From Patescibacteria group bacterium (GTDB lineage Bacteria; Patescibacteriota; Minisyncoccia; Minisyncoccales; JANBVM01): a DNA stretch of 60,850 bases. A model generated the notes under the pieces. It was not told the DNA's origin and did no database searches. It saw nothing but the letters and a program-made list of their open reading frames with translations. The stretch spans positions 1 to 60,850 of the forward strand of contig JANBVM010000001.1 of the NCBI GenBank assembly GCA_024239015.1, given 5' to 3'. Of this stretch, positions 1 through 60,850 are shown one piece after another. The position numbers were made by a program, and so were the translations under genes. Numbering within the stretch: position 1 is the first letter of the stretch; each line of letters opens with the position of its first letter.

Positions 1-295
1 CTTGAGCGAACTTATCGTAAGCCTTGAAGGTTGAGTTTAACCCTAATTGAATAAGCTTATTCATCAGATTTTCATATATGGATGATCTACTATGATGTAG
101 AGCATAGATGCCTGGTAACTTTGATACGGGGTTTAACTGAAGCCATTTTTGAACGATTTCCGATTTGAGCAGATCACTTCGAAGTTTCTCAACATCGATT
201 TTCACTTGATCTGTTGCAAATTCAGTAGCGGTTTTATAACGGATGACTGGTCCACCATTCTCCAACAACCAATTGAATAAATCTGTAGAAGTCAT
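1..295 (-). CDS. hypothetical protein, N-terminal part only (gene continues past the left window edge)
   Basis: Absent from the ORF track because no stop lies in the window. Hand translation of the minus strand from ATG (c295-293) gives 98 stop-free codons down to position 2: MTSTDLFNWLLENGGPVIRYKTATEFATDQVKIDVEKLRSDLLKSEIVQKWLQLNPVSKLPGIYALHHSRSSIYENLMNKLIQLGLNSTFKAYDKFAQ. One hand-counted 60-nt line is about 40% G+C versus about 25% nearby. No family recognised. Confidence 0.5.
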   Translation of the reverse strand, partial: MTSTDLFNWLLENGGPVIRYKTATEFATDQVKIDVEKLRSDLLKSEIVQKWLQLNPVSKLPGIYALHHSRSSIYENLMNKLIQLGLNSTFKAYDKFAQ

Positions 296-528
296 TTTGT
301 TATTACATTCATCTGGATTAAAAATTGATTTCTTTTATTGTTCCATAATAATATGGATTCTTTCAGCTATTAAGTTTAATTCAATATTAGTAGAATTACG
401 TGAAATAATCGAAATAAAAATTAAATAGTTATTTATTAGTTAAAATTGATAGTAATTCTTTAAAGAGTAAGAATTTATTAGAAATATAAGTACTCTTAAT
501 TACATTTTAACATAAAAAAATTAATACA

Positions 529-825
529 ATGGTAAAAACTAAAGAAGAGATTCTCGAGAAACTTAAAAAAATAAAGAAAAAGCTCAAAAGTGATTATATG
601 GTAGAATTAATTGGGCTTTTTGGCTCATATGTAAGCAATAATCAAACTGCTGCCAGTGATATTGATTTTTTAGTAGAATTCGATAAAGAAGCTGATTTAA
701 TTCATTTTATAGCTCTTTCTCGTTACTTAGAAGAAATTTTTAATGCAAAAGTGGCCATTGTTTCAAAACCTAGCCTAAAAGAAGAATTAAAGCAAAATAT
801 TCTTAATGAGGTCATTTATGCCTGA
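529..825 (+). CDS. minimal nucleotidyltransferase (MNT, Pol-beta-type NTase), antitoxin-type component of HEPN-MNT modules
   Basis: 98 aa. LIGLFGSYVSNNQTAASDIDFLVEF carries the G-S ... D-x-D NTase signature, and the size is typical of MntA-like proteins. An ATG at 818 overlaps its 3' end but opens only a 14-codon stub (818..862) where a HEPN/DUF86 partner would be expected. Confidence 0.8.
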   Translation: MVKTKEEILEKLKKIKKKLKSDYMVELIGLFGSYVSNNQTAASDIDFLVEFDKEADLIHFIALSRYLEEIFNAKVAIVSKPSLKEELKQNILNEVIYA

Positions 826-1306
826 GAAATATAAATTTTTTGGATTAATTCAATTTAACTAAATCATTAACTATACTAATCAAGTATCAATAGATACATA
901 GAAAAGAAAAAAATGAAGTAGATTTTAAAGATTTTATTTTTTTACGCTCTGTTGAGTTCAGACATTAATATTATTAGCTAAATAAAGAAAATATCTCAGA
1001 ACTTAGACAGTGGTATGATAAATATTTTCCATATTACGATCTACCATACTTCTAATTTTTTTCGGAGTTTTTCAGGTAAAGAAATCGTTCCTAACCTTAT
1101 AAATATATAAATTAAGAAGATATATATATTTTCTGTTTACTATTGCTTTTTTTATTAAATTCTATAACTGAATCTTAGAAATCTTAAAGTTTTAAATTAA
1201 TAAATCAATATTTAAAGTTTTTTTTTAATGGAATGATTTATAAATCCATAGAAATTAGTTTATTTAAAAAAATAAATTTAAAATAAAAATTAGTTAAAGT
1301 GTAAAA

Positions 1307-1459
1307 ATGACAAAGCATACGAAACCAGAACATAGAAGAAGAACTGAAAATATTAACATGGCAGTTACGAAATCTAAAAAAGAGTTCTTGGAAAACTTAG
1401 CTAAAGAGAAAGAAATGACTGTTTTTGAATATGTCAGAATCAAATTATTTGGAGGTTAA
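1307..1459 (+). CDS. small ribbon-helix-helix-like (CopG/Arc-type) protein, 50 aa
   Basis: Below the ORF-track cutoff. Hand translation: MTKHTKPEHRRRTENINMAVTKSKKEFLENLAKEKEMTVFEYVRIKLFGG. It has a basic tail, a short strand (ENINMAV) and then two helices, which is the RHH layout. No clear RBS. Confidence 0.4.
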   Translation: MTKHTKPEHRRRTENINMAVTKSKKEFLENLAKEKEMTVFEYVRIKLFGG

Positions 1460-1535
1460 AGAAAAATGAACTACATCAGTCATGCCAAAAAAATAAACCC
1501 CCAAAAAAAAAATAAGCAATTTTTGTAAAAATAAT

Positions 1536-2048
1536 TTATTCTTTCATCAATTTATATATTCCATATAATATTAAAGCTGTTAACCCAATGAGTCCTAAAC
1601 TTAAAAGCATATTATATCCAAATAATTCAATTTCTTTTCCTTTCCTACTTTGTTCAATATAATGAATTGTATTACTTAAGCTTACATTTTGATTTTCAGG
1701 ATCGAATTCAATATATTCAAGTCCAGAAATAAAACCTTCTGTCTTTATTCCCTTTTCGACTAAAGGAATAAAATTAGTAAAACCTCGAGCTTTTATCCAA
1801 TATCCTATTTCTTGATTAACAAAACCAGATTCTTTTCCTCTAGAAGTATAAAGAACTAAAAGGTAATCACTAGTCTCAATATTTTCAATTATTTTATTGG
1901 ATAATGGCTTTCCAATTTGATAATCTCTTTCAGCAATGTAAGCCAAAATTCCCTTTGATTTTAAATACTTTTCTAAAGCTACTACTAATTGATGGTCTTT
2001 AGTACTATGCGAAATAAATATTTTTAACATAATCTTCACTTTTTTCAT
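1536..2048 (-). CDS. TIR-like domain protein with C-terminal transmembrane anchor (copy 1)
   Basis: KIFISHSTKD (betaA-type start) and SDYLLVLYTSRGKESGFVNQEIGYW (conserved Glu context) fit TIR/DUF1863-type domains. The C-terminal hydrophobic stretch is LLSLGLIGLTALILYGIY. The ATG overlaps the upstream stop (ATGA). An alternative start is the MLKIF Met at c2030. Paralog of 7928..8431. Confidence 0.6.
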   Translation of the reverse strand: MKKVKIMLKIFISHSTKDHQLVVALEKYLKSKGILAYIAERDYQIGKPLSNKIIENIETSDYLLVLYTSRGKESGFVNQEIGYWIKARGFTNFIPLVEKGIKTEGFISGLEYIEFDPENQNVSLSNTIHYIEQSRKGKEIELFGYNMLLSLGLIGLTALILYGIYKLMKE

Positions 2049-2341
2049 TTTTCATTATTTTTAGATAAAAGATAAATCAGTGCAGCAGCACCTAATCCCA
2101 CAATTGCACCAAGAGCAAAATTCCCTATAGCAGTAAGAGCTGTGCTATTTTCTTCATAACCACAATTAGAACATTTTATATTTTTATCATTTATTTTAAA
2201 ATCGCTCAACTCCCTTCTGCATTTTGGGCAAATAGGTTTAATTTCAGGCAAGTTATCAAGCCCTCTTTTCATTAACTCTTCTCTTGCTTTTTCAAGTTGA
2301 GCGTGCTCAATGTCAGATAAACGAACCATATTTTTACGCAT
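2045..2341 (-). CDS. small membrane-anchored zinc-ribbon protein with RHH-like N-terminus (copy 1)
   Basis: 98 aa. The N-terminus VRLSDIEHAQLEKAREELMKRGL is a strand plus helix. CPKC-x14-CSNC is a zinc ribbon. The C-terminal TM helix is FALGAIVGLGAAALIYLL. Translationally coupled to the TIR-like gene. Paralog of 7614..7928. Confidence 0.6.
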   Translation of the reverse strand: MRKNMVRLSDIEHAQLEKAREELMKRGLDNLPEIKPICPKCRRELSDFKINDKNIKCSNCGYEENSTALTAIGNFALGAIVGLGAAALIYLLSKNNEK

Positions 2342-2597
2342 TTTAATTCACGTGATTAAAAATTTTAAATTTAATGTTATATCGTAAGTATCGATCGTAT
2401 TTATATATTATCGTCTGTAAATTTCTGTATAACAATCAAATTTTTCTTAATAAAAAAGTTCGAAGTTGAAGGGAACTATTAGAGAAACCAAAATTAAATA
2501 TTCATATTGGTTATCTTCCAATAATAGAAAAATTTTAAAATATAAAGAAAAAGAAAAACTAGTATTCAATAATATCAATTAGCTAATTTCTCAATTT

Positions 2598-2612
2598 TTC
2601 GTGAAACGGTTA
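2598..2612 (-). repeat. island motif, form B (TAACCG-TTTCACGAA read on the minus strand)
   Basis: The plus strand reads TTCGTGAAACGGTTA, an exact copy. It lies in the divergent spacer 2342-2872. Confidence 0.9.
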
Positions 2613-2735
2613 CGTGCTGAAAAGTACACTCAAATTGTCTATCTATTGAAAAATATAACCGGAGTTTTTTGTAAATTAAATCTTGGATTATTGAAATTCA
2701 TGATAAAATAAATGTTAAATTAGGTTCTGAATGGA

Positions 2736-2750
2736 TTCGTGAAATAACCG
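2736..2750 (-). repeat. island motif, form A (CGGTTA-TTTCACGAA read on the minus strand)
   Basis: The plus strand reads TTCGTGAAATAACCG, an exact copy. It starts 138 nt to the right of the 2598 copy. Confidence 0.9.
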
Positions 2751-2872
2751 ATAATTATTTGTCATTCGAAAAATCAGTATAGTATTAGTCTCATAAGAAG
2801 TAAATACCTTAATATTTTTATAAAACTCTGATATATTATTTTATAGATATCAAAATTTCATGGAGGTTAAAA

Positions 2873-3382
2873 ATGGTAAAAAAAACTATTTTTAAATTCA
2901 TTCAAGTTCAAAATAAATTAGGATTATCCGATTTAAATGATAGATTAGAACTAGATTTTGATAAAAGATTACTCATTCAGAAAGTTTTTTATTTTTTAAT
3001 TAAATTAGGTTTTGATTTTAAGCTAAAATATAACTTCTATAAGTATGGTCCTTATTCTCGAGAATTAGCTGATATTTATTTTGAATCCTCAGAATTTATA
3101 AGTATGAAAATTCATGAAAATTCAGAATATCATTTTAGTAGTAATGATGAGTTCGCTCTTACTAAACTTAAGAGTCTTTTGGAAAAATGGGGTGAGAACA
3201 CTCAAATTTGGGAATATTATTCAAGTCTCTTATTTATTCATGAAGATATGTATTTTAGAATATGGAACATTGAAAATGTAAAAGCTAAAATTGCTAGAGA
3301 GAAGCATGAACTTTTTGATAGATTCAAATTTGATTCAGTACTCCAAGAATTAAAAGAACTTGGTTTAATAACTAAACATTAA
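2873..3382 (+). CDS. Panacea/SocA-like (DUF4065-type) putative antitoxin
   Basis: 169 aa. LLIQKVFYFLIKLGFDFKLKYNFYKYGPYSRELADIY fits the K-L-x-K-L-L-Y...GP-x motif pair of Panacea domains. GGAGGT lies 8 nt before the ATG. The stop is 1 nt before the next start. Confidence 0.45.
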   Translation: MVKKTIFKFIQVQNKLGLSDLNDRLELDFDKRLLIQKVFYFLIKLGFDFKLKYNFYKYGPYSRELADIYFESSEFISMKIHENSEYHFSSNDEFALTKLKSLLEKWGENTQIWEYYSSLLFIHEDMYFRIWNIENVKAKIAREKHELFDRFKFDSVLQELKELGLITKH

Positions 3383-3383
3383 T

Positions 3384-4787
3384 TTGATTGATGTGAAGCG
3401 AATATTTGACCCCATTTATGGATTAATTGAACTTAATGACATAGAATCTCAAATTTTAGATACACCATTATTACAAAGGTTAAGGTATATAAGACAATTA
3501 AGTTTAGCTGAATTTGTATACCCTACAGCTACTCATAATAGATTTTCTCATTCTTTAGGAGTATTTCATATAACTGATAAAATAGGGAATATATTACAAA
3601 AATTTGACAATAAATTCATGAGCAATTACTATATAGATAATTTAAAGATGGCAGCTCTTTTACATGATATTGGACATTTGCCACTTTCCCATGCACTCGA
3701 ATTTTCTGAAAAAGAAGATGTTTGGAATAGATTACCTTCTTTCTTAAAATTAAATCATGAAGATTTAGGAGTGTATCAGATAAAAAATTCATACTTAAAA
3801 AATATCATAGAGAGTGTTGACGATCGTTATGATATCGATTTGATTTGCAATTTAATACAGGGTAATGATATAGCTGATAACCCAATTTTAAATAGAGTAA
3901 TAAATTGGGAATTAGATGCAGATCGACTGGATTATTTATTAAGAGATACATATTTCACAGGTGTAAAATTTGGTAGTATTGATTTTGATTATTTGGTAAG
4001 TAATTATGAAATATATAAAAATGAAAAACTTGTAGTTAACAAAAAAGCTTCAAGATCCATTGAAAATTTTCTAATTGCTAGATTCTCTTTATATGATCGA
4101 GTTTATACGCATAAAAATATATCCTATTATAATTTCTTCCTAAAAAACGTTACTAGTTTATTAATCGAAAATAGTCTATTTCCTTTATTTAAGAATGACT
4201 TAACATTTGATGAAATAATTTTAGATGAAGAAAAATCTGAATTAATTTATGAGTTAACTGATTTTTCATTATATGATAAACTCCTTCAATATTATTATCA
4301 TCAAAGGACCTTAGAAGAAAAAAGTGAAAGTATCTTACTAAATTTAAATTCAGTGTTATTTCGGAAAAAGAATCATAATATTTTTCAATATCAAAAAATA
4401 ACAAACCAAAAATCTGGCATTATTGAGTTGGTTGATGATAAAGTACTAACTTTAATAGAAAGTTTAAATGAAGAGTATAAAAACCAGATATATTTAGATA
4501 ATCCTAAAAATAGATTTACAAAATATCAATCAGTATTTTATCCTTCGATTGGATTAGATCAAGAAAAAATAAATGAAATTAAAGAACAAGAACTAAAATC
4601 AATCTGGATTACATCGGATAACGGTAATCCTCAATTATTTTACGAATGGACTGGAACTTATTTTAGAGAATTATATTCTTTTAAAAATATAAAATACTTA
4701 ATATATCTTGAAAAGAATAAAGAGAAATTAGCGGAAAAATATAGATCAATTGAAAATGATATAAAGAATCAGATAAATAAACTTTAA
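3384..4787 (+). CDS. HD-domain phosphohydrolase, SAMHD1/dGTPase-like (COG1078-type)
   Basis: 467 aa, TTG start. RLRYIRQLSLAEFVYPTATHNRFSHSLGVFH, AALLHDIGHLPLSHALE and DADRLDYLLRDTYFTGV form the canonical H...HD...D motif set of dNTP triphosphohydrolase-like HD proteins. Confidence 0.8.
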   Translation: MIDVKRIFDPIYGLIELNDIESQILDTPLLQRLRYIRQLSLAEFVYPTATHNRFSHSLGVFHITDKIGNILQKFDNKFMSNYYIDNLKMAALLHDIGHLPLSHALEFSEKEDVWNRLPSFLKLNHEDLGVYQIKNSYLKNIIESVDDRYDIDLICNLIQGNDIADNPILNRVINWELDADRLDYLLRDTYFTGVKFGSIDFDYLVSNYEIYKNEKLVVNKKASRSIENFLIARFSLYDRVYTHKNISYYNFFLKNVTSLLIENSLFPLFKNDLTFDEIILDEEKSELIYELTDFSLYDKLLQYYYHQRTLEEKSESILLNLNSVLFRKKNHNIFQYQKITNQKSGIIELVDDKVLTLIESLNEEYKNQIYLDNPKNRFTKYQSVFYPSIGLDQEKINEIKEQELKSIWITSDNGNPQLFYEWTGTYFRELYSFKNIKYLIYLEKNKEKLAEKYRSIENDIKNQINKL

Positions 4788-4822
4788 AGGAATTCTTTTT
4801 TATTAATGATTTGATATTTCAA

Positions 4823-4837
4823 TTCGTGAAACGGTTA
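4823..4837 (-). repeat. island motif, form B
   Basis: The plus strand reads TTCGTGAAACGGTTA, an exact copy. It lies 36 nt after the HD gene stop. Confidence 0.9.
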
Positions 4838-4960
4838 TCAAATTTAAAATAGAAATTAGAGCTCTGTTTCAACCGAATAGCGAATTCTATTAATTTAAAT
4901 CCTGATAATTTTAAACCAAATAATAATATTATAATGAAAAAGAGTACAAAGGAACTTGAA

Positions 4961-4984
4961 TTCGTGAAATAACCGTTTCACGAA
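4961..4984. repeat. complete 24-bp palindromic form of the island motif: TTCGTGAAA-TAACCG-TTTCACGAA
   Basis: Perfect 9-bp inverted arms flank a 6-bp asymmetric spacer. It contains form A (4961-4975, minus sense) and form B (4970-4984, plus sense) overlapping. It starts 138 nt to the right of the 4823 copy. It lies in the convergent spacer between stops at 4787 and 5040. Confidence 0.9.
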
Positions 4985-5039
4985 CTCACTTTCTTCTAGC
5001 TTGATATCTTCAAATCATTCTTAATCGTGAAAATTCTAT

Positions 5040-5882
5040 TTATTTATATCCATAAAAAACTTTCCAGAATTGGTCATCGAGAGGTATATTTCGAGGAAAA
5101 ATCATCATGCCATATCCTTTAAGTGTATAACCATCATGCCTATAAAACTTGTCTTCAATTAAAGTCATCAAATCATCACAATAGTCATTAAAAAATGCAC
5201 CTGGGCTTAAACCAAAATACTTCATAGCATATCTTCTCACCAAGTATGCTACGATGTCTGCTAATTGAACACCATTATGAATTATTGAATCAACAATAAA
5301 AGGTGTTTCTATAACTTGCTCGGGAAATTCATCCCAACCTTGTCCCGTACCATATTTTATGAAAGATTCTATTTCGTGACGTTTTTGTTCATCAAATTCG
5401 GGATCAACCGAATCCATTACTATCATTATATGCTGGTCTTTTTTTGGATGATTATCCATTACATAGCGGTTTAAACGTTCAATTAATAGTTTAAATGCCC
5501 AATTTGCTACTCCTACGTAATTTCCCTTCATAAAATGTTCCTTATGTACCACTATTGATACAATTTTTATAAACAATTTTGATAAAAAGGAATATATTTC
5601 CCGCCAGATACTTCTTAATTTATCGTCATCATCTCCAATAGACTTATAATATCCTTCCTTACGCGAAATTTCTTTCATGTGAAGTTCAAAATCTCCTGGT
5701 GGATCTTTCTGAAGTCCTTTATTTCTCACAAGATCCCAGATTTTACGTTTTAAATTTTTAATTTCCTGATGAATCCAATTCCAATATTGTTCATGAATAA
5801 TTAGAGCTGTTAAAACATAGAGTTTATTTTGTTTATTGTTAATATCCTTATTACCTGATTCATCAGCATAAGCGAAATACAT
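5040..5882 (-). CDS. DUF3800-family protein
   Basis: 280 aa. The N-terminal YADESGN and the C-terminal GVQLADIVAYLV are the two hallmark motifs of DUF3800. Confidence 0.6.
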   Translation of the reverse strand: MYFAYADESGNKDINNKQNKLYVLTALIIHEQYWNWIHQEIKNLKRKIWDLVRNKGLQKDPPGDFELHMKEISRKEGYYKSIGDDDDKLRSIWREIYSFLSKLFIKIVSIVVHKEHFMKGNYVGVANWAFKLLIERLNRYVMDNHPKKDQHIMIVMDSVDPEFDEQKRHEIESFIKYGTGQGWDEFPEQVIETPFIVDSIIHNGVQLADIVAYLVRRYAMKYFGLSPGAFFNDYCDDLMTLIEDKFYRHDGYTLKGYGMMIFPRNIPLDDQFWKVFYGYK

Positions 5883-6062
5883 TAAACTCTAACCACTTGA
5901 TTGTTATTTTAGTTTAATCTTTCACAATATTTATAGAATCTCCTTTCTTGGAGTTTTTATATAGGTTAAAATTTGGAAAGGAACAAGAATGAAAAAAGTT
6001 GATTTACTACCAAAATTTGCCAAAAATTTCGATAGGATTTTATAGACAGTGAAAGAATAGTT

Positions 6063-6740
6063 TTAAACACGAAGTCTTCTTCTATTTGGGTCTTTAATAC
6101 CAATATAACGTCGAATTCCAGAATGACCTCCTTCATTATATACATACCACAATCCCTCATCCCTTATTTTGTATTTTAAAGAGCAATTTTTACATTTTAT
6201 ATCGATATAATCTACTTTATCTTGGAAATCGATTTCTCCTTCACATTTAATGCATTTCATTTTTTCTTTTAATAGGAGCAATCTAAGACTTTCAATAAAG
6301 ATTAGATAGTTCTTGTTTATCATCGAATTAATTACATCCCAGGTTGAGTCCTTCAATGAATTAGAATTAAACACAGATATAGTTGAGCGTGAAGGTTTAT
6401 AGAATGAGATTTTTGGGTCAAAATATTGTCCGAGAGATCTTACAGATATGATATATATTTCTTTCTTTACTAAATCTGCTTTTATTACCTTGGCTGTTAG
6501 GTCAACTTGTTTAAAATACTTTTTGTTTTTAAACCAGTAAAGCATATAATCATAAGATTTTATTAACAATTTCTCAAATACTCGAAATAATATTAATGTT
6601 CCCAATGCTGATAGAATTGAGTATAAGACGATTAATGGATTAAGTGAATCTGTAAGAAAATTAAAAAGCCAAGTGAAAAGGCCTGAAAACAATGCACCTA
6701 TTACTACATATGTCAAATCATTTTTATCTGTTTTTTCCAT
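6063..6740 (-). CDS. hypothetical membrane protein with C-terminal zinc ribbon
   Basis: 225 aa. Two N-terminal hydrophobic helices (VVIGALFSGLFTWLFNFL, IVLYSILSALGTLILF). CIKC-x17-CKNC lies near the C-terminus. Confidence 0.5.
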   Translation of the reverse strand: MEKTDKNDLTYVVIGALFSGLFTWLFNFLTDSLNPLIVLYSILSALGTLILFRVFEKLLIKSYDYMLYWFKNKKYFKQVDLTAKVIKADLVKKEIYIISVRSLGQYFDPKISFYKPSRSTISVFNSNSLKDSTWDVINSMINKNYLIFIESLRLLLLKEKMKCIKCEGEIDFQDKVDYIDIKCKNCSLKYKIRDEGLWYVYNEGGHSGIRRYIGIKDPNRRRLRV

Positions 6741-6874
6741 CTTAATTCCTCAATAGTCCCTTTCTATTTTTACATTAATGTGTATAAAATTAAAATACTA
6801 TTATTAAGTGAATCTTTACCTTTTTTCATTATTTATTCTTTCAAATCCTTATTGTATTTTTATCAGCAAGATTT

Positions 6875-7186
6875 TCATAAAGGAATAATCTTAACACTAT
6901 GACTATACTGCTTTTTCATGTAGTTAGTTATTTCGAAATTTTTTTTTTGATATTCATCACTTAACTTAATTAAATGTCCTTGAGTGGGAATAATAGAAAT
7001 GAATGCTTTAATCTCGTCTTTAAAATCACTTACATTAATTTTATTCTGATTATCCACAAGCATTTTAAATGAATCAATTTGTTTTTGAATGAATTCAATA
7101 TTAGTTTCTTCTTTATTAATCTCTTTATACCAATGATACTTAACAAATGGAACTTTAATTTCTACATCGTGTCTTTTTTTTATCAT
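6875..7186 (-). CDS. hypothetical protein
   Basis: 103-aa ORF with ordinary composition. No motif recognised. Confidence 0.4.
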   Translation of the reverse strand: MIKKRHDVEIKVPFVKYHWYKEINKEETNIEFIQKQIDSFKMLVDNQNKINVSDFKDEIKAFISIIPTQGHLIKLSDEYQKKNFEITNYMKKQYSHSVKIIPL

Positions 7187-7382
7187 TATAAATTATTTAC
7201 TCGTTTTTATTTTATTTTATTTATATAATATTCACTATATAAATAAAAGAGTCACTCTTATAAATCATTTTATTAAACCGGAACCAAAATCACAATATAT
7301 AAATAAATAGAGGGTGCAGATTTACTAATTTTTTGTTTTATAGTTTTAAAATTTACATTAAAATCTTAAAAAAAATATAATT

Positions 7383-7397
7383 CGGTTATTTCACGAA
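7383..7397 (+). repeat. island motif, form A
   Basis: CGGTTATTTCACGAA, an exact copy, in the divergent spacer 7187-7613. Confidence 0.9.
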
Positions 7398-7613
7398 TGC
7401 GCACCTATCTCCTTTTTCAACTTAACCTTTTTTAAGTCATCATATCATATCTCTCCTCTCTAATTAAATTAATTATAGTTTTTCATATACTTCCCCTTAA
7501 TTTTTAGCTTTTTAAATAAAAAAAATCGGTTGTTATACAGGAATTTACTATTGATAATACTTAAATACGATTGATGCTTACAATAATACATTAGATAGTA
7601 AAATTAATATGAT

Positions 7614-7928
7614 GTGAAAAAAATGCGTAAAAATATGGTTCGCTTGTCTGATATTGAGCATGCTCAACTTGAAAAGGCGAGAGAGGAACTTATGAAGAGG
7701 GGACTTGAAAATTTACCTGAAATTAAGCCTATCTGCCCAAGTTGTAGAAGTGAGTTGGATGATTTTAAAATTAACTCAAAATATATAAAATGTTCTAATT
7801 GCGGTTATGAAGAGAAGAGCACTTCACTTACTGCTATAGGAAGTTTTGCTTTTGGAGCAATTGTAGGATTAGGTGCCGCTGCACTAATTTACCTTTTATC
7901 TAAAGACAAGAAAGAATCACAAAAGTAG
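7614..7928 (+). CDS. small membrane-anchored zinc-ribbon protein with RHH-like N-terminus (copy 2)
   Basis: The ORF track starts at GTG 7614. By comparison with copy 1 (MRKNMVRLSDIEHAQLEKAREELMKRGL...), the ATG at 7623 is the likelier start. CPSC-x14-CSNC plus a C-terminal TM helix. Confidence 0.6.
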   Translation: MKKMRKNMVRLSDIEHAQLEKAREELMKRGLENLPEIKPICPSCRSELDDFKINSKYIKCSNCGYEEKSTSLTAIGSFAFGAIVGLGAAALIYLLSKDKKESQK

Positions 7929-8431
7929 TGAAATTTATGTTAAAGATATTTATCTCTCATAGCACAAGAGATTATAAATTAGTTACAGCATTAGAAGTAT
8001 ATTTAAAAATAAAAGGTATATTGACCTATATTGCTGAAAATGATTGTCAAGTTGGAAGATCCTTATCAAGTAAAATAATTGAAAATTTAGAGAAAAGTGA
8101 TTACTTTTTAGTTCTATATACTAATAAAGGAAAAGAATCAGATTACGTCAATCAAGAAATTGGATATTGGATAAAAGCTCGCGGTTTTACTAATCTTATC
8201 CCTTTAGTTGAAAAGGGAATAATACCAGAAGGCTTCTTATCTGGATGTGAATATTTTGAATTGGATCCTAAAAATCATAATATTGGTTTGGATAAAATTG
8301 TTGATTACTTAGTACAAAAGAAAGAGGAATATGAAATAGAATTATTTGGAGATAACATAGTTGTAGGTTTAGGACTCTTAGGGCTTACGGCTTTGATACT
8401 ATATGGAATATATGTAGTTGTGAAAGAATAG
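7928..8431 (+). CDS. TIR-like domain protein with C-terminal transmembrane anchor (copy 2)
   Basis: KIFISHSTRD and SDYFLVLYTNKGKESDYVNQEIGYW, with C-terminal LGLLGLTALILYGIY. The GTG start overlaps the upstream TAG by 1 nt. An ATG at 7937 is an alternative start. Confidence 0.6.
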   Translation: MKFMLKIFISHSTRDYKLVTALEVYLKIKGILTYIAENDCQVGRSLSSKIIENLEKSDYFLVLYTNKGKESDYVNQEIGYWIKARGFTNLIPLVEKGIIPEGFLSGCEYFELDPKNHNIGLDKIVDYLVQKKEEYEIELFGDNIVVGLGLLGLTALILYGIYVVVKE

Positions 8432-8645
8432 AACAATTATTATACCTTACATTTGAATAGGTTAAAAGCAAATTTTAATTTCTCATTTTGAATTACCTAA
8501 TAAATAAATATGTGCTAAAACCTTTTGTGAAATTGCTTAGAAACAAAGAATTTGAGTTCAGTTTAAATTGGTTGTAATTATAATTATATTAATTAACCAA
8601 TTACAAGTGAACTAATTAATTAAGGGTAAAGAAATCCAAGATCTT

Positions 8646-9836
8646 TTGGAAAAATTTGTATTGGACCCTGATTTAGCTACTTTAGTAGCTAATCTCAATG
8701 TATTTAATGTAATGAATGTGTTAAAAGTTGAGACTTCTGAAACCGTCTTCTCATCATTTTTGGCTTGGTTACTTAACCCGAGGGAAAATCATGGTCTCGG
8801 ATCTTATTTTCTAAAATATTTCTTGATGAGATGCGCGAAAATTTCAAATATTTTTACCGTCATTGACATTGATAAGTTAAATCTAAGTAATAGTATTGTT
8901 AGAACAGAAGAAAATTTTCATGGTACAAGAGCGGATATAACAATAAGAATTGACGATATAAATCTAATGAAATTTGGATGCTTAATTGAAAATAAAGTAA
9001 AATCCACAGAAGGCGAAGAGCAAACTAAGAATTATGTGAAATATTCAAAGATAAAATATCCAAAATATGATTTTATGTATGTTTATCTTACTCCTTTTGG
9101 TGAAGATGCCGATTCCAAAGAGTTTATATCAGTAAGTTATGAATCTGTTAAAGAATTATTAGTTCAAACAATTAACGCAAATAAAGATAATTTAAATGAA
9201 GAAATTTTGAATTTAATACAGCATTTTTTATATAATTTAGAGGAAAATATATTGAATAAAGGAAAAATTGTAGATTTATGTAAAATAATTTATGAAAAAC
9301 ATAGAGAAGCAATTGAGGCTATTATTGCGAATAAGCCACAGCATATTAAAATAATTGAAGAGGAAATCAAGGAATTACTTATTGATTTACCAGGTGAGTG
9401 GATGACGCACCCAACAAAGACCGATTGCTACGTATTTAAGAAACAATGGTTAGAAGATTTTCGTGAATTTAATATAGGAAATCTAGTTCCATTTTTCTTT
9501 TATAACGTACACTCTTGGAATAGCGAATCATTGTATATCGCGGTACAGTTATACATAGACAGAACAAAAGAATGGAAATTAGATGTTAGAGAATTATTTA
9601 CAGAAATTATTGAAAATAAAATAGACAAATCTGGTGTAAAGCCATTTCTCTATAATAAACAAAATATAGCAAAAAAAATCAAAGATATCGTAATAAAAGA
9701 GGGTTATGAAAATGACCAGGACTTGAAAGATGTAGCTTTGAAAATGAAGGATTTAATTGATGCAACAATCGGAGTTATTGATAACACCGTTGAAGAATTA
9801 AAAAATAAGCTCTCTAATTTGAAAAATGAAAAATAA
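8646..9836 (+). CDS. PD-(D/E)xK nuclease superfamily protein (PDDEXK_4/pfam14281-like)
   Basis: 396 aa. FSSFLAWLLNPRENHGLGSYFLKYFL, RADITIRID and LIENKVKSTEGEEQTKNY match the conserved N-terminal block and the D...E-x-K core of that family. Confidence 0.55.
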   Translation: MEKFVLDPDLATLVANLNVFNVMNVLKVETSETVFSSFLAWLLNPRENHGLGSYFLKYFLMRCAKISNIFTVIDIDKLNLSNSIVRTEENFHGTRADITIRIDDINLMKFGCLIENKVKSTEGEEQTKNYVKYSKIKYPKYDFMYVYLTPFGEDADSKEFISVSYESVKELLVQTINANKDNLNEEILNLIQHFLYNLEENILNKGKIVDLCKIIYEKHREAIEAIIANKPQHIKIIEEEIKELLIDLPGEWMTHPTKTDCYVFKKQWLEDFREFNIGNLVPFFFYNVHSWNSESLYIAVQLYIDRTKEWKLDVRELFTEIIENKIDKSGVKPFLYNKQNIAKKIKDIVIKEGYENDQDLKDVALKMKDLIDATIGVIDNTVEELKNKLSNLKNEK

Positions 9837-10072
9837 GGATCTTTTTCCCAATATTTAGTGGCCTTATCCTACTCTTGGAGAGACATCCTTCCTCCAATAC
9901 ATAAAATTTCTGTTATGACTTATCATTTCAGATTTCTAATAAAATTATTGAGCTCGTACATTATAAGCCTTAACAAAATCTGAAGATTGGCAAGATCAAC
10001 ATTGCGTTGTTAAAAATTTAGAGCTTTTAGAATTCATTAATTCGCTCAAATTCAAGAGATTGAGATAAAATT

Positions 10073-10838
10073 CTTCAAAAAATGTCCATTACAAATTATT
10101 AACCCATGAGCGTATGTTAAGTTATATATCTTAAAAGAAAATAAAGATAAGCATGTTAAACTTAATAATATTCTGAAATATAAGAAAGTTCTTTTTCTAA
10201 CTGTTATAATTGTGCTAGAAATTATTTTATTAGTTTTATTTACAATCCTGTTTATTACAACTAACATAGAATTTTATAAACTTATAGTTGAATTATTAAG
10301 AAATTTTATAATATTAACCAGTGTAGTAACCGCTTTAACAATCCCATTTGTTATGAAAGATATTGAAGAAAAGAAAAGAGAAGTGGAGTTAAGAGATCGA
10401 ATAGAAACAGTTATCAATGAACTTAAAAATTATTTTGAAATTATTATCTCTTCTAAATTTGAAGAACTCCCAAAAAAAAATCTTTACATTCATCCTCAAT
10501 TTCAATTTTTTAAATCCATTGGTAGGAAAGAACCTGAATTCTTAAAGAAACTCGGTATCGATATTTCAAGTTATACTAGTACTTCAAGAAGTGGAACTCA
10601 ATCTGAAGGAGGTAGTTTAATTATCCTAAACATTTATAGATTACGTGGTGGTTATCAACCAACTCTTATTTTTATAAGCACAGAAAATGAATTTTCGGAC
10701 TTACCGGATTCGTATGAAATTCTTTTAAAAAAAATCATTGAAAACGCAGAAAAATTTTTTTCCGTAACATTAGATAAAAATTTATGCTCCTTATCAGATG
10801 ATCTCAAATCAGGTTATTTAGAAGTAACAAAACGTTGA
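10073..10838 (+). repeat. direct repeat copy 1 (~770 bp: gene plus ~90-140 nt upstream), partner at 25543..26315
   Basis: The upstream block AAATTATTAACCCATGAGCGTATGTTAAG matches AAATTATTAACCCAATAGCGTATGTTAAG, and homology continues through the CDS. Proteins are about 80% identical by eye. Confidence 0.8.
10212..10838 (+). CDS. hypothetical membrane-anchored protein (paralog of 25629..26315)
   Basis: 208 aa from GTG. The frame is open from 10110 and still encodes the paralog N-terminus (HVKLNNILKYKKVLFLTVII versus MIKINDILKYKIVLFLFVII), but the paralog ATG aligns with CAT here. One N-terminal TM helix. Confidence 0.5.
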   Translation: MLEIILLVLFTILFITTNIEFYKLIVELLRNFIILTSVVTALTIPFVMKDIEEKKREVELRDRIETVINELKNYFEIIISSKFEELPKKNLYIHPQFQFFKSIGRKEPEFLKKLGIDISSYTSTSRSGTQSEGGSLIILNIYRLRGGYQPTLIFISTENEFSDLPDSYEILLKKIIENAEKFFSVTLDKNLCSLSDDLKSGYLEVTKR

Positions 10839-11083
10839 ATTATACATAAAAAATTTAGCTACAATATACCTAGCGAGATTTTTCATAATTCCCGATGCTG
10901 AAACTGTCTTGGTGACTCCTTTTGAATCAATTCAAGATATATCTAACTATGTCAATTTGACACCATCAAATTCAACTTATGAAATCCATATAGATCCTGT
11001 TAATTATACTGTGGATGAAACTCCGCGGAACTTAAATCAATTTTTAAATAATTATGAACAAGTTAGAGTGTAAATCTTAAAAA

Positions 11084-11097
11084 TTCGTTAAACGGCT
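11084..11097 (-). repeat. degenerate island-motif copy (form B-like)
   Basis: The plus strand reads TTCGTTAAACGGCT, against TTCGTGAAACGGTT. It is intergenic. It is the only copy right of 4984 with this polarity, apart from bare arms. Confidence 0.35.
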
Positions 11098-11383
11098 GGT
11101 ACTTAACTCATTTATCACGAGTAATTGTAAAGCTACTACTAATATCAAAGAACAAATTTGGGTGTCAGAAGTGTCAATTTCGTTCAAGGATGGGAAATTT
11201 TTCGCAATCAGATTAAAAAAAAAGTAAATTAATCCAATAGTACTTAATCACTAATCATTCTCAAGAGATTCAATATTATTCAAGCAAACATCAATTCTAT
11301 TATATATTTGTTTTTTCAAAGTTCCACTAAAACTAGGAGCAATTGTTAGAAGATCGAATAACTCCTCTTCTAATTTAATTATT

Positions 11384-11899
11384 TCATATTCTTTTCTTCG
11401 AGATTTCATTAGCTATTAACTCACATATTTTTTCTGAACTAATATTTGGACTTAATGTAATTCCAATTCCCTTTAAAATCATAAATTCAATCTTTCGGTC
11501 GTTTATCCATTTATAAGGATTTTTATCAAGTATCTGATCATAATAATTTATGAAGTTGTCCATCGAAATAATCCAACAAAATTCTTGCTTAAGAGCAAAA
11601 TTCAATATAAACTCGTCAGCTACCTTACTAGATTCTATAATTATTCCTTCTTCTAGCAATCCCCTAAATTCATTTTGTTTATCTATTTCATTGAGAAGAT
11701 TTGGGTCGCAAATGGGAAATGTCCTATGTTCAGAGAAACCCAATCCATTCAAATGATTTAACAATAATTTTATATCCCCAAATCTTGGATTTTTTGTTCG
11801 ATTATAACGATGTCGAGCCACATTATTTAAATCAATGCAAAGGGGAAATTGAATTAAAAATGGCAATTTTCGAAAAATACTTTCTAACATAAAGATCAA
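11384..11899 (-). CDS. NYN/Zc3h12a-like ribonuclease domain protein (putative)
   Basis: 171 aa. LCIDLNNVARHRY (IDGSNVA-like), PICDP and ADEFILNFALKQEFCWIISMDNFINY (D-x-F...IVSND-like) follow the Zc3h12a/NYN acidic-residue pattern. Confidence 0.45.
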   Translation of the reverse strand: MIFMLESIFRKLPFLIQFPLCIDLNNVARHRYNRTKNPRFGDIKLLLNHLNGLGFSEHRTFPICDPNLLNEIDKQNEFRGLLEEGIIIESSKVADEFILNFALKQEFCWIISMDNFINYYDQILDKNPYKWINDRKIEFMILKGIGITLSPNISSEKICELIANEISKKRI

Positions 11900-12026
11900 T
11901 AGTTAAGATTATATTTAAAACAATGTTTATTACATAACTATTTGACGTTCTCATGGATCAATTATAAAAAAATATACACATCCATTTTACATAAGCTTTT
12001 TAAATTGTATTCATCTATTTTTACTA

Positions 12027-15000
12027 ATGTCAATCGAAAAAGTTATTGGGAATATTATTGAAATTTTAAAAGAATTTTATGATTTAGATTTAATTCAAAT
12101 AGAAGCATTGAAAAATTCTGATGATAAATTAGTAATCTCTAAAGAAATTCTTAAAATCCTATTTAAGAATAATATATCTTCTGTAAGGAACGAAAAAAAG
12201 GATAAAAAGGAAGAAAAGAAAAAAATAAAGCGGTATACATCTCATTGTACTTTAAGACATAGATTTCCTAAATTTTTAGCGAAAGCAAAACAAGAGGAAT
12301 TCATAGAATTAGTTATAGAATTACTAGCAGATTGTCAACTGCATATAACTATAATAATTGGTGGTGGGAATACTAATTACTTCTATATTTCGGGTTTAGA
12401 ATCAATAATTAATCTTCTATTGAATATAGATTTAGATGGTATTTTTGAAAAAAAAAAAATTAAAGAGATGTTTGATAAGCCTTGTTTAATCTACTTTAAA
12501 GAAGGTTTTATGGAAAAAATCTTTGGTCCTGACGGATTACTAAAAAAAAAAGGATTTTCCATTCCAAAATTTATTGAAACTGTAAGTTTACAAAATGAGT
12601 TTTCTAGACAGAATGTATACAATTGGAAAAAAGGAGGTTATTTTCCTGTTAATTTCTTTAAAATTTTTATGATTCGATTTGAACAATTTAACGATTACTA
12701 TAGATATATAGATTATGTAAAGATTGGAAATTCAAATAAAATTTCAAAAGATTTATTAAATAAAATTTTTGAACAAATAAAAAATTTTGAAAAGTATATC
12801 AGTCATTCAGAGCTTAATGAGATTTTTAAACAATTCAATATTGTTCAAAGATTAAATATAATTGAAAAATATGATGATTTAATTAAGAATGTCCAAAATG
12901 AGAGAGAAATTAAATATTTGGATTATGTTGAGTTAATTAGATCTAAATTTGATATTTCAGACGATAGAACGTTAATAAAATCTGTTGAATTAGTAAATTT
13001 TAAGTCTTATAAAAGAGAAAAGATTGATTTTGAATCAGGAATTAATATATTATATGGCAAAAATGGCAGTGGAAAAACGTCATTGATCGAAGCCGTATTA
13101 TTTGCTTTATTACGATTGCATCCCCAACATTCTTTATATTATAATCCTGATCCTTCAGAATCTAGGAGTCCCGCTTATATTTTTTTACTAAACACTTGGC
13201 TTATACGAGCCGGGGAAGAGGTTTGTGAAGTTAAATTGACTTTAAAAATAAGGGAAAAGGAAATAATAATCGTCAGGAGTATTTCTAGAGATTTAACTCA
13301 AGAATTAAAAATATTTGATGGGGATGAAGAAATACCTCTTATATCCTTTAAAAAAGATCCAAATATTCCATCTTTGGTGATCAATTCATCCGAAATAAAA
13401 TTATTACATCTTGACAAAGAAGAGTGTCTTGAAGAGGCTCAAATTTATTCTGAAAATCAAGAACTTTATACTGAGTTTATATTCAGTGAATTTGAAAAAC
13501 GTGGACTATTTTTTGAAAAGAACGAAATTTTTTCCTCATTTTTTAATGAATACCACTTTTTCTGGGATTGGGATGAGATAAATAAAAGAAAGCGTAAAAT
13601 AAAAAATTACTATAGGAATAAATTCCGAATGAATTATTTATACAATTTAATCAAGGATCTAAAAAGAAAACGAATAAAATTACTGTGTAATCAAGCGAAG
13701 TTAATCTCCTCATTGAAAAAAAACTTGGATGATATGGAGCTCTATACTGATATTAATGAAAATAAATACTATAAAATTACTTCTGGAGAATGTATTAAAT
13801 GCAATGATATATGTGAAAGTGAAGATGGTGACAGATATCATTTTAACGAGTTACTGGAACAAGGTTATATTAGTAAAGATAATTTTTTTAAGACTTACTA
13901 TCCTGTTGAGACTCACCATGGAACAACTTGTCAGAAATGTGGAGCATACTATTGCGATTATCATCATCAATGGATGGATTATGATTGTGAAAAATGTGAT
14001 AATGACTTAGAAGCTAACTTATACAGAAGAAGAGAATTACATGTGTTACCTTCTCAGTTTTTGAAAATTCTTAAGTTTTCTTCCAATATCGATGAAAAGA
14101 TCTATGAAGAAATCTATAGAGACAATTATAACCAATTTAAAAGAATTGTAAAACAAGAGAAATATCATCCTTTATTAGTTGAGAATTTTGATCTAGAACT
14201 AGATAATCACTGTTTTAATGAAATTTCATTAATTTATGAACTTTTAATCCATCATTATACTTATATAATCGAATCATTAAAATTTCTATTATTAGGAGGA
14301 CAGGAACCGAATTTAAATTCACTTATAAAAAACATCGAAACGTTCAATAAGAGAGATAAGATAAATCCAAATATAGATTATATTAATCATATTGTATTGA
14401 TAATTATCTTTTATATCCAGAATTTAATCTCAAACAATTCAACAATTTTAATTAGGCTTGATTTATTGATAAAAGATACTATGAAAAGTTGTTATAACTC
14501 TTCATCTCAAATTCACCATTTATCATCTTCCTCTATCGAAACCTCAATGTATCGTATTCTTTATAATACAATAAATCTCTTGAAAAGTCCTTTATTTAGT
14601 CGCATTGATCACCTAATCGAAGCCCACCAAGGTGATATTGATGATTTTTTGCAAATTTATGAAAAACACTTTCACAATTCTCTCTCAAAAAGATATTATG
14701 GATTTATATATGGTGAAATTAAGATAGTGAAGACACCACAGAAAGATTATCATCCAAATATAATTTATTATGGCGAATATGATATTCAAAAATATCTTGA
14801 GACTGATTTTAATGTATTTGTTACCCAAGTTGAAAATGTAATGAAAATAATAAGTTGGGTAAAGAAAGTTTCAGAGAAATTGAAAAAAAATACTGAAGAA
14901 ATAGAAAATCTTGAAGATAGGATTAATTTTATCAAAGAACATTCTGCTCTAATTTATAAAAATGTGTTTATTAAATTTTTAAATGAGGAATTAAAGAGAT

Positions 15001-15380
15001 TGGCTCCTAAAATATTTAAGGAATCAAATAAATTTTATGGTTTTCTAGATGAAGATAGTTTCCATAAAATACAGTTTCAAAATGGAAAAATCGCACCCCT
15101 CAACATACTTAGCAATGGGGAAAAGAGCAAGTTCTTTTTAGCTCTCATTTGTATTTTAGCCAACCTCTCAAATAACAGCTTATTCTTTTTAATTGACGAA
15201 CCTAATGAATTATTGGATACTGAAAATATTAGTATCATCAAGGACTTTTTCTCACCACTTTTCAGGACTAAACAATTGATTCTTTGTACTTATATCAAGA
15301 AATATCTCGAAACAGAACCAACTCAGAAATTTGAGGTTAGAAAACATTTGGATGGGACATCATATATCGAAGAGAAATAA
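12027..15380 (+). CDS. Rad50/SMC/RecF-like ABC ATPase with ~320-aa N-terminal extension and central Cys cluster
   Basis: 1117 aa. VELVNFKSYKREKIDFESGINILYGKNGSGKTSLIEAVLFAL is the SMC_N head with Walker A. LSNGEKSKFFLALICILA is the signature motif and FFLIDEPNELLD is Walker B, both at the C-terminus. The long helical middle carries CIKC...CQKCGAYYCDYHH...CEKC. Confidence 0.7.
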   Translation: MSIEKVIGNIIEILKEFYDLDLIQIEALKNSDDKLVISKEILKILFKNNISSVRNEKKDKKEEKKKIKRYTSHCTLRHRFPKFLAKAKQEEFIELVIELLADCQLHITIIIGGGNTNYFYISGLESIINLLLNIDLDGIFEKKKIKEMFDKPCLIYFKEGFMEKIFGPDGLLKKKGFSIPKFIETVSLQNEFSRQNVYNWKKGGYFPVNFFKIFMIRFEQFNDYYRYIDYVKIGNSNKISKDLLNKIFEQIKNFEKYISHSELNEIFKQFNIVQRLNIIEKYDDLIKNVQNEREIKYLDYVELIRSKFDISDDRTLIKSVELVNFKSYKREKIDFESGINILYGKNGSGKTSLIEAVLFALLRLHPQHSLYYNPDPSESRSPAYIFLLNTWLIRAGEEVCEVKLTLKIREKEIIIVRSISRDLTQELKIFDGDEEIPLISFKKDPNIPSLVINSSEIKLLHLDKEECLEEAQIYSENQELYTEFIFSEFEKRGLFFEKNEIFSSFFNEYHFFWDWDEINKRKRKIKNYYRNKFRMNYLYNLIKDLKRKRIKLLCNQAKLISSLKKNLDDMELYTDINENKYYKITSGECIKCNDICESEDGDRYHFNELLEQGYISKDNFFKTYYPVETHHGTTCQKCGAYYCDYHHQWMDYDCEKCDNDLEANLYRRRELHVLPSQFLKILKFSSNIDEKIYEEIYRDNYNQFKRIVKQEKYHPLLVENFDLELDNHCFNEISLIYELLIHHYTYIIESLKFLLLGGQEPNLNSLIKNIETFNKRDKINPNIDYINHIVLIIIFYIQNLISNNSTILIRLDLLIKDTMKSCYNSSSQIHHLSSSSIETSMYRILYNTINLLKSPLFSRIDHLIEAHQGDIDDFLQIYEKHFHNSLSKRYYGFIYGEIKIVKTPQKDYHPNIIYYGEYDIQKYLETDFNVFVTQVENVMKIISWVKKVSEKLKKNTEEIENLEDRINFIKEHSALIYKNVFIKFLNEELKRLAPKIFKESNKFYGFLDEDSFHKIQFQNGKIAPLNILSNGEKSKFFLALICILANLSNNSLFFLIDEPNELLDTENISIIKDFFSPLFRTKQLILCTYIKKYLETEPTQKFEVRKHLDGTSYIEEK

Positions 15381-15488
15381 CACATTAGATAATAGATAAA
15401 ATATTTACACTAAACTCTGCAGCGTCTAAAAAGTTTTTTAATAATTTGATATTTAAAGTATGAGATATTATGAATAGAGTGGAGATAT

Positions 15489-15833
15489 ATGATAAATTTA
15501 GATATTTTAGAAAATTTAAAAGCAATTAAACAAAGAATACTAGCCTTATTAATAACAAATGATTTTATAACTGATTCTTCTTCAATAGAAGATGAACGGT
15601 CAATGAACTGGAATTTTTACCAAGAAAATAAAGAATTCATAGATATAATTGATGGAATACTAGAAAACATGAAAGTATTAATCATACCTTCAGTAGAAAA
15701 TAAATCACAAATTCTCAAAATAATCAATTGGATACAAAATACCAACTATGATAATATTTCATTAGAAGAGATTCAGGATTATTTAGAAGAACGAACTATT
15801 GATAAGTTAGAATTAGAAAATCGTTTTCAGTAG
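15489..15833 (+). CDS. hypothetical acidic protein
   Basis: 114 aa. GTGGAG lies about 6 nt before the ATG. No motif recognised. Confidence 0.45.
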   Translation: MINLDILENLKAIKQRILALLITNDFITDSSSIEDERSMNWNFYQENKEFIDIIDGILENMKVLIIPSVENKSQILKIINWIQNTNYDNISLEEIQDYLEERTIDKLELENRFQ

Positions 15834-16082
15834 TAACAATTATTAAATTGGTAATAGAAATAAACTTCATCTTAGTTTTAAATTCATTAAAAATAAATAC
15901 AGATGAGTTTAACTTATAATACCACACGCACTAATTAAAATCATATAATGGACTTTTTGGTATCGACAAGAAGGTTTCCATACTACGGTTGAGAGTTTTT
16001 CTATAAAAATATTATCAGATGTAAATCGGTCTGAAATTGAAATCGACAGAATTTTCCGTGGAAATAATTTTTAACAATTATT

Positions 16083-16097
16083 CGGTTATTTTGCGAT
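16083..16097 (+). repeat. island motif, form A variant
   Basis: CGGTTATTTTGCGAT, 12/15 matches to form A. Intergenic. Confidence 0.6.
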
Positions 16098-16109
16098 CTA
16101 GAATAAAAG

Positions 16110-16301
16110 CTATTTTAAATCAAAGTAATCATTGACGAGGGTATAAAATCTTTTTAATACTTCTTCCCCTCGGGCTGTCGTGTGATATTACATAATATTA
16201 TCATCGTTTAGTTCCTTAATTAAATTTCGGGAGAGGAGAAACTGAAGAGTTTCTTTTATTGTGGATCTTACCCATAGGAACAAATAAAAATAATTAACCA
16301 T
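16110..16301 (-). pseudogene. possible decayed winged-helix gene (one in-frame TAA)
   Basis: Hand translation: MVNYFYLFLWVRSTIKETLQFLLSRNLIKELNDDNIM*YHTTARGEEVLKRFYTLVNDYFDLK*. It is a single frame with an internal stop at c16190-16188. The helix-wing-helix pattern resembles the C-terminal half of small archaeal wHTH regulators. Confidence 0.3.
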
Positions 16302-16425
16302 ATTAAAGAATTTGGACAAAAAGTAAGATTTTTATTAAAATGTGATATAACCATAATTAGACAACAAATTTCAAAATCAAATTACAAATTATAATTTTAA
16401 AAATATAAAGAGAGGGTGGAAATGC

Positions 16426-17691
16426 ATGAAGGATAAGAAAATTATTAGTTTAATCTCGTTAATCTTTTTTTCAACTGTTTTGATAAATATAACTCCGACA
16501 CGAGCGATAATTAAAGACCAAACAATCTCAACCATAGCTGAAAAAGATACCTACGTTAATACTGATGAAGCTTTATCTAACTTTGGTGGACAAGATTATG
16601 CGTTGGGGGGTTTTTATTTTGGAGGAGACATTGTAGAAGCATATTTCTTCTTTAACTTTAGCGATAAACCAAGTACTTATACCAAAGCCGAAATTTCATT
16701 AGATTTTTGGAGCGTTTCTCAAACTATGAATGTCTCAATCTATCTAATTGAAGAGGAATGGGATGAATATTCGATGACATGGATCAATAAGCCATCAAAG
16801 GGAGCTGAAATTACCTCTATAATAATCACTCAATCTGATATCTATACTATTAATGTTACAAATTTTATTGCTGGTAGAAATAACCTATCTATTTGTGTTT
16901 ATATAAAAGTTGAAAATTACGTGAATGACTATTTTTATATAACAACGAGAGAAGGTTTTTATTCTTGGGCTCCTGAGGATGCACCTCAATTAATATGGAC
17001 TTATCCTGGAAATGTAGAAATTACTGTTACAAATCCTACATCTTCATCCAATTGGCTGGAATTAAATATTTACACGATACAATGGACCTCAACAGGTGAT
17101 ATTGACAATGTAAAAATTGAGTTATATAAAGGTGCTTTATTTGTTGAAGAAATAACATCAGTGCTAGGGTATACTATCAACGATGGCACATATGACTTTT
17201 ATGTATCTATTGCTGAGAATTATGATGGTACAGATTATAGAATAAAAATCTCAGATTTTGATGACCCAAATGTTTATGGCTATAGTGGTTACTTTTCGAT
17301 AAATGTAAGGAGCGGTACTATGACAATTACTAGTCCAACTAGTTCTTCTTCATGGCAAGCTGGAACTATAAAATCTATTACTTGGACATCAACAGGAAAT
17401 TTATTAAATGTAGACATTGAAATATACAAAGGAGCAGTATTGATGTATTACATTTATGACGTATCAAATTTAGGGATTAAATTATGGGATATTGATGCAG
17501 CTATTGAGATAGGGACTGATTGGAGAATTAAGATTTCCAACTCAGATAATTCAGCTCAATATGACTGGAGTGATTATTTTGAAATATATAACGCTAGAGA
17601 TGGTGGAGCAATATCTGGTTATGATTTTTATATAATTTTAATGATATCAATAATTTCCCTTACGATAATAACTCGGAAAATAAAAAAATAA
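16426..17691 (+). CDS. secreted/anchored surface protein: DNRLRE/CBM96-like N-domain plus two Kre9/KNH-like Ser/Thr-rich repeats and a C-terminal TM anchor
   Basis: 421 aa. Signal-like N-terminus (IISLISLIFFSTVLINI). AEKDTYVNTDEALSNFGG is a typical DNRLRE-domain start. Tandem units TNPTSSSNWLELNIYTIQWTSTGDIDNVKIELYKG and TSPTSSSSWQAGTIKSITWTSTGNLLNVDIEIYKG are about 99 aa apart. Hydrophobic C-terminus. An RBS-like GGGTGG precedes the start. Confidence 0.6.
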   Translation: MKDKKIISLISLIFFSTVLINITPTRAIIKDQTISTIAEKDTYVNTDEALSNFGGQDYALGGFYFGGDIVEAYFFFNFSDKPSTYTKAEISLDFWSVSQTMNVSIYLIEEEWDEYSMTWINKPSKGAEITSIIITQSDIYTINVTNFIAGRNNLSICVYIKVENYVNDYFYITTREGFYSWAPEDAPQLIWTYPGNVEITVTNPTSSSNWLELNIYTIQWTSTGDIDNVKIELYKGALFVEEITSVLGYTINDGTYDFYVSIAENYDGTDYRIKISDFDDPNVYGYSGYFSINVRSGTMTITSPTSSSSWQAGTIKSITWTSTGNLLNVDIEIYKGAVLMYYIYDVSNLGIKLWDIDAAIEIGTDWRIKISNSDNSAQYDWSDYFEIYNARDGGAISGYDFYIILMISIISLTIITRKIKK

Positions 17692-17700
17692 TTTTTTTTT
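17692..17700 (+). terminator. oligo-T run (T9) directly after the stop codon
   Basis: TAA at 17689-17691 is followed by TTTTTTTTT, an archaeal-type intrinsic termination signal. Confidence 0.4.
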
Positions 17701-17871
17701 CTATTGACTCAATTATTATAATTTTTCTAAATCTATTTATAATTAAGTACATGTAGATCTTATTCAGAGGGGCGTTTCTAGGGAAAATACTTACGACTTA
17801 TAAATCTTGAAATAGATCTAATCTGATAAATAAATTATTTTAACAGAGAAGACTGTTGAATAATTTTATAC

Positions 17872-19434
17872 TCAGTTAAGATTTATGAAAACGTCAACAG
17901 TAAAATGGTCTGATCCGGTCAGGAAATGGGCAGTATCTCCAGTGGTAGAGTTGATTATATTGGAAGATAAAAATTGATTGACATAAATAAAATCAATGCG
18001 AGAATTATATATCCCTGGATAAGTAACACCCCAATCAGTTGGATTTAAAGTTCGATGAACGTCAGTCCAACTATGAATTGCAGATGAATAAACACTATAA
18101 TCACCACCCGTATCGGGATTACTATAAGGGGAAACCATCATACTTAAAGGTCCATAACCGAGTCCGCTCTGAGGATTAAGACCCCAATCTTCAGGAGAAA
18201 AGGAGTTTAAATCACCCAAATAAACTAAAGATACATTTCCTAAATTATCCATATAGTTGATAATACCTTCTTGTTCCAATTCTCTTCTTTGTTCATTTAC
18301 AGCCTCAGGCATGGCCTTTAAGTGGGATCCAATAATATGTATTGGTGTCCCACTTACGTTTACTTCTACATCATAGAAATCATGAGTAACATCATAACTA
18401 GTAGAATTATCGAGTAGAACATGAGTTATTTGATTATAGTCAATAACAGGATAACGACTCATTATTGCCGCTCCATCAGTAGACCTGGATATTCCTTGAG
18501 TACAATATCCAATATAGGGGTCCTCACCAGCAAAATAGGTGTTAAACTCACTTACATATTGGTTTAACTTTAAATCGCTATTATCATCCCAAGTTCCAGT
18601 TTCTATGAACATTATGATATCTGCATTCTCCTCTTTTACTACGGTTTTCCAATCAGGATAAGCAAGGTCTTCACCACTTTCCTTTATGTTAAATGCCATC
18701 AACTTGAAGATTTCAGATGTTTCAAGAATAATTCCTGAATTGTTTACAGTCACGGATATTGTATCAGAGCCATTATTACCAGAAGGATCGATAGCTTCAC
18801 AGAGAATAGTATGAGAACCATTTATTTCTTGTGTTGTATTCCAAGAATAGACATTTGTACCTGACCTTAATATATCATTAATATAAATTGCGTAAGAACT
18901 GATTCCATTGGCATCAGTAGCACTCATAGTGATTGTTACGATATCCGAAACTGTCGAATTTGCCACAGGAGAAATAATAGTAACAATTGGTGGCGTAGTA
19001 TCTGCTCCTCCGCTATTATTTACAATTATTGATATGGAATTTGAACCAGTTTTACCAAAAGGATCGGTAGCTTCACAGAGAATTGTGTGAATCCCATCAC
19101 TTTCTTGGGTTGTGTCCCATAAGTAAGATTTTGTTCCTGATCTATAAACCCCATCAATATAAATTGCGTAAGAACTGATTCCATTAGCATCAGTAGCATC
19201 CATATTAATTAATATTGTACCCGAAACTGTTGAATCATCGATCGGAGATAAGATTATAACATTTGGGAACGTTGTATCTTGTTCTTGAGGAGTATTAGCT
19301 GGAGTATTTACTATTATAAACAATAAAACAATTGAGGTTGTGCTAAAAATTATAAACAACGTAATAATAGCCAAATATTTCCTATTTTCAATTAATCTCA
19401 TTTTAATTTTAATAATGTTGGTTGACTTCTCCAA
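17872..19434 (-). CDS. membrane-anchored/secreted endonuclease-exonuclease-phosphatase (EEP) family protein with two Ig-like repeats
   Basis: 520 aa. N-terminal TM helix (LAIITLFIIFSTTSIVLLFII). Two 92-aa repeats (…SPIDDSTVSGTILINMDATDANGISSYAIYIDG… and …SPVANSTVSDIVTITMSATDANGISSYAIYIND…). The C-terminal EEP motifs are FNIKESGE, ADIIMFIETG, GSHLKA, LGDLNSF, RIDFIYV and GSDHF. Confidence 0.7.
   Translation of the reverse strand: MEKSTNIIKIKMRLIENRKYLAIITLFIIFSTTSIVLLFIIVNTPANTPQEQDTTFPNVIILSPIDDSTVSGTILINMDATDANGISSYAIYIDGVYRSGTKSYLWDTTQESDGIHTILCEATDPFGKTGSNSISIIVNNSGGADTTPPIVTIISPVANSTVSDIVTITMSATDANGISSYAIYINDILRSGTNVYSWNTTQEINGSHTILCEAIDPSGNNGSDTISVTVNNSGIILETSEIFKLMAFNIKESGEDLAYPDWKTVVKEENADIIMFIETGTWDDNSDLKLNQYVSEFNTYFAGEDPYIGYCTQGISRSTDGAAIMSRYPVIDYNQITHVLLDNSTSYDVTHDFYDVEVNVSGTPIHIIGSHLKAMPEAVNEQRRELEQEGIINYMDNLGNVSLVYLGDLNSFSPEDWGLNPQSGLGYGPLSMMVSPYSNPDTGGDYSVYSSAIHSWTDVHRTLNPTDWGVTYPGIYNSRIDFIYVNQFLSSNIINSTTGDTAHFLTGSDHFTVDVFINLN
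18727..19278 (-). repeat. tandem 276-nt coding repeat (two Ig-like domains)
   Basis: AAATTGCGTAAGAACTGATTCCATT[G/A]GCATCAGTAGCA recurs at 18885 and 19161, exactly 276 nt (92 codons) apart. Confidence 0.8.
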
Positions 19435-19617
19435 TTCTTGAAATTTCCAAAGAATCTATTCTCTCAAGATTTTTGTGTATAAATTAGTATTAAAATATTA
19501 TTAGACTGTGGATTAATAGTCATTTAATAAGAAGAAATATAGTAACTTTAAATATTGATAAAAATATATAAAGTTAGTAAAACCTCTCTATAATTATAAT
19601 TAAGGGTGAAATATTAA

Positions 19618-19878
19618 GTGGTAAAATCATTTCAAGGCTCATGGTGTATATTCTTAATTTTATTACTCCTAGGAATAGTTCCAGCTATTATTTATTATGC
19701 TATAATGTATAAAGAAGTAACTCCAATAATAGTACAACAACAACCACCGCAACAAGTAGTAATAGTTCAACAACCTGCAGCGCCACAACCTACTGGACAA
19801 CAAAACAAGTATTGCTCTGAATGTGGCGCAGAAGTAACCGGGAAATATTGTAATAATTGTGGTACTGAAATCAAATAA
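19618..19878 (+). CDS. small membrane protein with Q/P-rich linker and C-terminal double zinc ribbon
   Basis: 86 aa, GTG start with GGGTGA upstream. TM helix (WCIFLILLLLGIVPAIIYYAI). CSECGAEVTGKYCNNCG. Confidence 0.55.
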   Translation: MVKSFQGSWCIFLILLLLGIVPAIIYYAIMYKEVTPIIVQQQPPQQVVIVQQPAAPQPTGQQNKYCSECGAEVTGKYCNNCGTEIK

Positions 19879-19907
19879 TTTTAATTTGTTAATAAAAAAA
19901 GTTGCTA

Positions 19908-19915
19908 TTTTTTTT
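19908..19915 (+). terminator. oligo-T run (T8) about 30 nt after the stop
   Basis: GCTATTTTTTTTCC lies downstream of 19618..19878. Confidence 0.3.
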
Positions 19916-19930
19916 CCTAATTTTATTTTG

Positions 19931-19945
19931 TAACCGTTTCACGAA
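19931..19945 (+). repeat. island motif, form B
   Basis: TAACCGTTTCACGAA, an exact copy, in the convergent spacer 19879-20326. Confidence 0.9.
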
Positions 19946-20326
19946 TTTTTAAATTGTTTAATCTTGAAATAAATTCAATTAGACTTATTCACTCACTACT
20001 TATATACCCACTATTACAAATATTTTTATAAATTACTCTTATAATTTTTTTTTTGCCAATAGAGGAGAACTTAATTGACAATATAAGATAAGTAAAAAAT
20101 AGGACAATCTTAAGGTGAGTTTTCAGATCTAAGTTGAAAACTTTATTATTAGATAATTATTATAAAATTATCTAAAAATCATTATAATTATTTTTTTATT
20201 GAAATTATATTTAATAATAATGTATAAGATTAGGTTATACTTGAGTTTTTAGTAAAAACTAGTTATAAAAAACTAAATAAAAAGAGAAAATAAAAAAAAT
20301 TGATTAAAATTTATTGGATTCTAAAC

Positions 20327-21037
20327 CTACATTAAAAATTCTTCAAAAGTTTCTTTGTCATTTTCAGTATAATTTTTCCTATATTCAGGATATTCATCAT
20401 GTACTTTTTGCATTAATAGTTCAGTATCAATATACATTAAGTCTTCTTTTACTTCAACGATAATTTCTTTCATTCTTATATCTAATTCCTCCCATATTTC
20501 TTTTGCTAACCTATGTCCTTTTCTTGTTAAAATACATTCTATTGATGCAGTGTGTTTAAATTTCTCCCAGTTCTCTTTGCTACCTGAAATTTTCTTCCCA
20601 TCTCTCACAAGATAAATTTCAATATACTTTTTTTCGTTTAAATCTTTAATATCCTCCCCAAGATGAACTGGAATTGGTCCTGCTCTTGCTGCTCCCATTT
20701 CATCAAATAAGAATGAATCTTCACCATATTCTTCCTCAAATTTTTTTTCGATATAAAATAGCATTTTATTAAAGCGAAATTTCTGTCTAATTGCCTTTTT
20801 CCGTTGTTTCACATCAGCATAGAGCAAAGCTAATTCAAAAATATTATATTCACTTATTCCGTATTTTTTAGCAATCCTTCTCTCATCAGCTTTTATGAGG
20901 TCGCTGAAAAGATATAATTCATCTCCAGTATCTTCTTCTCTATATAGGGGAATATCCTCCAATTCTGCTTTTTTATTTTTCACATCTAAAACTTTTATAC
21001 TTGTTTTCTCTCCTGTAAGTGTTAACATTTTACCCAA
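20327..21037 (-). CDS. Panacea/SocA-like domain protein (putative)
   Basis: 236 aa. FRFNKMLFYIEKKFEEEYGEDSFLFDEMGAARAGPIPVHLGEDI resembles the Panacea K-L-L-Y...GP-x core. Weaker match than 2873 and 29809. Confidence 0.35.
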   Translation of the reverse strand: MGKMLTLTGEKTSIKVLDVKNKKAELEDIPLYREEDTGDELYLFSDLIKADERRIAKKYGISEYNIFELALLYADVKQRKKAIRQKFRFNKMLFYIEKKFEEEYGEDSFLFDEMGAARAGPIPVHLGEDIKDLNEKKYIEIYLVRDGKKISGSKENWEKFKHTASIECILTRKGHRLAKEIWEELDIRMKEIIVEVKEDLMYIDTELLMQKVHDEYPEYRKNYTENDKETFEEFLM

Positions 21038-21041
21038 CCTT

Positions 21042-21359
21042 TTATCTTTCTTTTTTAAAACTTCTTACTTTTAAAATTCTATTATTATTATCATCATTCT
21101 GGCTTGATTCTTTTTGCCATTCATAAAATATATGTGCTCTCTTCTTGCTTTTCTTATCAACTATGACTCTCTGTAGTCTTTTGTTGAAAGGCTCATTTTC
21201 TACATCACCAATCCAAATTAATTCTTTTAACATTCTATAGATTTCATACAGATTTAAGCCAGAGATTTGACCTTTTTTTTCTTCAAATAACTTTATAAGG
21301 CGTTTTGTTAGCCTTATTTTTTTGGAATCAATTTTCATGGTTCTTACCCGTTTCGACAA
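21042..21359 (-). CDS. small basic hypothetical protein, upstream partner of 20327..21037
   Basis: 105 aa, Lys/Arg-rich. Only 4 nt separate it from the next gene, so the two are probably an operon. Confidence 0.4.
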   Translation of the reverse strand: MSKRVRTMKIDSKKIRLTKRLIKLFEEKKGQISGLNLYEIYRMLKELIWIGDVENEPFNKRLQRVIVDKKSKKRAHIFYEWQKESSQNDDNNNRILKVRSFKKER

Positions 21360-21739
21360 TCAATAAATATAATTATACACAATTATATTTAAAATTAAAT
21401 GATTCCAACTTCTAACCAATGCAATAAAGAGATATTTTATTTCAAGTTAAATAACACCATTTAATATATACAAGTTCTCATAAAAAAATTTATGCTTATT
21501 CGACAAAATTATTATATCGTCAAAACTTTTTAAATATAACTTTTTTTATGTTTTACGGTGTTTTTCAGAAAATATACTCCTGAATTTTTATCAAAAGATC
21601 TTAAGTTGAGTTTTATTAGATTTTGGTAAAGGATTTAAGCAAAATAAAAATATTACAATTTTGGTTAAATGCAATATTTTTGGAATAATCATTCCTATTC
21701 TTAATAGTCATTCAATATTTTTAAAAATAATTTTAGTGT

Positions 21740-21754
21740 CGGTTATTTTACGAA
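21740..21754 (+). repeat. island motif, form A variant
   Basis: CGGTTATTTTACGAA (14/15). It ends 2 nt before the stop codon of 21757..23178. Confidence 0.8.
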
Positions 21755-21756
21755 GA

Positions 21757-23178
21757 TTAAACTTTTTTTTGTCTTAATTCCTTCGGAGGATTTTTCATGT
21801 TCCATTGACTCCAAGCGTATCCTCGAACATTTTCCCATCCATACTTTCTCATAAGTTCCAATGTAACTTCCTTTAGGTCAGCATTCTCTTTTACTTCTTC
21901 AAGGGCTATTATCTTATTCATTTGTGTCCATTTATTCCCCCCTTTTTTCAGATTACTAACTCTTGTGTTTACATTTGAAGATTTACCCACATACCATTTT
22001 CCATGTTCAAGTCGAAGGATAAAAACAGCTGTCGATCTTGTCCGATCCTCGTTTTCTTTTAAATATTCTAAACCCCCATCTTGACTTCTAATGCACTCCT
22101 GTATTTTTTTCGGGATATAAGTATTATAAGAATCACTAAAACTTGTTCCCCTTACACATCTCCAGCCATAATTTGTTATATACCGAACCATAACTTCGGT
22201 AAGATCTCCATCTTCGATAATCTCTTGAACTTTAATTACTTTACTATCTCTTGTCCATATGTTTCCCTTTCCTTCTCTATGTGCTGCGATAGTGGATGTT
22301 GTATTTTTAGATCTTCCAATCCACCACTTATTATTTGCTAATTCTAATACAAAAATAGGTCTTCTCTTTCTCGAAGTCCTTTTTTCGGCTGTAGCAATTT
22401 TTAATATATTATCATTTGTAATTTTGATTGGAGTTTCTTTCTGATCAAGTACCATTTTTTTATTTTGACTCTTTACTGGTGTTAGGGTACCCTTCACATT
22501 TTTGCTGATTCTTATTGGGTATGTAAATTTACAATCAGGGTAACCTCCGCACCCTAAAAAGATTCCACGGCTTCCAGTTCGTTCATGCATAAGGCTTCCA
22601 CAAACTGGACATAGAATATTTCTAGCGCTTTCAATATTAAAAGAAAATCTACAATTCGGAAAACCATTACAACCAAAAAATTTCCCATTTTTACCAATAT
22701 AAATAGCTAATTTCTTATTACAATTAGGACATACTTTAGGGGGAGTTAATTTTTGATTTTGTTCCTTAGTAGTTAATGTTTCCTTAATTTCATTGAAATT
22801 TAGATTTCTTTGTAAATCATTATCAGGTCGGCTTGCTCCTATTTCTCTTTTCTTAAAATCCGGATTCAATTCTAATTTTATATCGAAGAAAGAGTTGAAG
22901 TCGGAATCATCTAAAAATCCATCCTCCTCATAAATTTCAAGAATTTTTCTTAAATCTTCATTTTCTTCTACGTGCTCTTTTAAAAAACTTAAATCTGTTT
23001 TATCTAGAATATATTTTCCCTCTTCTTCAGCTTTCTCTAATTCTTTCTCTAATGATTCATATTGTTTTTCAGTTAAGAATTTATTTTTAGTAAAAAAGCT
23101 GAAGAGATCTTCAAAAAACGGATTATATTTAGCGAAAACTTCTAGCCACTGTTCTTCTTCTTCGCTCAGTTCCTTCAT
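21757..23178 (-). CDS. multidomain protein: novel N-domain + two topoisomerase-type C4 zinc fingers + two GIY-YIG-like domains
   Basis: 473 aa. CPNCNKKLAIYIGKNGKFFGCNGFPNCRF and CPVCGSLMHERTGSRGIFLGCGGYPDCKF fit zf-C4_Topoisom. IFVLELANNKWWIGRSKN...YGWRCVRGTSFS and VFILRLEHGKWYVGKSSNVNTRV...YGWENVRGYAWS are tandem GIY-YIG-superfamily-like modules. The N-terminal ~105 aa are homologous to 50256..50846. Confidence 0.55.
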   Translation of the reverse strand: MKELSEEEEQWLEVFAKYNPFFEDLFSFFTKNKFLTEKQYESLEKELEKAEEEGKYILDKTDLSFLKEHVEENEDLRKILEIYEEDGFLDDSDFNSFFDIKLELNPDFKKREIGASRPDNDLQRNLNFNEIKETLTTKEQNQKLTPPKVCPNCNKKLAIYIGKNGKFFGCNGFPNCRFSFNIESARNILCPVCGSLMHERTGSRGIFLGCGGYPDCKFTYPIRISKNVKGTLTPVKSQNKKMVLDQKETPIKITNDNILKIATAEKRTSRKRRPIFVLELANNKWWIGRSKNTTSTIAAHREGKGNIWTRDSKVIKVQEIIEDGDLTEVMVRYITNYGWRCVRGTSFSDSYNTYIPKKIQECIRSQDGGLEYLKENEDRTRSTAVFILRLEHGKWYVGKSSNVNTRVSNLKKGGNKWTQMNKIIALEEVKENADLKEVTLELMRKYGWENVRGYAWSQWNMKNPPKELRQKKV

Positions 23179-23352
23179 ATACTCACCAAATTCTCGCCTT
23201 TAAAGGTTGATGCGAATAAATTATCATTGTAACATTAATTCTTACCTAAATAAAGTTTCTCAAATTTTATTAACCCGATATCTAATTTATTATATAGAAA
23301 TACTATTGATTTTAAAATAATCTAATCTAGTTTAATTATTTGATGTGGTATA

Positions 23353-25125
23353 ATGGGAATTTTCTTGAGTAAACCATCGAGAAGCGCTACTATAGGAGAA
23401 AAAATGTTCTTTAACAGGGCTGATTATTATTTTACTAATAGTAATGATGTAATTGGATACTTTGAACCTTTTATTGGAGAACTTCATCCTGATTATTTGT
23501 TGCTCTCTCCAAAGTATGGTATATTTATTGTAGAAATAAAAGATTACTCAGCAAAGCATCTTAGAAATATATCTAAATCAGGGGAATGGGAGAAATTGAA
23601 TGGAGATGGATTATTTCAAATTAAAAACCCATTTGACCAAATGCATAAATATTGGAGGGCAGTCAAGGATCGTATCAATCATTGTGATTTTCCGAAAGGA
23701 TTAGAAATTCCAATTATTAGATTGGTAGTTTTTAGTCAGATATCCAGTAAAAGCCAACAGGCTAAAGAAATTATAAAAATATGCCCTTTAAAAATTCATA
23801 TTGCTTTCAAAGAAGTTATGAATAGAAATACCAATTTTAGAGAATTTTTTACTAATCTTCTTCCACTTGATTTTAGCCTTTCTAATGATGAATTTAACTT
23901 ATTACGTGCTAATTTAATTCCTTTCTCCCGGTTACCTACTTATAAGCAAGCAGATCTGCTTAAATACTTCTCTATTGAGGACCAAATAAAATTATTGGAC
24001 GGGGAACAGGAACGAATTGCAAGGGAATTAGGAGAGGGACATCGATTGATTTTTGGTGTAGCTGGAAGTGGAAAAACAATTCTCTTAATTGCTCGAGCTA
24101 GAATAATCACAAAACTTTACCCTGATTGGAAAATCTTGATCTTGTGCTACAACAGGTTACTTAGAGATTCACTTATTCAACTTTTAAATCCTCAAGATTA
24201 TGAGACAGATATTACTATTGAAACTTTCCACTCCTGGGCTAAAAATTTCATCATGAGTGGAAATAATAATTTTACTAATAAATATGACGATGCATATAAA
24301 AAAGCAGAGAAAAATGGGAATATAACGGAATTCTTCCAAAATACAGTCCCAAATCTATTATTAGACATGCTAAATACTTTAAACAAAAAGAATGGATACT
24401 ACGATGCTATATTAATTGATGAAGCACAAGATTTTGACCAGAATTGGTTTCTTCCTGTAATTCAAGTTTTAAATCCTGAAACAAATTCCTTATTACTTAC
24501 ATGTGACGGACTTCAAGGGATTTATGCAAGAAAAAGATTTACTTGGGCAAGCATTGGTATTCAAGCTAGAGGTCGAGTAAAAAGGTTTGAAAAATCTTAT
24601 CGTGTTCCAATTGAAATAGGAGTTGCTGCTCGAGAAGCTTTACCCAAAAATTTAATAAACCTAATAGATCAATACGATGAATTTATTTCTACTAAAGAAT
24701 ATGCTGGTGTTCATGGGATCTTAGAGATCATTATATCTAAATCTAGAGACGAAGAATATAAGGCTTTAATAGAAAAAATTGCTCATTTGCTAAAAGTACC
24801 GCAAGAAATCTTATTATTATTTCGGAGAAATATGCAAAAAATCGGATATAAGCATCCATTTTTCGATAAATTAAAAGCCCTTAATATTGAATGGAAGGAT
24901 TTAAAAGAATATCATCATATGGCTACAGGTTTATATGTAGGTACACTTCATGGAACTAAAGGTCTAGAATCTGACACTATAATAATCCCTGAAGTAGACA
25001 CTTACAAATCCGATGAAGATCGACAATTATTATATGTTGGCATGACTCGTTCCCGTAAAAAATTAGTTTTGAGTGCTAATCAATCAACTGAATTGATAAA
25101 ATTATTTGAACCACATCCTATCTAA
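23353..25125 (+). CDS. NERD-domain nuclease fused to UvrD/Rep-like SF1 helicase
   Basis: 590 aa. ELHPDYLLLSPKYGIFIVEIKDY is the NERD PD-(D/E)xK core. Helicase motifs are GVAGSGKT, ILIDEAQDF, LHGTKGLESDTIIIP and LLYVGMTRSRKKLVL. Confidence 0.75.
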   Translation: MGIFLSKPSRSATIGEKMFFNRADYYFTNSNDVIGYFEPFIGELHPDYLLLSPKYGIFIVEIKDYSAKHLRNISKSGEWEKLNGDGLFQIKNPFDQMHKYWRAVKDRINHCDFPKGLEIPIIRLVVFSQISSKSQQAKEIIKICPLKIHIAFKEVMNRNTNFREFFTNLLPLDFSLSNDEFNLLRANLIPFSRLPTYKQADLLKYFSIEDQIKLLDGEQERIARELGEGHRLIFGVAGSGKTILLIARARIITKLYPDWKILILCYNRLLRDSLIQLLNPQDYETDITIETFHSWAKNFIMSGNNNFTNKYDDAYKKAEKNGNITEFFQNTVPNLLLDMLNTLNKKNGYYDAILIDEAQDFDQNWFLPVIQVLNPETNSLLLTCDGLQGIYARKRFTWASIGIQARGRVKRFEKSYRVPIEIGVAAREALPKNLINLIDQYDEFISTKEYAGVHGILEIIISKSRDEEYKALIEKIAHLLKVPQEILLLFRRNMQKIGYKHPFFDKLKALNIEWKDLKEYHHMATGLYVGTLHGTKGLESDTIIIPEVDTYKSDEDRQLLYVGMTRSRKKLVLSANQSTELIKLFEPHPI

Positions 25126-25412
25126 GAATTAATTTGACAGATAAAACAAAGATGTGAACCAATTAAAATAAAACGATTAGTTGGAATAATAATTTCTAAA
25201 TCAAGTAATTTTTGAGCAAGAATTTTATTTTCAGCATAATCCTTGAGGATAAATTCATCTGATGCAAGTTCTACTGAATTACACATGATAGAGAGCTCAG
25301 CTAATGGCTCCTCGTTATAATTATAAGCAAAAATTGCGAGTTGACCATTTGAATAATGCGTTTTTTGTAGTTTACTATTGAGCGTTATTTGGGTATTTAT
25401 CATTTCTTTCAT
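25122..25412 (-). CDS. hypothetical small protein
   Basis: 96 aa, with a convergent 4-nt overlap with the helicase gene end. A faint resemblance to DUF4313-type proteins (YSNGQLAIFAY...EPLAELS) is not trusted. Confidence 0.35.
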   Translation of the reverse strand: MKEMINTQITLNSKLQKTHYSNGQLAIFAYNYNEEPLAELSIMCNSVELASDEFILKDYAENKILAQKLLDLEIIIPTNRFILIGSHLCFICQINS

Positions 25413-25509
25413 AAATCATACTTATTTCATTCTTTATAAATGAAAAAAGTGTATTAAAAAACTGATTTCTTATAGTAAGTTTTTGTTAAGAAACTAATAT
25501 CACAGTTGA

Positions 25510-25524
25510 TAACCGTTTCACGTA
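25510..25524 (+). repeat. island motif, form B variant
   Basis: TAACCGTTTCACGTA (14/15), in the divergent spacer 25413-25628, about 20 nt left of the 25543 repeat boundary. Confidence 0.8.
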
Positions 25525-25542
25525 AATGATTAAGCAAGTCAT

Positions 25543-26315
25543 CTTCAAAAAAAAATATTAATCTTTATAAATTATTAACCCAATAGCGTATGTTAAGATA
25601 AATATTTTAAAAGAAAATATAAATTAACATGATAAAAATTAATGATATTCTGAAATACAAGATAGTTCTTTTTCTATTTGTTATTATTGTGGTAGAAGTT
25701 ATTTCATTAGTATTATTTACAATCATGTTAATTACAACTAAAATAGAATTTTATAAACTTATCATTGATTTATTAAGAGATTTAATAATATTAACCAGTG
25801 TAGTAACCGCTTTAATAATCCCATTCGTAATGAAAGGTATTAAAGAAGAGAAACGAGAAGTAGAGTTAAAAGATCGAATAAAAACGGTTATTAATGAACT
25901 TAAAAATTATTTCGAAATTATTATCTCTTCTAAATATGAGGGATTACCAAAAAAAAATCTTTACATCCCTCCTCAATTTCAATTTTTTAAATCCATTGCA
26001 AGAAAAGATCCTGAATTCTTAAAAAAACTCGGTATTGATATTTCACTTTTCACCAGTACTTCAAAAAGTGGAACTCAATTTGAAGGAGCTACTTTAATAA
26101 TATTAAATATTTATAGATTACGTGGTGGTTTTCAACCAACTCTTACTTTTATAAGCACAGATAATGAACATTCTGAGTTACCGGATTTATATGAAATTCT
26201 TTTAAAAAAATTCATTGAAAACGCGGAAAAAGATTTTTCCATAACATTAGATAAAAATTTATGCTTCCTATCAGACAATCTTAAATCAAGCTATTTAGAA
26301 GTAATCAAACATTGA
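25543..26315 (+). repeat. direct repeat copy 2, partner of 10073..10838
   Basis: See 10073..10838. Confidence 0.8.
25629..26315 (+). CDS. hypothetical membrane-anchored protein (paralog of 10212..10838)
   Basis: 228 aa with an intact ATG. TM helix (IVLFLFVIIVVEVISLVLFTIMLI). About 80% identical to the 10212 product. Confidence 0.55.
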   Translation: MIKINDILKYKIVLFLFVIIVVEVISLVLFTIMLITTKIEFYKLIIDLLRDLIILTSVVTALIIPFVMKGIKEEKREVELKDRIKTVINELKNYFEIIISSKYEGLPKKNLYIPPQFQFFKSIARKDPEFLKKLGIDISLFTSTSKSGTQFEGATLIILNIYRLRGGFQPTLTFISTDNEHSELPDLYEILLKKFIENAEKDFSITLDKNLCFLSDNLKSSYLEVIKH

Positions 26316-26466
26316 AATTTTTATAACATAATTGCCTAAAAGAGTCATCTATTCATTAATATTAGTATATCTCATTTAATTCTCGATAGAGAACTATAGA
26401 TATATTGGAATCTTTATTAATAATTAGCATTAATATTTTCTTTTTATTATATATTTGAAAGAGCTT

Positions 26467-26481
26467 AGGTTATTTCATGAA
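26467..26481 (+). repeat. island motif, form A variant
   Basis: AGGTTATTTCATGAA (13/15), in the convergent spacer 26316-26513. Confidence 0.6.
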
Positions 26482-26513
26482 TTTGGACATCAATTCATTC
26501 TAATTTTTAATTA

Positions 26514-26717
26514 TTATCTTTTGTGATACTCTTTACATATAGTAATTAAATTCTTAGATTCGTTGTTTAAGCGATCTCCATCAATATGGTGAACATCCAA
26601 ATCGGTAGTTTTCCCATACCTTTGACATTTGTTTCCATCACGCGTTTTTATTTCCCGTTTTAATTTAACTGTAAATCCATGAGTATATCGGGAGCGTGCA
26701 TTAAGTTTAGGAAGCAT
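26514..26717 (-). CDS. small HNH endonuclease-domain protein (partly degenerate zinc ligands)
   Basis: 67 aa. RDGNKCQRYGKTTDLDVHHIDGDRLNNESKNLITICKEYH has the H-N-H residues in register, but CxxC is reduced to CQRY and CKEY. It overlaps the methylase 3' end by 11 nt. Confidence 0.6.
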   Translation of the reverse strand: MLPKLNARSRYTHGFTVKLKREIKTRDGNKCQRYGKTTDLDVHHIDGDRLNNESKNLITICKEYHKR

Positions 26718-27999
26718 TAATATAAGATAGAATATCTTTACTTTTTCTCATAGAATCCCCATATTTGATTGTTTTAGCATTTTTAAAAAAATTTGAAATC
26801 TGAAATTCCTTTAAAATTATTTGGTCATACGATATAATTTGAAATGGTTTTGATGACTCCATATGTTCAAGAAAATTCTTTATTAAATCTATAAATTCTT
26901 TTTTATTTGAAAAATTTGAATCTATTATAATTATATAGTTTATGTAGTGATTCCACTTATCTTTTTCAACTAAATAATTTTGCGTAGGATTTTCTTTAAT
27001 TTTGGATTTTAGTTCTTTTATTATCTTTTCCTCATTAAATTCTTTGATTTCGATTAATAAATAATCTAATATTATTTGATAATTTTTCTCATTTTCTAAT
27101 ATTATGATTCCTTTCTGTTTTTGATTTTCAAATTTAATTTTTAATCCTTCTTTTTTAGATTTTTGAAAAATTACATATAACATTAACTGGTAATCTCTAA
27201 AGTAGCCTATTCTACCTTGTTTTATTTTATCCTCGATAATTTTTTCAAAATCTTTATTGATTTCATAACCAACCCCATTTCGACAGAGAGATTTTGCTAC
27301 TTTCAGCGTTGTTCCTGATCCTAAGAAGGGATCTAGTATTTTATCGCCAATAAAAGAAAACATCCTTATTAACCTATAAGGTAATTCTTCAGGAAACATA
27401 GCAATATGCTCTTTTTGGATTATTCCTGGAAATCTCCAATGACCCACAAACCACTTTTTCCATTCGGTTAATGAAATTTTTGATAATTCTTTTATTTGAC
27501 GTTCAACTTTCCTCGCTTTACCATTATGTTTTTTAAGGATCAATATATGTTCATAATCAAAAGTCAATAGCCCATTCCTTGGATAATAAATAGAGCCCAT
27601 CAATGAACAACCACCTGTAGTGTTAGTAGTACTTACTTTTTGCCAAATGATATCTCCTAAAAAATCAAAACCTAAATCCAAACAATCATTTATGGTTTGA
27701 CTTGCTATAGATAATATCATATATCGCCCATATTCTTTCGTCCGTAAATATTGATCTCCAATATTTATTATCATTCTACATTGTGGTTCAAGAACTCGGT
27801 AGCATTCTTTCCAGACTTGCTTTAATCTCTCAAAATAAATATTAAAAGAATCTGAGAATCCTATTTGTTCATATGATCCATAATCTTTTATTTTTCCGTA
27901 TGGAGGAGAAGTTATTATCAATTGAACGGTATTATTATCAATTTCTTCCATATTTTCAGAAGATTTGAAATAAATTCTTGGCTCCTCTATATTAAACAA
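26707..27999 (-). CDS. beta-class DNA methyltransferase (N4-C/N6-A family, pfam01555-like) with ~180-aa C-terminal extension
   Basis: 430 aa. Motif IV IITSPPYG precedes motif I DPFLGSGTT, which is the beta-class order. SPPY is more typical of m4C enzymes. The C-terminal third has no recognisable motif. Confidence 0.8.
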   Translation of the reverse strand: MFNIEEPRIYFKSSENMEEIDNNTVQLIITSPPYGKIKDYGSYEQIGFSDSFNIYFERLKQVWKECYRVLEPQCRMIINIGDQYLRTKEYGRYMILSIASQTINDCLDLGFDFLGDIIWQKVSTTNTTGGCSLMGSIYYPRNGLLTFDYEHILILKKHNGKARKVERQIKELSKISLTEWKKWFVGHWRFPGIIQKEHIAMFPEELPYRLIRMFSFIGDKILDPFLGSGTTLKVAKSLCRNGVGYEINKDFEKIIEDKIKQGRIGYFRDYQLMLYVIFQKSKKEGLKIKFENQKQKGIIILENEKNYQIILDYLLIEIKEFNEEKIIKELKSKIKENPTQNYLVEKDKWNHYINYIIIIDSNFSNKKEFIDLIKNFLEHMESSKPFQIISYDQIILKEFQISNFFKNAKTIKYGDSMRKSKDILSYINAS

Positions 28000-28304
28000 T
28001 TCTTTTTCCTCTTAAGAATGGAACATTGAATAAAATTACGTTTTATTATCATTTATACTTATTAAAATTATCATATTAAAAGAAAAATAACAAATGATTT
28101 TTTATGTAATTTTACTTTTTTCATATCTATTAACTATAAATGGAATTATCATTTATTTAAAAAAGCACTGAGAAGATATTTATCTATTTTTGATAATTAG
28201 ATTTAGAGGAAACAAATTGTAGTAATGGATATTTTAAGCAGGTATTTGGGCATATTAAAAAATAATAAACTTTGTTGATTTCTCGGTTAAATTTGTTGAT
28301 ATCT

Positions 28305-28319
28305 CGGTTATTTCACGAT
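28305..28319 (+). repeat. island motif, form A variant
   Basis: CGGTTATTTCACGAT (14/15), in the divergent spacer 28000-28516. It is preceded by a 21-nt tandem duplication that contains a second CGGTTA (28284-28289). Confidence 0.85.
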
Positions 28320-28516
28320 AAATTTTTAAAATTTAATATAATTCAATATCTTTAATTGATGAAGATGAGAGATTTCCGGTGAGATATGTGAATATTTACC
28401 TCTATAACCCGAGAACAGAAAAAAATACATCCCGTAATTAAAGCTATTAAAAGTTAATAATATCAATCACTTGATTTATATATGAGGACTATAAAAAAAG
28501 TATTGTTTACAAAATT

Positions 28517-29386
28517 ATGACAGATTTTAGTACCAAAAAGCAAATTAAAGATAAGTTAAAGGGATATAAACCGAAATCCATGGGCCCAATAGGAGAGGCC
28601 ATTGTAGCACTTCAATTTCTTAATGTGTTCAAAGAAAAGATAGAAAATATTATCAATAGTGGAAACAATGTTGATTTAACTATAAAGTTTAAGGATGATG
28701 CGAAACAAATTACTGTTGAAGTAAAGTCTTCTGCTTTTAAAAATGATTACTATAGAAATCACTGGTCTTATGGAGTTCCAATTAAAGTTAAGGATTTTGA
28801 TTATGAATTTGATCTTCTTGGGATGGTTAATTTTATTCCCCCTGATAAAACCAATTCTTTAGGACAAAAGAGTAAAGTACGTAGCGACTATAAAAATGTA
28901 ACCCTTTATTTTATGTATAGTGAATTGGAATCATTGCTTCCAAACCCTTTCATGTATATTCCAACCACCACACTCTTAAAATTAAAAACTGAATGTAGTG
29001 ACATATATAATTTTCTTACTTTCTTTAATAATTATTACAAAGATGTAACTGTTGACCCAACAATAGTTTTTGATGAAGTTGGCTTTTCTTGGGATAATTA
29101 TAAATTGAATAACAAATTAAAGGGTGAATTAGGATTCCCAAGTTGGTTCGATAAAACATTAAGCTGTAAATATCTTGCAAGTTATGCCGTTAACAAAAGG
29201 GAGTTTTATAAGAGAGAAGTAATAAGTAAATGGAAGGAGCGTATTGATCTCAGGCAAATGGTTGATAAGGCAATCAATAATAAATCCAAGAAGTCGAGAA
29301 TATATGAAGAGTACCCCATAGATTCAAGCTTCTGCAAGAATTGTCCCCAAAAATGCAAGTATATTCTAGTGGATAGGGAATTTTAA
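28517..29386 (+). CDS. putative restriction endonuclease (PD-(D/E)xK N-domain), divergent from the methylase
   Basis: 289 aa. GPIGEAIVALQFL...NNVDLTIKF...ITVEVKSS gives the E...D...E-x-K order of restriction-endonuclease-like folds. The position opposite a methylase supports the call. Confidence 0.45.
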   Translation: MTDFSTKKQIKDKLKGYKPKSMGPIGEAIVALQFLNVFKEKIENIINSGNNVDLTIKFKDDAKQITVEVKSSAFKNDYYRNHWSYGVPIKVKDFDYEFDLLGMVNFIPPDKTNSLGQKSKVRSDYKNVTLYFMYSELESLLPNPFMYIPTTTLLKLKTECSDIYNFLTFFNNYYKDVTVDPTIVFDEVGFSWDNYKLNNKLKGELGFPSWFDKTLSCKYLASYAVNKREFYKREVISKWKERIDLRQMVDKAINNKSKKSRIYEEYPIDSSFCKNCPQKCKYILVDREF

Positions 29387-29450
29387 TTTCCTATCAAATA
29401 ATAAGCAAGAAAGGAACTCAATGTTAATAATTATCAATGTTAATTTCAAC

Positions 29451-29465
29451 TAACCGTTTCACGAA
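29451..29465 (+). repeat. island motif, form B
   Basis: TAACCGTTTCACGAA, an exact copy, 65 nt after the stop of 28517..29386. Confidence 0.9.
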
Positions 29466-29808
29466 ATTTAATTATTCATGATTTAGATTTTAATTTTTTA
29501 CTCTACACGATTTCGATATGTTAAGCATTCAGAATGGGAAGTAGCAAAACTGGTTTTAAAAGAGTTTAAGATGATAAAATTCACATATAATCAATTCATA
29601 TCATTCAAAAAGAGAGAAGGATTTTGAAAATAACAAATAAAGAAATAGTTATATTTAAACTGTTATAATAATAAAACAATTGTGTCAAGTATGGAAAAAT
29701 TAATATTTGTAAACAGTTTAATTAATTGTGAAGGAATAAAAAACAACGCTAAATATAGGGTACTATACTTACTAATTTTTAACTTTTTATAAGATTGGAG
29801 GAATAAAA

Positions 29809-30456
29809 ATGGCTGGAAGGGTTCATTATGAAGATTTAATAATAGATCTATATATTTTTGATAGATTAGAAAGATCCAGTGGAAATATGAGCACAGCAAA
29901 GCTACTCTTTTTATTTGAGGAAGATTTATATAAAAAAAATATCATTGGTTCTCATTATCCTATGATTAGGCAACAAATGGGTCCTTATAATTCTCAGATA
30001 GGAGCTCATATTAAGAATCTTGCTCTAAATGGTTATCTAAATCACGAAAAGAGTTATTTTGATAAAATAAAGAAGTATACATTAATAATTTCAAAAAATA
30101 GTAATACTACAAAATTTTTAAAAAATATTGATGAGTTAATACAAGAAAATACTAAAGTGTTTACTATCCTTGATGAGATAATTAATGAATTTGGAAAAAT
30201 GAATGCAGAAGAACTTAAAGATTACATATACACTTTAAAAGAAGTGGGTAGATTCAATATAAGTATTAAGGATTATCCTATGTATGAGATAATCCTTAAT
30301 CCATCTGATTTAAAAAATCCCAAAAGTGAATTCAAATTGGATGAAATTTGGTATGATACAGTTGAAGTCTTACTAAACCCGAGAATATTATTAAGGTTAA
30401 AGTCAGGAATAAAAGATATTCGGTATGGAAAATTTACATTTTCTAACGTAAATTAA
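29809..30456 (+). CDS. Panacea/SocA-like (DUF4065-type) putative antitoxin
   Basis: 215 aa. STAKLLFLFEEDLYKKNIIGSHYPMIRQQMGPYNSQIGAHI fits the Panacea core. GGAGG lies 8 nt upstream of the ATG. Confidence 0.45.
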   Translation: MAGRVHYEDLIIDLYIFDRLERSSGNMSTAKLLFLFEEDLYKKNIIGSHYPMIRQQMGPYNSQIGAHIKNLALNGYLNHEKSYFDKIKKYTLIISKNSNTTKFLKNIDELIQENTKVFTILDEIINEFGKMNAEELKDYIYTLKEVGRFNISIKDYPMYEIILNPSDLKNPKSEFKLDEIWYDTVEVLLNPRILLRLKSGIKDIRYGKFTFSNVN

Positions 30457-30465
30457 TCTCAAATA

Positions 30466-30849
30466 ATGTCAGAACCGTTAAAGGTTTTATATTCTAATGA
30501 ATTTGAATTAGATTTAAAACAATTTTCAGCAAAAGAGCAGAAAGCAATCAAATATGACTTGGAGCATAAGACTGAAGATGACATAGCAAGAGTCCCTTTT
30601 TATAAAGGATTTGATGAAATTGGTGAAGTTGTTTTAAGATTTTTTATGGAGTATAAAAAGCAAGGTAAAAATTATCGTATCATGTTAATGTATTGCGCTA
30701 ATTGCTATCCTGAAAATGAGCTTAGAGAACATCATAATTGTCCTATGTGTGATGAAAATAGTTTAAATCGTATAATAGTTTTTACTTTATATAAAAGACC
30801 AAAAGCTTACAGGCATTATAAATTTAAAATTCCTGAGCATTTTGATTAA
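30466..30849 (+). CDS. RelE/ParE-superfamily-like toxin with inserted CxxC...CxxC zinc ribbon (putative)
   Basis: 127 aa. The N-terminus VLYSNEFELDLKQFSAKEQKAIKYDLE resembles the RelE/ParE leader. NYRIMLMY ... RIIVFTLYKRPKAYR resembles the Y-R-I-I-Y ... hR-x-x-x-Y core. CANC-x17-CPMC is inserted between them. It starts 9 nt after the Panacea-like gene. Confidence 0.4.
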   Translation: MSEPLKVLYSNEFELDLKQFSAKEQKAIKYDLEHKTEDDIARVPFYKGFDEIGEVVLRFFMEYKKQGKNYRIMLMYCANCYPENELREHHNCPMCDENSLNRIIVFTLYKRPKAYRHYKFKIPEHFD

Positions 30850-30851
30850 GA

Positions 30852-31228
30852 ATGGATATTCCCTCACTTGTTCCAGGAAGAAAAGTCGATCTTAATTATT
30901 ATGATCGAATTATAAAAGGATGCAAGAAATAATCGCTTTCATACAATAACAGACTTTAAAAGAACTCTTCAATTTAACCTTCCTGAAGATGCAATAAAAT
31001 CTACTACTCTTACATTTTTTTCAGATTTTTCAAAAAAAAAGAGCAAATCCAAATAAGTTAAACTATAAAGACAAAAAAATTGTTGATCTTCTGAAAGAAT
31101 TTTATAGAGTTGAAGAGATAATATTACCAAATGATTTTTGGGAAAAGAATTATAATGTTATGAACGCAACAAATGAGATCTTTGAGGCAACAAGTAAAAT
31201 ATTGAGGATTCTTTTACAAAGGGAATAA
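30852..31228 (+). pseudogene. possible frameshifted gene remnant (~125 codons over three frames)
   Basis: Frame 1 reads MDIPSLVPGRKVDLNYYDRIIKGCKK*. Frame 2 reads KDARNNRFHTITDFKRTLQFNLPEDAIKSTTLTFFSDFSKKKSKSK*. Frame 3 reads ...KKRANPNKLNYKDKKIVDLLKEFYRVEEIILPNDFWEKNYNVMNATNEIFEATSKILRILLQRE*. The joins fall at A-runs (A4 near 30915, A9 at 31032-31040). Confidence 0.3.
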
Positions 31229-31321
31229 AACACTAAATTGATAATTATCCTTTTTTTCCTATTTTACATTCATTTAATAACGAGAATGATTATATCTACC
31301 TAAAGGAATTCAAGTTATGGA

Positions 31322-32026
31322 TTGAGGTTAGTGCAAGATAAACTCAAGTGGAATGCAGTAGGATTAGTAAAGAAAACCAAGCAATTGAAAGAATACATCG
31401 AACAAGAAAAACGTGATAAAGATAAATTGCCAGCTCATCAAAAAGAGCGAACAGCGCCTCTCTCTGGATACTTAGACGAGCTTAATCATATGTTAGAACA
31501 AATGGAAAAAATCGAAAAAATTATCATCCCCAAGCTGGAAAAGTTATTCCATTTAGTGTTCCAAACCCCTGAAATGATTATGCTTGCCTTAACCCGGCCA
31601 AGTGTTCGCAACATTTTTGATAACATTAATATTCATTTCAAAGATGATCCAAATCGTCCCTTGAGCCAAGAAGAATTAACAGAATTGGCAAGTTCAGGAG
31701 ATGCAGCGGTGATACTTGCTTTAATTGGAGATGCGGCTCTGGATTTAGCTATTGTCCAAACATTGTGGGATTCATCACTCTCAAAAACAGGTGAATTAAC
31801 TGAAAAACGCAAAAAAGTTGCATCGAATGAGAATATGGCTATTTATTGTGATGAATGGGGACTTTATTCTTCTCGCTTGCATCGCTTGCAAGCTACTCCA
31901 AATGAAAGAATGAAAAAAGAGACTATTGAACACGTTAAAGGGACTCTAGTTGAATCAATTTTTGGAGTGGTCTATTTAGAATTCAGTCTGAAAGAATTGT
32001 TGAGGATAGTTCCTCTTATCCAATAA
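31322..32026 (+). CDS. RNase III-domain protein without dsRBD (Mini-III-like) with ~75-100-aa coiled-coil N-extension
   Basis: 234 aa, TTG start. LALIGDAALDLAIVQTLW is a variant of the RNase III signature. ASNENMAIYCDEWGL and VESIFGVVYLE supply the remaining catalytic-domain blocks. The protein ends about 20 aa later. Hand counts give about 42-47% G+C. Confidence 0.65.
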   Translation: MRLVQDKLKWNAVGLVKKTKQLKEYIEQEKRDKDKLPAHQKERTAPLSGYLDELNHMLEQMEKIEKIIIPKLEKLFHLVFQTPEMIMLALTRPSVRNIFDNINIHFKDDPNRPLSQEELTELASSGDAAVILALIGDAALDLAIVQTLWDSSLSKTGELTEKRKKVASNENMAIYCDEWGLYSSRLHRLQATPNERMKKETIEHVKGTLVESIFGVVYLEFSLKELLRIVPLIQ

Positions 32027-32042
32027 AATATTTTTAAGCAAT

Positions 32043-32057
32043 CGGTTATTTCATGTA
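32043..32057 (+). repeat. island motif, form A variant
   Basis: CGGTTATTTCATGTA (13/15), 17 nt after the RNase III-like stop, in a convergent spacer. Confidence 0.6.
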
Positions 32058-32173
32058 ATTTGATAATCAAATTATTAAGAAGGAAAAATTCCAGATACCA
32101 AGTTTACATATTAGGCGTTGTTGCGAAAAAAAAATTAAGGACTCAATCAATTTATTCGGTCATTATACTAAAG

Positions 32174-34462
32174 TTATGAAGAATCATCCTTCAAATCATT
32201 AAATAAAAATTCTATAATCTCATCCAATTCTTTTCTTTCTTCTTTCTTTATAGTTTGAAGTAACTCAAATTCTTTATTATCTTTTTCATCAAAGAAGTCT
32301 TGATAGTGTTCTTCTAAATCTTGAGCATCGATTAATGGATATTTAAATTCAAAATCTCTGAATAATTGATTTAACCTATCAACATTATCATTAAAATCAC
32401 CCATTAAGTCAATTGCATCGGATTCAACCCATTCTTTTTCGTCATCTAATATTTCTGTAATCTTTAGAAATATGCTTTTGTTACCTCTAAAAACATCTTG
32501 AAATTCTCTCGTGTAGACTCTAAATATAAGTTCTAGAATAAAAAGGAATTCTTCTATAGGATCAGTTACATTATCATATTGAGGTAAGTAAGCGTCTATT
32601 AGTTTTATAATGTAATCTTTTATCCAAACTATCTTGACTTTAAAGTTTTTAAAATTAGAAAAAAATAACCAGAATTGATAGAAATTTAGAGTTTGATTTT
32701 TAAATTTATTAAAGAATTCAATACAACTTAGTTCTTTGAGTAAAAATTTTATATCTTTATCAAATATTTTTTCGGGATAATTTTTTGTTATGATAGCTAA
32801 ATAATCACTAATTTCTTCTATTGAATCATCCTGGATTATTTTCTTTAAGATTAATTTTTTCTTTTCTTCATTTAAAACTTGATTTTGAATTAAACTTTCA
32901 ATAAAAATTGATCCCCCTATCGTCATCATAAGTTCTTGTATACTTCTATCTTCTTTCAATAAAGAGTTAATAATATCTATTATTGAAGGATGATAGAATA
33001 TAATCTTAGTACTTTCCCAGCTAGAAATTATTTTAATATAAGTTCCATTTAATCTAAAGGTACATTGATTGAACTTCCCGATAAAATCTCTATTTAATTC
33101 TTTTAAGATTTGAATATATCTCTTTTCAAAGTAATCGATTTCCGAATTCATCCTAATTGAGAATAATGTTATAATAAATATCTTTTCTTCATCACTTAAT
33201 GAGTAGAAATCTTTTATCCAAGATTTCTGGGGTTTTTTTATAAAATCAATCACCTCATTTTTGAAATCAATAAAAGAAATATTTCCACTTAATTTCGGAA
33301 TTATCATATTACATAGCTCTCTTATACTTTCTGGTGAATAGTTTGGATGATTAATTATTTCAAATTTTAATTTCAGAAGGAATTCTATAATTTTTTCATC
33401 ATATTTTTTAAAAAAAGTTGATGCTCTTATATGGTTATATAAAATATGTGCTTTTTCCAGTTTGGTAAGTTTCCCAACCTCAACAATTACACTACTAGGT
33501 TCGATAATTGCCTTTTGTTCTTCTAACTTAGTTTTTTCTAATGCTTCCATCAAAATACTAGATCGACTCGTCCATACTAGTTGATGATTGTTGTCAATTA
33601 ATTTTAGTATACTCGGTAAATCTTTAACCCATTCATTTGATATTTCTGGGATATATTGATTTTGACCAAAAACATCATCACATACTAGTATTTCTTTTTT
33701 CTTTTGATTAAAACATCTAAAAAATTCGACCGGTTTATTAATGTAAAAGAATTGGTGTTTATTTCCAATTTTAAAGAAGCTTATTGCTTCAGCTATTGTT
33801 GATTTTCCCATTTTTGGTGGTCCCTGCAAAATAACTAAATTATATTTATTGATTTTTTCAAGGGCTTCAAGAAAAATATTAGTTGTAGCAAAAGTTTCCA
33901 TATTATCTTTCAAATTCCTAATGTGGCCTCTAGATCTTTCAAGTACTTCTTTATTGAGCAAAGATTCAATATCTGCAAATTCAATTAATCTAGGAAACTG
34001 CCATCTAATTCTATCATGATCCCCCAAAAATGCACGAATTTGTGGAAAGTGGATAACTTGAAAATGTGAAATTTTAAAATTTTTAGATTCTTCCTCTAAC
34101 TTCTTAATGTCATTTATAGTAAAATCTACATTTGTTATATAGATATAATTATCACATTTATTACCATATTTTTTAATTATTTTATTAAGTTCCTTCCCTA
34201 CAACTTTAATTAATTCGTCCCTTACTACATTTTCTCCTCTCCTTATAAAATCTCTAAATTTTGACTGAAAAATCCATTTTCCAGACCATGGTTTCCTATG
34301 TGGGGGAAAAAAGGCTTCTCCTTTAAAATAAGCATCACGCCCAAAATCCTTAGTTCCTCCATAAAATTGAATAGCAAGACCTAATTGATTATTCAACATT
34401 ATTTGGATTAGTTTCTCGAAATCATATGCCCCAAGATTACATAGTTGGTTTTTATTTATCAT
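32174..34462 (-). CDS. Mrr-like restriction-endonuclease N-domain + P-loop (STAND/AAA-like) NTPase + helical C-terminal region
   Basis: 762 aa. YDFEKLIQIMLNNQLGLAIQFYGGTKDFGRDAYF...GKWIFQSKF fits Mrr_cat-type effectors. Walker A is LQGPPKMGKST and Walker B is ILVCDDVFG. About 400 aa of helical repeats follow. Confidence 0.6.
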   Translation of the reverse strand: MINKNQLCNLGAYDFEKLIQIMLNNQLGLAIQFYGGTKDFGRDAYFKGEAFFPPHRKPWSGKWIFQSKFRDFIRRGENVVRDELIKVVGKELNKIIKKYGNKCDNYIYITNVDFTINDIKKLEEESKNFKISHFQVIHFPQIRAFLGDHDRIRWQFPRLIEFADIESLLNKEVLERSRGHIRNLKDNMETFATTNIFLEALEKINKYNLVILQGPPKMGKSTIAEAISFFKIGNKHQFFYINKPVEFFRCFNQKKKEILVCDDVFGQNQYIPEISNEWVKDLPSILKLIDNNHQLVWTSRSSILMEALEKTKLEEQKAIIEPSSVIVEVGKLTKLEKAHILYNHIRASTFFKKYDEKIIEFLLKLKFEIINHPNYSPESIRELCNMIIPKLSGNISFIDFKNEVIDFIKKPQKSWIKDFYSLSDEEKIFIITLFSIRMNSEIDYFEKRYIQILKELNRDFIGKFNQCTFRLNGTYIKIISSWESTKIIFYHPSIIDIINSLLKEDRSIQELMMTIGGSIFIESLIQNQVLNEEKKKLILKKIIQDDSIEEISDYLAIITKNYPEKIFDKDIKFLLKELSCIEFFNKFKNQTLNFYQFWLFFSNFKNFKVKIVWIKDYIIKLIDAYLPQYDNVTDPIEEFLFILELIFRVYTREFQDVFRGNKSIFLKITEILDDEKEWVESDAIDLMGDFNDNVDRLNQLFRDFEFKYPLIDAQDLEEHYQDFFDEKDNKEFELLQTIKKEERKELDEIIEFLFNDLKDDSS

Positions 34463-34486
34463 ATCTTTTCAACATATCCTTTAATT

Positions 34487-34723
34487 CTAAATTCTTAGAT
34501 CTAATATTCGACCATTAATCCTAAGCCATCTTTTCCACTTTTTATAGGTTGGAAAAAGTGATTCTACATTTTTCCAGAATCCTAATGAATGAGAAGATAG
34601 TAATGTGATAGCGGATTTAACCTCATTATAAATAGGCGACATCCCAACACCGATGGTAATCATTGTTTTATAACCACAATTTTTACATTCTATCTCATAT
34701 TCACTGCCCATTATATTCATCAA
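34487..34723 (-). CDS. small hypothetical protein (single CxxC), upstream of the STAND-like gene
   Basis: 78 aa, with CKNCGYK near the N-terminus. It lies 24 nt upstream of 32174..34462 on the same strand. Confidence 0.35.
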   Translation of the reverse strand: MMNIMGSEYEIECKNCGYKTMITIGVGMSPIYNEVKSAITLLSSHSLGFWKNVESLFPTYKKWKRWLRINGRILDLRI

Positions 34724-34924
34724 GCAATATTGAATTGGAAAAGTTGTTTATTTCTAAGCATAAATTATATTATTTTTAATGAAAATATAAATAATAGGTT
34801 TTAATAACTTTTTGTGAAAGAATGTCAATAAGAATAGCAATATTTTAATTTCTCTAATTGTATTAATGAATTGTAAGGCTATAATTAACCAAAAATCTAA
34901 AAAAATCTTGTAAAAATAGATATC

Positions 34925-35437
34925 ATGCCGAATTTAAACAATTTAGTCGAAAAAAAAAGAGAAAAGGGAGAATGGTTTGATAGGTTCAAAAGAGAAACGA
35001 CAAAAGGACTAATCATTGATTTTTCTTACGAAGATTCTAACATTGGTAAATGGAAAATAGAGGTAAAACATTCTGAGGAATACAATAACGCGGGTATCAC
35101 AGCTCCATGGAGTAATAATGAATCCAAAATCGCAAATCAATTAAAAAAAAAATCAATGATCTTCCAGTTAACAGAAAATGACGAATCTTCCTTTTATGTT
35201 CCATTTGGAATTGGATATACGGATGGAGAAAGGTTTAGAACGCGACGTATTTCTGACCAGTCAGAGTTGTCGAGTGAAATAAAATCTAATTTTGAAATTG
35301 AAAAATATCAACAAGTAAGAAGCAATCCGAGTAAACAATTAAATAATAAATTAGTTTGCGTATGTAAAAAAGACGATTACAAAAAGATGGCTTTCGCGTT
35401 TATATTACAACGAATTTATCCCGTTTTAGGAAAATAA
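34925..35437 (+). CDS. hypothetical protein
   Basis: 170-aa ORF with no motif recognised. Confidence 0.4.
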   Translation: MPNLNNLVEKKREKGEWFDRFKRETTKGLIIDFSYEDSNIGKWKIEVKHSEEYNNAGITAPWSNNESKIANQLKKKSMIFQLTENDESSFYVPFGIGYTDGERFRTRRISDQSELSSEIKSNFEIEKYQQVRSNPSKQLNNKLVCVCKKDDYKKMAFAFILQRIYPVLGK

Positions 35438-35649
35438 AAAAAGTATCCTTTTTGTCATACTTCTTTTGTCTTTTTAGATTTTATAGCAAATACCGATGAG
35501 GAGGAGGTATTACACCATAATATATAAATACCTCTAAAAATTGAAAAAGGAATAAATGTCAATATATTCTTGAATTTAACTATAAAGGATTATTATTAGA
35601 TGAGCTCGAAAAAACAATAAAAATCCGAATTGTCAGGAGGTAGATTCTA

Positions 35650-35925
35650 ATGAATAATGAAAACGGATCAAAAAAAGAAGAGTTTGAAGGATTTCGTTAC
35701 AATACTTCTATTAGTCTAGATTTTCATGAGTACGATAAACTGCAAGAACTTAGTGAAGAACTGATTAGCACCGGGAAGGCAATTAAGATAGTATTTGATT
35801 TGGGAACTGGTTTTGATTTTGACGTAAACAATATTCATTTTCTAACAGATGATATAAAAATTGTAGAAGAAACTAATTTTCTTTGGTTTGATTATAAACT
35901 TGAAAAATTTGTTGGAGAAGATTAA
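35650..35925 (+). CDS. hypothetical acidic protein
   Basis: 91 aa. AGGAGGT lies 9 nt before the ATG. Confidence 0.45.
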   Translation: MNNENGSKKEEFEGFRYNTSISLDFHEYDKLQELSEELISTGKAIKIVFDLGTGFDFDVNNIHFLTDDIKIVEETNFLWFDYKLEKFVGED

Positions 35926-36122
35926 AATGTCTAAAGATAAAAATTATAGTATGTAATAAAAAATTCAATGAATTCAAAAAATTAAGTTGGATTTGAGTAG
36001 AATTAAAGAAACTGAAGACGGCTTCATTTATGAAGATAAAGATGGCAAACTATGGAAACTTCATTTCGATAAAAATAATGATAATAGAAAATAATTTAAA
36101 GTAAAAAACACCTCAAGGATAG

Positions 36123-36818
36123 ATGAAAACAAGTATAAAAGCTGAATATGCCATAAAACTCTTGAGAAAGATATCTTCACTCCAGAAGAAGATAGGAAAG
36201 ATTCCAGATCTTCTTTTCGATGCAAATGAAAAAATTCGTCCAGAAGGAATAGGTTTTGATGTGAATCGCTTTCTAAAGGTTTTTGATAAGATTCAATTAA
36301 GAGATGGATTTATACTTGACTATTTCTACCGTTCTGGAGGTTTAGGGGGAGAACCGTTTATCTTTACTCGAAAAAAAGACAATCCCAAACTTTCAGCTGA
36401 CGGAAATCTTAAGCCCCGACCACCTTTAAATGATATTATCATTGAAATCACTCCAGAGTCTTTCTTTCAACTTGCTGTTTTTTCTCAAGTTGTCTCACAA
36501 TTTTATTTATCTTGGCACGCAAATTATAACGACCATCAATTTATATTTGGCTCTGAAATTGTTGAATATTTATTAATGGACATCCCAGAAGACTTCAGAG
36601 ATAACTTTGGTATCAACATGAAGGACAGAGAGAAATTAAGAGCTATGTCCTTTGAACCTCAAGTTAATATTAAAGAAGAGGGTGCAGAGGTTCGTTGCGT
36701 GATGTTTTCAAAGTGGTTGGGATTTTATTATAACATATTTGTTATAACTTGGCCTAATATAACTATTGAAAATAGTAGAGATATAATCGTACCTTATGAT
36801 TGTGGAATCCTCTTTTAG
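36123..36818 (+). CDS. hypothetical protein
   Basis: 231-aa ORF with ordinary composition and no motif recognised. Confidence 0.45.
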   Translation: MKTSIKAEYAIKLLRKISSLQKKIGKIPDLLFDANEKIRPEGIGFDVNRFLKVFDKIQLRDGFILDYFYRSGGLGGEPFIFTRKKDNPKLSADGNLKPRPPLNDIIIEITPESFFQLAVFSQVVSQFYLSWHANYNDHQFIFGSEIVEYLLMDIPEDFRDNFGINMKDREKLRAMSFEPQVNIKEEGAEVRCVMFSKWLGFYYNIFVITWPNITIENSRDIIVPYDCGILF

Positions 36819-36970
36819 ATTTGGAATGTAAAAAAAATATGATACATAAAAAAAGTGATATTACTCTTAATTTTCTTCATTTCTCAAGCCTCTAAACATA
36901 AAACTTTGTTTCTCTTCATCTATTTCACCTAAAATTTCTCCATCTTCTATCATCATTTTTTATTGCATGA

Positions 36971-36985
36971 CGGTTATTTCACGAT
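36971..36985 (+). repeat. island motif, form A variant (last copy in the window)
   Basis: CGGTTATTTCACGAT (14/15), 126 nt upstream of the helicase gene start. Confidence 0.85.
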
Positions 36986-37110
36986 CAAATGAGAATATAA
37001 AATTGTAAAGAATTATAATTTAGATAAAATTCTCATTAATTAAAATTATTTTAAATTTAAGAAAGGGCTTGATCATTTTTTTTCATTAAAAAATCCGGTG
37101 ATTAGAAATT

Positions 37111-40100
37111 TTGAATACAGAATCATTAAGAAATCGAAAAGCCAAAGCCCCCTGGTGGGATGGGATTGTAAAAATTATTTCTATCTCAAATGAAAATGAT
37201 AGTATAAATATTCAAGGTGTATATTTAAGAAATAACGAATTTTTTGAACAAACTATTAATACTAATCGTTTTAATGAAATTGAATTTTTAGAAGAAAATG
37301 ATTTTGAAGGAAATCCAACCAAATTCTTTTTAGCACTTATAGGTAGATTGATAAGAATAAATTATGAATATAATCCCTATTTCGCAGTTGGTATCTCGAA
37401 AATAGATCCGCTCCCACATCAATTAGAAGTTGTTTATGGATACTTATTGGCAAGACCTACTATAAGATTCCTAATTGCCGATGATCCGGGAGCGGGAAAG
37501 ACTATTATGGCAGGATTATTAATTAAAGAATTAAAATATCGAAAATTGATTTCACGAATTTTAATAGTCACTCCTGGACATTTAATTGATAATTGGATGG
37601 TAGAAATGAAAAGTAAATTTTCAGAAAATTTTACTTTCGTTAACCGCCAGTATTTAAATAATTTTTGGAGTCAAAATATCTGGAAAAAAGAAAAACAAAT
37701 TCTAACTTCAATTGATTTCTTAAAAAAGGAAGATATTAGTGAGAAATTGAAGAATGAAAAGTGGGATTTAATTATTGTTGATGAAGCTCATAAAATGTCA
37801 GCTAGATTAGAAGGAAATAAAATTGTAAAGACGCAAAGATACAAATTAGGAGAAATTTTATCCAGAAATTGTACTCACTTTTTATTCTTAACTGCAACTC
37901 CTCATAGTGGAGATATGAACAAGTTCTCTCTCTTCCTATCCTTATTAGAACCAGAAATGTTTGGATTATCTAAGAATTTTCAAGTAGAGAGTCAATTACA
38001 AGATTTATCAAATGAAGAAAATAGTATCCTTATTAGAAGAATAAAAGAAGAAATGATTGATTTTAACGGTAATGATCTATTTCCTAAAAGATATCCTTCT
38101 ACAATCAAATTTGAACTATCTCCAAAAGAAAAAGAATTATATCAAAGAGTTAGTCAATATGTCAAAGTAAATTATAATATGGCTTTAAACCAAAAGAGAA
38201 AAACTGTAGCTTTTGCTTTAATAATGCTACAGAGAAGATTGTCATCAAGTATTAGAGCCATAAAAAAATCCCTTATTAGAAGAAAAAAGAGATTGGAAAG
38301 TGTTAGAGAAAGTGATTTTGTTAAAAATTATGGTGTAAATGAACTCATCGAAATTGAAAAAAAGTATAGAAATATCCTTGATTCAGAAGATTTAGATGAT
38401 TTATCTGAAAAGGAACGGTGGGAAATCGAAAAAAAATTAGAAACTTTAACAATGGCACAAAATCTTGAGGAATTGAAATATGAAATTAACCTCTTAGAAG
38501 AATTAATTGAGCTAGCCGAGAATCTTGAGAGTTCAGGAGAAGAAACCAAATTGCAAAATTTATGGAAGACATTAAAAGAAGAAATAAGAGATAAACATGA
38601 AAAATTAATAATTTTCACAGAATTCAGGGATACACTTGAATATTTAAGAGAAAATATTTCAGAATGGGGTTTTCAAGTTGAAGTAATTCATGGTAAGATG
38701 AGTATGGATGAAAGGATCAGAGCAGAGCATCGATTTCGACAAGAAAAGCAAATTTTAATCGCAACAGAAGCGGCTGGAGAAGGAATTAATTTACAGTTTT
38801 GTTGGTTAATGGTAAATTATGATATACCTTGGAATCCAAATAGATTAGAACAAAGAATGGGACGCATACACCGATATTTACAAACGCATGATTGTTATAT
38901 TTACAATTGCATAGCAGAAAATACAATGGAAGGGAGAGTTTTTATACGGATATTAGAAAAACTTATGGTAATCAGAAGGGCTCTAGGAAGTGATAGGGTT
39001 TTTGATGTAATAGGAGAAATTTTTTCGGATGTTGGATTACATCATTTAATAAAGATAGCTTTGAATAGTCCCAATGGATGGGACGATGTATTAGAAAGAA
39101 TTGAACAAAAAGATAATGTTTTAATAGAACGAGCAAGACAATTAATTTCATCTGGAAGTTTGGCACAGAAGCATTTAGATTTATCCATTTTGAATGAAGA
39201 AATCAGGAAATCTGATGAATTTAGATTATGGCCTGAATATATTCATGAATATACTGAGCTAGCATTACATTCATTTGGAGGTAATATCACATCTAGGGGA
39301 ATTCATACACTACCAAATAAAATTTTAGATTTATGGGATTACGATTTAGAGATACAATATGGACCATTATTAGAAAAATATAAAAATATAACTTTTGATA
39401 AAACTATCTGGAAAAGCGATAGTCAAAAAGAATATATTGCACCGGGACACCCATTAATTGAATCTTTAATTGAAGCCAGTATTAGAAAATTTTCAAAACA
39501 TCTAACTAAAGGCGCATTATTTCTTGATCCAGATAATAAATTTATGGGATTAATTTGGTTTTATCAAGTTAAAATTACAGACGGAAGGAACGTAATTATC
39601 TCTGAAAAAATAATATCGATTAAGCAATCATTCGAAGGAAAAATTCAAGAAATATCACCGCTTATTATCTGGGATTATATTCCTATAAATAATTTTAATG
39701 ATTTTGAAAATACAACAATAAAGTCAGAAATAAAGAATTTGAGAAAGGATGAAAATAAAATAAAGAATTGTGTTGAGAAAATATTAAGAACTGACTATTT
39801 CCAAAATCTTCAATTGAAAAGAAATAATAATTTTGATATTAAAAAAAAAGCAATTGAAAGAAGTATGAATTTGAGAATTTCTGAAAGCCTTGAAAAGATT
39901 TATCAATATAAAGAAAAAATAGAGAATGGAGAAAATTATGATCTACCTTTAAGTAATGAGGAAAGAAACAAGGAGAAATTAATCTTAGAAAAAAAACAAA
40001 AATTAGAACAAATTAGAAGAGAAAAAGAAATTACAATGAATAGTCCTCAAATTCTTGGAATGATAATGGTGATTCCAAAGAAAAAATTAAAAAGTGGGGA

Positions 40101-40515
40101 GGCCGTTACTTCTTCCTATGAAGATGGTGTTGATAAAAGTAAGGTAGATGAAGCAGCAATGGAAGCTGTGGTAAAATTTGAAAAAGAAAGTGGTAGGGTT
40201 CCTAAGGATGTGCATCTAACAAGTTGCGGATATGATGTCTTATCTAGAAACCCAATTACTGGAAAGATTAGGCATATAGAAGTTAAAGGCCATACTGAGA
40301 GCGGTGATGTTTTTATTACTCCTAATGAATGGTTTATGGCTGGACGATTTGGTGATGATTTTTGGTTATATGTTGTTGATTACGCTTTAAACAATCCAAA
40401 AATTTTTCGGATTCAAAACCCCGCTGAAAACTTAGAATTTGATAAAATTTTAGAAACAAAAAGATATATTATAAAAGAAAATAACTGGAAAAAAAGATAT
40501 AATAATAAAAGGTAA
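37111..40515 (+). CDS. SNF2/DEAH-type SF2 helicase with C-terminal DUF3883 (PD-(D/E)xK-like) domain
   Basis: 1134 aa, TTG start. Helicase motifs are ADDPGAGKT, IIVDEAHKM, LTATPHSG, ILIATEAAGEGINLQ and QRMGRIHRYLQ. The C-terminus GYDVLSRNP...IRHIEVKGHTESGDVFITPNEW...FWLYVV is the DUF3883 pattern. Confidence 0.8.
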   Translation: MNTESLRNRKAKAPWWDGIVKIISISNENDSINIQGVYLRNNEFFEQTINTNRFNEIEFLEENDFEGNPTKFFLALIGRLIRINYEYNPYFAVGISKIDPLPHQLEVVYGYLLARPTIRFLIADDPGAGKTIMAGLLIKELKYRKLISRILIVTPGHLIDNWMVEMKSKFSENFTFVNRQYLNNFWSQNIWKKEKQILTSIDFLKKEDISEKLKNEKWDLIIVDEAHKMSARLEGNKIVKTQRYKLGEILSRNCTHFLFLTATPHSGDMNKFSLFLSLLEPEMFGLSKNFQVESQLQDLSNEENSILIRRIKEEMIDFNGNDLFPKRYPSTIKFELSPKEKELYQRVSQYVKVNYNMALNQKRKTVAFALIMLQRRLSSSIRAIKKSLIRRKKRLESVRESDFVKNYGVNELIEIEKKYRNILDSEDLDDLSEKERWEIEKKLETLTMAQNLEELKYEINLLEELIELAENLESSGEETKLQNLWKTLKEEIRDKHEKLIIFTEFRDTLEYLRENISEWGFQVEVIHGKMSMDERIRAEHRFRQEKQILIATEAAGEGINLQFCWLMVNYDIPWNPNRLEQRMGRIHRYLQTHDCYIYNCIAENTMEGRVFIRILEKLMVIRRALGSDRVFDVIGEIFSDVGLHHLIKIALNSPNGWDDVLERIEQKDNVLIERARQLISSGSLAQKHLDLSILNEEIRKSDEFRLWPEYIHEYTELALHSFGGNITSRGIHTLPNKILDLWDYDLEIQYGPLLEKYKNITFDKTIWKSDSQKEYIAPGHPLIESLIEASIRKFSKHLTKGALFLDPDNKFMGLIWFYQVKITDGRNVIISEKIISIKQSFEGKIQEISPLIIWDYIPINNFNDFENTTIKSEIKNLRKDENKIKNCVEKILRTDYFQNLQLKRNNNFDIKKKAIERSMNLRISESLEKIYQYKEKIENGENYDLPLSNEERNKEKLILEKKQKLEQIRREKEITMNSPQILGMIMVIPKKKLKSGEAVTSSYEDGVDKSKVDEAAMEAVVKFEKESGRVPKDVHLTSCGYDVLSRNPITGKIRHIEVKGHTESGDVFITPNEWFMAGRFGDDFWLYVVDYALNNPKIFRIQNPAENLEFDKILETKRYIIKENNWKKRYNNKR

Positions 40516-40522
40516 AGTTAAA

Positions 40523-43171
40523 TTGACTAAAAAATTTATAGAAGAGCAATTTCCAATAGCAGAAATTTCTAAGTTTGGAGTTAATGAAAAAAATAACAAT
40601 TTTGGAAATATATCAACAATTCATCCTTGGTGGGCTAGAAGACCTACAACTGTAGTAAGAGCTCTAATCTTATCTTGTTTATTTAATTATCCCAATAGTA
40701 AATCCAAAAGAAAAGAGATTTCTAAATATATTATTAATGCCTGCTCCGATTTCATGAAACTACCCAATCAAATAACTTTTAAAAATACATTAAATAATCT
40801 TATACATAATAAGATAACCGGAGAAAGATTAAAACTATTAGATCCCTTTGCTGGAGGAGGTGCTATACCTTTAGAATCTTTGAGATTGGGTTTAGAAACT
40901 TATTGTTCAGATTTAAATCCAGTAGCAGTTTTAACTGAGAAGGCTACATGTGAGTTTTTCCAAAGATTTAATGGGAAATTGGCTGAAGAGTTAAATAAGT
41001 GGAGGAAGATCCTTGATAAAAAATTTCTAAGAACTATTAATCCATATTACCAAAATCCAACAAATGTCAATAAAATATATGGATTTTTCTGGGCTAGACA
41101 AATTGAATGTCCTAACTCGTATTGCAAAGCCCTGATTCCAATGTTGACAAATTGTACATTTGTAAATAAAGAATTGCAAAGAAATAGAAAGAAAATCAAA
41201 AAAATAATTGCTTTAAAACCCATTATATCTGGAGAGAGCGGAGAAAAAAAAATTGATTTTGTAATCCAAAAAGATGATGAAATTGATTTTGACCATTCAA
41301 ATCTAAAAATTTATTCAAGTGGTAAGGTAACCTGTCCATCTTGTGAATTTACAATTGATAATCGAGAAGTTATGAACAAAGTTAAAAGTAAGATTTATGG
41401 AGATCGGTTATTGATTGTAATGGAGAAAGATTCTGATGATAAGAAGATATATAGATTATCAACAGAACATGATTTAAACTTATACGAAAAAGTTAAGGAG
41501 GATTTAAAGAAATATAAAGATTTAATTCCAAATGAAGAATTACCTATGGAAGTTAGAAGATGGCAAGTTCAAAATTATGGAATCTTAAATTGGAATGAAT
41601 TTTTTAATGAGAGACAAATATTGACCTCTATGATTTACTTAGAAAAATTAAGAGAAGTCAAAAATGAGATTATTAAAAACAGTGAATATTCAAAAGAATT
41701 AACATCAGCCATAATAGTTTATCTCTCATTTTATTTATCAAAATTAGTGAATTATAATTCAAAATTCACATACTGGGATAAGAGGGAATCAATTGCCAAA
41801 ACTTGGACTAGGCCAGGTATTTTTATGAGGGGTGCCTATCCTGAAAACAATCCACTATATAATTCATCGGGAAAGATGGAAAATTATTTCTATTATCTAA
41901 ATCTAGTGATTGATAATATTGGAAAAATTCGTAATTATGCAACTATTAACCAAGCTGATGTAAGAAGTCTTGATTATAAATCAGATTATTTCGATTTGAT
42001 AATTACTGATCCCCCCTATTATGATGCAATGTTATATGCAAACCCCTCCGATTTCTTTTATATATGGTTAAAATTATGCTTGGAAGATATATATCCAGAG
42101 CTCTTTCTCTTTAAATTAACCCCCAAAGATGCAGAAATTATTCAGAGCAAATTTAGACATGGTAGAGATAAACAAAAAGCTATAGCCTACTACGAAGAGG
42201 GCTTAACTTTAACATTAAGAGAGTTTTATAGAATTTTAAAACCAAGTGGGATGGGTATTATTATGTATACTCACAAATCAGTTGTTGCTTGGGAAGTCTT
42301 AATAAAAGCTTTGTTAAAATCCAATTTTACAATTTCATCTGCTTGGCCAATCGCAACTGAAACTAAAGGTGGTGTTCGAAGCCTAAACCGTGTAGTACTT
42401 GCTTCCTCAATAGCGTTAGTGTTTAAGAAAATAGAAAAGAAAAAAGAAATCTTCTTCGAAACCCAATTTACTTCTATTTTAGAAACTGAATTAAAAGGGA
42501 AACTAAGAGAGTTACTTGTTGACTTAGAAATTTATGGTGCGGACTATTTTATTTCTGCCATTGGATTCTCATTAAATATTTTTACACGATATGAAGCTGT
42601 ATTAAGTCAAAGAACTGGTAAGAAGGTTGAAGTTTCAGTCTTTCTAGACTTAGTTAGAAAAATAGTAAATGATTTTCTATTAAGTACAGTCATAGAAAGA
42701 AATGTGACAAAAAGTAATGATGAGGTGACAAATCTCTACATCATATGGTGCTGGTTTTTTAGAAATAATGGAATAGAACTTGATGATGCTTTAAAATTAG
42801 CGCAATCATTTGGTGTTGGGGAATTGAATGATTTAAAAAAAAGTAAAATAATCAAACTCAAAGATAAAAAATTTAGATTATTATTGGCGAGTGATAAAGA
42901 GCGAGAGAATTATTTATTAAAAAATATAGACAATCTTAATACTTTAATAGAAAAAATTCACTTATTAGCAATTCTGTGGAAGAATAATGATGATAATTTG
43001 GATAAGATTGTCAAAAACTATGAATTAACATCTGGAGAAAATATTTGGAAAGTTGGACAAGCATTAGCAGAGTTCTTTCCAAATAAACATAAAGAACATA
43101 ATATTTTGCAAGGTTTATTGGCAAAATATGGAAAATCTAGAACTAAAAGTGAATTAAGAAAATTTTTATGA
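40523..43171 (+). CDS. DUF1156-family DNA methyltransferase (N6-adenine type, with zinc ribbon)
   Basis: 882 aa. The N-terminus FPIAEISKFGVNEK...IHPWWARRP is the DUF1156 hallmark. Motif I is DPFAGGGAIPLE and motif IV is IITDPPYYD. It also has CPNSYC...CPSCEF. It starts 7 nt after the helicase gene. Confidence 0.8.
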   Translation: MTKKFIEEQFPIAEISKFGVNEKNNNFGNISTIHPWWARRPTTVVRALILSCLFNYPNSKSKRKEISKYIINACSDFMKLPNQITFKNTLNNLIHNKITGERLKLLDPFAGGGAIPLESLRLGLETYCSDLNPVAVLTEKATCEFFQRFNGKLAEELNKWRKILDKKFLRTINPYYQNPTNVNKIYGFFWARQIECPNSYCKALIPMLTNCTFVNKELQRNRKKIKKIIALKPIISGESGEKKIDFVIQKDDEIDFDHSNLKIYSSGKVTCPSCEFTIDNREVMNKVKSKIYGDRLLIVMEKDSDDKKIYRLSTEHDLNLYEKVKEDLKKYKDLIPNEELPMEVRRWQVQNYGILNWNEFFNERQILTSMIYLEKLREVKNEIIKNSEYSKELTSAIIVYLSFYLSKLVNYNSKFTYWDKRESIAKTWTRPGIFMRGAYPENNPLYNSSGKMENYFYYLNLVIDNIGKIRNYATINQADVRSLDYKSDYFDLIITDPPYYDAMLYANPSDFFYIWLKLCLEDIYPELFLFKLTPKDAEIIQSKFRHGRDKQKAIAYYEEGLTLTLREFYRILKPSGMGIIMYTHKSVVAWEVLIKALLKSNFTISSAWPIATETKGGVRSLNRVVLASSIALVFKKIEKKKEIFFETQFTSILETELKGKLRELLVDLEIYGADYFISAIGFSLNIFTRYEAVLSQRTGKKVEVSVFLDLVRKIVNDFLLSTVIERNVTKSNDEVTNLYIIWCWFFRNNGIELDDALKLAQSFGVGELNDLKKSKIIKLKDKKFRLLLASDKERENYLLKNIDNLNTLIEKIHLLAILWKNNDDNLDKIVKNYELTSGENIWKVGQALAEFFPNKHKEHNILQGLLAKYGKSRTKSELRKFL

Positions 43172-43189
43172 TTTTATAGAGGCAAAAAT

Positions 43190-46033
43190 ATGTTATTTAA
43201 AAATTGGCAAGAAATAATTGAAATCCAAGATTTTATTGAGTTAGATAAGATAGATAGCTCTCTATTTGTCGCAGATTTGGATAAAATTCGAGCTGGAAAG
43301 GGAATTAGAGAATATTTTGATCCTATTTTGTTTTTTGAAAATACTTATTTAACAAAAGGTTTAACTAAATTATTTAAAGGAGTATTGTCTCGTCTATTAG
43401 GAATTTCAATAGAGGGTGTTTATAACCTTCAAACTTCTTTTGGAGGGGGTAAAACTCATGCTTTAGCAGGGTTATTCCATTTTTTTAATTCTTATAAAAA
43501 ATTGAAAGACGAATTAATCTTTGATGTTATATTAAAAGATTTTAAATCAAAAATCCCTGAAAAATTCTTACTTCAAACTTGTACGATTGTAGGAGCGAAT
43601 TTAGATGTTAATAAAGGTAGAATTGTCGAAAACGATATAAAAATTAATACCATTTGGGGAGAACTCGCATATCAATTAGGAGGGGCAAAGGGTTATAAAA
43701 TAATTGAATTAGACGATAAAAGCAAAACATGCCCGACTAAAGATTCATTAAAGAAACTATTCTTAAGTGTAGAACAACCTTCATTAATTCTAATGGATGA
43801 AGTTTTAGGATATATTTCAAATTTAGATGTAATTGATAAAGAATGGTTAAATACAACTTTTGAATTTTTTCGAAGATTACCTGAAGTAGTTAATGATGAA
43901 GAATTGAAAGTTGCTTTGATTATTTCAATACCAGAAAGTCGTATTGAATCGCAAACCGAAAGAGGAGAAGCTCATCTTTTAACAATAAGTAAAATGATCG
44001 GAAGGGAAGAAAGCATCATTCCACCAATTGAAGGAGAAGAAATCTATCATATTATCCGAAAACGTTTATTCAAACCATTATCAGAAATTAAAAAAAATGA
44101 AATTACGAAAGTTTGTAATAAAATATTCAACCTATATAAAAATATTAAATTTAAAAATTCTCTGCCTGATGAAATATTTTCTACCGTTATTGAAAATTAT
44201 GAAGATAAATTAAATTTAAGTTATCCATTTCACCCTGAATTAATCAAGGTATTTTATGAAAAATGGAATGCTTCCGAAGCTTTTCAAAGAACAAGATATA
44301 TACTAAATATTTTTAGTCTATTGTTAAGAAATTTAAAAAATGACAAAGGTGTCTCTTTAATACTACCAGGACACTTCAGTATAACAGAGTCGGATATTAA
44401 ATCTATTTTATTAAAATTTATGGGTCAAACTTATGAAAGTGTGATTGATACAGACATTAAAAGAGCTCGTTTTCTACAAGAGGAGTCAATTGGTGAAGAT
44501 AAAATAAAAGAGAGTAAATTGGTAGAGAAATTATTTAGAGTTATTTTTTTACATTCTTTTCAAGTTGGAACCAATCCTATTGGAATTAATGAGCAATTTC
44601 TAAATCTATCAGTACTGGATGAATCTGGTATCATCCCTGCCTTAATAGAATTAGCAAGAGCAAAAATGAAAAATTATTTATTCTATTTTTTTGAAGAAAA
44701 CGGTAAATTCTTAATAAAAACAGAAATAAATTTAAATGCGATAATAATTGATGAAAAAAACAAACTAAAGGGAGAAGAAATTGAGGATACTTTTAAATCT
44801 AAACTTAATTCAGTAATAAAAAAGAATTATCAATACATTATATACCCCTCCGTCTCAAATGATATTCCAGACAAACCAGCCATCATTTATATTATAGGTG
44901 ATTCATCATTTGGTATTCCATTAAATAAAATGCATAGTTTAAATCCTGAAATTATTGCTAAGTTATTAGAATTCACAAAAAATATTGGTAAATCAAACAG
45001 AGTATATAAAAACGGATTAATATTTATTTTACCAGAAATTTATAGTTTCAGCGAAGCGCGGGACAAAATAAAAGAATTGTTAGCCTTAGAAAAGATTGAA
45101 AAATCTGATGTTATGAACAGATTATCTTCTACACAAAAGCAAGATTTAAAAAAGAGGATTAAAGATTCAAATGAAAATCTTAACAAATATTATTATAATA
45201 CATATTCAGTAGTATGTAAATGGGATAAAGAATCAAATATAAAAGTGTTTAAAGCATCCCAAGATGGAGAAAATCTTCAAGAACGGGCTGAAAAGATATT
45301 AATCAGTGAAAATGTAATTTTTGAAAGTTATTTTTCGGGAGCTTTAGCTCAGATATTAAATGAAGTTAAAAGTACTGAGGGTTTATGGAACCAATTCTTT
45401 CAAATAGGCGATGTTCTTCTTAAAGATCAAAATGTATTAATAAGAACAATTATCCAAGGAATTCAGAGAGGAGATTTTGCTTATGGGAAATTAGAAGAGA
45501 ATGTTAAAAAAGAGGATTTTTCAAAATTAAAAACAGAAGATTTTAAAATTTGGTATTATCAAGAACAAATTTCAAAAAGTAAAATTACTATTTCAAACGC
45601 CACCTATTTAATTTCGAGTTCTATTGTTGAACAAATTGTTAAAAACTCCATCGAAAAACCTATCCCTCCTGAAACACCACCTATAACACCCCCTACAACA
45701 CTTCCTGAAACACCACCTATAACACCACCTATAACACCCCCTATAACACCTCCTGAAACACCACCTGAGCCAATATCAGAAGAATTGAAAGAATTAAAAC
45801 TATCAATGGAGTTTAGTTGGGAAAATTTGGATCTATTAATGAATTTAAAAACATTACTTTTATTACTAGGACAAAAGTCTGAAGCATTAAAAATTAAATT
45901 CAACATAGATTTTAAGGCTTCTACAAACATTAGTGGAATGATTCTCACCAATATTAAAAAGCTACTTAAAGAATTATCAGATAAAATTGAAAATATTGAT
46001 GTAAAATCTAATATCGAAGATTTAATGGGCTAA
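43190..46033 (+). CDS. DUF499-family P-loop ATPase (BrxC-like)
   Basis: 947 aa. FVADLDKIRAGKGIREYFDPILFFENTYLTKGLTKLFKGVLSRL is the conserved DUF499 N-block. SFGGGKTHAL is Walker A-like and LILMDEVLGY is Walker B. It starts 18 nt after the methylase gene. Confidence 0.75.
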   Translation: MLFKNWQEIIEIQDFIELDKIDSSLFVADLDKIRAGKGIREYFDPILFFENTYLTKGLTKLFKGVLSRLLGISIEGVYNLQTSFGGGKTHALAGLFHFFNSYKKLKDELIFDVILKDFKSKIPEKFLLQTCTIVGANLDVNKGRIVENDIKINTIWGELAYQLGGAKGYKIIELDDKSKTCPTKDSLKKLFLSVEQPSLILMDEVLGYISNLDVIDKEWLNTTFEFFRRLPEVVNDEELKVALIISIPESRIESQTERGEAHLLTISKMIGREESIIPPIEGEEIYHIIRKRLFKPLSEIKKNEITKVCNKIFNLYKNIKFKNSLPDEIFSTVIENYEDKLNLSYPFHPELIKVFYEKWNASEAFQRTRYILNIFSLLLRNLKNDKGVSLILPGHFSITESDIKSILLKFMGQTYESVIDTDIKRARFLQEESIGEDKIKESKLVEKLFRVIFLHSFQVGTNPIGINEQFLNLSVLDESGIIPALIELARAKMKNYLFYFFEENGKFLIKTEINLNAIIIDEKNKLKGEEIEDTFKSKLNSVIKKNYQYIIYPSVSNDIPDKPAIIYIIGDSSFGIPLNKMHSLNPEIIAKLLEFTKNIGKSNRVYKNGLIFILPEIYSFSEARDKIKELLALEKIEKSDVMNRLSSTQKQDLKKRIKDSNENLNKYYYNTYSVVCKWDKESNIKVFKASQDGENLQERAEKILISENVIFESYFSGALAQILNEVKSTEGLWNQFFQIGDVLLKDQNVLIRTIIQGIQRGDFAYGKLEENVKKEDFSKLKTEDFKIWYYQEQISKSKITISNATYLISSSIVEQIVKNSIEKPIPPETPPITPPTTLPETPPITPPITPPITPPETPPEPISEELKELKLSMEFSWENLDLLMNLKTLLLLLGQKSEALKIKFNIDFKASTNISGMILTNIKKLLKELSDKIENIDVKSNIEDLMG
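45659..45772 (+). repeat. in-frame Pro/Thr-rich tandem repeat (PIPPETPPITPPTTLPETPPITPPITPPITPPETPPEP)
   Basis: Units of ACACC(A/C)CCTATA are iterated. The segment sits between the body of the DUF499 protein and its last ~85 aa. Confidence 0.85.
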
Positions 46034-46097
46034 ATTATAAAATACTAATCATTAGAATCTTGAAAAAAAGCAATTAAAAGATTTAAAATTTCAAAAA

Positions 46098-47003
46098 ATG
46101 AGTCTTATAAAAGATTATTCAGGACCGAAAAGGTATAAACTATTTAAAGTTACATTAGAAGTTTTTGATAAACTGGGAGGTTCTGGAAGAATTGATGAAA
46201 TTCATGAGAAAATTATTGATCTTCTCAATTTAACAGAGGAAATTATTGATTATCCACACGGAGATAGTGGTAGAAGTTATCAAACGGAGCTTGAATATCA
46301 GTTAGCATGGGTAAGAACGATGTTAAAGCATCTGGGTTTAATAAACAATACAAAACAAGGTGTTTGGGTATTAACACAAAAAGCAAAGGAAAGTGATTGG
46401 GACAATAATTACATTGCAGAAAAATATAGAGAATACCTAAAAAATGAAAAAGAAAAGAAACAAAAATCAAAAAATGGAATGGATACTGTAGTCACTCATG
46501 ATCCTGAATTTATAGAAGATATATATGAAGATGAAAAGGAATTAAATTGGAAGCAAAAATTGAAAAACACTCTTACTACTATGAATCCTTATGATTTTGA
46601 AAAACTTACTCAAATTATCCTTAGAGAATGTGGATTTATGGAAGTCGAAATAACAAAAAAGAGTGGAGATGGTGGTCTTGACGGTAAGGGAATATTCCGC
46701 CTTAATAACTTAGTTAGCATCCCTGTAATTTTTGAATGCAAAATATATAAAGACCCTGTCGGAGCAGATAAAATCAGGAATTTTAGAGGAGCAATGCAGG
46801 GAAGAGCAAACAAAGGTTTATTTTTAGCCACAAGTACATTCACAAGAGCTGCAAAAGAGGAGGCAGCTCGAGAAGGAGCTGATTTAATAAATCTTTTAGA
46901 TGGTGAAAAAGTTATAGATCTTCTTAAAGAACTTGAACTCGGTGTTTCGGTGAAAATGGTTGAAAAAGTGGAAATTGATCAGGAATGGTTTGAAAATCTT
47001 TAA
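46098..47003 (+). CDS. mrr: Mrr-family restriction endonuclease (Mrr_N winged helix + Mrr_cat)
   Basis: 301 aa. YDFEKLTQIILRECGFMEVEITKKSGDGGLDGKGIF...IPVIFECKIYKDPVGADKIRNFRGAM...KGLFLATSTFT is the canonical Mrr catalytic core. Confidence 0.85.
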   Translation: MSLIKDYSGPKRYKLFKVTLEVFDKLGGSGRIDEIHEKIIDLLNLTEEIIDYPHGDSGRSYQTELEYQLAWVRTMLKHLGLINNTKQGVWVLTQKAKESDWDNNYIAEKYREYLKNEKEKKQKSKNGMDTVVTHDPEFIEDIYEDEKELNWKQKLKNTLTTMNPYDFEKLTQIILRECGFMEVEITKKSGDGGLDGKGIFRLNNLVSIPVIFECKIYKDPVGADKIRNFRGAMQGRANKGLFLATSTFTRAAKEEAAREGADLINLLDGEKVIDLLKELELGVSVKMVEKVEIDQEWFENL

Positions 47004-47089
47004 TTGATTTAATTATAAATATAGGACAAATAATTTTCTTTAAAATTCTTCATTCTATTGATAGAAACATATATCAATTAAAATCATTT

Positions 47090-48079
47090 TTAGAAAAATT
47101 CTATAACTTTACTCAAAAACATTTCCATTCTTTCCTTTTCAGCCAAACAATCTATCCAATCTTTTGGAATAATGGACGTTCCATAGAAAGCTCCGAGAAT
47201 GCTTCCAGCAATACAGGCGACGCTATCGCTATCGCCATCATGGTTAACAGAAACGCGAAGGCACGATTTTAAATCGTTGGCATACTGAATTGCAGAATAA
47301 AGGGCCATAGCAAAAGCCTCTTCTCCGACCCATCCCTGCCCAATATAAGTAAGCGCTTCTAAATCCGATCCAAAAGCTCCACCTTTCCGCTGAGTAAGGC
47401 TCGTTTTTAATCGTTGCATCGCATTTTCAAAATCGGAATGAAGGTGATTGCAATATTTTTCAATGGGATTTATCATTTTATCGGGGTGCATTCCATTAAT
47501 TGCAAGAGCAACAGCATATGATCCTGCGAGAGCTGCTGCTGTTGCTGCCTTATGACCATGAGTAATCTCAGATTGTATCATGGAAACATTAAATAATAGT
47601 TTATGATGAGGTCCATCTATTAAAGGTAATTCCGGTGTTAAAGAATTTGCGAACCAAATCCCTAATGGCGCTGCGCGCATAACAGTTCCACACCCTTTTG
47701 AATCATTAACACCAGATAATTTCCACTTCTTTGCTCCATTTACTTTCAAAAAATTAACAGCATGAGTAGTTGTACGTCCCGGTGAATACCCGGGGTTATT
47801 TAACCAATTAATGAATTCTTCAGCGAAATTCCTGCCGATTGTATCATCAATTAAATCTTTAATTTGTTTTACTTCTCCTAAACGTAATAAAGAGTTAGTA
47901 ACAGCAATCGTCATCTCGGTATCATCTGTCCAAATAGCATTTTTCTCTGGATTTAGAATTCCATCTTCTCCATAAATATCTCGAATTGCTTCGATTGAAT
48001 GGAACTCAACCGGCATCCCTAGAGCATCGCCTAGCGCTAAGCCCCAATAACAACCCAGAATTTTGTCTTTTGTCAACAT
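47090..48079 (-). CDS. ADP-ribosylglycohydrolase (ARH/DraG family)
   Basis: 329 aa. GCYWGLALGDALGMPVEF, WTDDTEM and GDSDSVACIAGSILGAFYG are ARH hallmarks. Hand counts give about 38-47% G+C. Confidence 0.85.
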   Translation of the reverse strand: MLTKDKILGCYWGLALGDALGMPVEFHSIEAIRDIYGEDGILNPEKNAIWTDDTEMTIAVTNSLLRLGEVKQIKDLIDDTIGRNFAEEFINWLNNPGYSPGRTTTHAVNFLKVNGAKKWKLSGVNDSKGCGTVMRAAPLGIWFANSLTPELPLIDGPHHKLLFNVSMIQSEITHGHKAATAAALAGSYAVALAINGMHPDKMINPIEKYCNHLHSDFENAMQRLKTSLTQRKGGAFGSDLEALTYIGQGWVGEEAFAMALYSAIQYANDLKSCLRVSVNHDGDSDSVACIAGSILGAFYGTSIIPKDWIDCLAEKERMEMFLSKVIEFF

Positions 48080-48346
48080 GATAAAATCTCAAATAATAGG
48101 TAGAAATAATATAATTTAAACCTGTTCTAAATCCATTTCTATTTAAAATTAGTATTTATTTATGAGGGAAGAAACAGATAAATTTGATATATATACATAT
48201 TTATACCTAAAATAAAAGTCGGATTGTTCGGAAAACACAGAGGAAAACGCTCAAGGCATCATTTTTTTCATATTTCGATAAAATCCTGTAGACATACTTC
48301 TATCTCTATTAGAATAGAGATGCGTAGATAAAAGTTAATGTAAATA

Positions 48347-48540
48347 TATGCATACTTTTTTCCAGTACGTATATTTTTCATTTCAATTGAGAAAGAATGC
48401 CTAATTCGGGATTTTATAATTGAATTCGACTAAGTATAGATAATATGAATATCTGTATTTTATAGTATTTTCCCTGGGAAATCAAATTGAGTAGCATAAA
48501 TATTTATATATAAATATCAAAATTAGATTTAGTTAAAATT
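48347..48540 (+). repeat. 194-bp direct repeat, copy 1 (partner 49458..49651, offset 1111 nt)
   Basis: TATGCATACTTTTTTCCAGTACGTATATTTTTCATTTCAATTGAGAAAGAATGCC... matches TATGTATAATTTTTTCCAGAATGCACATTTTTCATTTCAATTGAGAGAGAATGCC..., and homology continues through ...TATTTTCCCTGGGAAATCAAATTGAGTAG...TAAATATCAAAATT. About 88% identity by eye. Confidence 0.85.
48469..48481. promoter_or_regulatory. 6+1+6 palindrome TTTCCCTGGGAAA inside repeat copy 1
   Basis: A G/C-containing palindrome conserved in both repeat copies, standing out from an A/T-rich background. Candidate operator. Confidence 0.35.
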
Positions 48541-48691
48541 ATTAAAGGTGTCCCGTAGAGGCATTATTTTCTTCAGAATTGGATATGGAAAAATAGCTTC
48601 ACTGATATAAATACAAAGTATAAATAGTATGAATATTGATATGCATACCTTAATTTTTAATTAAATTGATTTAAATTAGAATTTAAATTAT

Positions 48692-49363
48692 CTAAGATGT
48701 TAAATTATCCATTAATCTTTTAAATTCATCTTCATGAATCTTTATAGAATTTAAAACTTCCTCTATAGGTTTTTCATAAATGTTGGGATGTATTTCAGAA
48801 GTTAAAGTATACACTTCTACATTCTCAAGTTTGAGATTCTTAACATTTTGAAGGTGATTGTCTATTTTTTCTTTTGAAATATTTTCTCTATTAATCACAA
48901 CTATGTGAAAAATTAAATTATCTGATATCTTTAAAATCTTCTCTAGTTTAGTTATACCATCAGGATTTAAAATTTGAATTTTTCCAGATTTCCCTTTAAT
49001 TTTTTTTAATTCTTCATTTTTATTCCTACAAAATTCGGTAATCTTATCTCTCATCCATCCAAAATCAGTTTTTATATCAATAATATGCTCAATAACATTA
49101 TTTTTTACAATAACTGTATCAGGTCTTATGGTTTTAATTCCTTTACTAAAAGTAATATTATGATCAGTAAATAAATCGTAATCCTCAGTTAAATTAACAG
49201 CTAAGAAATAACTAAGTAAATCCTCTGTTAATCCTGAGATTGTTCTGCTAAGACCTCTCTTTATGCTGGGATGATAAAACCTCGGTTTTCTAGCTTCTCT
49301 ATAAAGTTCAATAACTTTGCGGATAAATTCCCGAGGTTCCATTTTAAAATAATATTTTTCCAT
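48692..49363 (-). CDS. hypothetical protein, possible PD-(D/E)xK nuclease
   Basis: 223 aa. TIRPDTVIVKNNVIEHIIDIKTDFGW has P-D ... D-x-K spacing typical of restriction-endonuclease-like cores. No partner methylase is adjacent. Confidence 0.4.
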   Translation of the reverse strand: MEKYYFKMEPREFIRKVIELYREARKPRFYHPSIKRGLSRTISGLTEDLLSYFLAVNLTEDYDLFTDHNITFSKGIKTIRPDTVIVKNNVIEHIIDIKTDFGWMRDKITEFCRNKNEELKKIKGKSGKIQILNPDGITKLEKILKISDNLIFHIVVINRENISKEKIDNHLQNVKNLKLENVEVYTLTSEIHPNIYEKPIEEVLNSIKIHEDEFKRLMDNLTS

Positions 49364-49457
49364 AGACTTTCATCTTTAAATTTTGTTATTAGATTTATTA
49401 TACAAGATTGTATAATATTCCAATATAAGTTTGTATTTATATAATTTCTTACCCGAG

Positions 49458-49651
49458 TATGTATAATTTTTTCCAGAATGCACATTTTTCATTTCAATTG
49501 AGAGAGAATGCCGAATTTGGGATTTTATAATTGAATTCTATTAGCTATAGATAGTATGATTATCTGTATTTTATAGTATTTTCCCTGGGAAATCAAATTG
49601 AGTAGTAAAAATATTTATATATAAATATCAAAATTGAAATTAGTCAAATTG
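49458..49651 (+). repeat. 194-bp direct repeat, copy 2
   Basis: See 48347..48540. Its last 18 nt are the first codons (TTG start) of 49634..50308. Confidence 0.85.
49580..49592. promoter_or_regulatory. 6+1+6 palindrome TTTCCCTGGGAAA inside repeat copy 2
   Basis: Same sequence as 48469..48481. It lies about 45 nt upstream of the 49634 start. Confidence 0.35.
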
Positions 49652-50308
49652 AATCCTGAGGATTATTTCAAAAATACACTTTTTTTTAATGAAAAAACAT
49701 CGATATCAATAGAAATTGTAAAACATTTGAAGAGGCAAAAAGAATACATTAAGACTTTTAAATATCCAACGAAGTGCAAACCTATTTTTAATGGAAGTGG
49801 GTGTAATCTCTTATTTTGTAAGAAATTATATGATTTTATTATATTAAATAAATTTTCTTCAAAAATTAATGGTTATAATATAGAGCAATTTTTATATTCT
49901 AAAGAATTTGAAGAAATTAATAAATGGATTTATACACACCATCCCGAATTTTCAGATTTAGATAAAGATTATTTTGAGATATTAAATATCTGGATTAATC
50001 GAAGTGCTTTTAATTATGCGGCGCTTTATAAGTATTGTAATTACAATGATAAGATGTTCTTCAAGACAATAAGAGTCTTAAATAATAAAATAAGATATAT
50101 ATTCCCTTGGATTTGGTCGTTAATTATAAAATTATTAATAATTCAAAATCATAAACTTAAAAGATTCGAGCAATTATCATATTATATAAAATATGGCTTG
50201 AATTCAGAGGAGAAGTTTATAAATTATATATATGAAAGTTTAAGGGATATGGTTATTAAAGAAAAACCAATAACCAAGGATTTAATAAGAAATTTAGTAA
50301 AAATATAG
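49634..50308 (+). CDS. hypothetical protein
   Basis: 224 aa, TTG start. No motif recognised. Its 3' end overlaps 50256..50846 convergently by 53 nt. Confidence 0.4.
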   Translation: MKLVKLNPEDYFKNTLFFNEKTSISIEIVKHLKRQKEYIKTFKYPTKCKPIFNGSGCNLLFCKKLYDFIILNKFSSKINGYNIEQFLYSKEFEEINKWIYTHHPEFSDLDKDYFEILNIWINRSAFNYAALYKYCNYNDKMFFKTIRVLNNKIRYIFPWIWSLIIKLLIIQNHKLKRFEQLSYYIKYGLNSEEKFINYIYESLRDMVIKEKPITKDLIRNLVKI

Positions 50309-50846
50309 AATTATCTAGTGAATGAATTATGTTTTTTTCTGTATAATCCTCATCGTAGATCTCTGAGGTTCCAGTAACCTCATTCAATTTTTCCAACTTA
50401 GGCAATCGTTCACCACATTTAGAACAAAACTGAATATGCGGCGAACAAAGAAAGCTACAATGGGGGCAAGGTACTTTTACGACTTTGTACTTAAAAAGGC
50501 TTTCTGGAGCCTTTACTTCCTTTGGCACACCCATCATCTCTGCTTTCAGGCTTAAAAGTTCTTCATATTTCCTTTTATCTAAGTATCCTTTATCTTCATA
50601 AATGCTGAATATTGCAGTTAAATTTTCATTCCCAGTTGAAAATTCTTCAAAAAATTCAATTTCGGAGGTATTTAATAAAGTATCGCCTTGTTCTTCTGCT
50701 TGATTAATGTAAAGGTGGAACCAGTAATATTGATTATTAGATAAATACTGTTTTAATTTGTAATGGAGCAGGAAGGAAGCGAAAAATTCATGGTGTTTGG
50801 CAAACGCTTCTAACCACTGGATTTCACTGTCAGTTAATTCTTTCAT
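50256..50846 (-). CDS. zinc-ribbon protein sharing the N-terminal domain of 21757..23178
   Basis: 196 aa. MKELTDSEIQWLEAFAKHHEFF...AEEQG...IYEDKGYLD aligns without gaps to MKELSEEEEQWLEVFAKYNPFF...AEEEG...IYEEDGFLD. This is followed by CPHC-x11-CSKC. It lies 19 nt downstream of the HD-GHKL gene. Confidence 0.55.
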   Translation of the reverse strand: MKELTDSEIQWLEAFAKHHEFFASFLLHYKLKQYLSNNQYYWFHLYINQAEEQGDTLLNTSEIEFFEEFSTGNENLTAIFSIYEDKGYLDKRKYEELLSLKAEMMGVPKEVKAPESLFKYKVVKVPCPHCSFLCSPHIQFCSKCGERLPKLEKLNEVTGTSEIYDEDYTEKNIIHSLDNSIFLLNFLLNPWLLVFL

Positions 50847-50865
50847 TGATTGATAAGTCTAATTT

Positions 50866-53562
50866 TTAAATTAATAGACTATTAAATGGAAGATCCTCTA
50901 ATTTTAAATTATATTCAACATCTGATATCTCATTCAATTTATTTATTATTATATGTAGCTGATCCTCATATTCTTCTCTTCGAATCCCCATAAATGGATG
51001 TTTAAAAAGTATGTCTGTCATAGATTTTATTAAGACTTTGAATGAATCAAATATCATATTAAGATTCTCAATATTCTTTGGATTATTTAATAATGCTTTG
51101 TTATATTGATGGTTTTTATTAAATAGAACACCTACTTCAGGCACAACATTAGGAAGTATCATAAAAAGAACATCATTATCATCAAAGTCAACCATTTTAT
51201 ATATATTGAATATTTTTTTATAAGAATCATACTTTTCACTTAAATCAATTTTAATCATTGGTCCAAATTCAGATTGGAAAATTATCATTTTATATCTCTT
51301 TCTAAACAGATACTCTAGAATTAATAAATTGATATATATCGGGACAATAACAATAGGATCTATTCCAGATTCCCCTAAATCAACAAGTTCAATCTCATAC
51401 CATGGTAATGGAAGAAGAAAGTTTACTATTTTATTTCTTGAAATTACATCTTTTAAGGTTTTTTGTTCTATTTTATTTTTTGAAAACATGGTTAAAACAA
51501 TCAATTTTTCAAATAATTCATGATATTTTATAGTCCTAGTGTCTGAATAATAACTTTTTCCTCTAAATATATTAGTGAAAAATAATTTGGATAATTCCCC
51601 AACGTTGATTAGACCTTTTTCATTCTCAAAATTCCCTAGTTTAATAAATATAGCTTTAATAATTTCAATTTCAAAATCCTCCAAAAGAGAGTAAATCTTA
51701 TTTTTATTAATTATTTCCATTCTATTAAGACTTAATTCAAGATCATCAAAGACATTAATTTTTCCGAAAAGAAATTTCAAATTTCTACTACTTATCTTTT
51801 GTACGAAAATGCCCTTATTATATACTTCGATAAGATTATCTGGAACATCATCTTTTAAACATTGATTGATATTTCTACAAATTCTTTCTTTAGGATTAAT
51901 ACAAACGGCAATTCCTATTACTCCTCTAATATTTTTTAATTTGATTTCAGTGGAAATTATGGAATAATCGTTTAATTTTTCTATTTCTGTTAATTTGATA
52001 TATTGTTTTACATCTTCTTCTAAATTCATATTATATTGTTCCCTATTAATAATTTCAATCGTTCCGTTTTGGGAATTAATAATTTCTATTGGAAATTCAA
52101 CATCTTTAACATGTTTTTGAATATGTTTAATTAACTCTTTATAAGATAATTCTTCTTTTACTTCATTGCTTAAAATAAAAGTGATTTCTGTTCCTTCATT
52201 TTCAAGGCTAGAGTCATTATAAAAATAAAAATATGTTTTAAGGTTTGGATTTTTGTCAACTCTAAATCTTATTGTCTCTTTATTTTCCATTTTTGTTTCT
52301 ATTTCAAAAAAATCACTGATCATAAAATAGGAGAATACCCCAATTCCAAAAATAGATATTAAACTATTATTAATGGAAATCTCTTCACGATAAAATGATT
52401 TACCAAGTTTCCCAAAATAATTTTTCAAAATGAATAAATCCATACCACCTCCATTATCTTTTATTTTTACTTTATCATTACTATAAAATATTTCAATTTT
52501 GGGCTCAAAATCTTCATCTAACATTTTTTTATATTTACATGTGTCTATTGCATTTTGAATTGCTTCTCGTAAAGCGATATATTTATCTTGATAAAGATTT
52601 TTGCTAATAAAATATTGAAAGATATTATTTACATCGATTGTGAATCCTATTGGAATAGGTTGAAAATTAATAGGTTTAATATTTCTTCTTAATTTTCTCC
52701 AATGAAAAATGTATTCTTGATTACCTGTATTGCCTAAATTATATATTATTTCATAACAGTATTCAATTACGTTATCTATCTTATCAAATTGTTCATTTAA
52801 TGCGTTATATACTAACTGACTTTCTGTTTCACCAGTTATGATGATAACATCTCCATTATAATTAACCTGATGAGTAGATAAATGCTTTTCCCATTCTAAT
52901 TTTCCTCTGTCATCATCTGGTTTAAAAAATTTAATAATTAAATCAGGCAAACGTTTCTTAGATAAATCTAATTCATCAGCTAATCGTAAAATACAGCTTA
53001 GAAATGGCAAACAAATATAAGAATCTGTTTGATCTCTCAAAAAAAACTTTGTTGGATAATTTTTAATTTCCAATCTCCTATGGGCTTTGGAAACTAATGC
53101 TATTGCTTCAGCATAGTCTTCATTTATAATTTGCAATTCTGTGTTCCAATGTTTTTTAATAAAAGAAAAACTTAATTCATGGTGAATTTCTCTTATGAAA
53201 TCTACTTTTTTTGCATTTTTATTCTTAATTCTAAATTTATTATACTCTTCTCCATCTGCATATTTTAAAAGTTCTTCTGGGGGAATACACATTCCAATAT
53301 CATGTAAAATGCAAGCAGAAAGTAAAATATAAATTTCATCAGCATTTAACTTATCCGGTCCATCTTTAACTAATAGTGAAACTATATTTGCTACCATAAG
53401 TGAATGATCTATTGAATGATCTGTAAAAGTAGGAAAATTTACTACATACTTTTCTAGAAGTTTTCCCGCTTTTAATTTAATATTAGTGAAGGATACAAAA
53501 AGTTCTAAATCAAGATCTTTCAATTTTTTTTCTAGATCATTCTCAACCTTAATTGCATTCAT
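50866..53562 (-). CDS. HD-domain + GHKL (HATPase_c/MORC-Hsp90-like) ATPase fusion protein
   Basis: 898 aa. HD: FTDHSIDHSLMVANIV...ACILHDIGM...ADELD. GHKL: REAIQNAIDT (N box), DNGGGMD (G1) and GKLGKSF...FGIGVFSYF (G2). About 450 aa of the C-terminal region are unassigned. Confidence 0.65.
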   Translation of the reverse strand: MNAIKVENDLEKKLKDLDLELFVSFTNIKLKAGKLLEKYVVNFPTFTDHSIDHSLMVANIVSLLVKDGPDKLNADEIYILLSACILHDIGMCIPPEELLKYADGEEYNKFRIKNKNAKKVDFIREIHHELSFSFIKKHWNTELQIINEDYAEAIALVSKAHRRLEIKNYPTKFFLRDQTDSYICLPFLSCILRLADELDLSKKRLPDLIIKFFKPDDDRGKLEWEKHLSTHQVNYNGDVIIITGETESQLVYNALNEQFDKIDNVIEYCYEIIYNLGNTGNQEYIFHWRKLRRNIKPINFQPIPIGFTIDVNNIFQYFISKNLYQDKYIALREAIQNAIDTCKYKKMLDEDFEPKIEIFYSNDKVKIKDNGGGMDLFILKNYFGKLGKSFYREEISINNSLISIFGIGVFSYFMISDFFEIETKMENKETIRFRVDKNPNLKTYFYFYNDSSLENEGTEITFILSNEVKEELSYKELIKHIQKHVKDVEFPIEIINSQNGTIEIINREQYNMNLEEDVKQYIKLTEIEKLNDYSIISTEIKLKNIRGVIGIAVCINPKERICRNINQCLKDDVPDNLIEVYNKGIFVQKISSRNLKFLFGKINVFDDLELSLNRMEIINKNKIYSLLEDFEIEIIKAIFIKLGNFENEKGLINVGELSKLFFTNIFRGKSYYSDTRTIKYHELFEKLIVLTMFSKNKIEQKTLKDVISRNKIVNFLLPLPWYEIELVDLGESGIDPIVIVPIYINLLILEYLFRKRYKMIIFQSEFGPMIKIDLSEKYDSYKKIFNIYKMVDFDDNDVLFMILPNVVPEVGVLFNKNHQYNKALLNNPKNIENLNMIFDSFKVLIKSMTDILFKHPFMGIRREEYEDQLHIIINKLNEISDVEYNLKLEDLPFNSLLI

Positions 53563-53994
53563 CTTCTATTTGAAATACTATATTTGGATTTTTGTAATAA
53601 AATAAGATTTTATAATATTTTAATGCATGTTTAATTCTCTAATGTAATTCAAATCCTTTAGAATCATTATTCCATTATAAGTTCGACCCTAATAATAGAG
53701 GGTGGGCTTAAGCAAAATTATAATTTTTTACAAAATTAGAAAAAAATTTTATAAAAGTAAACAGAAATAGTGATTATGGAAGAACCAAAGGAAATTGATC
53801 CGTCAAAGGAAGAATCAGATAAACAGTCAAGATCCAATAGACCATTATCTGAAGAATAATCAAACTAGATTCAGTGGAACGAAAAATATAAATTTTTTAT
53901 TTAAGGTCCTTTTATTAGGAGACCCTAAATCATATCAATTAATAGGTATATAAATATTTTGTATTAAAGAATTCTATAAATAAGTTATTAATCC

Positions 53995-55170
53995 TTAAAT
54001 CAAAATTTCTTTTCCCAGAATCCACACATCGTTTTCAACGTCAAGTTCTTCAGTTTTCTTATAAAAGGTCCTATTTTCTTGGCTTAAGACACCCAAATGT
54101 ACCAAGTGCCGTTTAAACGCGAAGAAGAAATTATAGTGCCCGAAGTCTGAGATTGTCTTTTTATAATTATCCATTAAGGCTTCTCTATTTCCGGATAAGA
54201 ACATGGATATAACTTTATCCTTTGCCGTTGGCTTAACAAAAAAATTCAAAAAGAGGTTAGGGTGCTCCAAGATCAATATATCTATTATTTCTTTCGAACT
54301 GACTTCGGTTTTATCAAAACTTTGAAGGATTGAGACGAACTGTTTAAAATCTGGATTTTGAAAATATATAAGCTGTAGAAATTTGGCGAGAGATGGGAAT
54401 TCTGAGTACACACACTTGTTTCTCTGAGTTTGATTTAACCTTTCCTGTAATTTAGAGATGGAATCTATACCAATCGAAATAAAATGTTCTAAGCAGAATT
54501 GACCAATTATAGACAAATTATAACCATTTTCATTTAAATCTAAAATTCCAATCGTATTTGCTCCACCAATAAGTTCACTGTAAGCCTTATTACTCCAATC
54601 GACCTGTTCAAAGTTGCTTATCAATTCCTTTTTTGTTCTTGATTTAGTCTCCCGACCTTGAAACAAGAAAAGCGGAGCGAAATAGTTAATGATGTGAGTC
54701 CGACCAAATGACGAGAAACTTCTATTTTTCTTTTTCTGATGCTGGAGTACGGTTAATTCATTTTTGACATCATCTAGGAAAATCGGGGATATATTATAAA
54801 GAGGGTTAATGACTTCCACACTTGAACCAGATTCATCTACCGAAATTAATCCTAATCCCGAAGATAGTGCGATGTTAGAAATTTTATTTAAAAAGCTATT
54901 TATCCCTCCTATATAAGATAGATGTACTCCAGATTTGTAAGTTAGAGCTTGACCTATTGCTTTTTTATAATCGGTGAGACCTTTTACTTCCACGGCAAAA
55001 ATTTGCTTAACATTATTTAATCCAAAAATATCAGGGCGAGCACCACTGATTAGTAAACAATGCTTTTGAAAGCGTAAATCTTTATGAATAGGATGATCAT
55101 CAATCCAAAATTGCCAGCTTTCATGTTGTAAGTGTTCACAAATTCGGGATACGACTTCCGCTTCATTCAC
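53995..55170 (-). CDS. hypothetical protein with N-terminal PD-(D/E)xK-like domain
   Basis: 391 aa. EAEVVSRICEHL...GARPDIFGLNNVKQIFAVEVKGLTDYKKAIGQALTY gives the E...PD...E-x-K...Q order of restriction-endonuclease-like folds. Confidence 0.45.
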   Translation of the reverse strand: MNEAEVVSRICEHLQHESWQFWIDDHPIHKDLRFQKHCLLISGARPDIFGLNNVKQIFAVEVKGLTDYKKAIGQALTYKSGVHLSYIGGINSFLNKISNIALSSGLGLISVDESGSSVEVINPLYNISPIFLDDVKNELTVLQHQKKKNRSFSSFGRTHIINYFAPLFLFQGRETKSRTKKELISNFEQVDWSNKAYSELIGGANTIGILDLNENGYNLSIIGQFCLEHFISIGIDSISKLQERLNQTQRNKCVYSEFPSLAKFLQLIYFQNPDFKQFVSILQSFDKTEVSSKEIIDILILEHPNLFLNFFVKPTAKDKVISMFLSGNREALMDNYKKTISDFGHYNFFFAFKRHLVHLGVLSQENRTFYKKTEELDVENDVWILGKEILI

Positions 55171-55346
55171 ATGATTTTATAGGTTCTCTTTTATTTAAGG
55201 TTTTTTTATGATTATTTATTATTTAACATTAAATTTGCAAAAGATTATTTTTACTCAAGTGTCGAAAAAATTCAATACACAAAACAAATACAGCTACTTC
55301 TTCGTGAAAGTTTTTTAGTATTTCTTATTATTATACATAGAATGAA

Positions 55347-57317
55347 ATGGTAGATCCCGATATAACTTCAGATAGAATTTTATCTTTAATTTCTGATCAA
55401 TGGCTTACGAAGGCAGATATTGCCTATAAATTAGGAATAAAACATTCTTCAGACAGAAAATATTTAACTAAAAAAATAGAAGAACTAAACCGTACAGAGA
55501 GGTTAATATCTCTTATTTATAATGACTGGGTTTATTGGAAACGTAACAATTCTGAAAGCATTGTAGAATTAAAGATTAGCTTTTGTTTAGCGATATTAGA
55601 TGAGGACCCATTTGATGCTGAGCTTTGGTACAAGCTAGGTAATCAGTATTTAGAATATGGGGGATATGACATGGAAGAGTTAAATATAGATCTTATTGTA
55701 ATAGATACTTTTATGCAAAGTAAAAAATGCTATAAAAATGCTCTAAGTGTTGTTGATCCCGAAATTAACCTCAAACTCTATTTTGATATTTTACTAAATT
55801 TAGCTGTGATTTATGTCATGCTCGGAGAACCGGATAAAGCACAATCTCAGATTGATTTCTTGCTTGAAATTGAAGAAGAATTTGAAGTAGATTTCATTGG
55901 TGAAATGTATAAGAAATTGGCGCAAGTCTATCTTAATAAAGCTGATTATAATCAAGCATTACATTATGCGACAGAGTCTCATATGAGATTATTAGAAGAT
56001 GAAACGCTAGAAATTATCTTCCATAAAATAGACATCGAAAAAAAAAAAGAAGAGGACTCCACTAAAAAAGATCTAACACTAGAATTGAGTATTAATCCTC
56101 TCGACCATCAAGAACTAAATGATCAAAATCTGGATTTTTTGCTACAGGAAGAGATACTTGCTAAATGGAAAAAAGAGACTGATAATAAAATTGTTTGGGT
56201 TGCACAATTAGAAGGTGTTGAATTTAAGCTTTATATCCCTAAATGGAGAATTCCTCAACCAGATCCAGAAGAAATTTTAATAAAAATATATTCTCCTTCT
56301 GAAAAGGTAGGAAAAGAAGAATTCATCACTAAAGATGATATTCAATTAAACCCTAAATTAAAAAATAATACCATTTATTCAGATATTCACAGAATTAGTG
56401 AGCATACTCAAACAATTAGATTTGATCCAGATGGAGACCGCGAGAATTGGGAAATAGGGAGCCCTTATATACCTAAATCAATATTAAAAGGAAATAATAT
56501 TGATAAACTTTCTATAGCAGTTGAATGGCTTAGTGAAAACGTTTTAGAAAAACCAGGAGCATTTTCAGCACAAGAGGATAGTACTTTATCTAAAAGCACA
56601 CAAGGTGAAGAGGTAGAAAATCTATTTGAAACCAATCAGCACTCAATTACTAAGGATGGAAATTTAAAAATTACTAGAAAGAATGTTTTAACTGTTATTG
56701 ATGGACCAAATTCCTTTGGTGAAGACTATAAAGATCAATTAGATTTAGAAAAAGTTGCTGATTACTCTCACGATTTAGATAAAAATGCAGGTCTTTATTA
56801 TTTTACAAAAACAACTGAAAATTACCACCAGCAAACTTATCTCTCTCGTATTGGGTATAAAGTACAACCATTTCATAAGGATATCGATTATGCTTTAAGG
56901 GATCTAATTAGAGAAAAGCTAAATTCAAATCAACCCCCAACCTTAATTCTCCTTGGTGCTAAGGATCAAGACTACACAGGTTTCATCAAACAAATTCGTA
57001 GAGAATTCAATATCGAGATAAAACTTGTGATTTCATCTGAAAAAGGTTTATCTAATTCACTTAAAAGATCATTTAAAGAAGAAGATATCTTAAAATTTCC
57101 AAAAGAAATGAAAATGGAATCTCGCGTTAGGGAATCAGTTTTTACATTTTTGGAAGGAGATGAGGGTCGTATTATTAGTAAGACTCAAACAGGAAAAATA
57201 TGTCTTCCAGATAGAGCAGGTAATTTTCAACCTAATGTAGGGGAGAAATGGATTTGTAAGATAAAAAAAGAATTTGATAGTTCAATAATTCTAACACTAA
57301 TCAAAAAGATTGGTTGA
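55347..57317 (+). CDS. wHTH + TPR-like + LabA-type NYN domain protein (putative)
   Basis: 656 aa. The N-terminus LTKADIAYKLGIKHSSDRKYLTKKIEELNRTERLISL is wHTH-like. AELWYKLGNQYLEYGGY and ALHYATESH are TPR-like. LTVIDGPNSFG ... KDIDYALRDLI ... LILLGAKDQDYTGFIKQIRREFNIEIKLV follows the LabA/NYN acidic pattern. Confidence 0.45.
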   Translation: MVDPDITSDRILSLISDQWLTKADIAYKLGIKHSSDRKYLTKKIEELNRTERLISLIYNDWVYWKRNNSESIVELKISFCLAILDEDPFDAELWYKLGNQYLEYGGYDMEELNIDLIVIDTFMQSKKCYKNALSVVDPEINLKLYFDILLNLAVIYVMLGEPDKAQSQIDFLLEIEEEFEVDFIGEMYKKLAQVYLNKADYNQALHYATESHMRLLEDETLEIIFHKIDIEKKKEEDSTKKDLTLELSINPLDHQELNDQNLDFLLQEEILAKWKKETDNKIVWVAQLEGVEFKLYIPKWRIPQPDPEEILIKIYSPSEKVGKEEFITKDDIQLNPKLKNNTIYSDIHRISEHTQTIRFDPDGDRENWEIGSPYIPKSILKGNNIDKLSIAVEWLSENVLEKPGAFSAQEDSTLSKSTQGEEVENLFETNQHSITKDGNLKITRKNVLTVIDGPNSFGEDYKDQLDLEKVADYSHDLDKNAGLYYFTKTTENYHQQTYLSRIGYKVQPFHKDIDYALRDLIREKLNSNQPPTLILLGAKDQDYTGFIKQIRREFNIEIKLVISSEKGLSNSLKRSFKEEDILKFPKEMKMESRVRESVFTFLEGDEGRIISKTQTGKICLPDRAGNFQPNVGEKWICKIKKEFDSSIILTLIKKIG

Positions 57318-57493
57318 GCTTTAAATACGTTAACTTAATAGTCAAGATAAAGAGGGTGAAATAATGCAAAAAAACTCAATTAGGTTAACTAAAAGAATTA
57401 TAAATGTAGAGGCTATTTTATAGTTCTAGCTAAGATTTAGATTTTTCATCTTTAAAAGAAGTCCAATCTCATTTGACAATGTTTCAGGTTTAA

Positions 57494-58372
57494 TTAAGCT
57501 TTAAGAATGTCTAATTTTCGAATTAATTCAGAAATTAAACGGTTATCTTGATTATTCATAATTCTATTCCATATGCCAGCTTGGTTCGCATTATGTGGTA
57601 AAGCTATATACTTTCCTTTTATATTATCTAAGTTATCCGATCTACTATAAAATTTTCCAATCTCGAATAGATACTCACCAAATTGGGTGGGTTTAATATT
57701 GAATTGTCTTTCAAATTCCTTTCTATTGTCGTCTAAGAATTTTAAAAATGTATTATTAGGTAGCAATCTTAGATATTTCTTTAGTTCTTCTTTTACCGCT
57801 TTTCCTAAGAAAATTAAACTTAAATTATCATTAAAACAATTTAATTCTTCAGTGAAATAATTTTTAGAGCATTCATTCCTAGCTTTACGTAGGAATTTAT
57901 CCTCAGTATAACATTTTGCTAGATCAGTACCATAAATCCTATCTAAATTATTTCTCAAATCCAATATTAGATCTATGTATTCCCATAATTCATGTTTACT
58001 TTTTAGGAGTTTTACATCAGAATAGAATCCTAACTCATACCAAATGTGTACGAAAGACCATTTCAACGGTTTATAATTTTCCTTTATAGCTTTTCTTAAT
58101 GAATTCTCGTTAGATACTTCTGAACCAATGATGACTATATCTTTATTAAAAAAAAAATTATTTTTATAAGACATCTTACCTACCCATCCTGGAAAGTCTT
58201 GATGACTACGATTTGAACAAATTTTGCATTTTGATTGTCTTTTCTGTCCATTAGTCATTAAAGATCTTATTATATCGCTTCTACTTTTTAATTCTTCTCC
58301 ATTTTGCTTTAAGATTTCATTAACTATTATTGGAGAGTAAATTTTTTCAAGTAGAAGTCTTAATGATCCCAT
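57494..58372 (-). CDS. divergent uracil-DNA glycosylase-superfamily-like protein (putative)
   Basis: 292 aa. The order CKIC ... DIVIIGSEVS ... IYGTDLAKCY ... C ... LSLIFLGKAV ... YIALPHNAN mirrors family 4/5 UDG blocks (CxxC, vGEaPG, T-N-x-v-K-C, LG-x-x-A, HPS), but with substituted catalytic motifs. Confidence 0.35.
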   Translation of the reverse strand: MGSLRLLLEKIYSPIIVNEILKQNGEELKSRSDIIRSLMTNGQKRQSKCKICSNRSHQDFPGWVGKMSYKNNFFFNKDIVIIGSEVSNENSLRKAIKENYKPLKWSFVHIWYELGFYSDVKLLKSKHELWEYIDLILDLRNNLDRIYGTDLAKCYTEDKFLRKARNECSKNYFTEELNCFNDNLSLIFLGKAVKEELKKYLRLLPNNTFLKFLDDNRKEFERQFNIKPTQFGEYLFEIGKFYSRSDNLDNIKGKYIALPHNANQAGIWNRIMNNQDNRLISELIRKLDILKA

Positions 58373-58633
58373 TTTATAACCTCTATAGCTATTAATGAAT
58401 TTTTATGGTATAAATAAGAGCATTTTACTTATTTAATTAAATGGTTTTCACCAAATAAATTATCCTTCAAAAACAAAATCGCATTATTTGGGTAATAAAC
58501 CTCAATTAAGAAATTTAATTTTACTATTAAATTCTGGTAAATTCAAGAAAAGAATTTACTAATTTATTCTTAAAAGTTAAATAGAAGCCCAATTTGTATA
58601 TAGTTAGATATTTGTTAATATTAGGGTGATTTT

Positions 58634-60220
58634 ATGACTTCATTAACTTTTCATGGTGGAATATCGACTATCGGTGGAAATTGCGTTATCATTGAGGAGA
58701 GCAACACTCGAATCATGTTTGACAATGGGATGTGCTTTTCCAGTGAAGGCGCTTATTACAAAGATTTCTCAAGTCCCAGGACGAACAACGATTTACGGGA
58801 TTATCTAAAATTAGGCTTAATTCCTGAAATTCCCGGGATATACGGAAAAGAAAAGATTAACGATGTGTGTCTCGAAGATGCTGATCCTGAGAGTGAGTAT
58901 TTATTTAAAGCCGATCTTATCAGTTATGAGGATTATATGGAAGATAATGGCGCACCATACATTTCCGCGCTATTTTTAACGCATGCTCATTTAGACCATG
59001 TCCGTAATATTATGTTTATGGCTCCCGAAATTCCTATTTATTGTTCTGAAATTACAAAACGACTATTAGAAATCATCTGCGACACTTCGGATTATGATTT
59101 TTTTCATTACAGTTATCATGAGAAAGGAGAGAGAAGTAAGAACAGTTTTTTTCCTGGTTCTGTATTTAAAAAAAAATGCAAAAGGGAGAGATTTTTAGAG
59201 ACAATCGTTCCTAATGAACCTATGGAACTTCCGGAAGAAAAAGGCCTTTTTAAAATAGAAGGTTATCCGGTCGATCATTCGGTACCTGGTGCGATGGCGT
59301 TTAAAGTCACTACAAAGAGTGGGAAGACGATAATATATACCGGGGATATAAGATTTCATGGACATGACTATGAGAAGAAAATATCTGATGATTTTGTAAA
59401 AAAGGTCGGTTCTAATCCAGACATTTTGATATCGGAAGGGACCAGAATTGGTGATAATAAGGAATTTGGTGAAAGCGATGTTTATCACAATATTAGTGCT
59501 TCATTGAAAAAAGACAACAACCTGTCAAAAAAGTTGATAATAGCATCTTTTCCTTGGAAGTCTATTTCACGCTTTGTTACAGTCCATCAAATTGCTAAGG
59601 ATTTAAAAAGAGTTTTAGTAATTCAACCGAAATTGGCGTATACAATTCACAATTTGCAAGATTTTGATTCAATAATGATAAAAGGAGTTTTAAAAGAAGA
59701 TACTGTAAAGATATTCTTACCAAGGAAATATAGTATGATTTATTCTGATGATGATTATAAAACGACTAAATATCATGTATCCTATGATGTAAAATGGCCA
59801 AAGAACCAGCCAATTGGGTTCTATTCAGCTGAATATGGAGAAAATATTTTAGTCAGGGCATGTGATATAAAAGAAAATCCGAGTGATTATTTACTGCACC
59901 TTAACTTTTATGAGCTTAACGAGTTAATTGATATCTGTCCTCCGAAAGATAGTTATTTTTTCAATCTTAAGACAGAGCCTTTTGATGAGGAGGGAGAGCT
60001 TGAAGAAAAAGTTCTTATGAATTGGATATCGAAATTCAGTTTACAATTTGAAGGAGAGAAATATCACGCGTCTGGTCATGCTCCGGGCATTCATATCAGA
60101 GAGATGATAAATAAAATTAGACCAATGAAGATTTTTCCAATTCATACTGAAAAGCCAGAACTATTTAAATATGAAAATGCTGAGACACACATAATAAAAG
60201 GGCAGAAATATTTCATTTAA
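58634..60220 (+). CDS. metallo-beta-lactamase/beta-CASP ribonuclease, RNase J-like
   Basis: 528 aa. FLTHAHLDHVRN is the HxHxDH motif. It also has VDHSVPGA and TGDIRFHG. The C-terminal KYHASGHAPGIHIREMINKIRPMKIFPIHTE is the RNase J/beta-CASP motif C region. GGGTGA lies upstream of the ATG. Confidence 0.7.
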   Translation: MTSLTFHGGISTIGGNCVIIEESNTRIMFDNGMCFSSEGAYYKDFSSPRTNNDLRDYLKLGLIPEIPGIYGKEKINDVCLEDADPESEYLFKADLISYEDYMEDNGAPYISALFLTHAHLDHVRNIMFMAPEIPIYCSEITKRLLEIICDTSDYDFFHYSYHEKGERSKNSFFPGSVFKKKCKRERFLETIVPNEPMELPEEKGLFKIEGYPVDHSVPGAMAFKVTTKSGKTIIYTGDIRFHGHDYEKKISDDFVKKVGSNPDILISEGTRIGDNKEFGESDVYHNISASLKKDNNLSKKLIIASFPWKSISRFVTVHQIAKDLKRVLVIQPKLAYTIHNLQDFDSIMIKGVLKEDTVKIFLPRKYSMIYSDDDYKTTKYHVSYDVKWPKNQPIGFYSAEYGENILVRACDIKENPSDYLLHLNFYELNELIDICPPKDSYFFNLKTEPFDEEGELEEKVLMNWISKFSLQFEGEKYHASGHAPGIHIREMINKIRPMKIFPIHTEKPELFKYENAETHIIKGQKYFI

Positions 60221-60328
60221 TAGGAAAAGACACCTTCATACCTCTAACGACGATCAGAAATAATCTTGTGATATTTAAATATTAAACACATACATATTAA
60301 ACATCATCCTATTATTGAGTGAGGTCAA

Positions 60329-60850
60329 ATGGAAAAGACAGAAAAATCAGTAAGACTCACCTTATTAGGGGGTGTAAATGAAGTAGGGGGCAATATAGTA
60401 TTATTAGAGGATCTTAAATACGACGTAAAAGTGTTCTTAGATTTTGGGATTAAGATTAAAAAATATAAGAATGAATATGAGCGTAATCAGTATCCATCAT
60501 CAATAGATGAATTGGTAAGGCTTTGTTTACTTCCTAATGAAGACCATATTCAACTTGAGAACTTATATATTAAAGAGTTCAAATTTGCCAAACAAAATGT
60601 GAAAATAGAGATTAAAGATAACGGTCAAATTAATGCTGATAATCGTTTCTCTAATTTAGATGGGATTTTTATCTCACATCCGCATAAGGATCATTATTTT
60701 GGCCTATCTTTCATAAATCGAACTATTCCTATCTACACAGGGGTTGTTACGAAAAGAATTATTCGCGCTTACTGTAAATCTTCTAAGGTTTCAATTGAAA
60801 ATAATTTTAATGGTTTGAATTGGCAGCCATTCCGAACTGGAGATATCATA
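60329..60850 (+). CDS. second MBL-fold (RNase J-like) protein, N-terminal 174 codons, runs off the right edge
   Basis: Not in the ORF track because it has no stop in the window. ATG at 60329 follows GTGAGGT. It reads MEKTEKSVRLTLLGGVNEVGGNIVLLEDLKYDVKVFLDFG...FISHPHKDHYFG (HxHxDH), and the frame is open to 60850. Confidence 0.65.
   Translation, partial: MEKTEKSVRLTLLGGVNEVGGNIVLLEDLKYDVKVFLDFGIKIKKYKNEYERNQYPSSIDELVRLCLLPNEDHIQLENLYIKEFKFAKQNVKIEIKDNGQINADNRFSNLDGIFISHPHKDHYFGLSFINRTIPIYTGVVTKRIIRAYCKSSKVSIENNFNGLNWQPFRTGDII

Follow-up and report, generated by a model that had tools for sequence, protein, structure and literature searches.

Genes at the locus and domain architecture of the fusion protein

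The window, meaning the whole stretch of 60,850 nucleotides that was analysed, carries on its minus strand an HD-CE-Hsp90 fusion gene at 50866..53562, which encodes a protein of 898 aa followed by a stop codon. After a gap of 19 nt (50847-50865), a second open reading frame of 196 aa lies on the same strand at 50256..50846. Both reading frames, which had been proposed in an earlier sequence-only reading of this DNA, were found to be real. An ORF of 898 codons in DNA of 27% GC is far beyond chance, and its protein product has homologues numbering over 200 (E-values down to 1e-141), those of 870-930 aa having the same architecture. The AF2 model of the monomer had a mean pLDDT of 86.6 and a pTM of 0.78. 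The protein is best read as a self-contained accessory enzyme encoded by a single gene, in which an HD-CE domain is followed, after a linker of ~8 residues, by the first strand of an Hsp90 paralogue that is complete but divergent. As far as the comparative evidence goes, the gene is the whole functional unit.

The HD-CE phosphohydrolase domain was located at residues 43-266 (52765..53436, minus strand) by Pfam HD-CE (PF24391) and by its invariant columns. The Pfam match exceeded the cut-off of 27 bits with a score of 148.9 (E 2.9e-43) and covered model positions 1-261 of 263, while the inactive form of the domain, iHD-CE (PF24401), was not matched by the 898-aa protein in the Pfam search. Residues H49, H53, H87, D88, H127, H161, R162 and D196 were invariant in 111 sequences, which suggests a two-metal HD site; the HD signature (H49, H53, H87-D88, H127-H128, H161 and D196) is present in the translation. 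The fold search described a divergent HD, closest to the PPX/GppA helical domain (E ~1e-4), with weak matches to PDE and HD-GYP. No substrate follows from this search: its closest structures were PPX/GppA helical domains and nucleotide phosphodiesterases rather than nucleases of the Cas3 type, and the enzyme may equally well act on a nucleotide or second messenger as on nucleic acid.

The ATPase half is a complete but divergent Hsp90 paralogue with N-terminal (NTD), middle (MD) and C-terminal (CTD) domains, and is not an HtpG orthologue. NCBIfam and PDB matches and the invariant residues placed the Hsp90-type ATP-binding (Bergerat) domain at residues ~305-510 (52033..52650, minus strand). Its key residues are E333, N337, D369-x-G371-x-G373, G406 and G408 in 'FGIGVFSYF', and G457-T458; among them E333, N337, G373, G406 and G408 were invariant in the 111 homologues, and the ATP-binding motifs, including an Hsp90-type glycine lid, align residue by residue with the N-domains of HtpG and Hsp90. 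The motifs REAIQNAID (332-340), DNGGGMD (369-375) and FGIGVFSYF (405-413), on which the initial recognition of the ATPase was based, were all recovered in the translation. The conservation of the catalytic residues of both halves across 111 homologues bears out the proposed fusion of an N-terminal HD domain to a GHKL ATPase.

The Hsp90-like middle domain extends over residues ~511-800 (51163..52032, minus strand; boundaries approximate), as seen in the HtpG profile alignment and in Foldseek, and is fast-evolving except for its catalytic loop. In this loop R614, within 'LSLNR' (codon at 51721..51723, minus strand), corresponds to the arginine of the Hsp90 catalytic loop; it aligns with the HtpG 'LNVSRE' loop and is near-invariant, being kept in at least 85% of the 111 sequences. 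The C-terminal helical domain, at residues ~801-898 (50869..51162, minus strand), was delimited by the model helices (819-826, 831-858, 862-880 and 893-897), by the Hsp90 alignment and by N815 in an 'NxNH' motif, which was invariant in 111 sequences. By analogy with the Hsp90 CTD, it is presumed to be the dimerisation domain. Mean pairwise identity was 48-49% in the HD domain and NTD and 17-25% in the MD and CTD, an asymmetry that is sensor-like.

The profile and structure searches agreed on the Hsp90 assignment. NCBIfam HtpG/HSP90 models matched at E 1e-18 to 1e-19, below their equivalog cut-offs (PRK14083, 70.6 bits against 455; PRK05218, 66.9 against 371). Pfam HATPase_c_3 scored 24.8 bits at residues 330-432 and narrowly missed its cut-off of 25 bits, and PF00183, the HSP90 model of Pfam, gave no match at E<=0.01. 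The PDB sequence search returned HtpG and Hsp90 N-domains (E 7e-14 and weaker), the family profile aligned with residues 8-474 of E. coli HtpG (E 2.2e-26), and eukaryotic Hsp90s aligned out to profile position ~835. The best 50 Foldseek matches were all full-length Hsp90s, with 490-720 aligned columns and E-values from 1.6e-19 to ~1e-15; their TM scores were only 0.3-0.56, which is explained by domain orientation and the extra HD domain. All top sequence and fold matches were Hsp90, HtpG, TRAP1 or GRP94, so the ATPase, which had been taken for a histidine-kinase/MORC type, has to be reassigned. The ~450-aa C-terminal region formerly described as unassigned consists of the Hsp90 middle and C-terminal domains, and fold and profile matches account for ~400 aa of it. 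A MORC/MutL-type GHKL was also considered and rejected, as no MORC or MutL chain occurred in the 60 best PDB sequence matches or the 50 best fold matches.

In comparison with Hsp90, HtpG, TRAP1 and GRP94, residues ~305-898 display the E-x3-N, DxGxGM, 'GxFGxGxxS' and GT signatures, the middle-domain catalytic arginine (LNR versus LN(V/L)SRE) and the C-terminal helical domain. Unlike Hsp90 and HtpG, however, the fusion adds an N-terminal HD enzyme, is sporadic where they are near-universal, has a fast-evolving MD and CTD, and is very divergent (12-19% identity in structural alignments).

The zinc-ribbon neighbour

The 196-aa ORF (50256..50846, minus strand) is a 3'-truncated copy of a Lokiarchaeal family that combines an N-domain, a zinc ribbon and leucine-rich repeats (LRR). 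Its zinc ribbon (CPHC...CxKCG) has invariant cysteines and matched DZR weakly. Full-length relatives are of 293-331 aa and bear the LRR domain, which this copy lacks; homology stops at about residue 181, the last ~15 codons are unrelated, and no LRR remnant was found downstream of the ORF. Nucleotide homology to related Lokiarchaeota is limited to ~50304-50858. This points to a rearrangement or insertion as the probable origin of the junction between the two genes, because the homology begins only ~10 nt upstream of the ATG of the 196-aa ORF.

The two genes had been read as an operon, which corresponds to a two-gene system in which the zinc-ribbon protein is an adaptor or sensor for the HD-GHKL enzyme. 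Co-transcription is physically possible for two ORFs on the same strand and 19 nt apart, and zinc ribbons and the LRRs of the full-length relatives are plausible sensor modules. The gene neighbourhoods argue against such a pairing: no relative of the 196-aa protein occurred in any of ~85 HD-GHKL family loci, and its relatives on four other contigs (L001, L087, L088 and L089; 61-82% identical) adjoin other genes and no HD-GHKL gene. These relatives have other neighbours in common, namely RNase III (L087, L088) and Band_7 (L001, L087). The closest HD-Hsp90 relatives (P0002 and P0005) are likewise flanked by genes different from those around 50866..53562. Together with the lost LRR domain, the unrelated end codons and the position at which nucleotide homology starts, these comparisons appear largely to have refuted the adaptor model already, and we consider it very improbable. 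The operon claim fails with it; judged from sequence comparison, the zinc-ribbon gene is a truncated resident of the locus that has no relation to the fusion gene, a neighbour and not a partner.

Family distribution, gene context and links to defence

The HD-CE-Hsp90 family comprised 2,130 clusters at E<=1e-30, and its members are often annotated as "HtpG" or "ATP-binding protein". When 185,579 species, each represented by one genome, were scanned with a pattern, 109 loci were confirmed; they occur in Bacteroidota, Ignavibacteriota, Chloroflexota, Firmicutes, Methanosarcina, ANME-1, Halobacteria and Thor/Lokiarchaeota. The family is thus large but sporadic in both bacteria and archaea, and transfer between the two is evident. 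No neighbour was common to the 21 closest loci, and none of the window neighbours recurred in 91 family loci. The sequence-only reading had favoured defence over a conserved housekeeping family with stable non-defence synteny; the family proved to be sporadic over its 109 loci and to have no stable synteny, and the defence role itself is plausible.

The immediate neighbours in the bacterial core loci were mostly housekeeping genes (uvrB, ligA, the CCA-adding enzyme, ABC exporters and a tRNA synthetase), with a raw count of only ~8 credible defence matches among 99 flanking ORFs. The 'mad3' matches at flanking ORFs were discarded as ordinary ABC transporters.

The case for defence is circumstantial and comprises five observations. 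The 50866..53562 gene lies ~5 kb from a complete Hma system and Mrr, in a probable Asgard (Lokiarchaeal) defence island (Hma, Mrr and PDC-S73). Two relatives (P0218 and L023) have an N-terminal Mrr_cat endonuclease domain. In a sister clade, the gene for an OLD/AriA/GajA-type AAA_15 ATPase precedes, by 10-18 nt, that for an HD-CE-GHKL protein of ~805 aa. Relatives on plasmids have type I R-M and 'beta family'/sce7726 genes as neighbours. The HD-CE domain of family members matches RT_UG24, a PADLOC model, in its C-terminal part (~700-910; E 8e-19 and 2e-14); this link runs via homologues, since the HD domain of the 898-aa protein itself did not match the model at E<=0.01.

No system component of PADLOC-DB v2.0.0 was matched by the protein, with REase_II (E 9e-4) and Cas3-HD (E 9e-3) appearing only at chance level, and the bacterial orthologues were unmatched in PADLOC apart from HD to RT_UG24. 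NCBIfam has no specific named family for it, and a literature search found no experimental paper on the HD-CE-Hsp90 family. The earlier statement that this exact pair is not known from any experimentally named defence system agrees with PADLOC v2 and NCBIfam, neither of which has a model for the family.

Proposed function and its alternatives

The best reading of the protein is that of a single-gene, ATP-gated HD immune effector, to which we give about an even chance. The mechanism proposed takes Hsp90 and GHKL-nuclease defence proteins as its models: the protein would dimerise via its C-terminal helical domain, and the fast-evolving middle and C-terminal surfaces would bind a trigger, either a client-like protein of a phage or mobile genetic element or a nucleic acid. 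ATP binding and hydrolysis, using E333, N337, DxGxG, the glycine lid and R614, would then close the N-terminal domains. Closure may reposition or pair the HD domains, because these are attached directly to the parts that shift as the N-terminal domains close. The HD domain would thereby be switched on to hydrolyse nucleic acid or nucleotides, and the invader restricted or the infection aborted. In this sequence of events, the dimerisation, the kind of trigger, the control of the HD domain by ATP, the substrate of that domain and the anti-virus phenotype are all inferred.

The closest working analogy is VcSduA (paraMORC3, Shedu type I-D), which likewise has its GHKL ATPase, clamp-like middle domain and hydrolytic effector on one polypeptide. 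The anti-phage activity of this single GHKL and nuclease protein needs both ATPase and nuclease, and the ATPase has been proposed to gate the effector (PMC12137116). Its effector, however, is a C-terminal DUF4263 PD-(D/E)xK nuclease and not an N-terminal HD domain, and its ATPase is MORC/MutL-like, whereas the 898-aa protein is Hsp90-like with an Arg, not Lys-type, transducer contact. Membership of Shedu type I-D was rejected, with no DUF4263 or other nuclease Pfam match and no PADLOC Shedu match.

The defence-associated UG24 class 3 RTs, which join a reverse transcriptase (RT) to a C-terminal COG3294 phosphohydrolase, resemble the family in the HD-CE match within their model and in the DRT1 nitrilase place taken by that domain; in UG24 the phosphohydrolase stands in for a nitrilase domain, and DRT1 loses its immunity when that domain is mutated (PMC9226505). 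The partner module there is a reverse transcriptase and not Hsp90, and the defensive role of UG24 is itself a prediction. The two-gene systems Gabija, PARIS and OLD share the ATPase and effector layout of the sister clade, but in Gabija and PARIS the second gene encodes a UvrD-like helicase (GajB) or a Toprim protein (AriB) instead of HD-CE-GHKL, and no OLD-type ATPase partner accompanies the window gene or any of its 20 closest relatives.

In a non-immune role, the protein would be a specialised Hsp90 paralogue in which the remodelling of proteins is tied to the hydrolysis of a nucleotide or second messenger (such as an alarmone, a cyclic nucleotide or a polyphosphate-like substrate), with a stress or regulatory function. 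The nearest HD folds (PPX/GppA, cyclic-nucleotide PDEs and HD-GYP) fit such an enzyme, as do the many bacterial copies amid housekeeping genes, the Methanosarcina copies in a stable position after gyrB-gyrA and the name HtpG used by some sources. We nevertheless consider it unlikely, given the extremely patchy distribution with bacteria-archaea transfer and no cross-lineage synteny, the relatives fused to Mrr or partnered with an OLD/GajA-type ATPase, the HD-CE-like domain in common with the predicted defence RT UG24, the position of the window copy inside a probable defence island, and an MD and CTD that evolve fast, unlike those of housekeeping Hsp90.

A function in mobile elements, as an addiction, exclusion or anti-defence gene of integrative elements or plasmids, is improbable. 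In one clade the gene does come shortly after that for a TraD/TraG-type coupling protein (L056, L058 and L065), large plasmids carry a few distant relatives that adjoin IS elements, and the gene is inserted as a singleton in variable contexts. Against this, no copy was found among 50,697 phage records, which also leaves the immune reading without a sign of an arms race, distant relatives were present on just 22 of 72,556 plasmids, all but one of them (21) non-mobilisable, the gene is not flanked in the window by an integrase or tRNA gene, and most core copies are chromosomal and amid housekeeping genes.

An extension of the immune-effector reading, which we put forward as an unlikely idea, is that a complete Hsp90-type clamp was recruited as an innate immune sensor whose middle and C-terminal client-binding surfaces, which diversify rapidly, would take viral proteins as 'clients', ATP-driven closure then licensing the HD domain. 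If true, prokaryotic immunity would have a new principle of sensing, in which foreign or mis-assembled proteins are recognised in the manner of a chaperone, and a chaperone-clamp sensor would be present in Asgard archaea, in parallel to the eukaryotic Hsp90-like and HEPN protein sacsin. Sacsin consists of Hsp90-like repeat regions with DnaJ and HEPN domains (PMC3710099). It is a giant eukaryotic protein whose effector is the C-terminal HEPN domain, and there is no sign of common fusion descent, but it similarly places Hsp90-like ATPase modules and a nucleic-acid-targeting hydrolase domain in one protein.

Architecture of the HD-Hsp90 protein

The gene of interest encodes an 898-aa protein (50866-53562, minus strand) in a window with a GC content of ~27%. 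The open reading frames and the HD, ATPase and zinc-ribbon motifs noted in the sequence-only reading were all present in the translations. The HD signature residues were H49/H53, H87-D88, H127-H128, H161 and D196, and residues 43-266 matched the Pfam family HD-CE (PF24391; 148.9 bits, E 3e-43). The ATPase motifs were located at residues 333-340 (EAIQNAID), 369-375 (DNGGGMD) and 405-413 (FGIGVFSYF), with a weak Pfam match to HATPase_c_3 across residues 330-432.

The ATPase had been described as of the histidine-kinase/MORC/Hsp90 type; the NCBIfam, PDB sequence and Foldseek matches narrowed this to the Hsp90 type, as opposed to MORC or histidine kinase. The only NCBIfam matches of the ATPase were HSP90/HtpG equivalogs (E 1e-19 and 1e-18), which fell far below their cut-offs, and the best 60 PDB sequence matches were all Hsp90, HtpG, GRP94 or TRAP1, with the single sequence as well as with a 111-sequence profile. 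The profile aligned residues 8-474 of E. coli HtpG (N-terminal and middle domains; E 2e-26), and eukaryotic Hsp90s were aligned to it as far as position ~835. A near-invariant 'LNR' of the family (R614 in the window protein) was placed on the HtpG catalytic loop 'LNVSRE'; the arginine of the Hsp90 catalytic loop touches the ATP gamma-phosphate. An AlphaFold2 model derived from 111 homologues was confident (pLDDT 86.6, pTM 0.78), and when it was compared with the PDB by Foldseek, all of the 50 best matches were full-length Hsp90s (490-720 aligned columns, E 1.6e-19 to ~1e-15). The middle and C-terminal domains of Hsp90 therefore account for the ~450-aa region previously left unassigned. The window protein consists of an HD domain and a complete Hsp90 paralogue, connected by ~8 residues that lead into strand 1 of the latter. 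It does not qualify as an HtpG orthologue, given that the equivalog cut-offs were missed and a Pfam HSP90 match was absent.

Modelled by itself (pLDDT 82.8), the HD domain had an HD fold of divergent type. Among solved structures it came closest to the helical HD-like domains in PPX/GppA (E~1e-4), followed with weak scores by cyclic-nucleotide phosphodiesterases and HD-GYP proteins. The sequence of the domain had no significant PDB match from which to read a substrate, and the fold search returned distant PPX/GppA and phosphodiesterase matches only, none of which allowed a substrate to be assigned. We take the conserved His/Asp set to resemble that of two-metal HD phosphodiesterases and nucleases.

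Distribution and conservation of the family

Of 1.84 billion representatives searched with the profile, 13,389 matched at E<=1e-3 and 2,130 at E<=1e-30, and the 870-930-aa architecture recurred in hundreds of proteins. The family is large, with thousands of clusters, and spans both bacteria (Bacteroidota, Ignavibacteriota, Agrobacterium, Cloacimonadota, Chloroflexota and Paenibacillus) and archaea (Methanosarcina, ANME-1, Halobacteria, Bathyarchaeota and Thorarchaeota). When one genome per species (185,579 species) was scanned for peptide patterns, only 109 loci were confirmed, which is a lower bound since two patterns alone were used. Among 5.8 billion proteins, the closest to the window protein were only 41-42% identical; the window copy is a divergent Asgard member of the family.

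Conservation was strongly asymmetric between the regions of these proteins. Across 111 sequences the HD and ATPase catalytic centres were both invariant, and the mean pairwise identity was 49% in the HD domain, 48% in the Hsp90 N-terminal domain, 17-25% in the middle domain and 22% in the C-terminal domain.

The source databases name the family proteins 'ATP-binding protein', 'HD domain-containing protein' or 'molecular chaperone HtpG', the last of which is wrong. No model for the HD-Hsp90 fusion was present in PADLOC v2 or NCBIfam (June 2026), and the literature search found neither a description nor a test of the fusion, nor anything on Hsp90-like or HtpG-like anti-phage proteins. The HD module is already recognised computationally, as the HD-CE family exists in Pfam; the literature origin of that name was not found, and it is absent from three Aravind-lab surveys. 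What is new relative to the known GHKL-gated effectors is the combination of an Hsp90-type clamp and an HD effector at the N-terminus.

The adjacent zinc-ribbon ORF

A 196-aa ORF (50256-50846, minus strand) with a CPHC...CxKCG zinc ribbon lies 19 nt from the 898-aa ORF, and the two had been proposed to form an operon of ATPase and adaptor. Synteny clustering (80 genome loci and five metagenome loci), tblastn and four independent contexts of the zinc-ribbon family showed no such co-occurrence. No relative of the 196-aa protein, or of any other window neighbour, was found by tblastn in 91 loci. Clustering of all flanking ORFs revealed no neighbour common to the 21 closest HD-Hsp90 loci, and the nearest relatives (P0002 and P0005) had yet other neighbours. 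The zinc-ribbon relatives on four other contigs (61-82% identical) had no HD-GHKL neighbour; their common neighbours were RNase III, ~1.4 kb upstream (L087 and L088), and Band_7, downstream (L001 and L087).

The family of the 196-aa ORF was found in Lokiarchaeota and in metagenomes from marine sediment. At full length (293-331 aa) its members carry a leucine-rich-repeat domain at the C-terminus, after an N-terminal helical domain and the zinc ribbon. The window copy was 78-86% identical to them up to residue ~181, its last ~15 codons were unrelated to the family, and no leucine-rich-repeat remnants were found 3' of the ORF. Nucleotide homology to other Lokiarchaeal contigs was confined to ~50304-50858, ending ~10 nt before the zinc-ribbon ATG and at the truncation point. 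The best explanation of the adjacency is that acquired DNA here meets a resident gene that has been truncated, and a functional pair is not supported. A two-gene system in which the 196-aa protein partners the HD-GHKL enzyme is very improbable, given the absence of the pairing from the other loci compared and the truncation, even if the two ORFs could still be co-transcribed. The interest rests on the HD-Hsp90 single gene, and the operon part of the earlier proposal should be dropped; that an apparent partner turned out to be a truncated resident gene cautions against inferring systems from one locus.

The window RNase III gene (31322-32026, plus strand) is 18 kb from the zinc-ribbon gene, and its orientation relative to that gene is opposite to that in L087 and L088. 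This distance, the flipped orientation and the PDC-S73/Hma/Mrr island lying between the two genes suggest an insertion and inversion at this spot. A 473-aa ORF (21757-23178, minus strand) starts with a paralogue of the N-terminal domain of the zinc-ribbon family (~35% identity over ~105 aa), which marks that domain as a reusable Lokiarchaeal module.

Genomic contexts, proposed function and the defence island

In the wider family, several observations give hints of defence that are stronger than the core-locus flanks. Triple fusions of ~1120-1140 aa (P0218, P0221, and the Paenibacillus loci L023, at 9233-12622, and L028) carry a ~250-aa N-terminal extension ahead of the HD-CE domain and Hsp90-like ATPase, and an Mrr-type endonuclease domain (Mrr_cat) was matched in this extension in P0218 and L023. 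Six Flavobacteriia loci (L045, L047, L051, L052, L057 and L060, ~7900-12350 in each) share a conserved two-gene module, in which an OLD/AriA/GajA-type AAA_15 ATPase (~580-640 aa) is followed after 10-18 nt by a ~805-aa HD-CE-GHKL protein that PADLOC did not recognise; this is possibly a new OLD-family-associated system. In addition, the HD-CE domains of family members matched the PADLOC model RT_UG24 in its C-terminal region (E 8e-19 and 2e-14). UG24 is predicted to be defensive and has a C-terminal phosphohydrolase, standing where other members of class 3, UG1/DRT1 among them, have a nitrilase domain whose mutation abrogates immunity (Mestre et al., PMC9226505). Distant relatives on plasmids adjoin type I R-M and 'beta family'/sce7726 genes.

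The best-supported model, in which our confidence is evenly balanced, is an effector encoded by one gene and gated by ATP. If it behaves like Hsp90, dimerisation would take place through the C-terminus and ATP would bring about closure of the N-domains. Closure would move the HD domains or bring them together as a pair, because they are attached directly to the strand that shifts, and the divergent middle and C-terminal domains would bind the trigger; all of these steps, like the HD substrate and the phenotype, are inferred. GHKL ATPases that gate nucleases, such as MORC/paraMORC and VcSduA, are an emerging theme in immunity. The closest working precedent is VcSduA, a single GHKL and nuclease protein in which both activities are required for phage defence (PMC12137116), and comparable architectures occur in sacsin (Hsp90-like with HEPN) and in paraMORC-HEPN fusions (PMC3710099).

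A non-immune nucleotide or stress enzyme is an unlikely alternative that the bacterial core loci would accommodate in part, as their flanks are mostly housekeeping genes (uvrB, ligA, CCA-adding enzyme, ABC exporters, tRNA synthetase) with a minority of defence genes (AriA/PtuA-type ATPase, SoFic, AbiLi, phospholipase effectors). These flanks were heterogeneous, so the stable non-defence synteny that the sequence-only reading expected of a housekeeping family was not found among them. In Methanosarcina (L036, L040, L042 and L044, ~3500-12900) synteny was stable within the genus: the ~990-aa HD-CE-GHKL gene lies just downstream of a 634-aa ORF, which we guess to be gyrB, and gyrA (E 2e-165), with repeated ~350-aa ORFs on its other side. 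A mobile-element function is more doubtful still. An integrative conjugative element is the probable carrier of a ~806-aa clade (L056, L058 and L065, ~8250-12360), because a TraD/TraG-type coupling protein lies ~100 nt upstream. Plasmid carriage was rare and the plasmid relatives were distant, and the phage records had no copy.

Two further adjacencies were observed. The uvrB gene begins 2 nt past the HD-Hsp90 stop codon in Flavobacterium lacus (L012, 12682-14667), and ligA begins 70 nt past it in a Kordia MAG (L021, 9402-11414); with two of 20 loci concerned, this is probably a coincidence, although both are DNA-repair genes. The 'mad3' neighbours, considered as GHKL partners, were ABC exporters/transporters.

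The family has gone unmined, since annotation pipelines label its members 'HtpG' or 'ATP-binding protein', and it offers a single-gene candidate that is easy to test. If defensive, it would add a single-gene system to the catalogues, offer a compact model of an Hsp90 cycle controlling a fused enzyme, and show that the defence islands of Asgard archaea contain immune genes of bacterial type.

The window gene itself sits in a defence island. A complete Hma system was identified on the plus strand, comprising the SNF2 helicase HmaA (37111-40515, E 2e-220), the methylase HmaB (40523-43171) and the HmaC/DUF499 ATPase (43190-46033, E 3e-106). It is directly followed by an Mrr-type restriction endonuclease (46098-47003, plus strand) and then, on the opposite strand, by an ADP-ribosylglycohydrolase (47090-48079, minus strand, E 7e-64), which might undo an ADP-ribosylating effector or anti-defence factor. 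A 762-aa PDC-S73 candidate (32174-34462, minus strand) was a full-length PADLOC match (E 1e-44). No tRNA borders the island, as none was found in the window.

The HD-Hsp90 region is flanked by a 391-aa ORF (53995-55170, minus strand) and a 223-aa ORF (48692-49363, minus strand). Neither had a family match or recurred beside HD-Hsp90 genes elsewhere; judging by their PD-(D/E)xK-like motifs ('RPDIF...AVEVKG' and 'RPDTVIV...IIDIKTD', respectively), they may be orphan nucleases of the island. A proline-rich PPxTPP repeat occurs close to the C-terminus of HmaC, and a 170-aa ORF (34925-35437) gave a weak TIR-like (ThsB) match. A 528-aa metallo-beta-lactamase/beta-CASP protein (58634-60220, plus strand) is a distant RNase J relative (E 1.5e-17, far below the cut-off).
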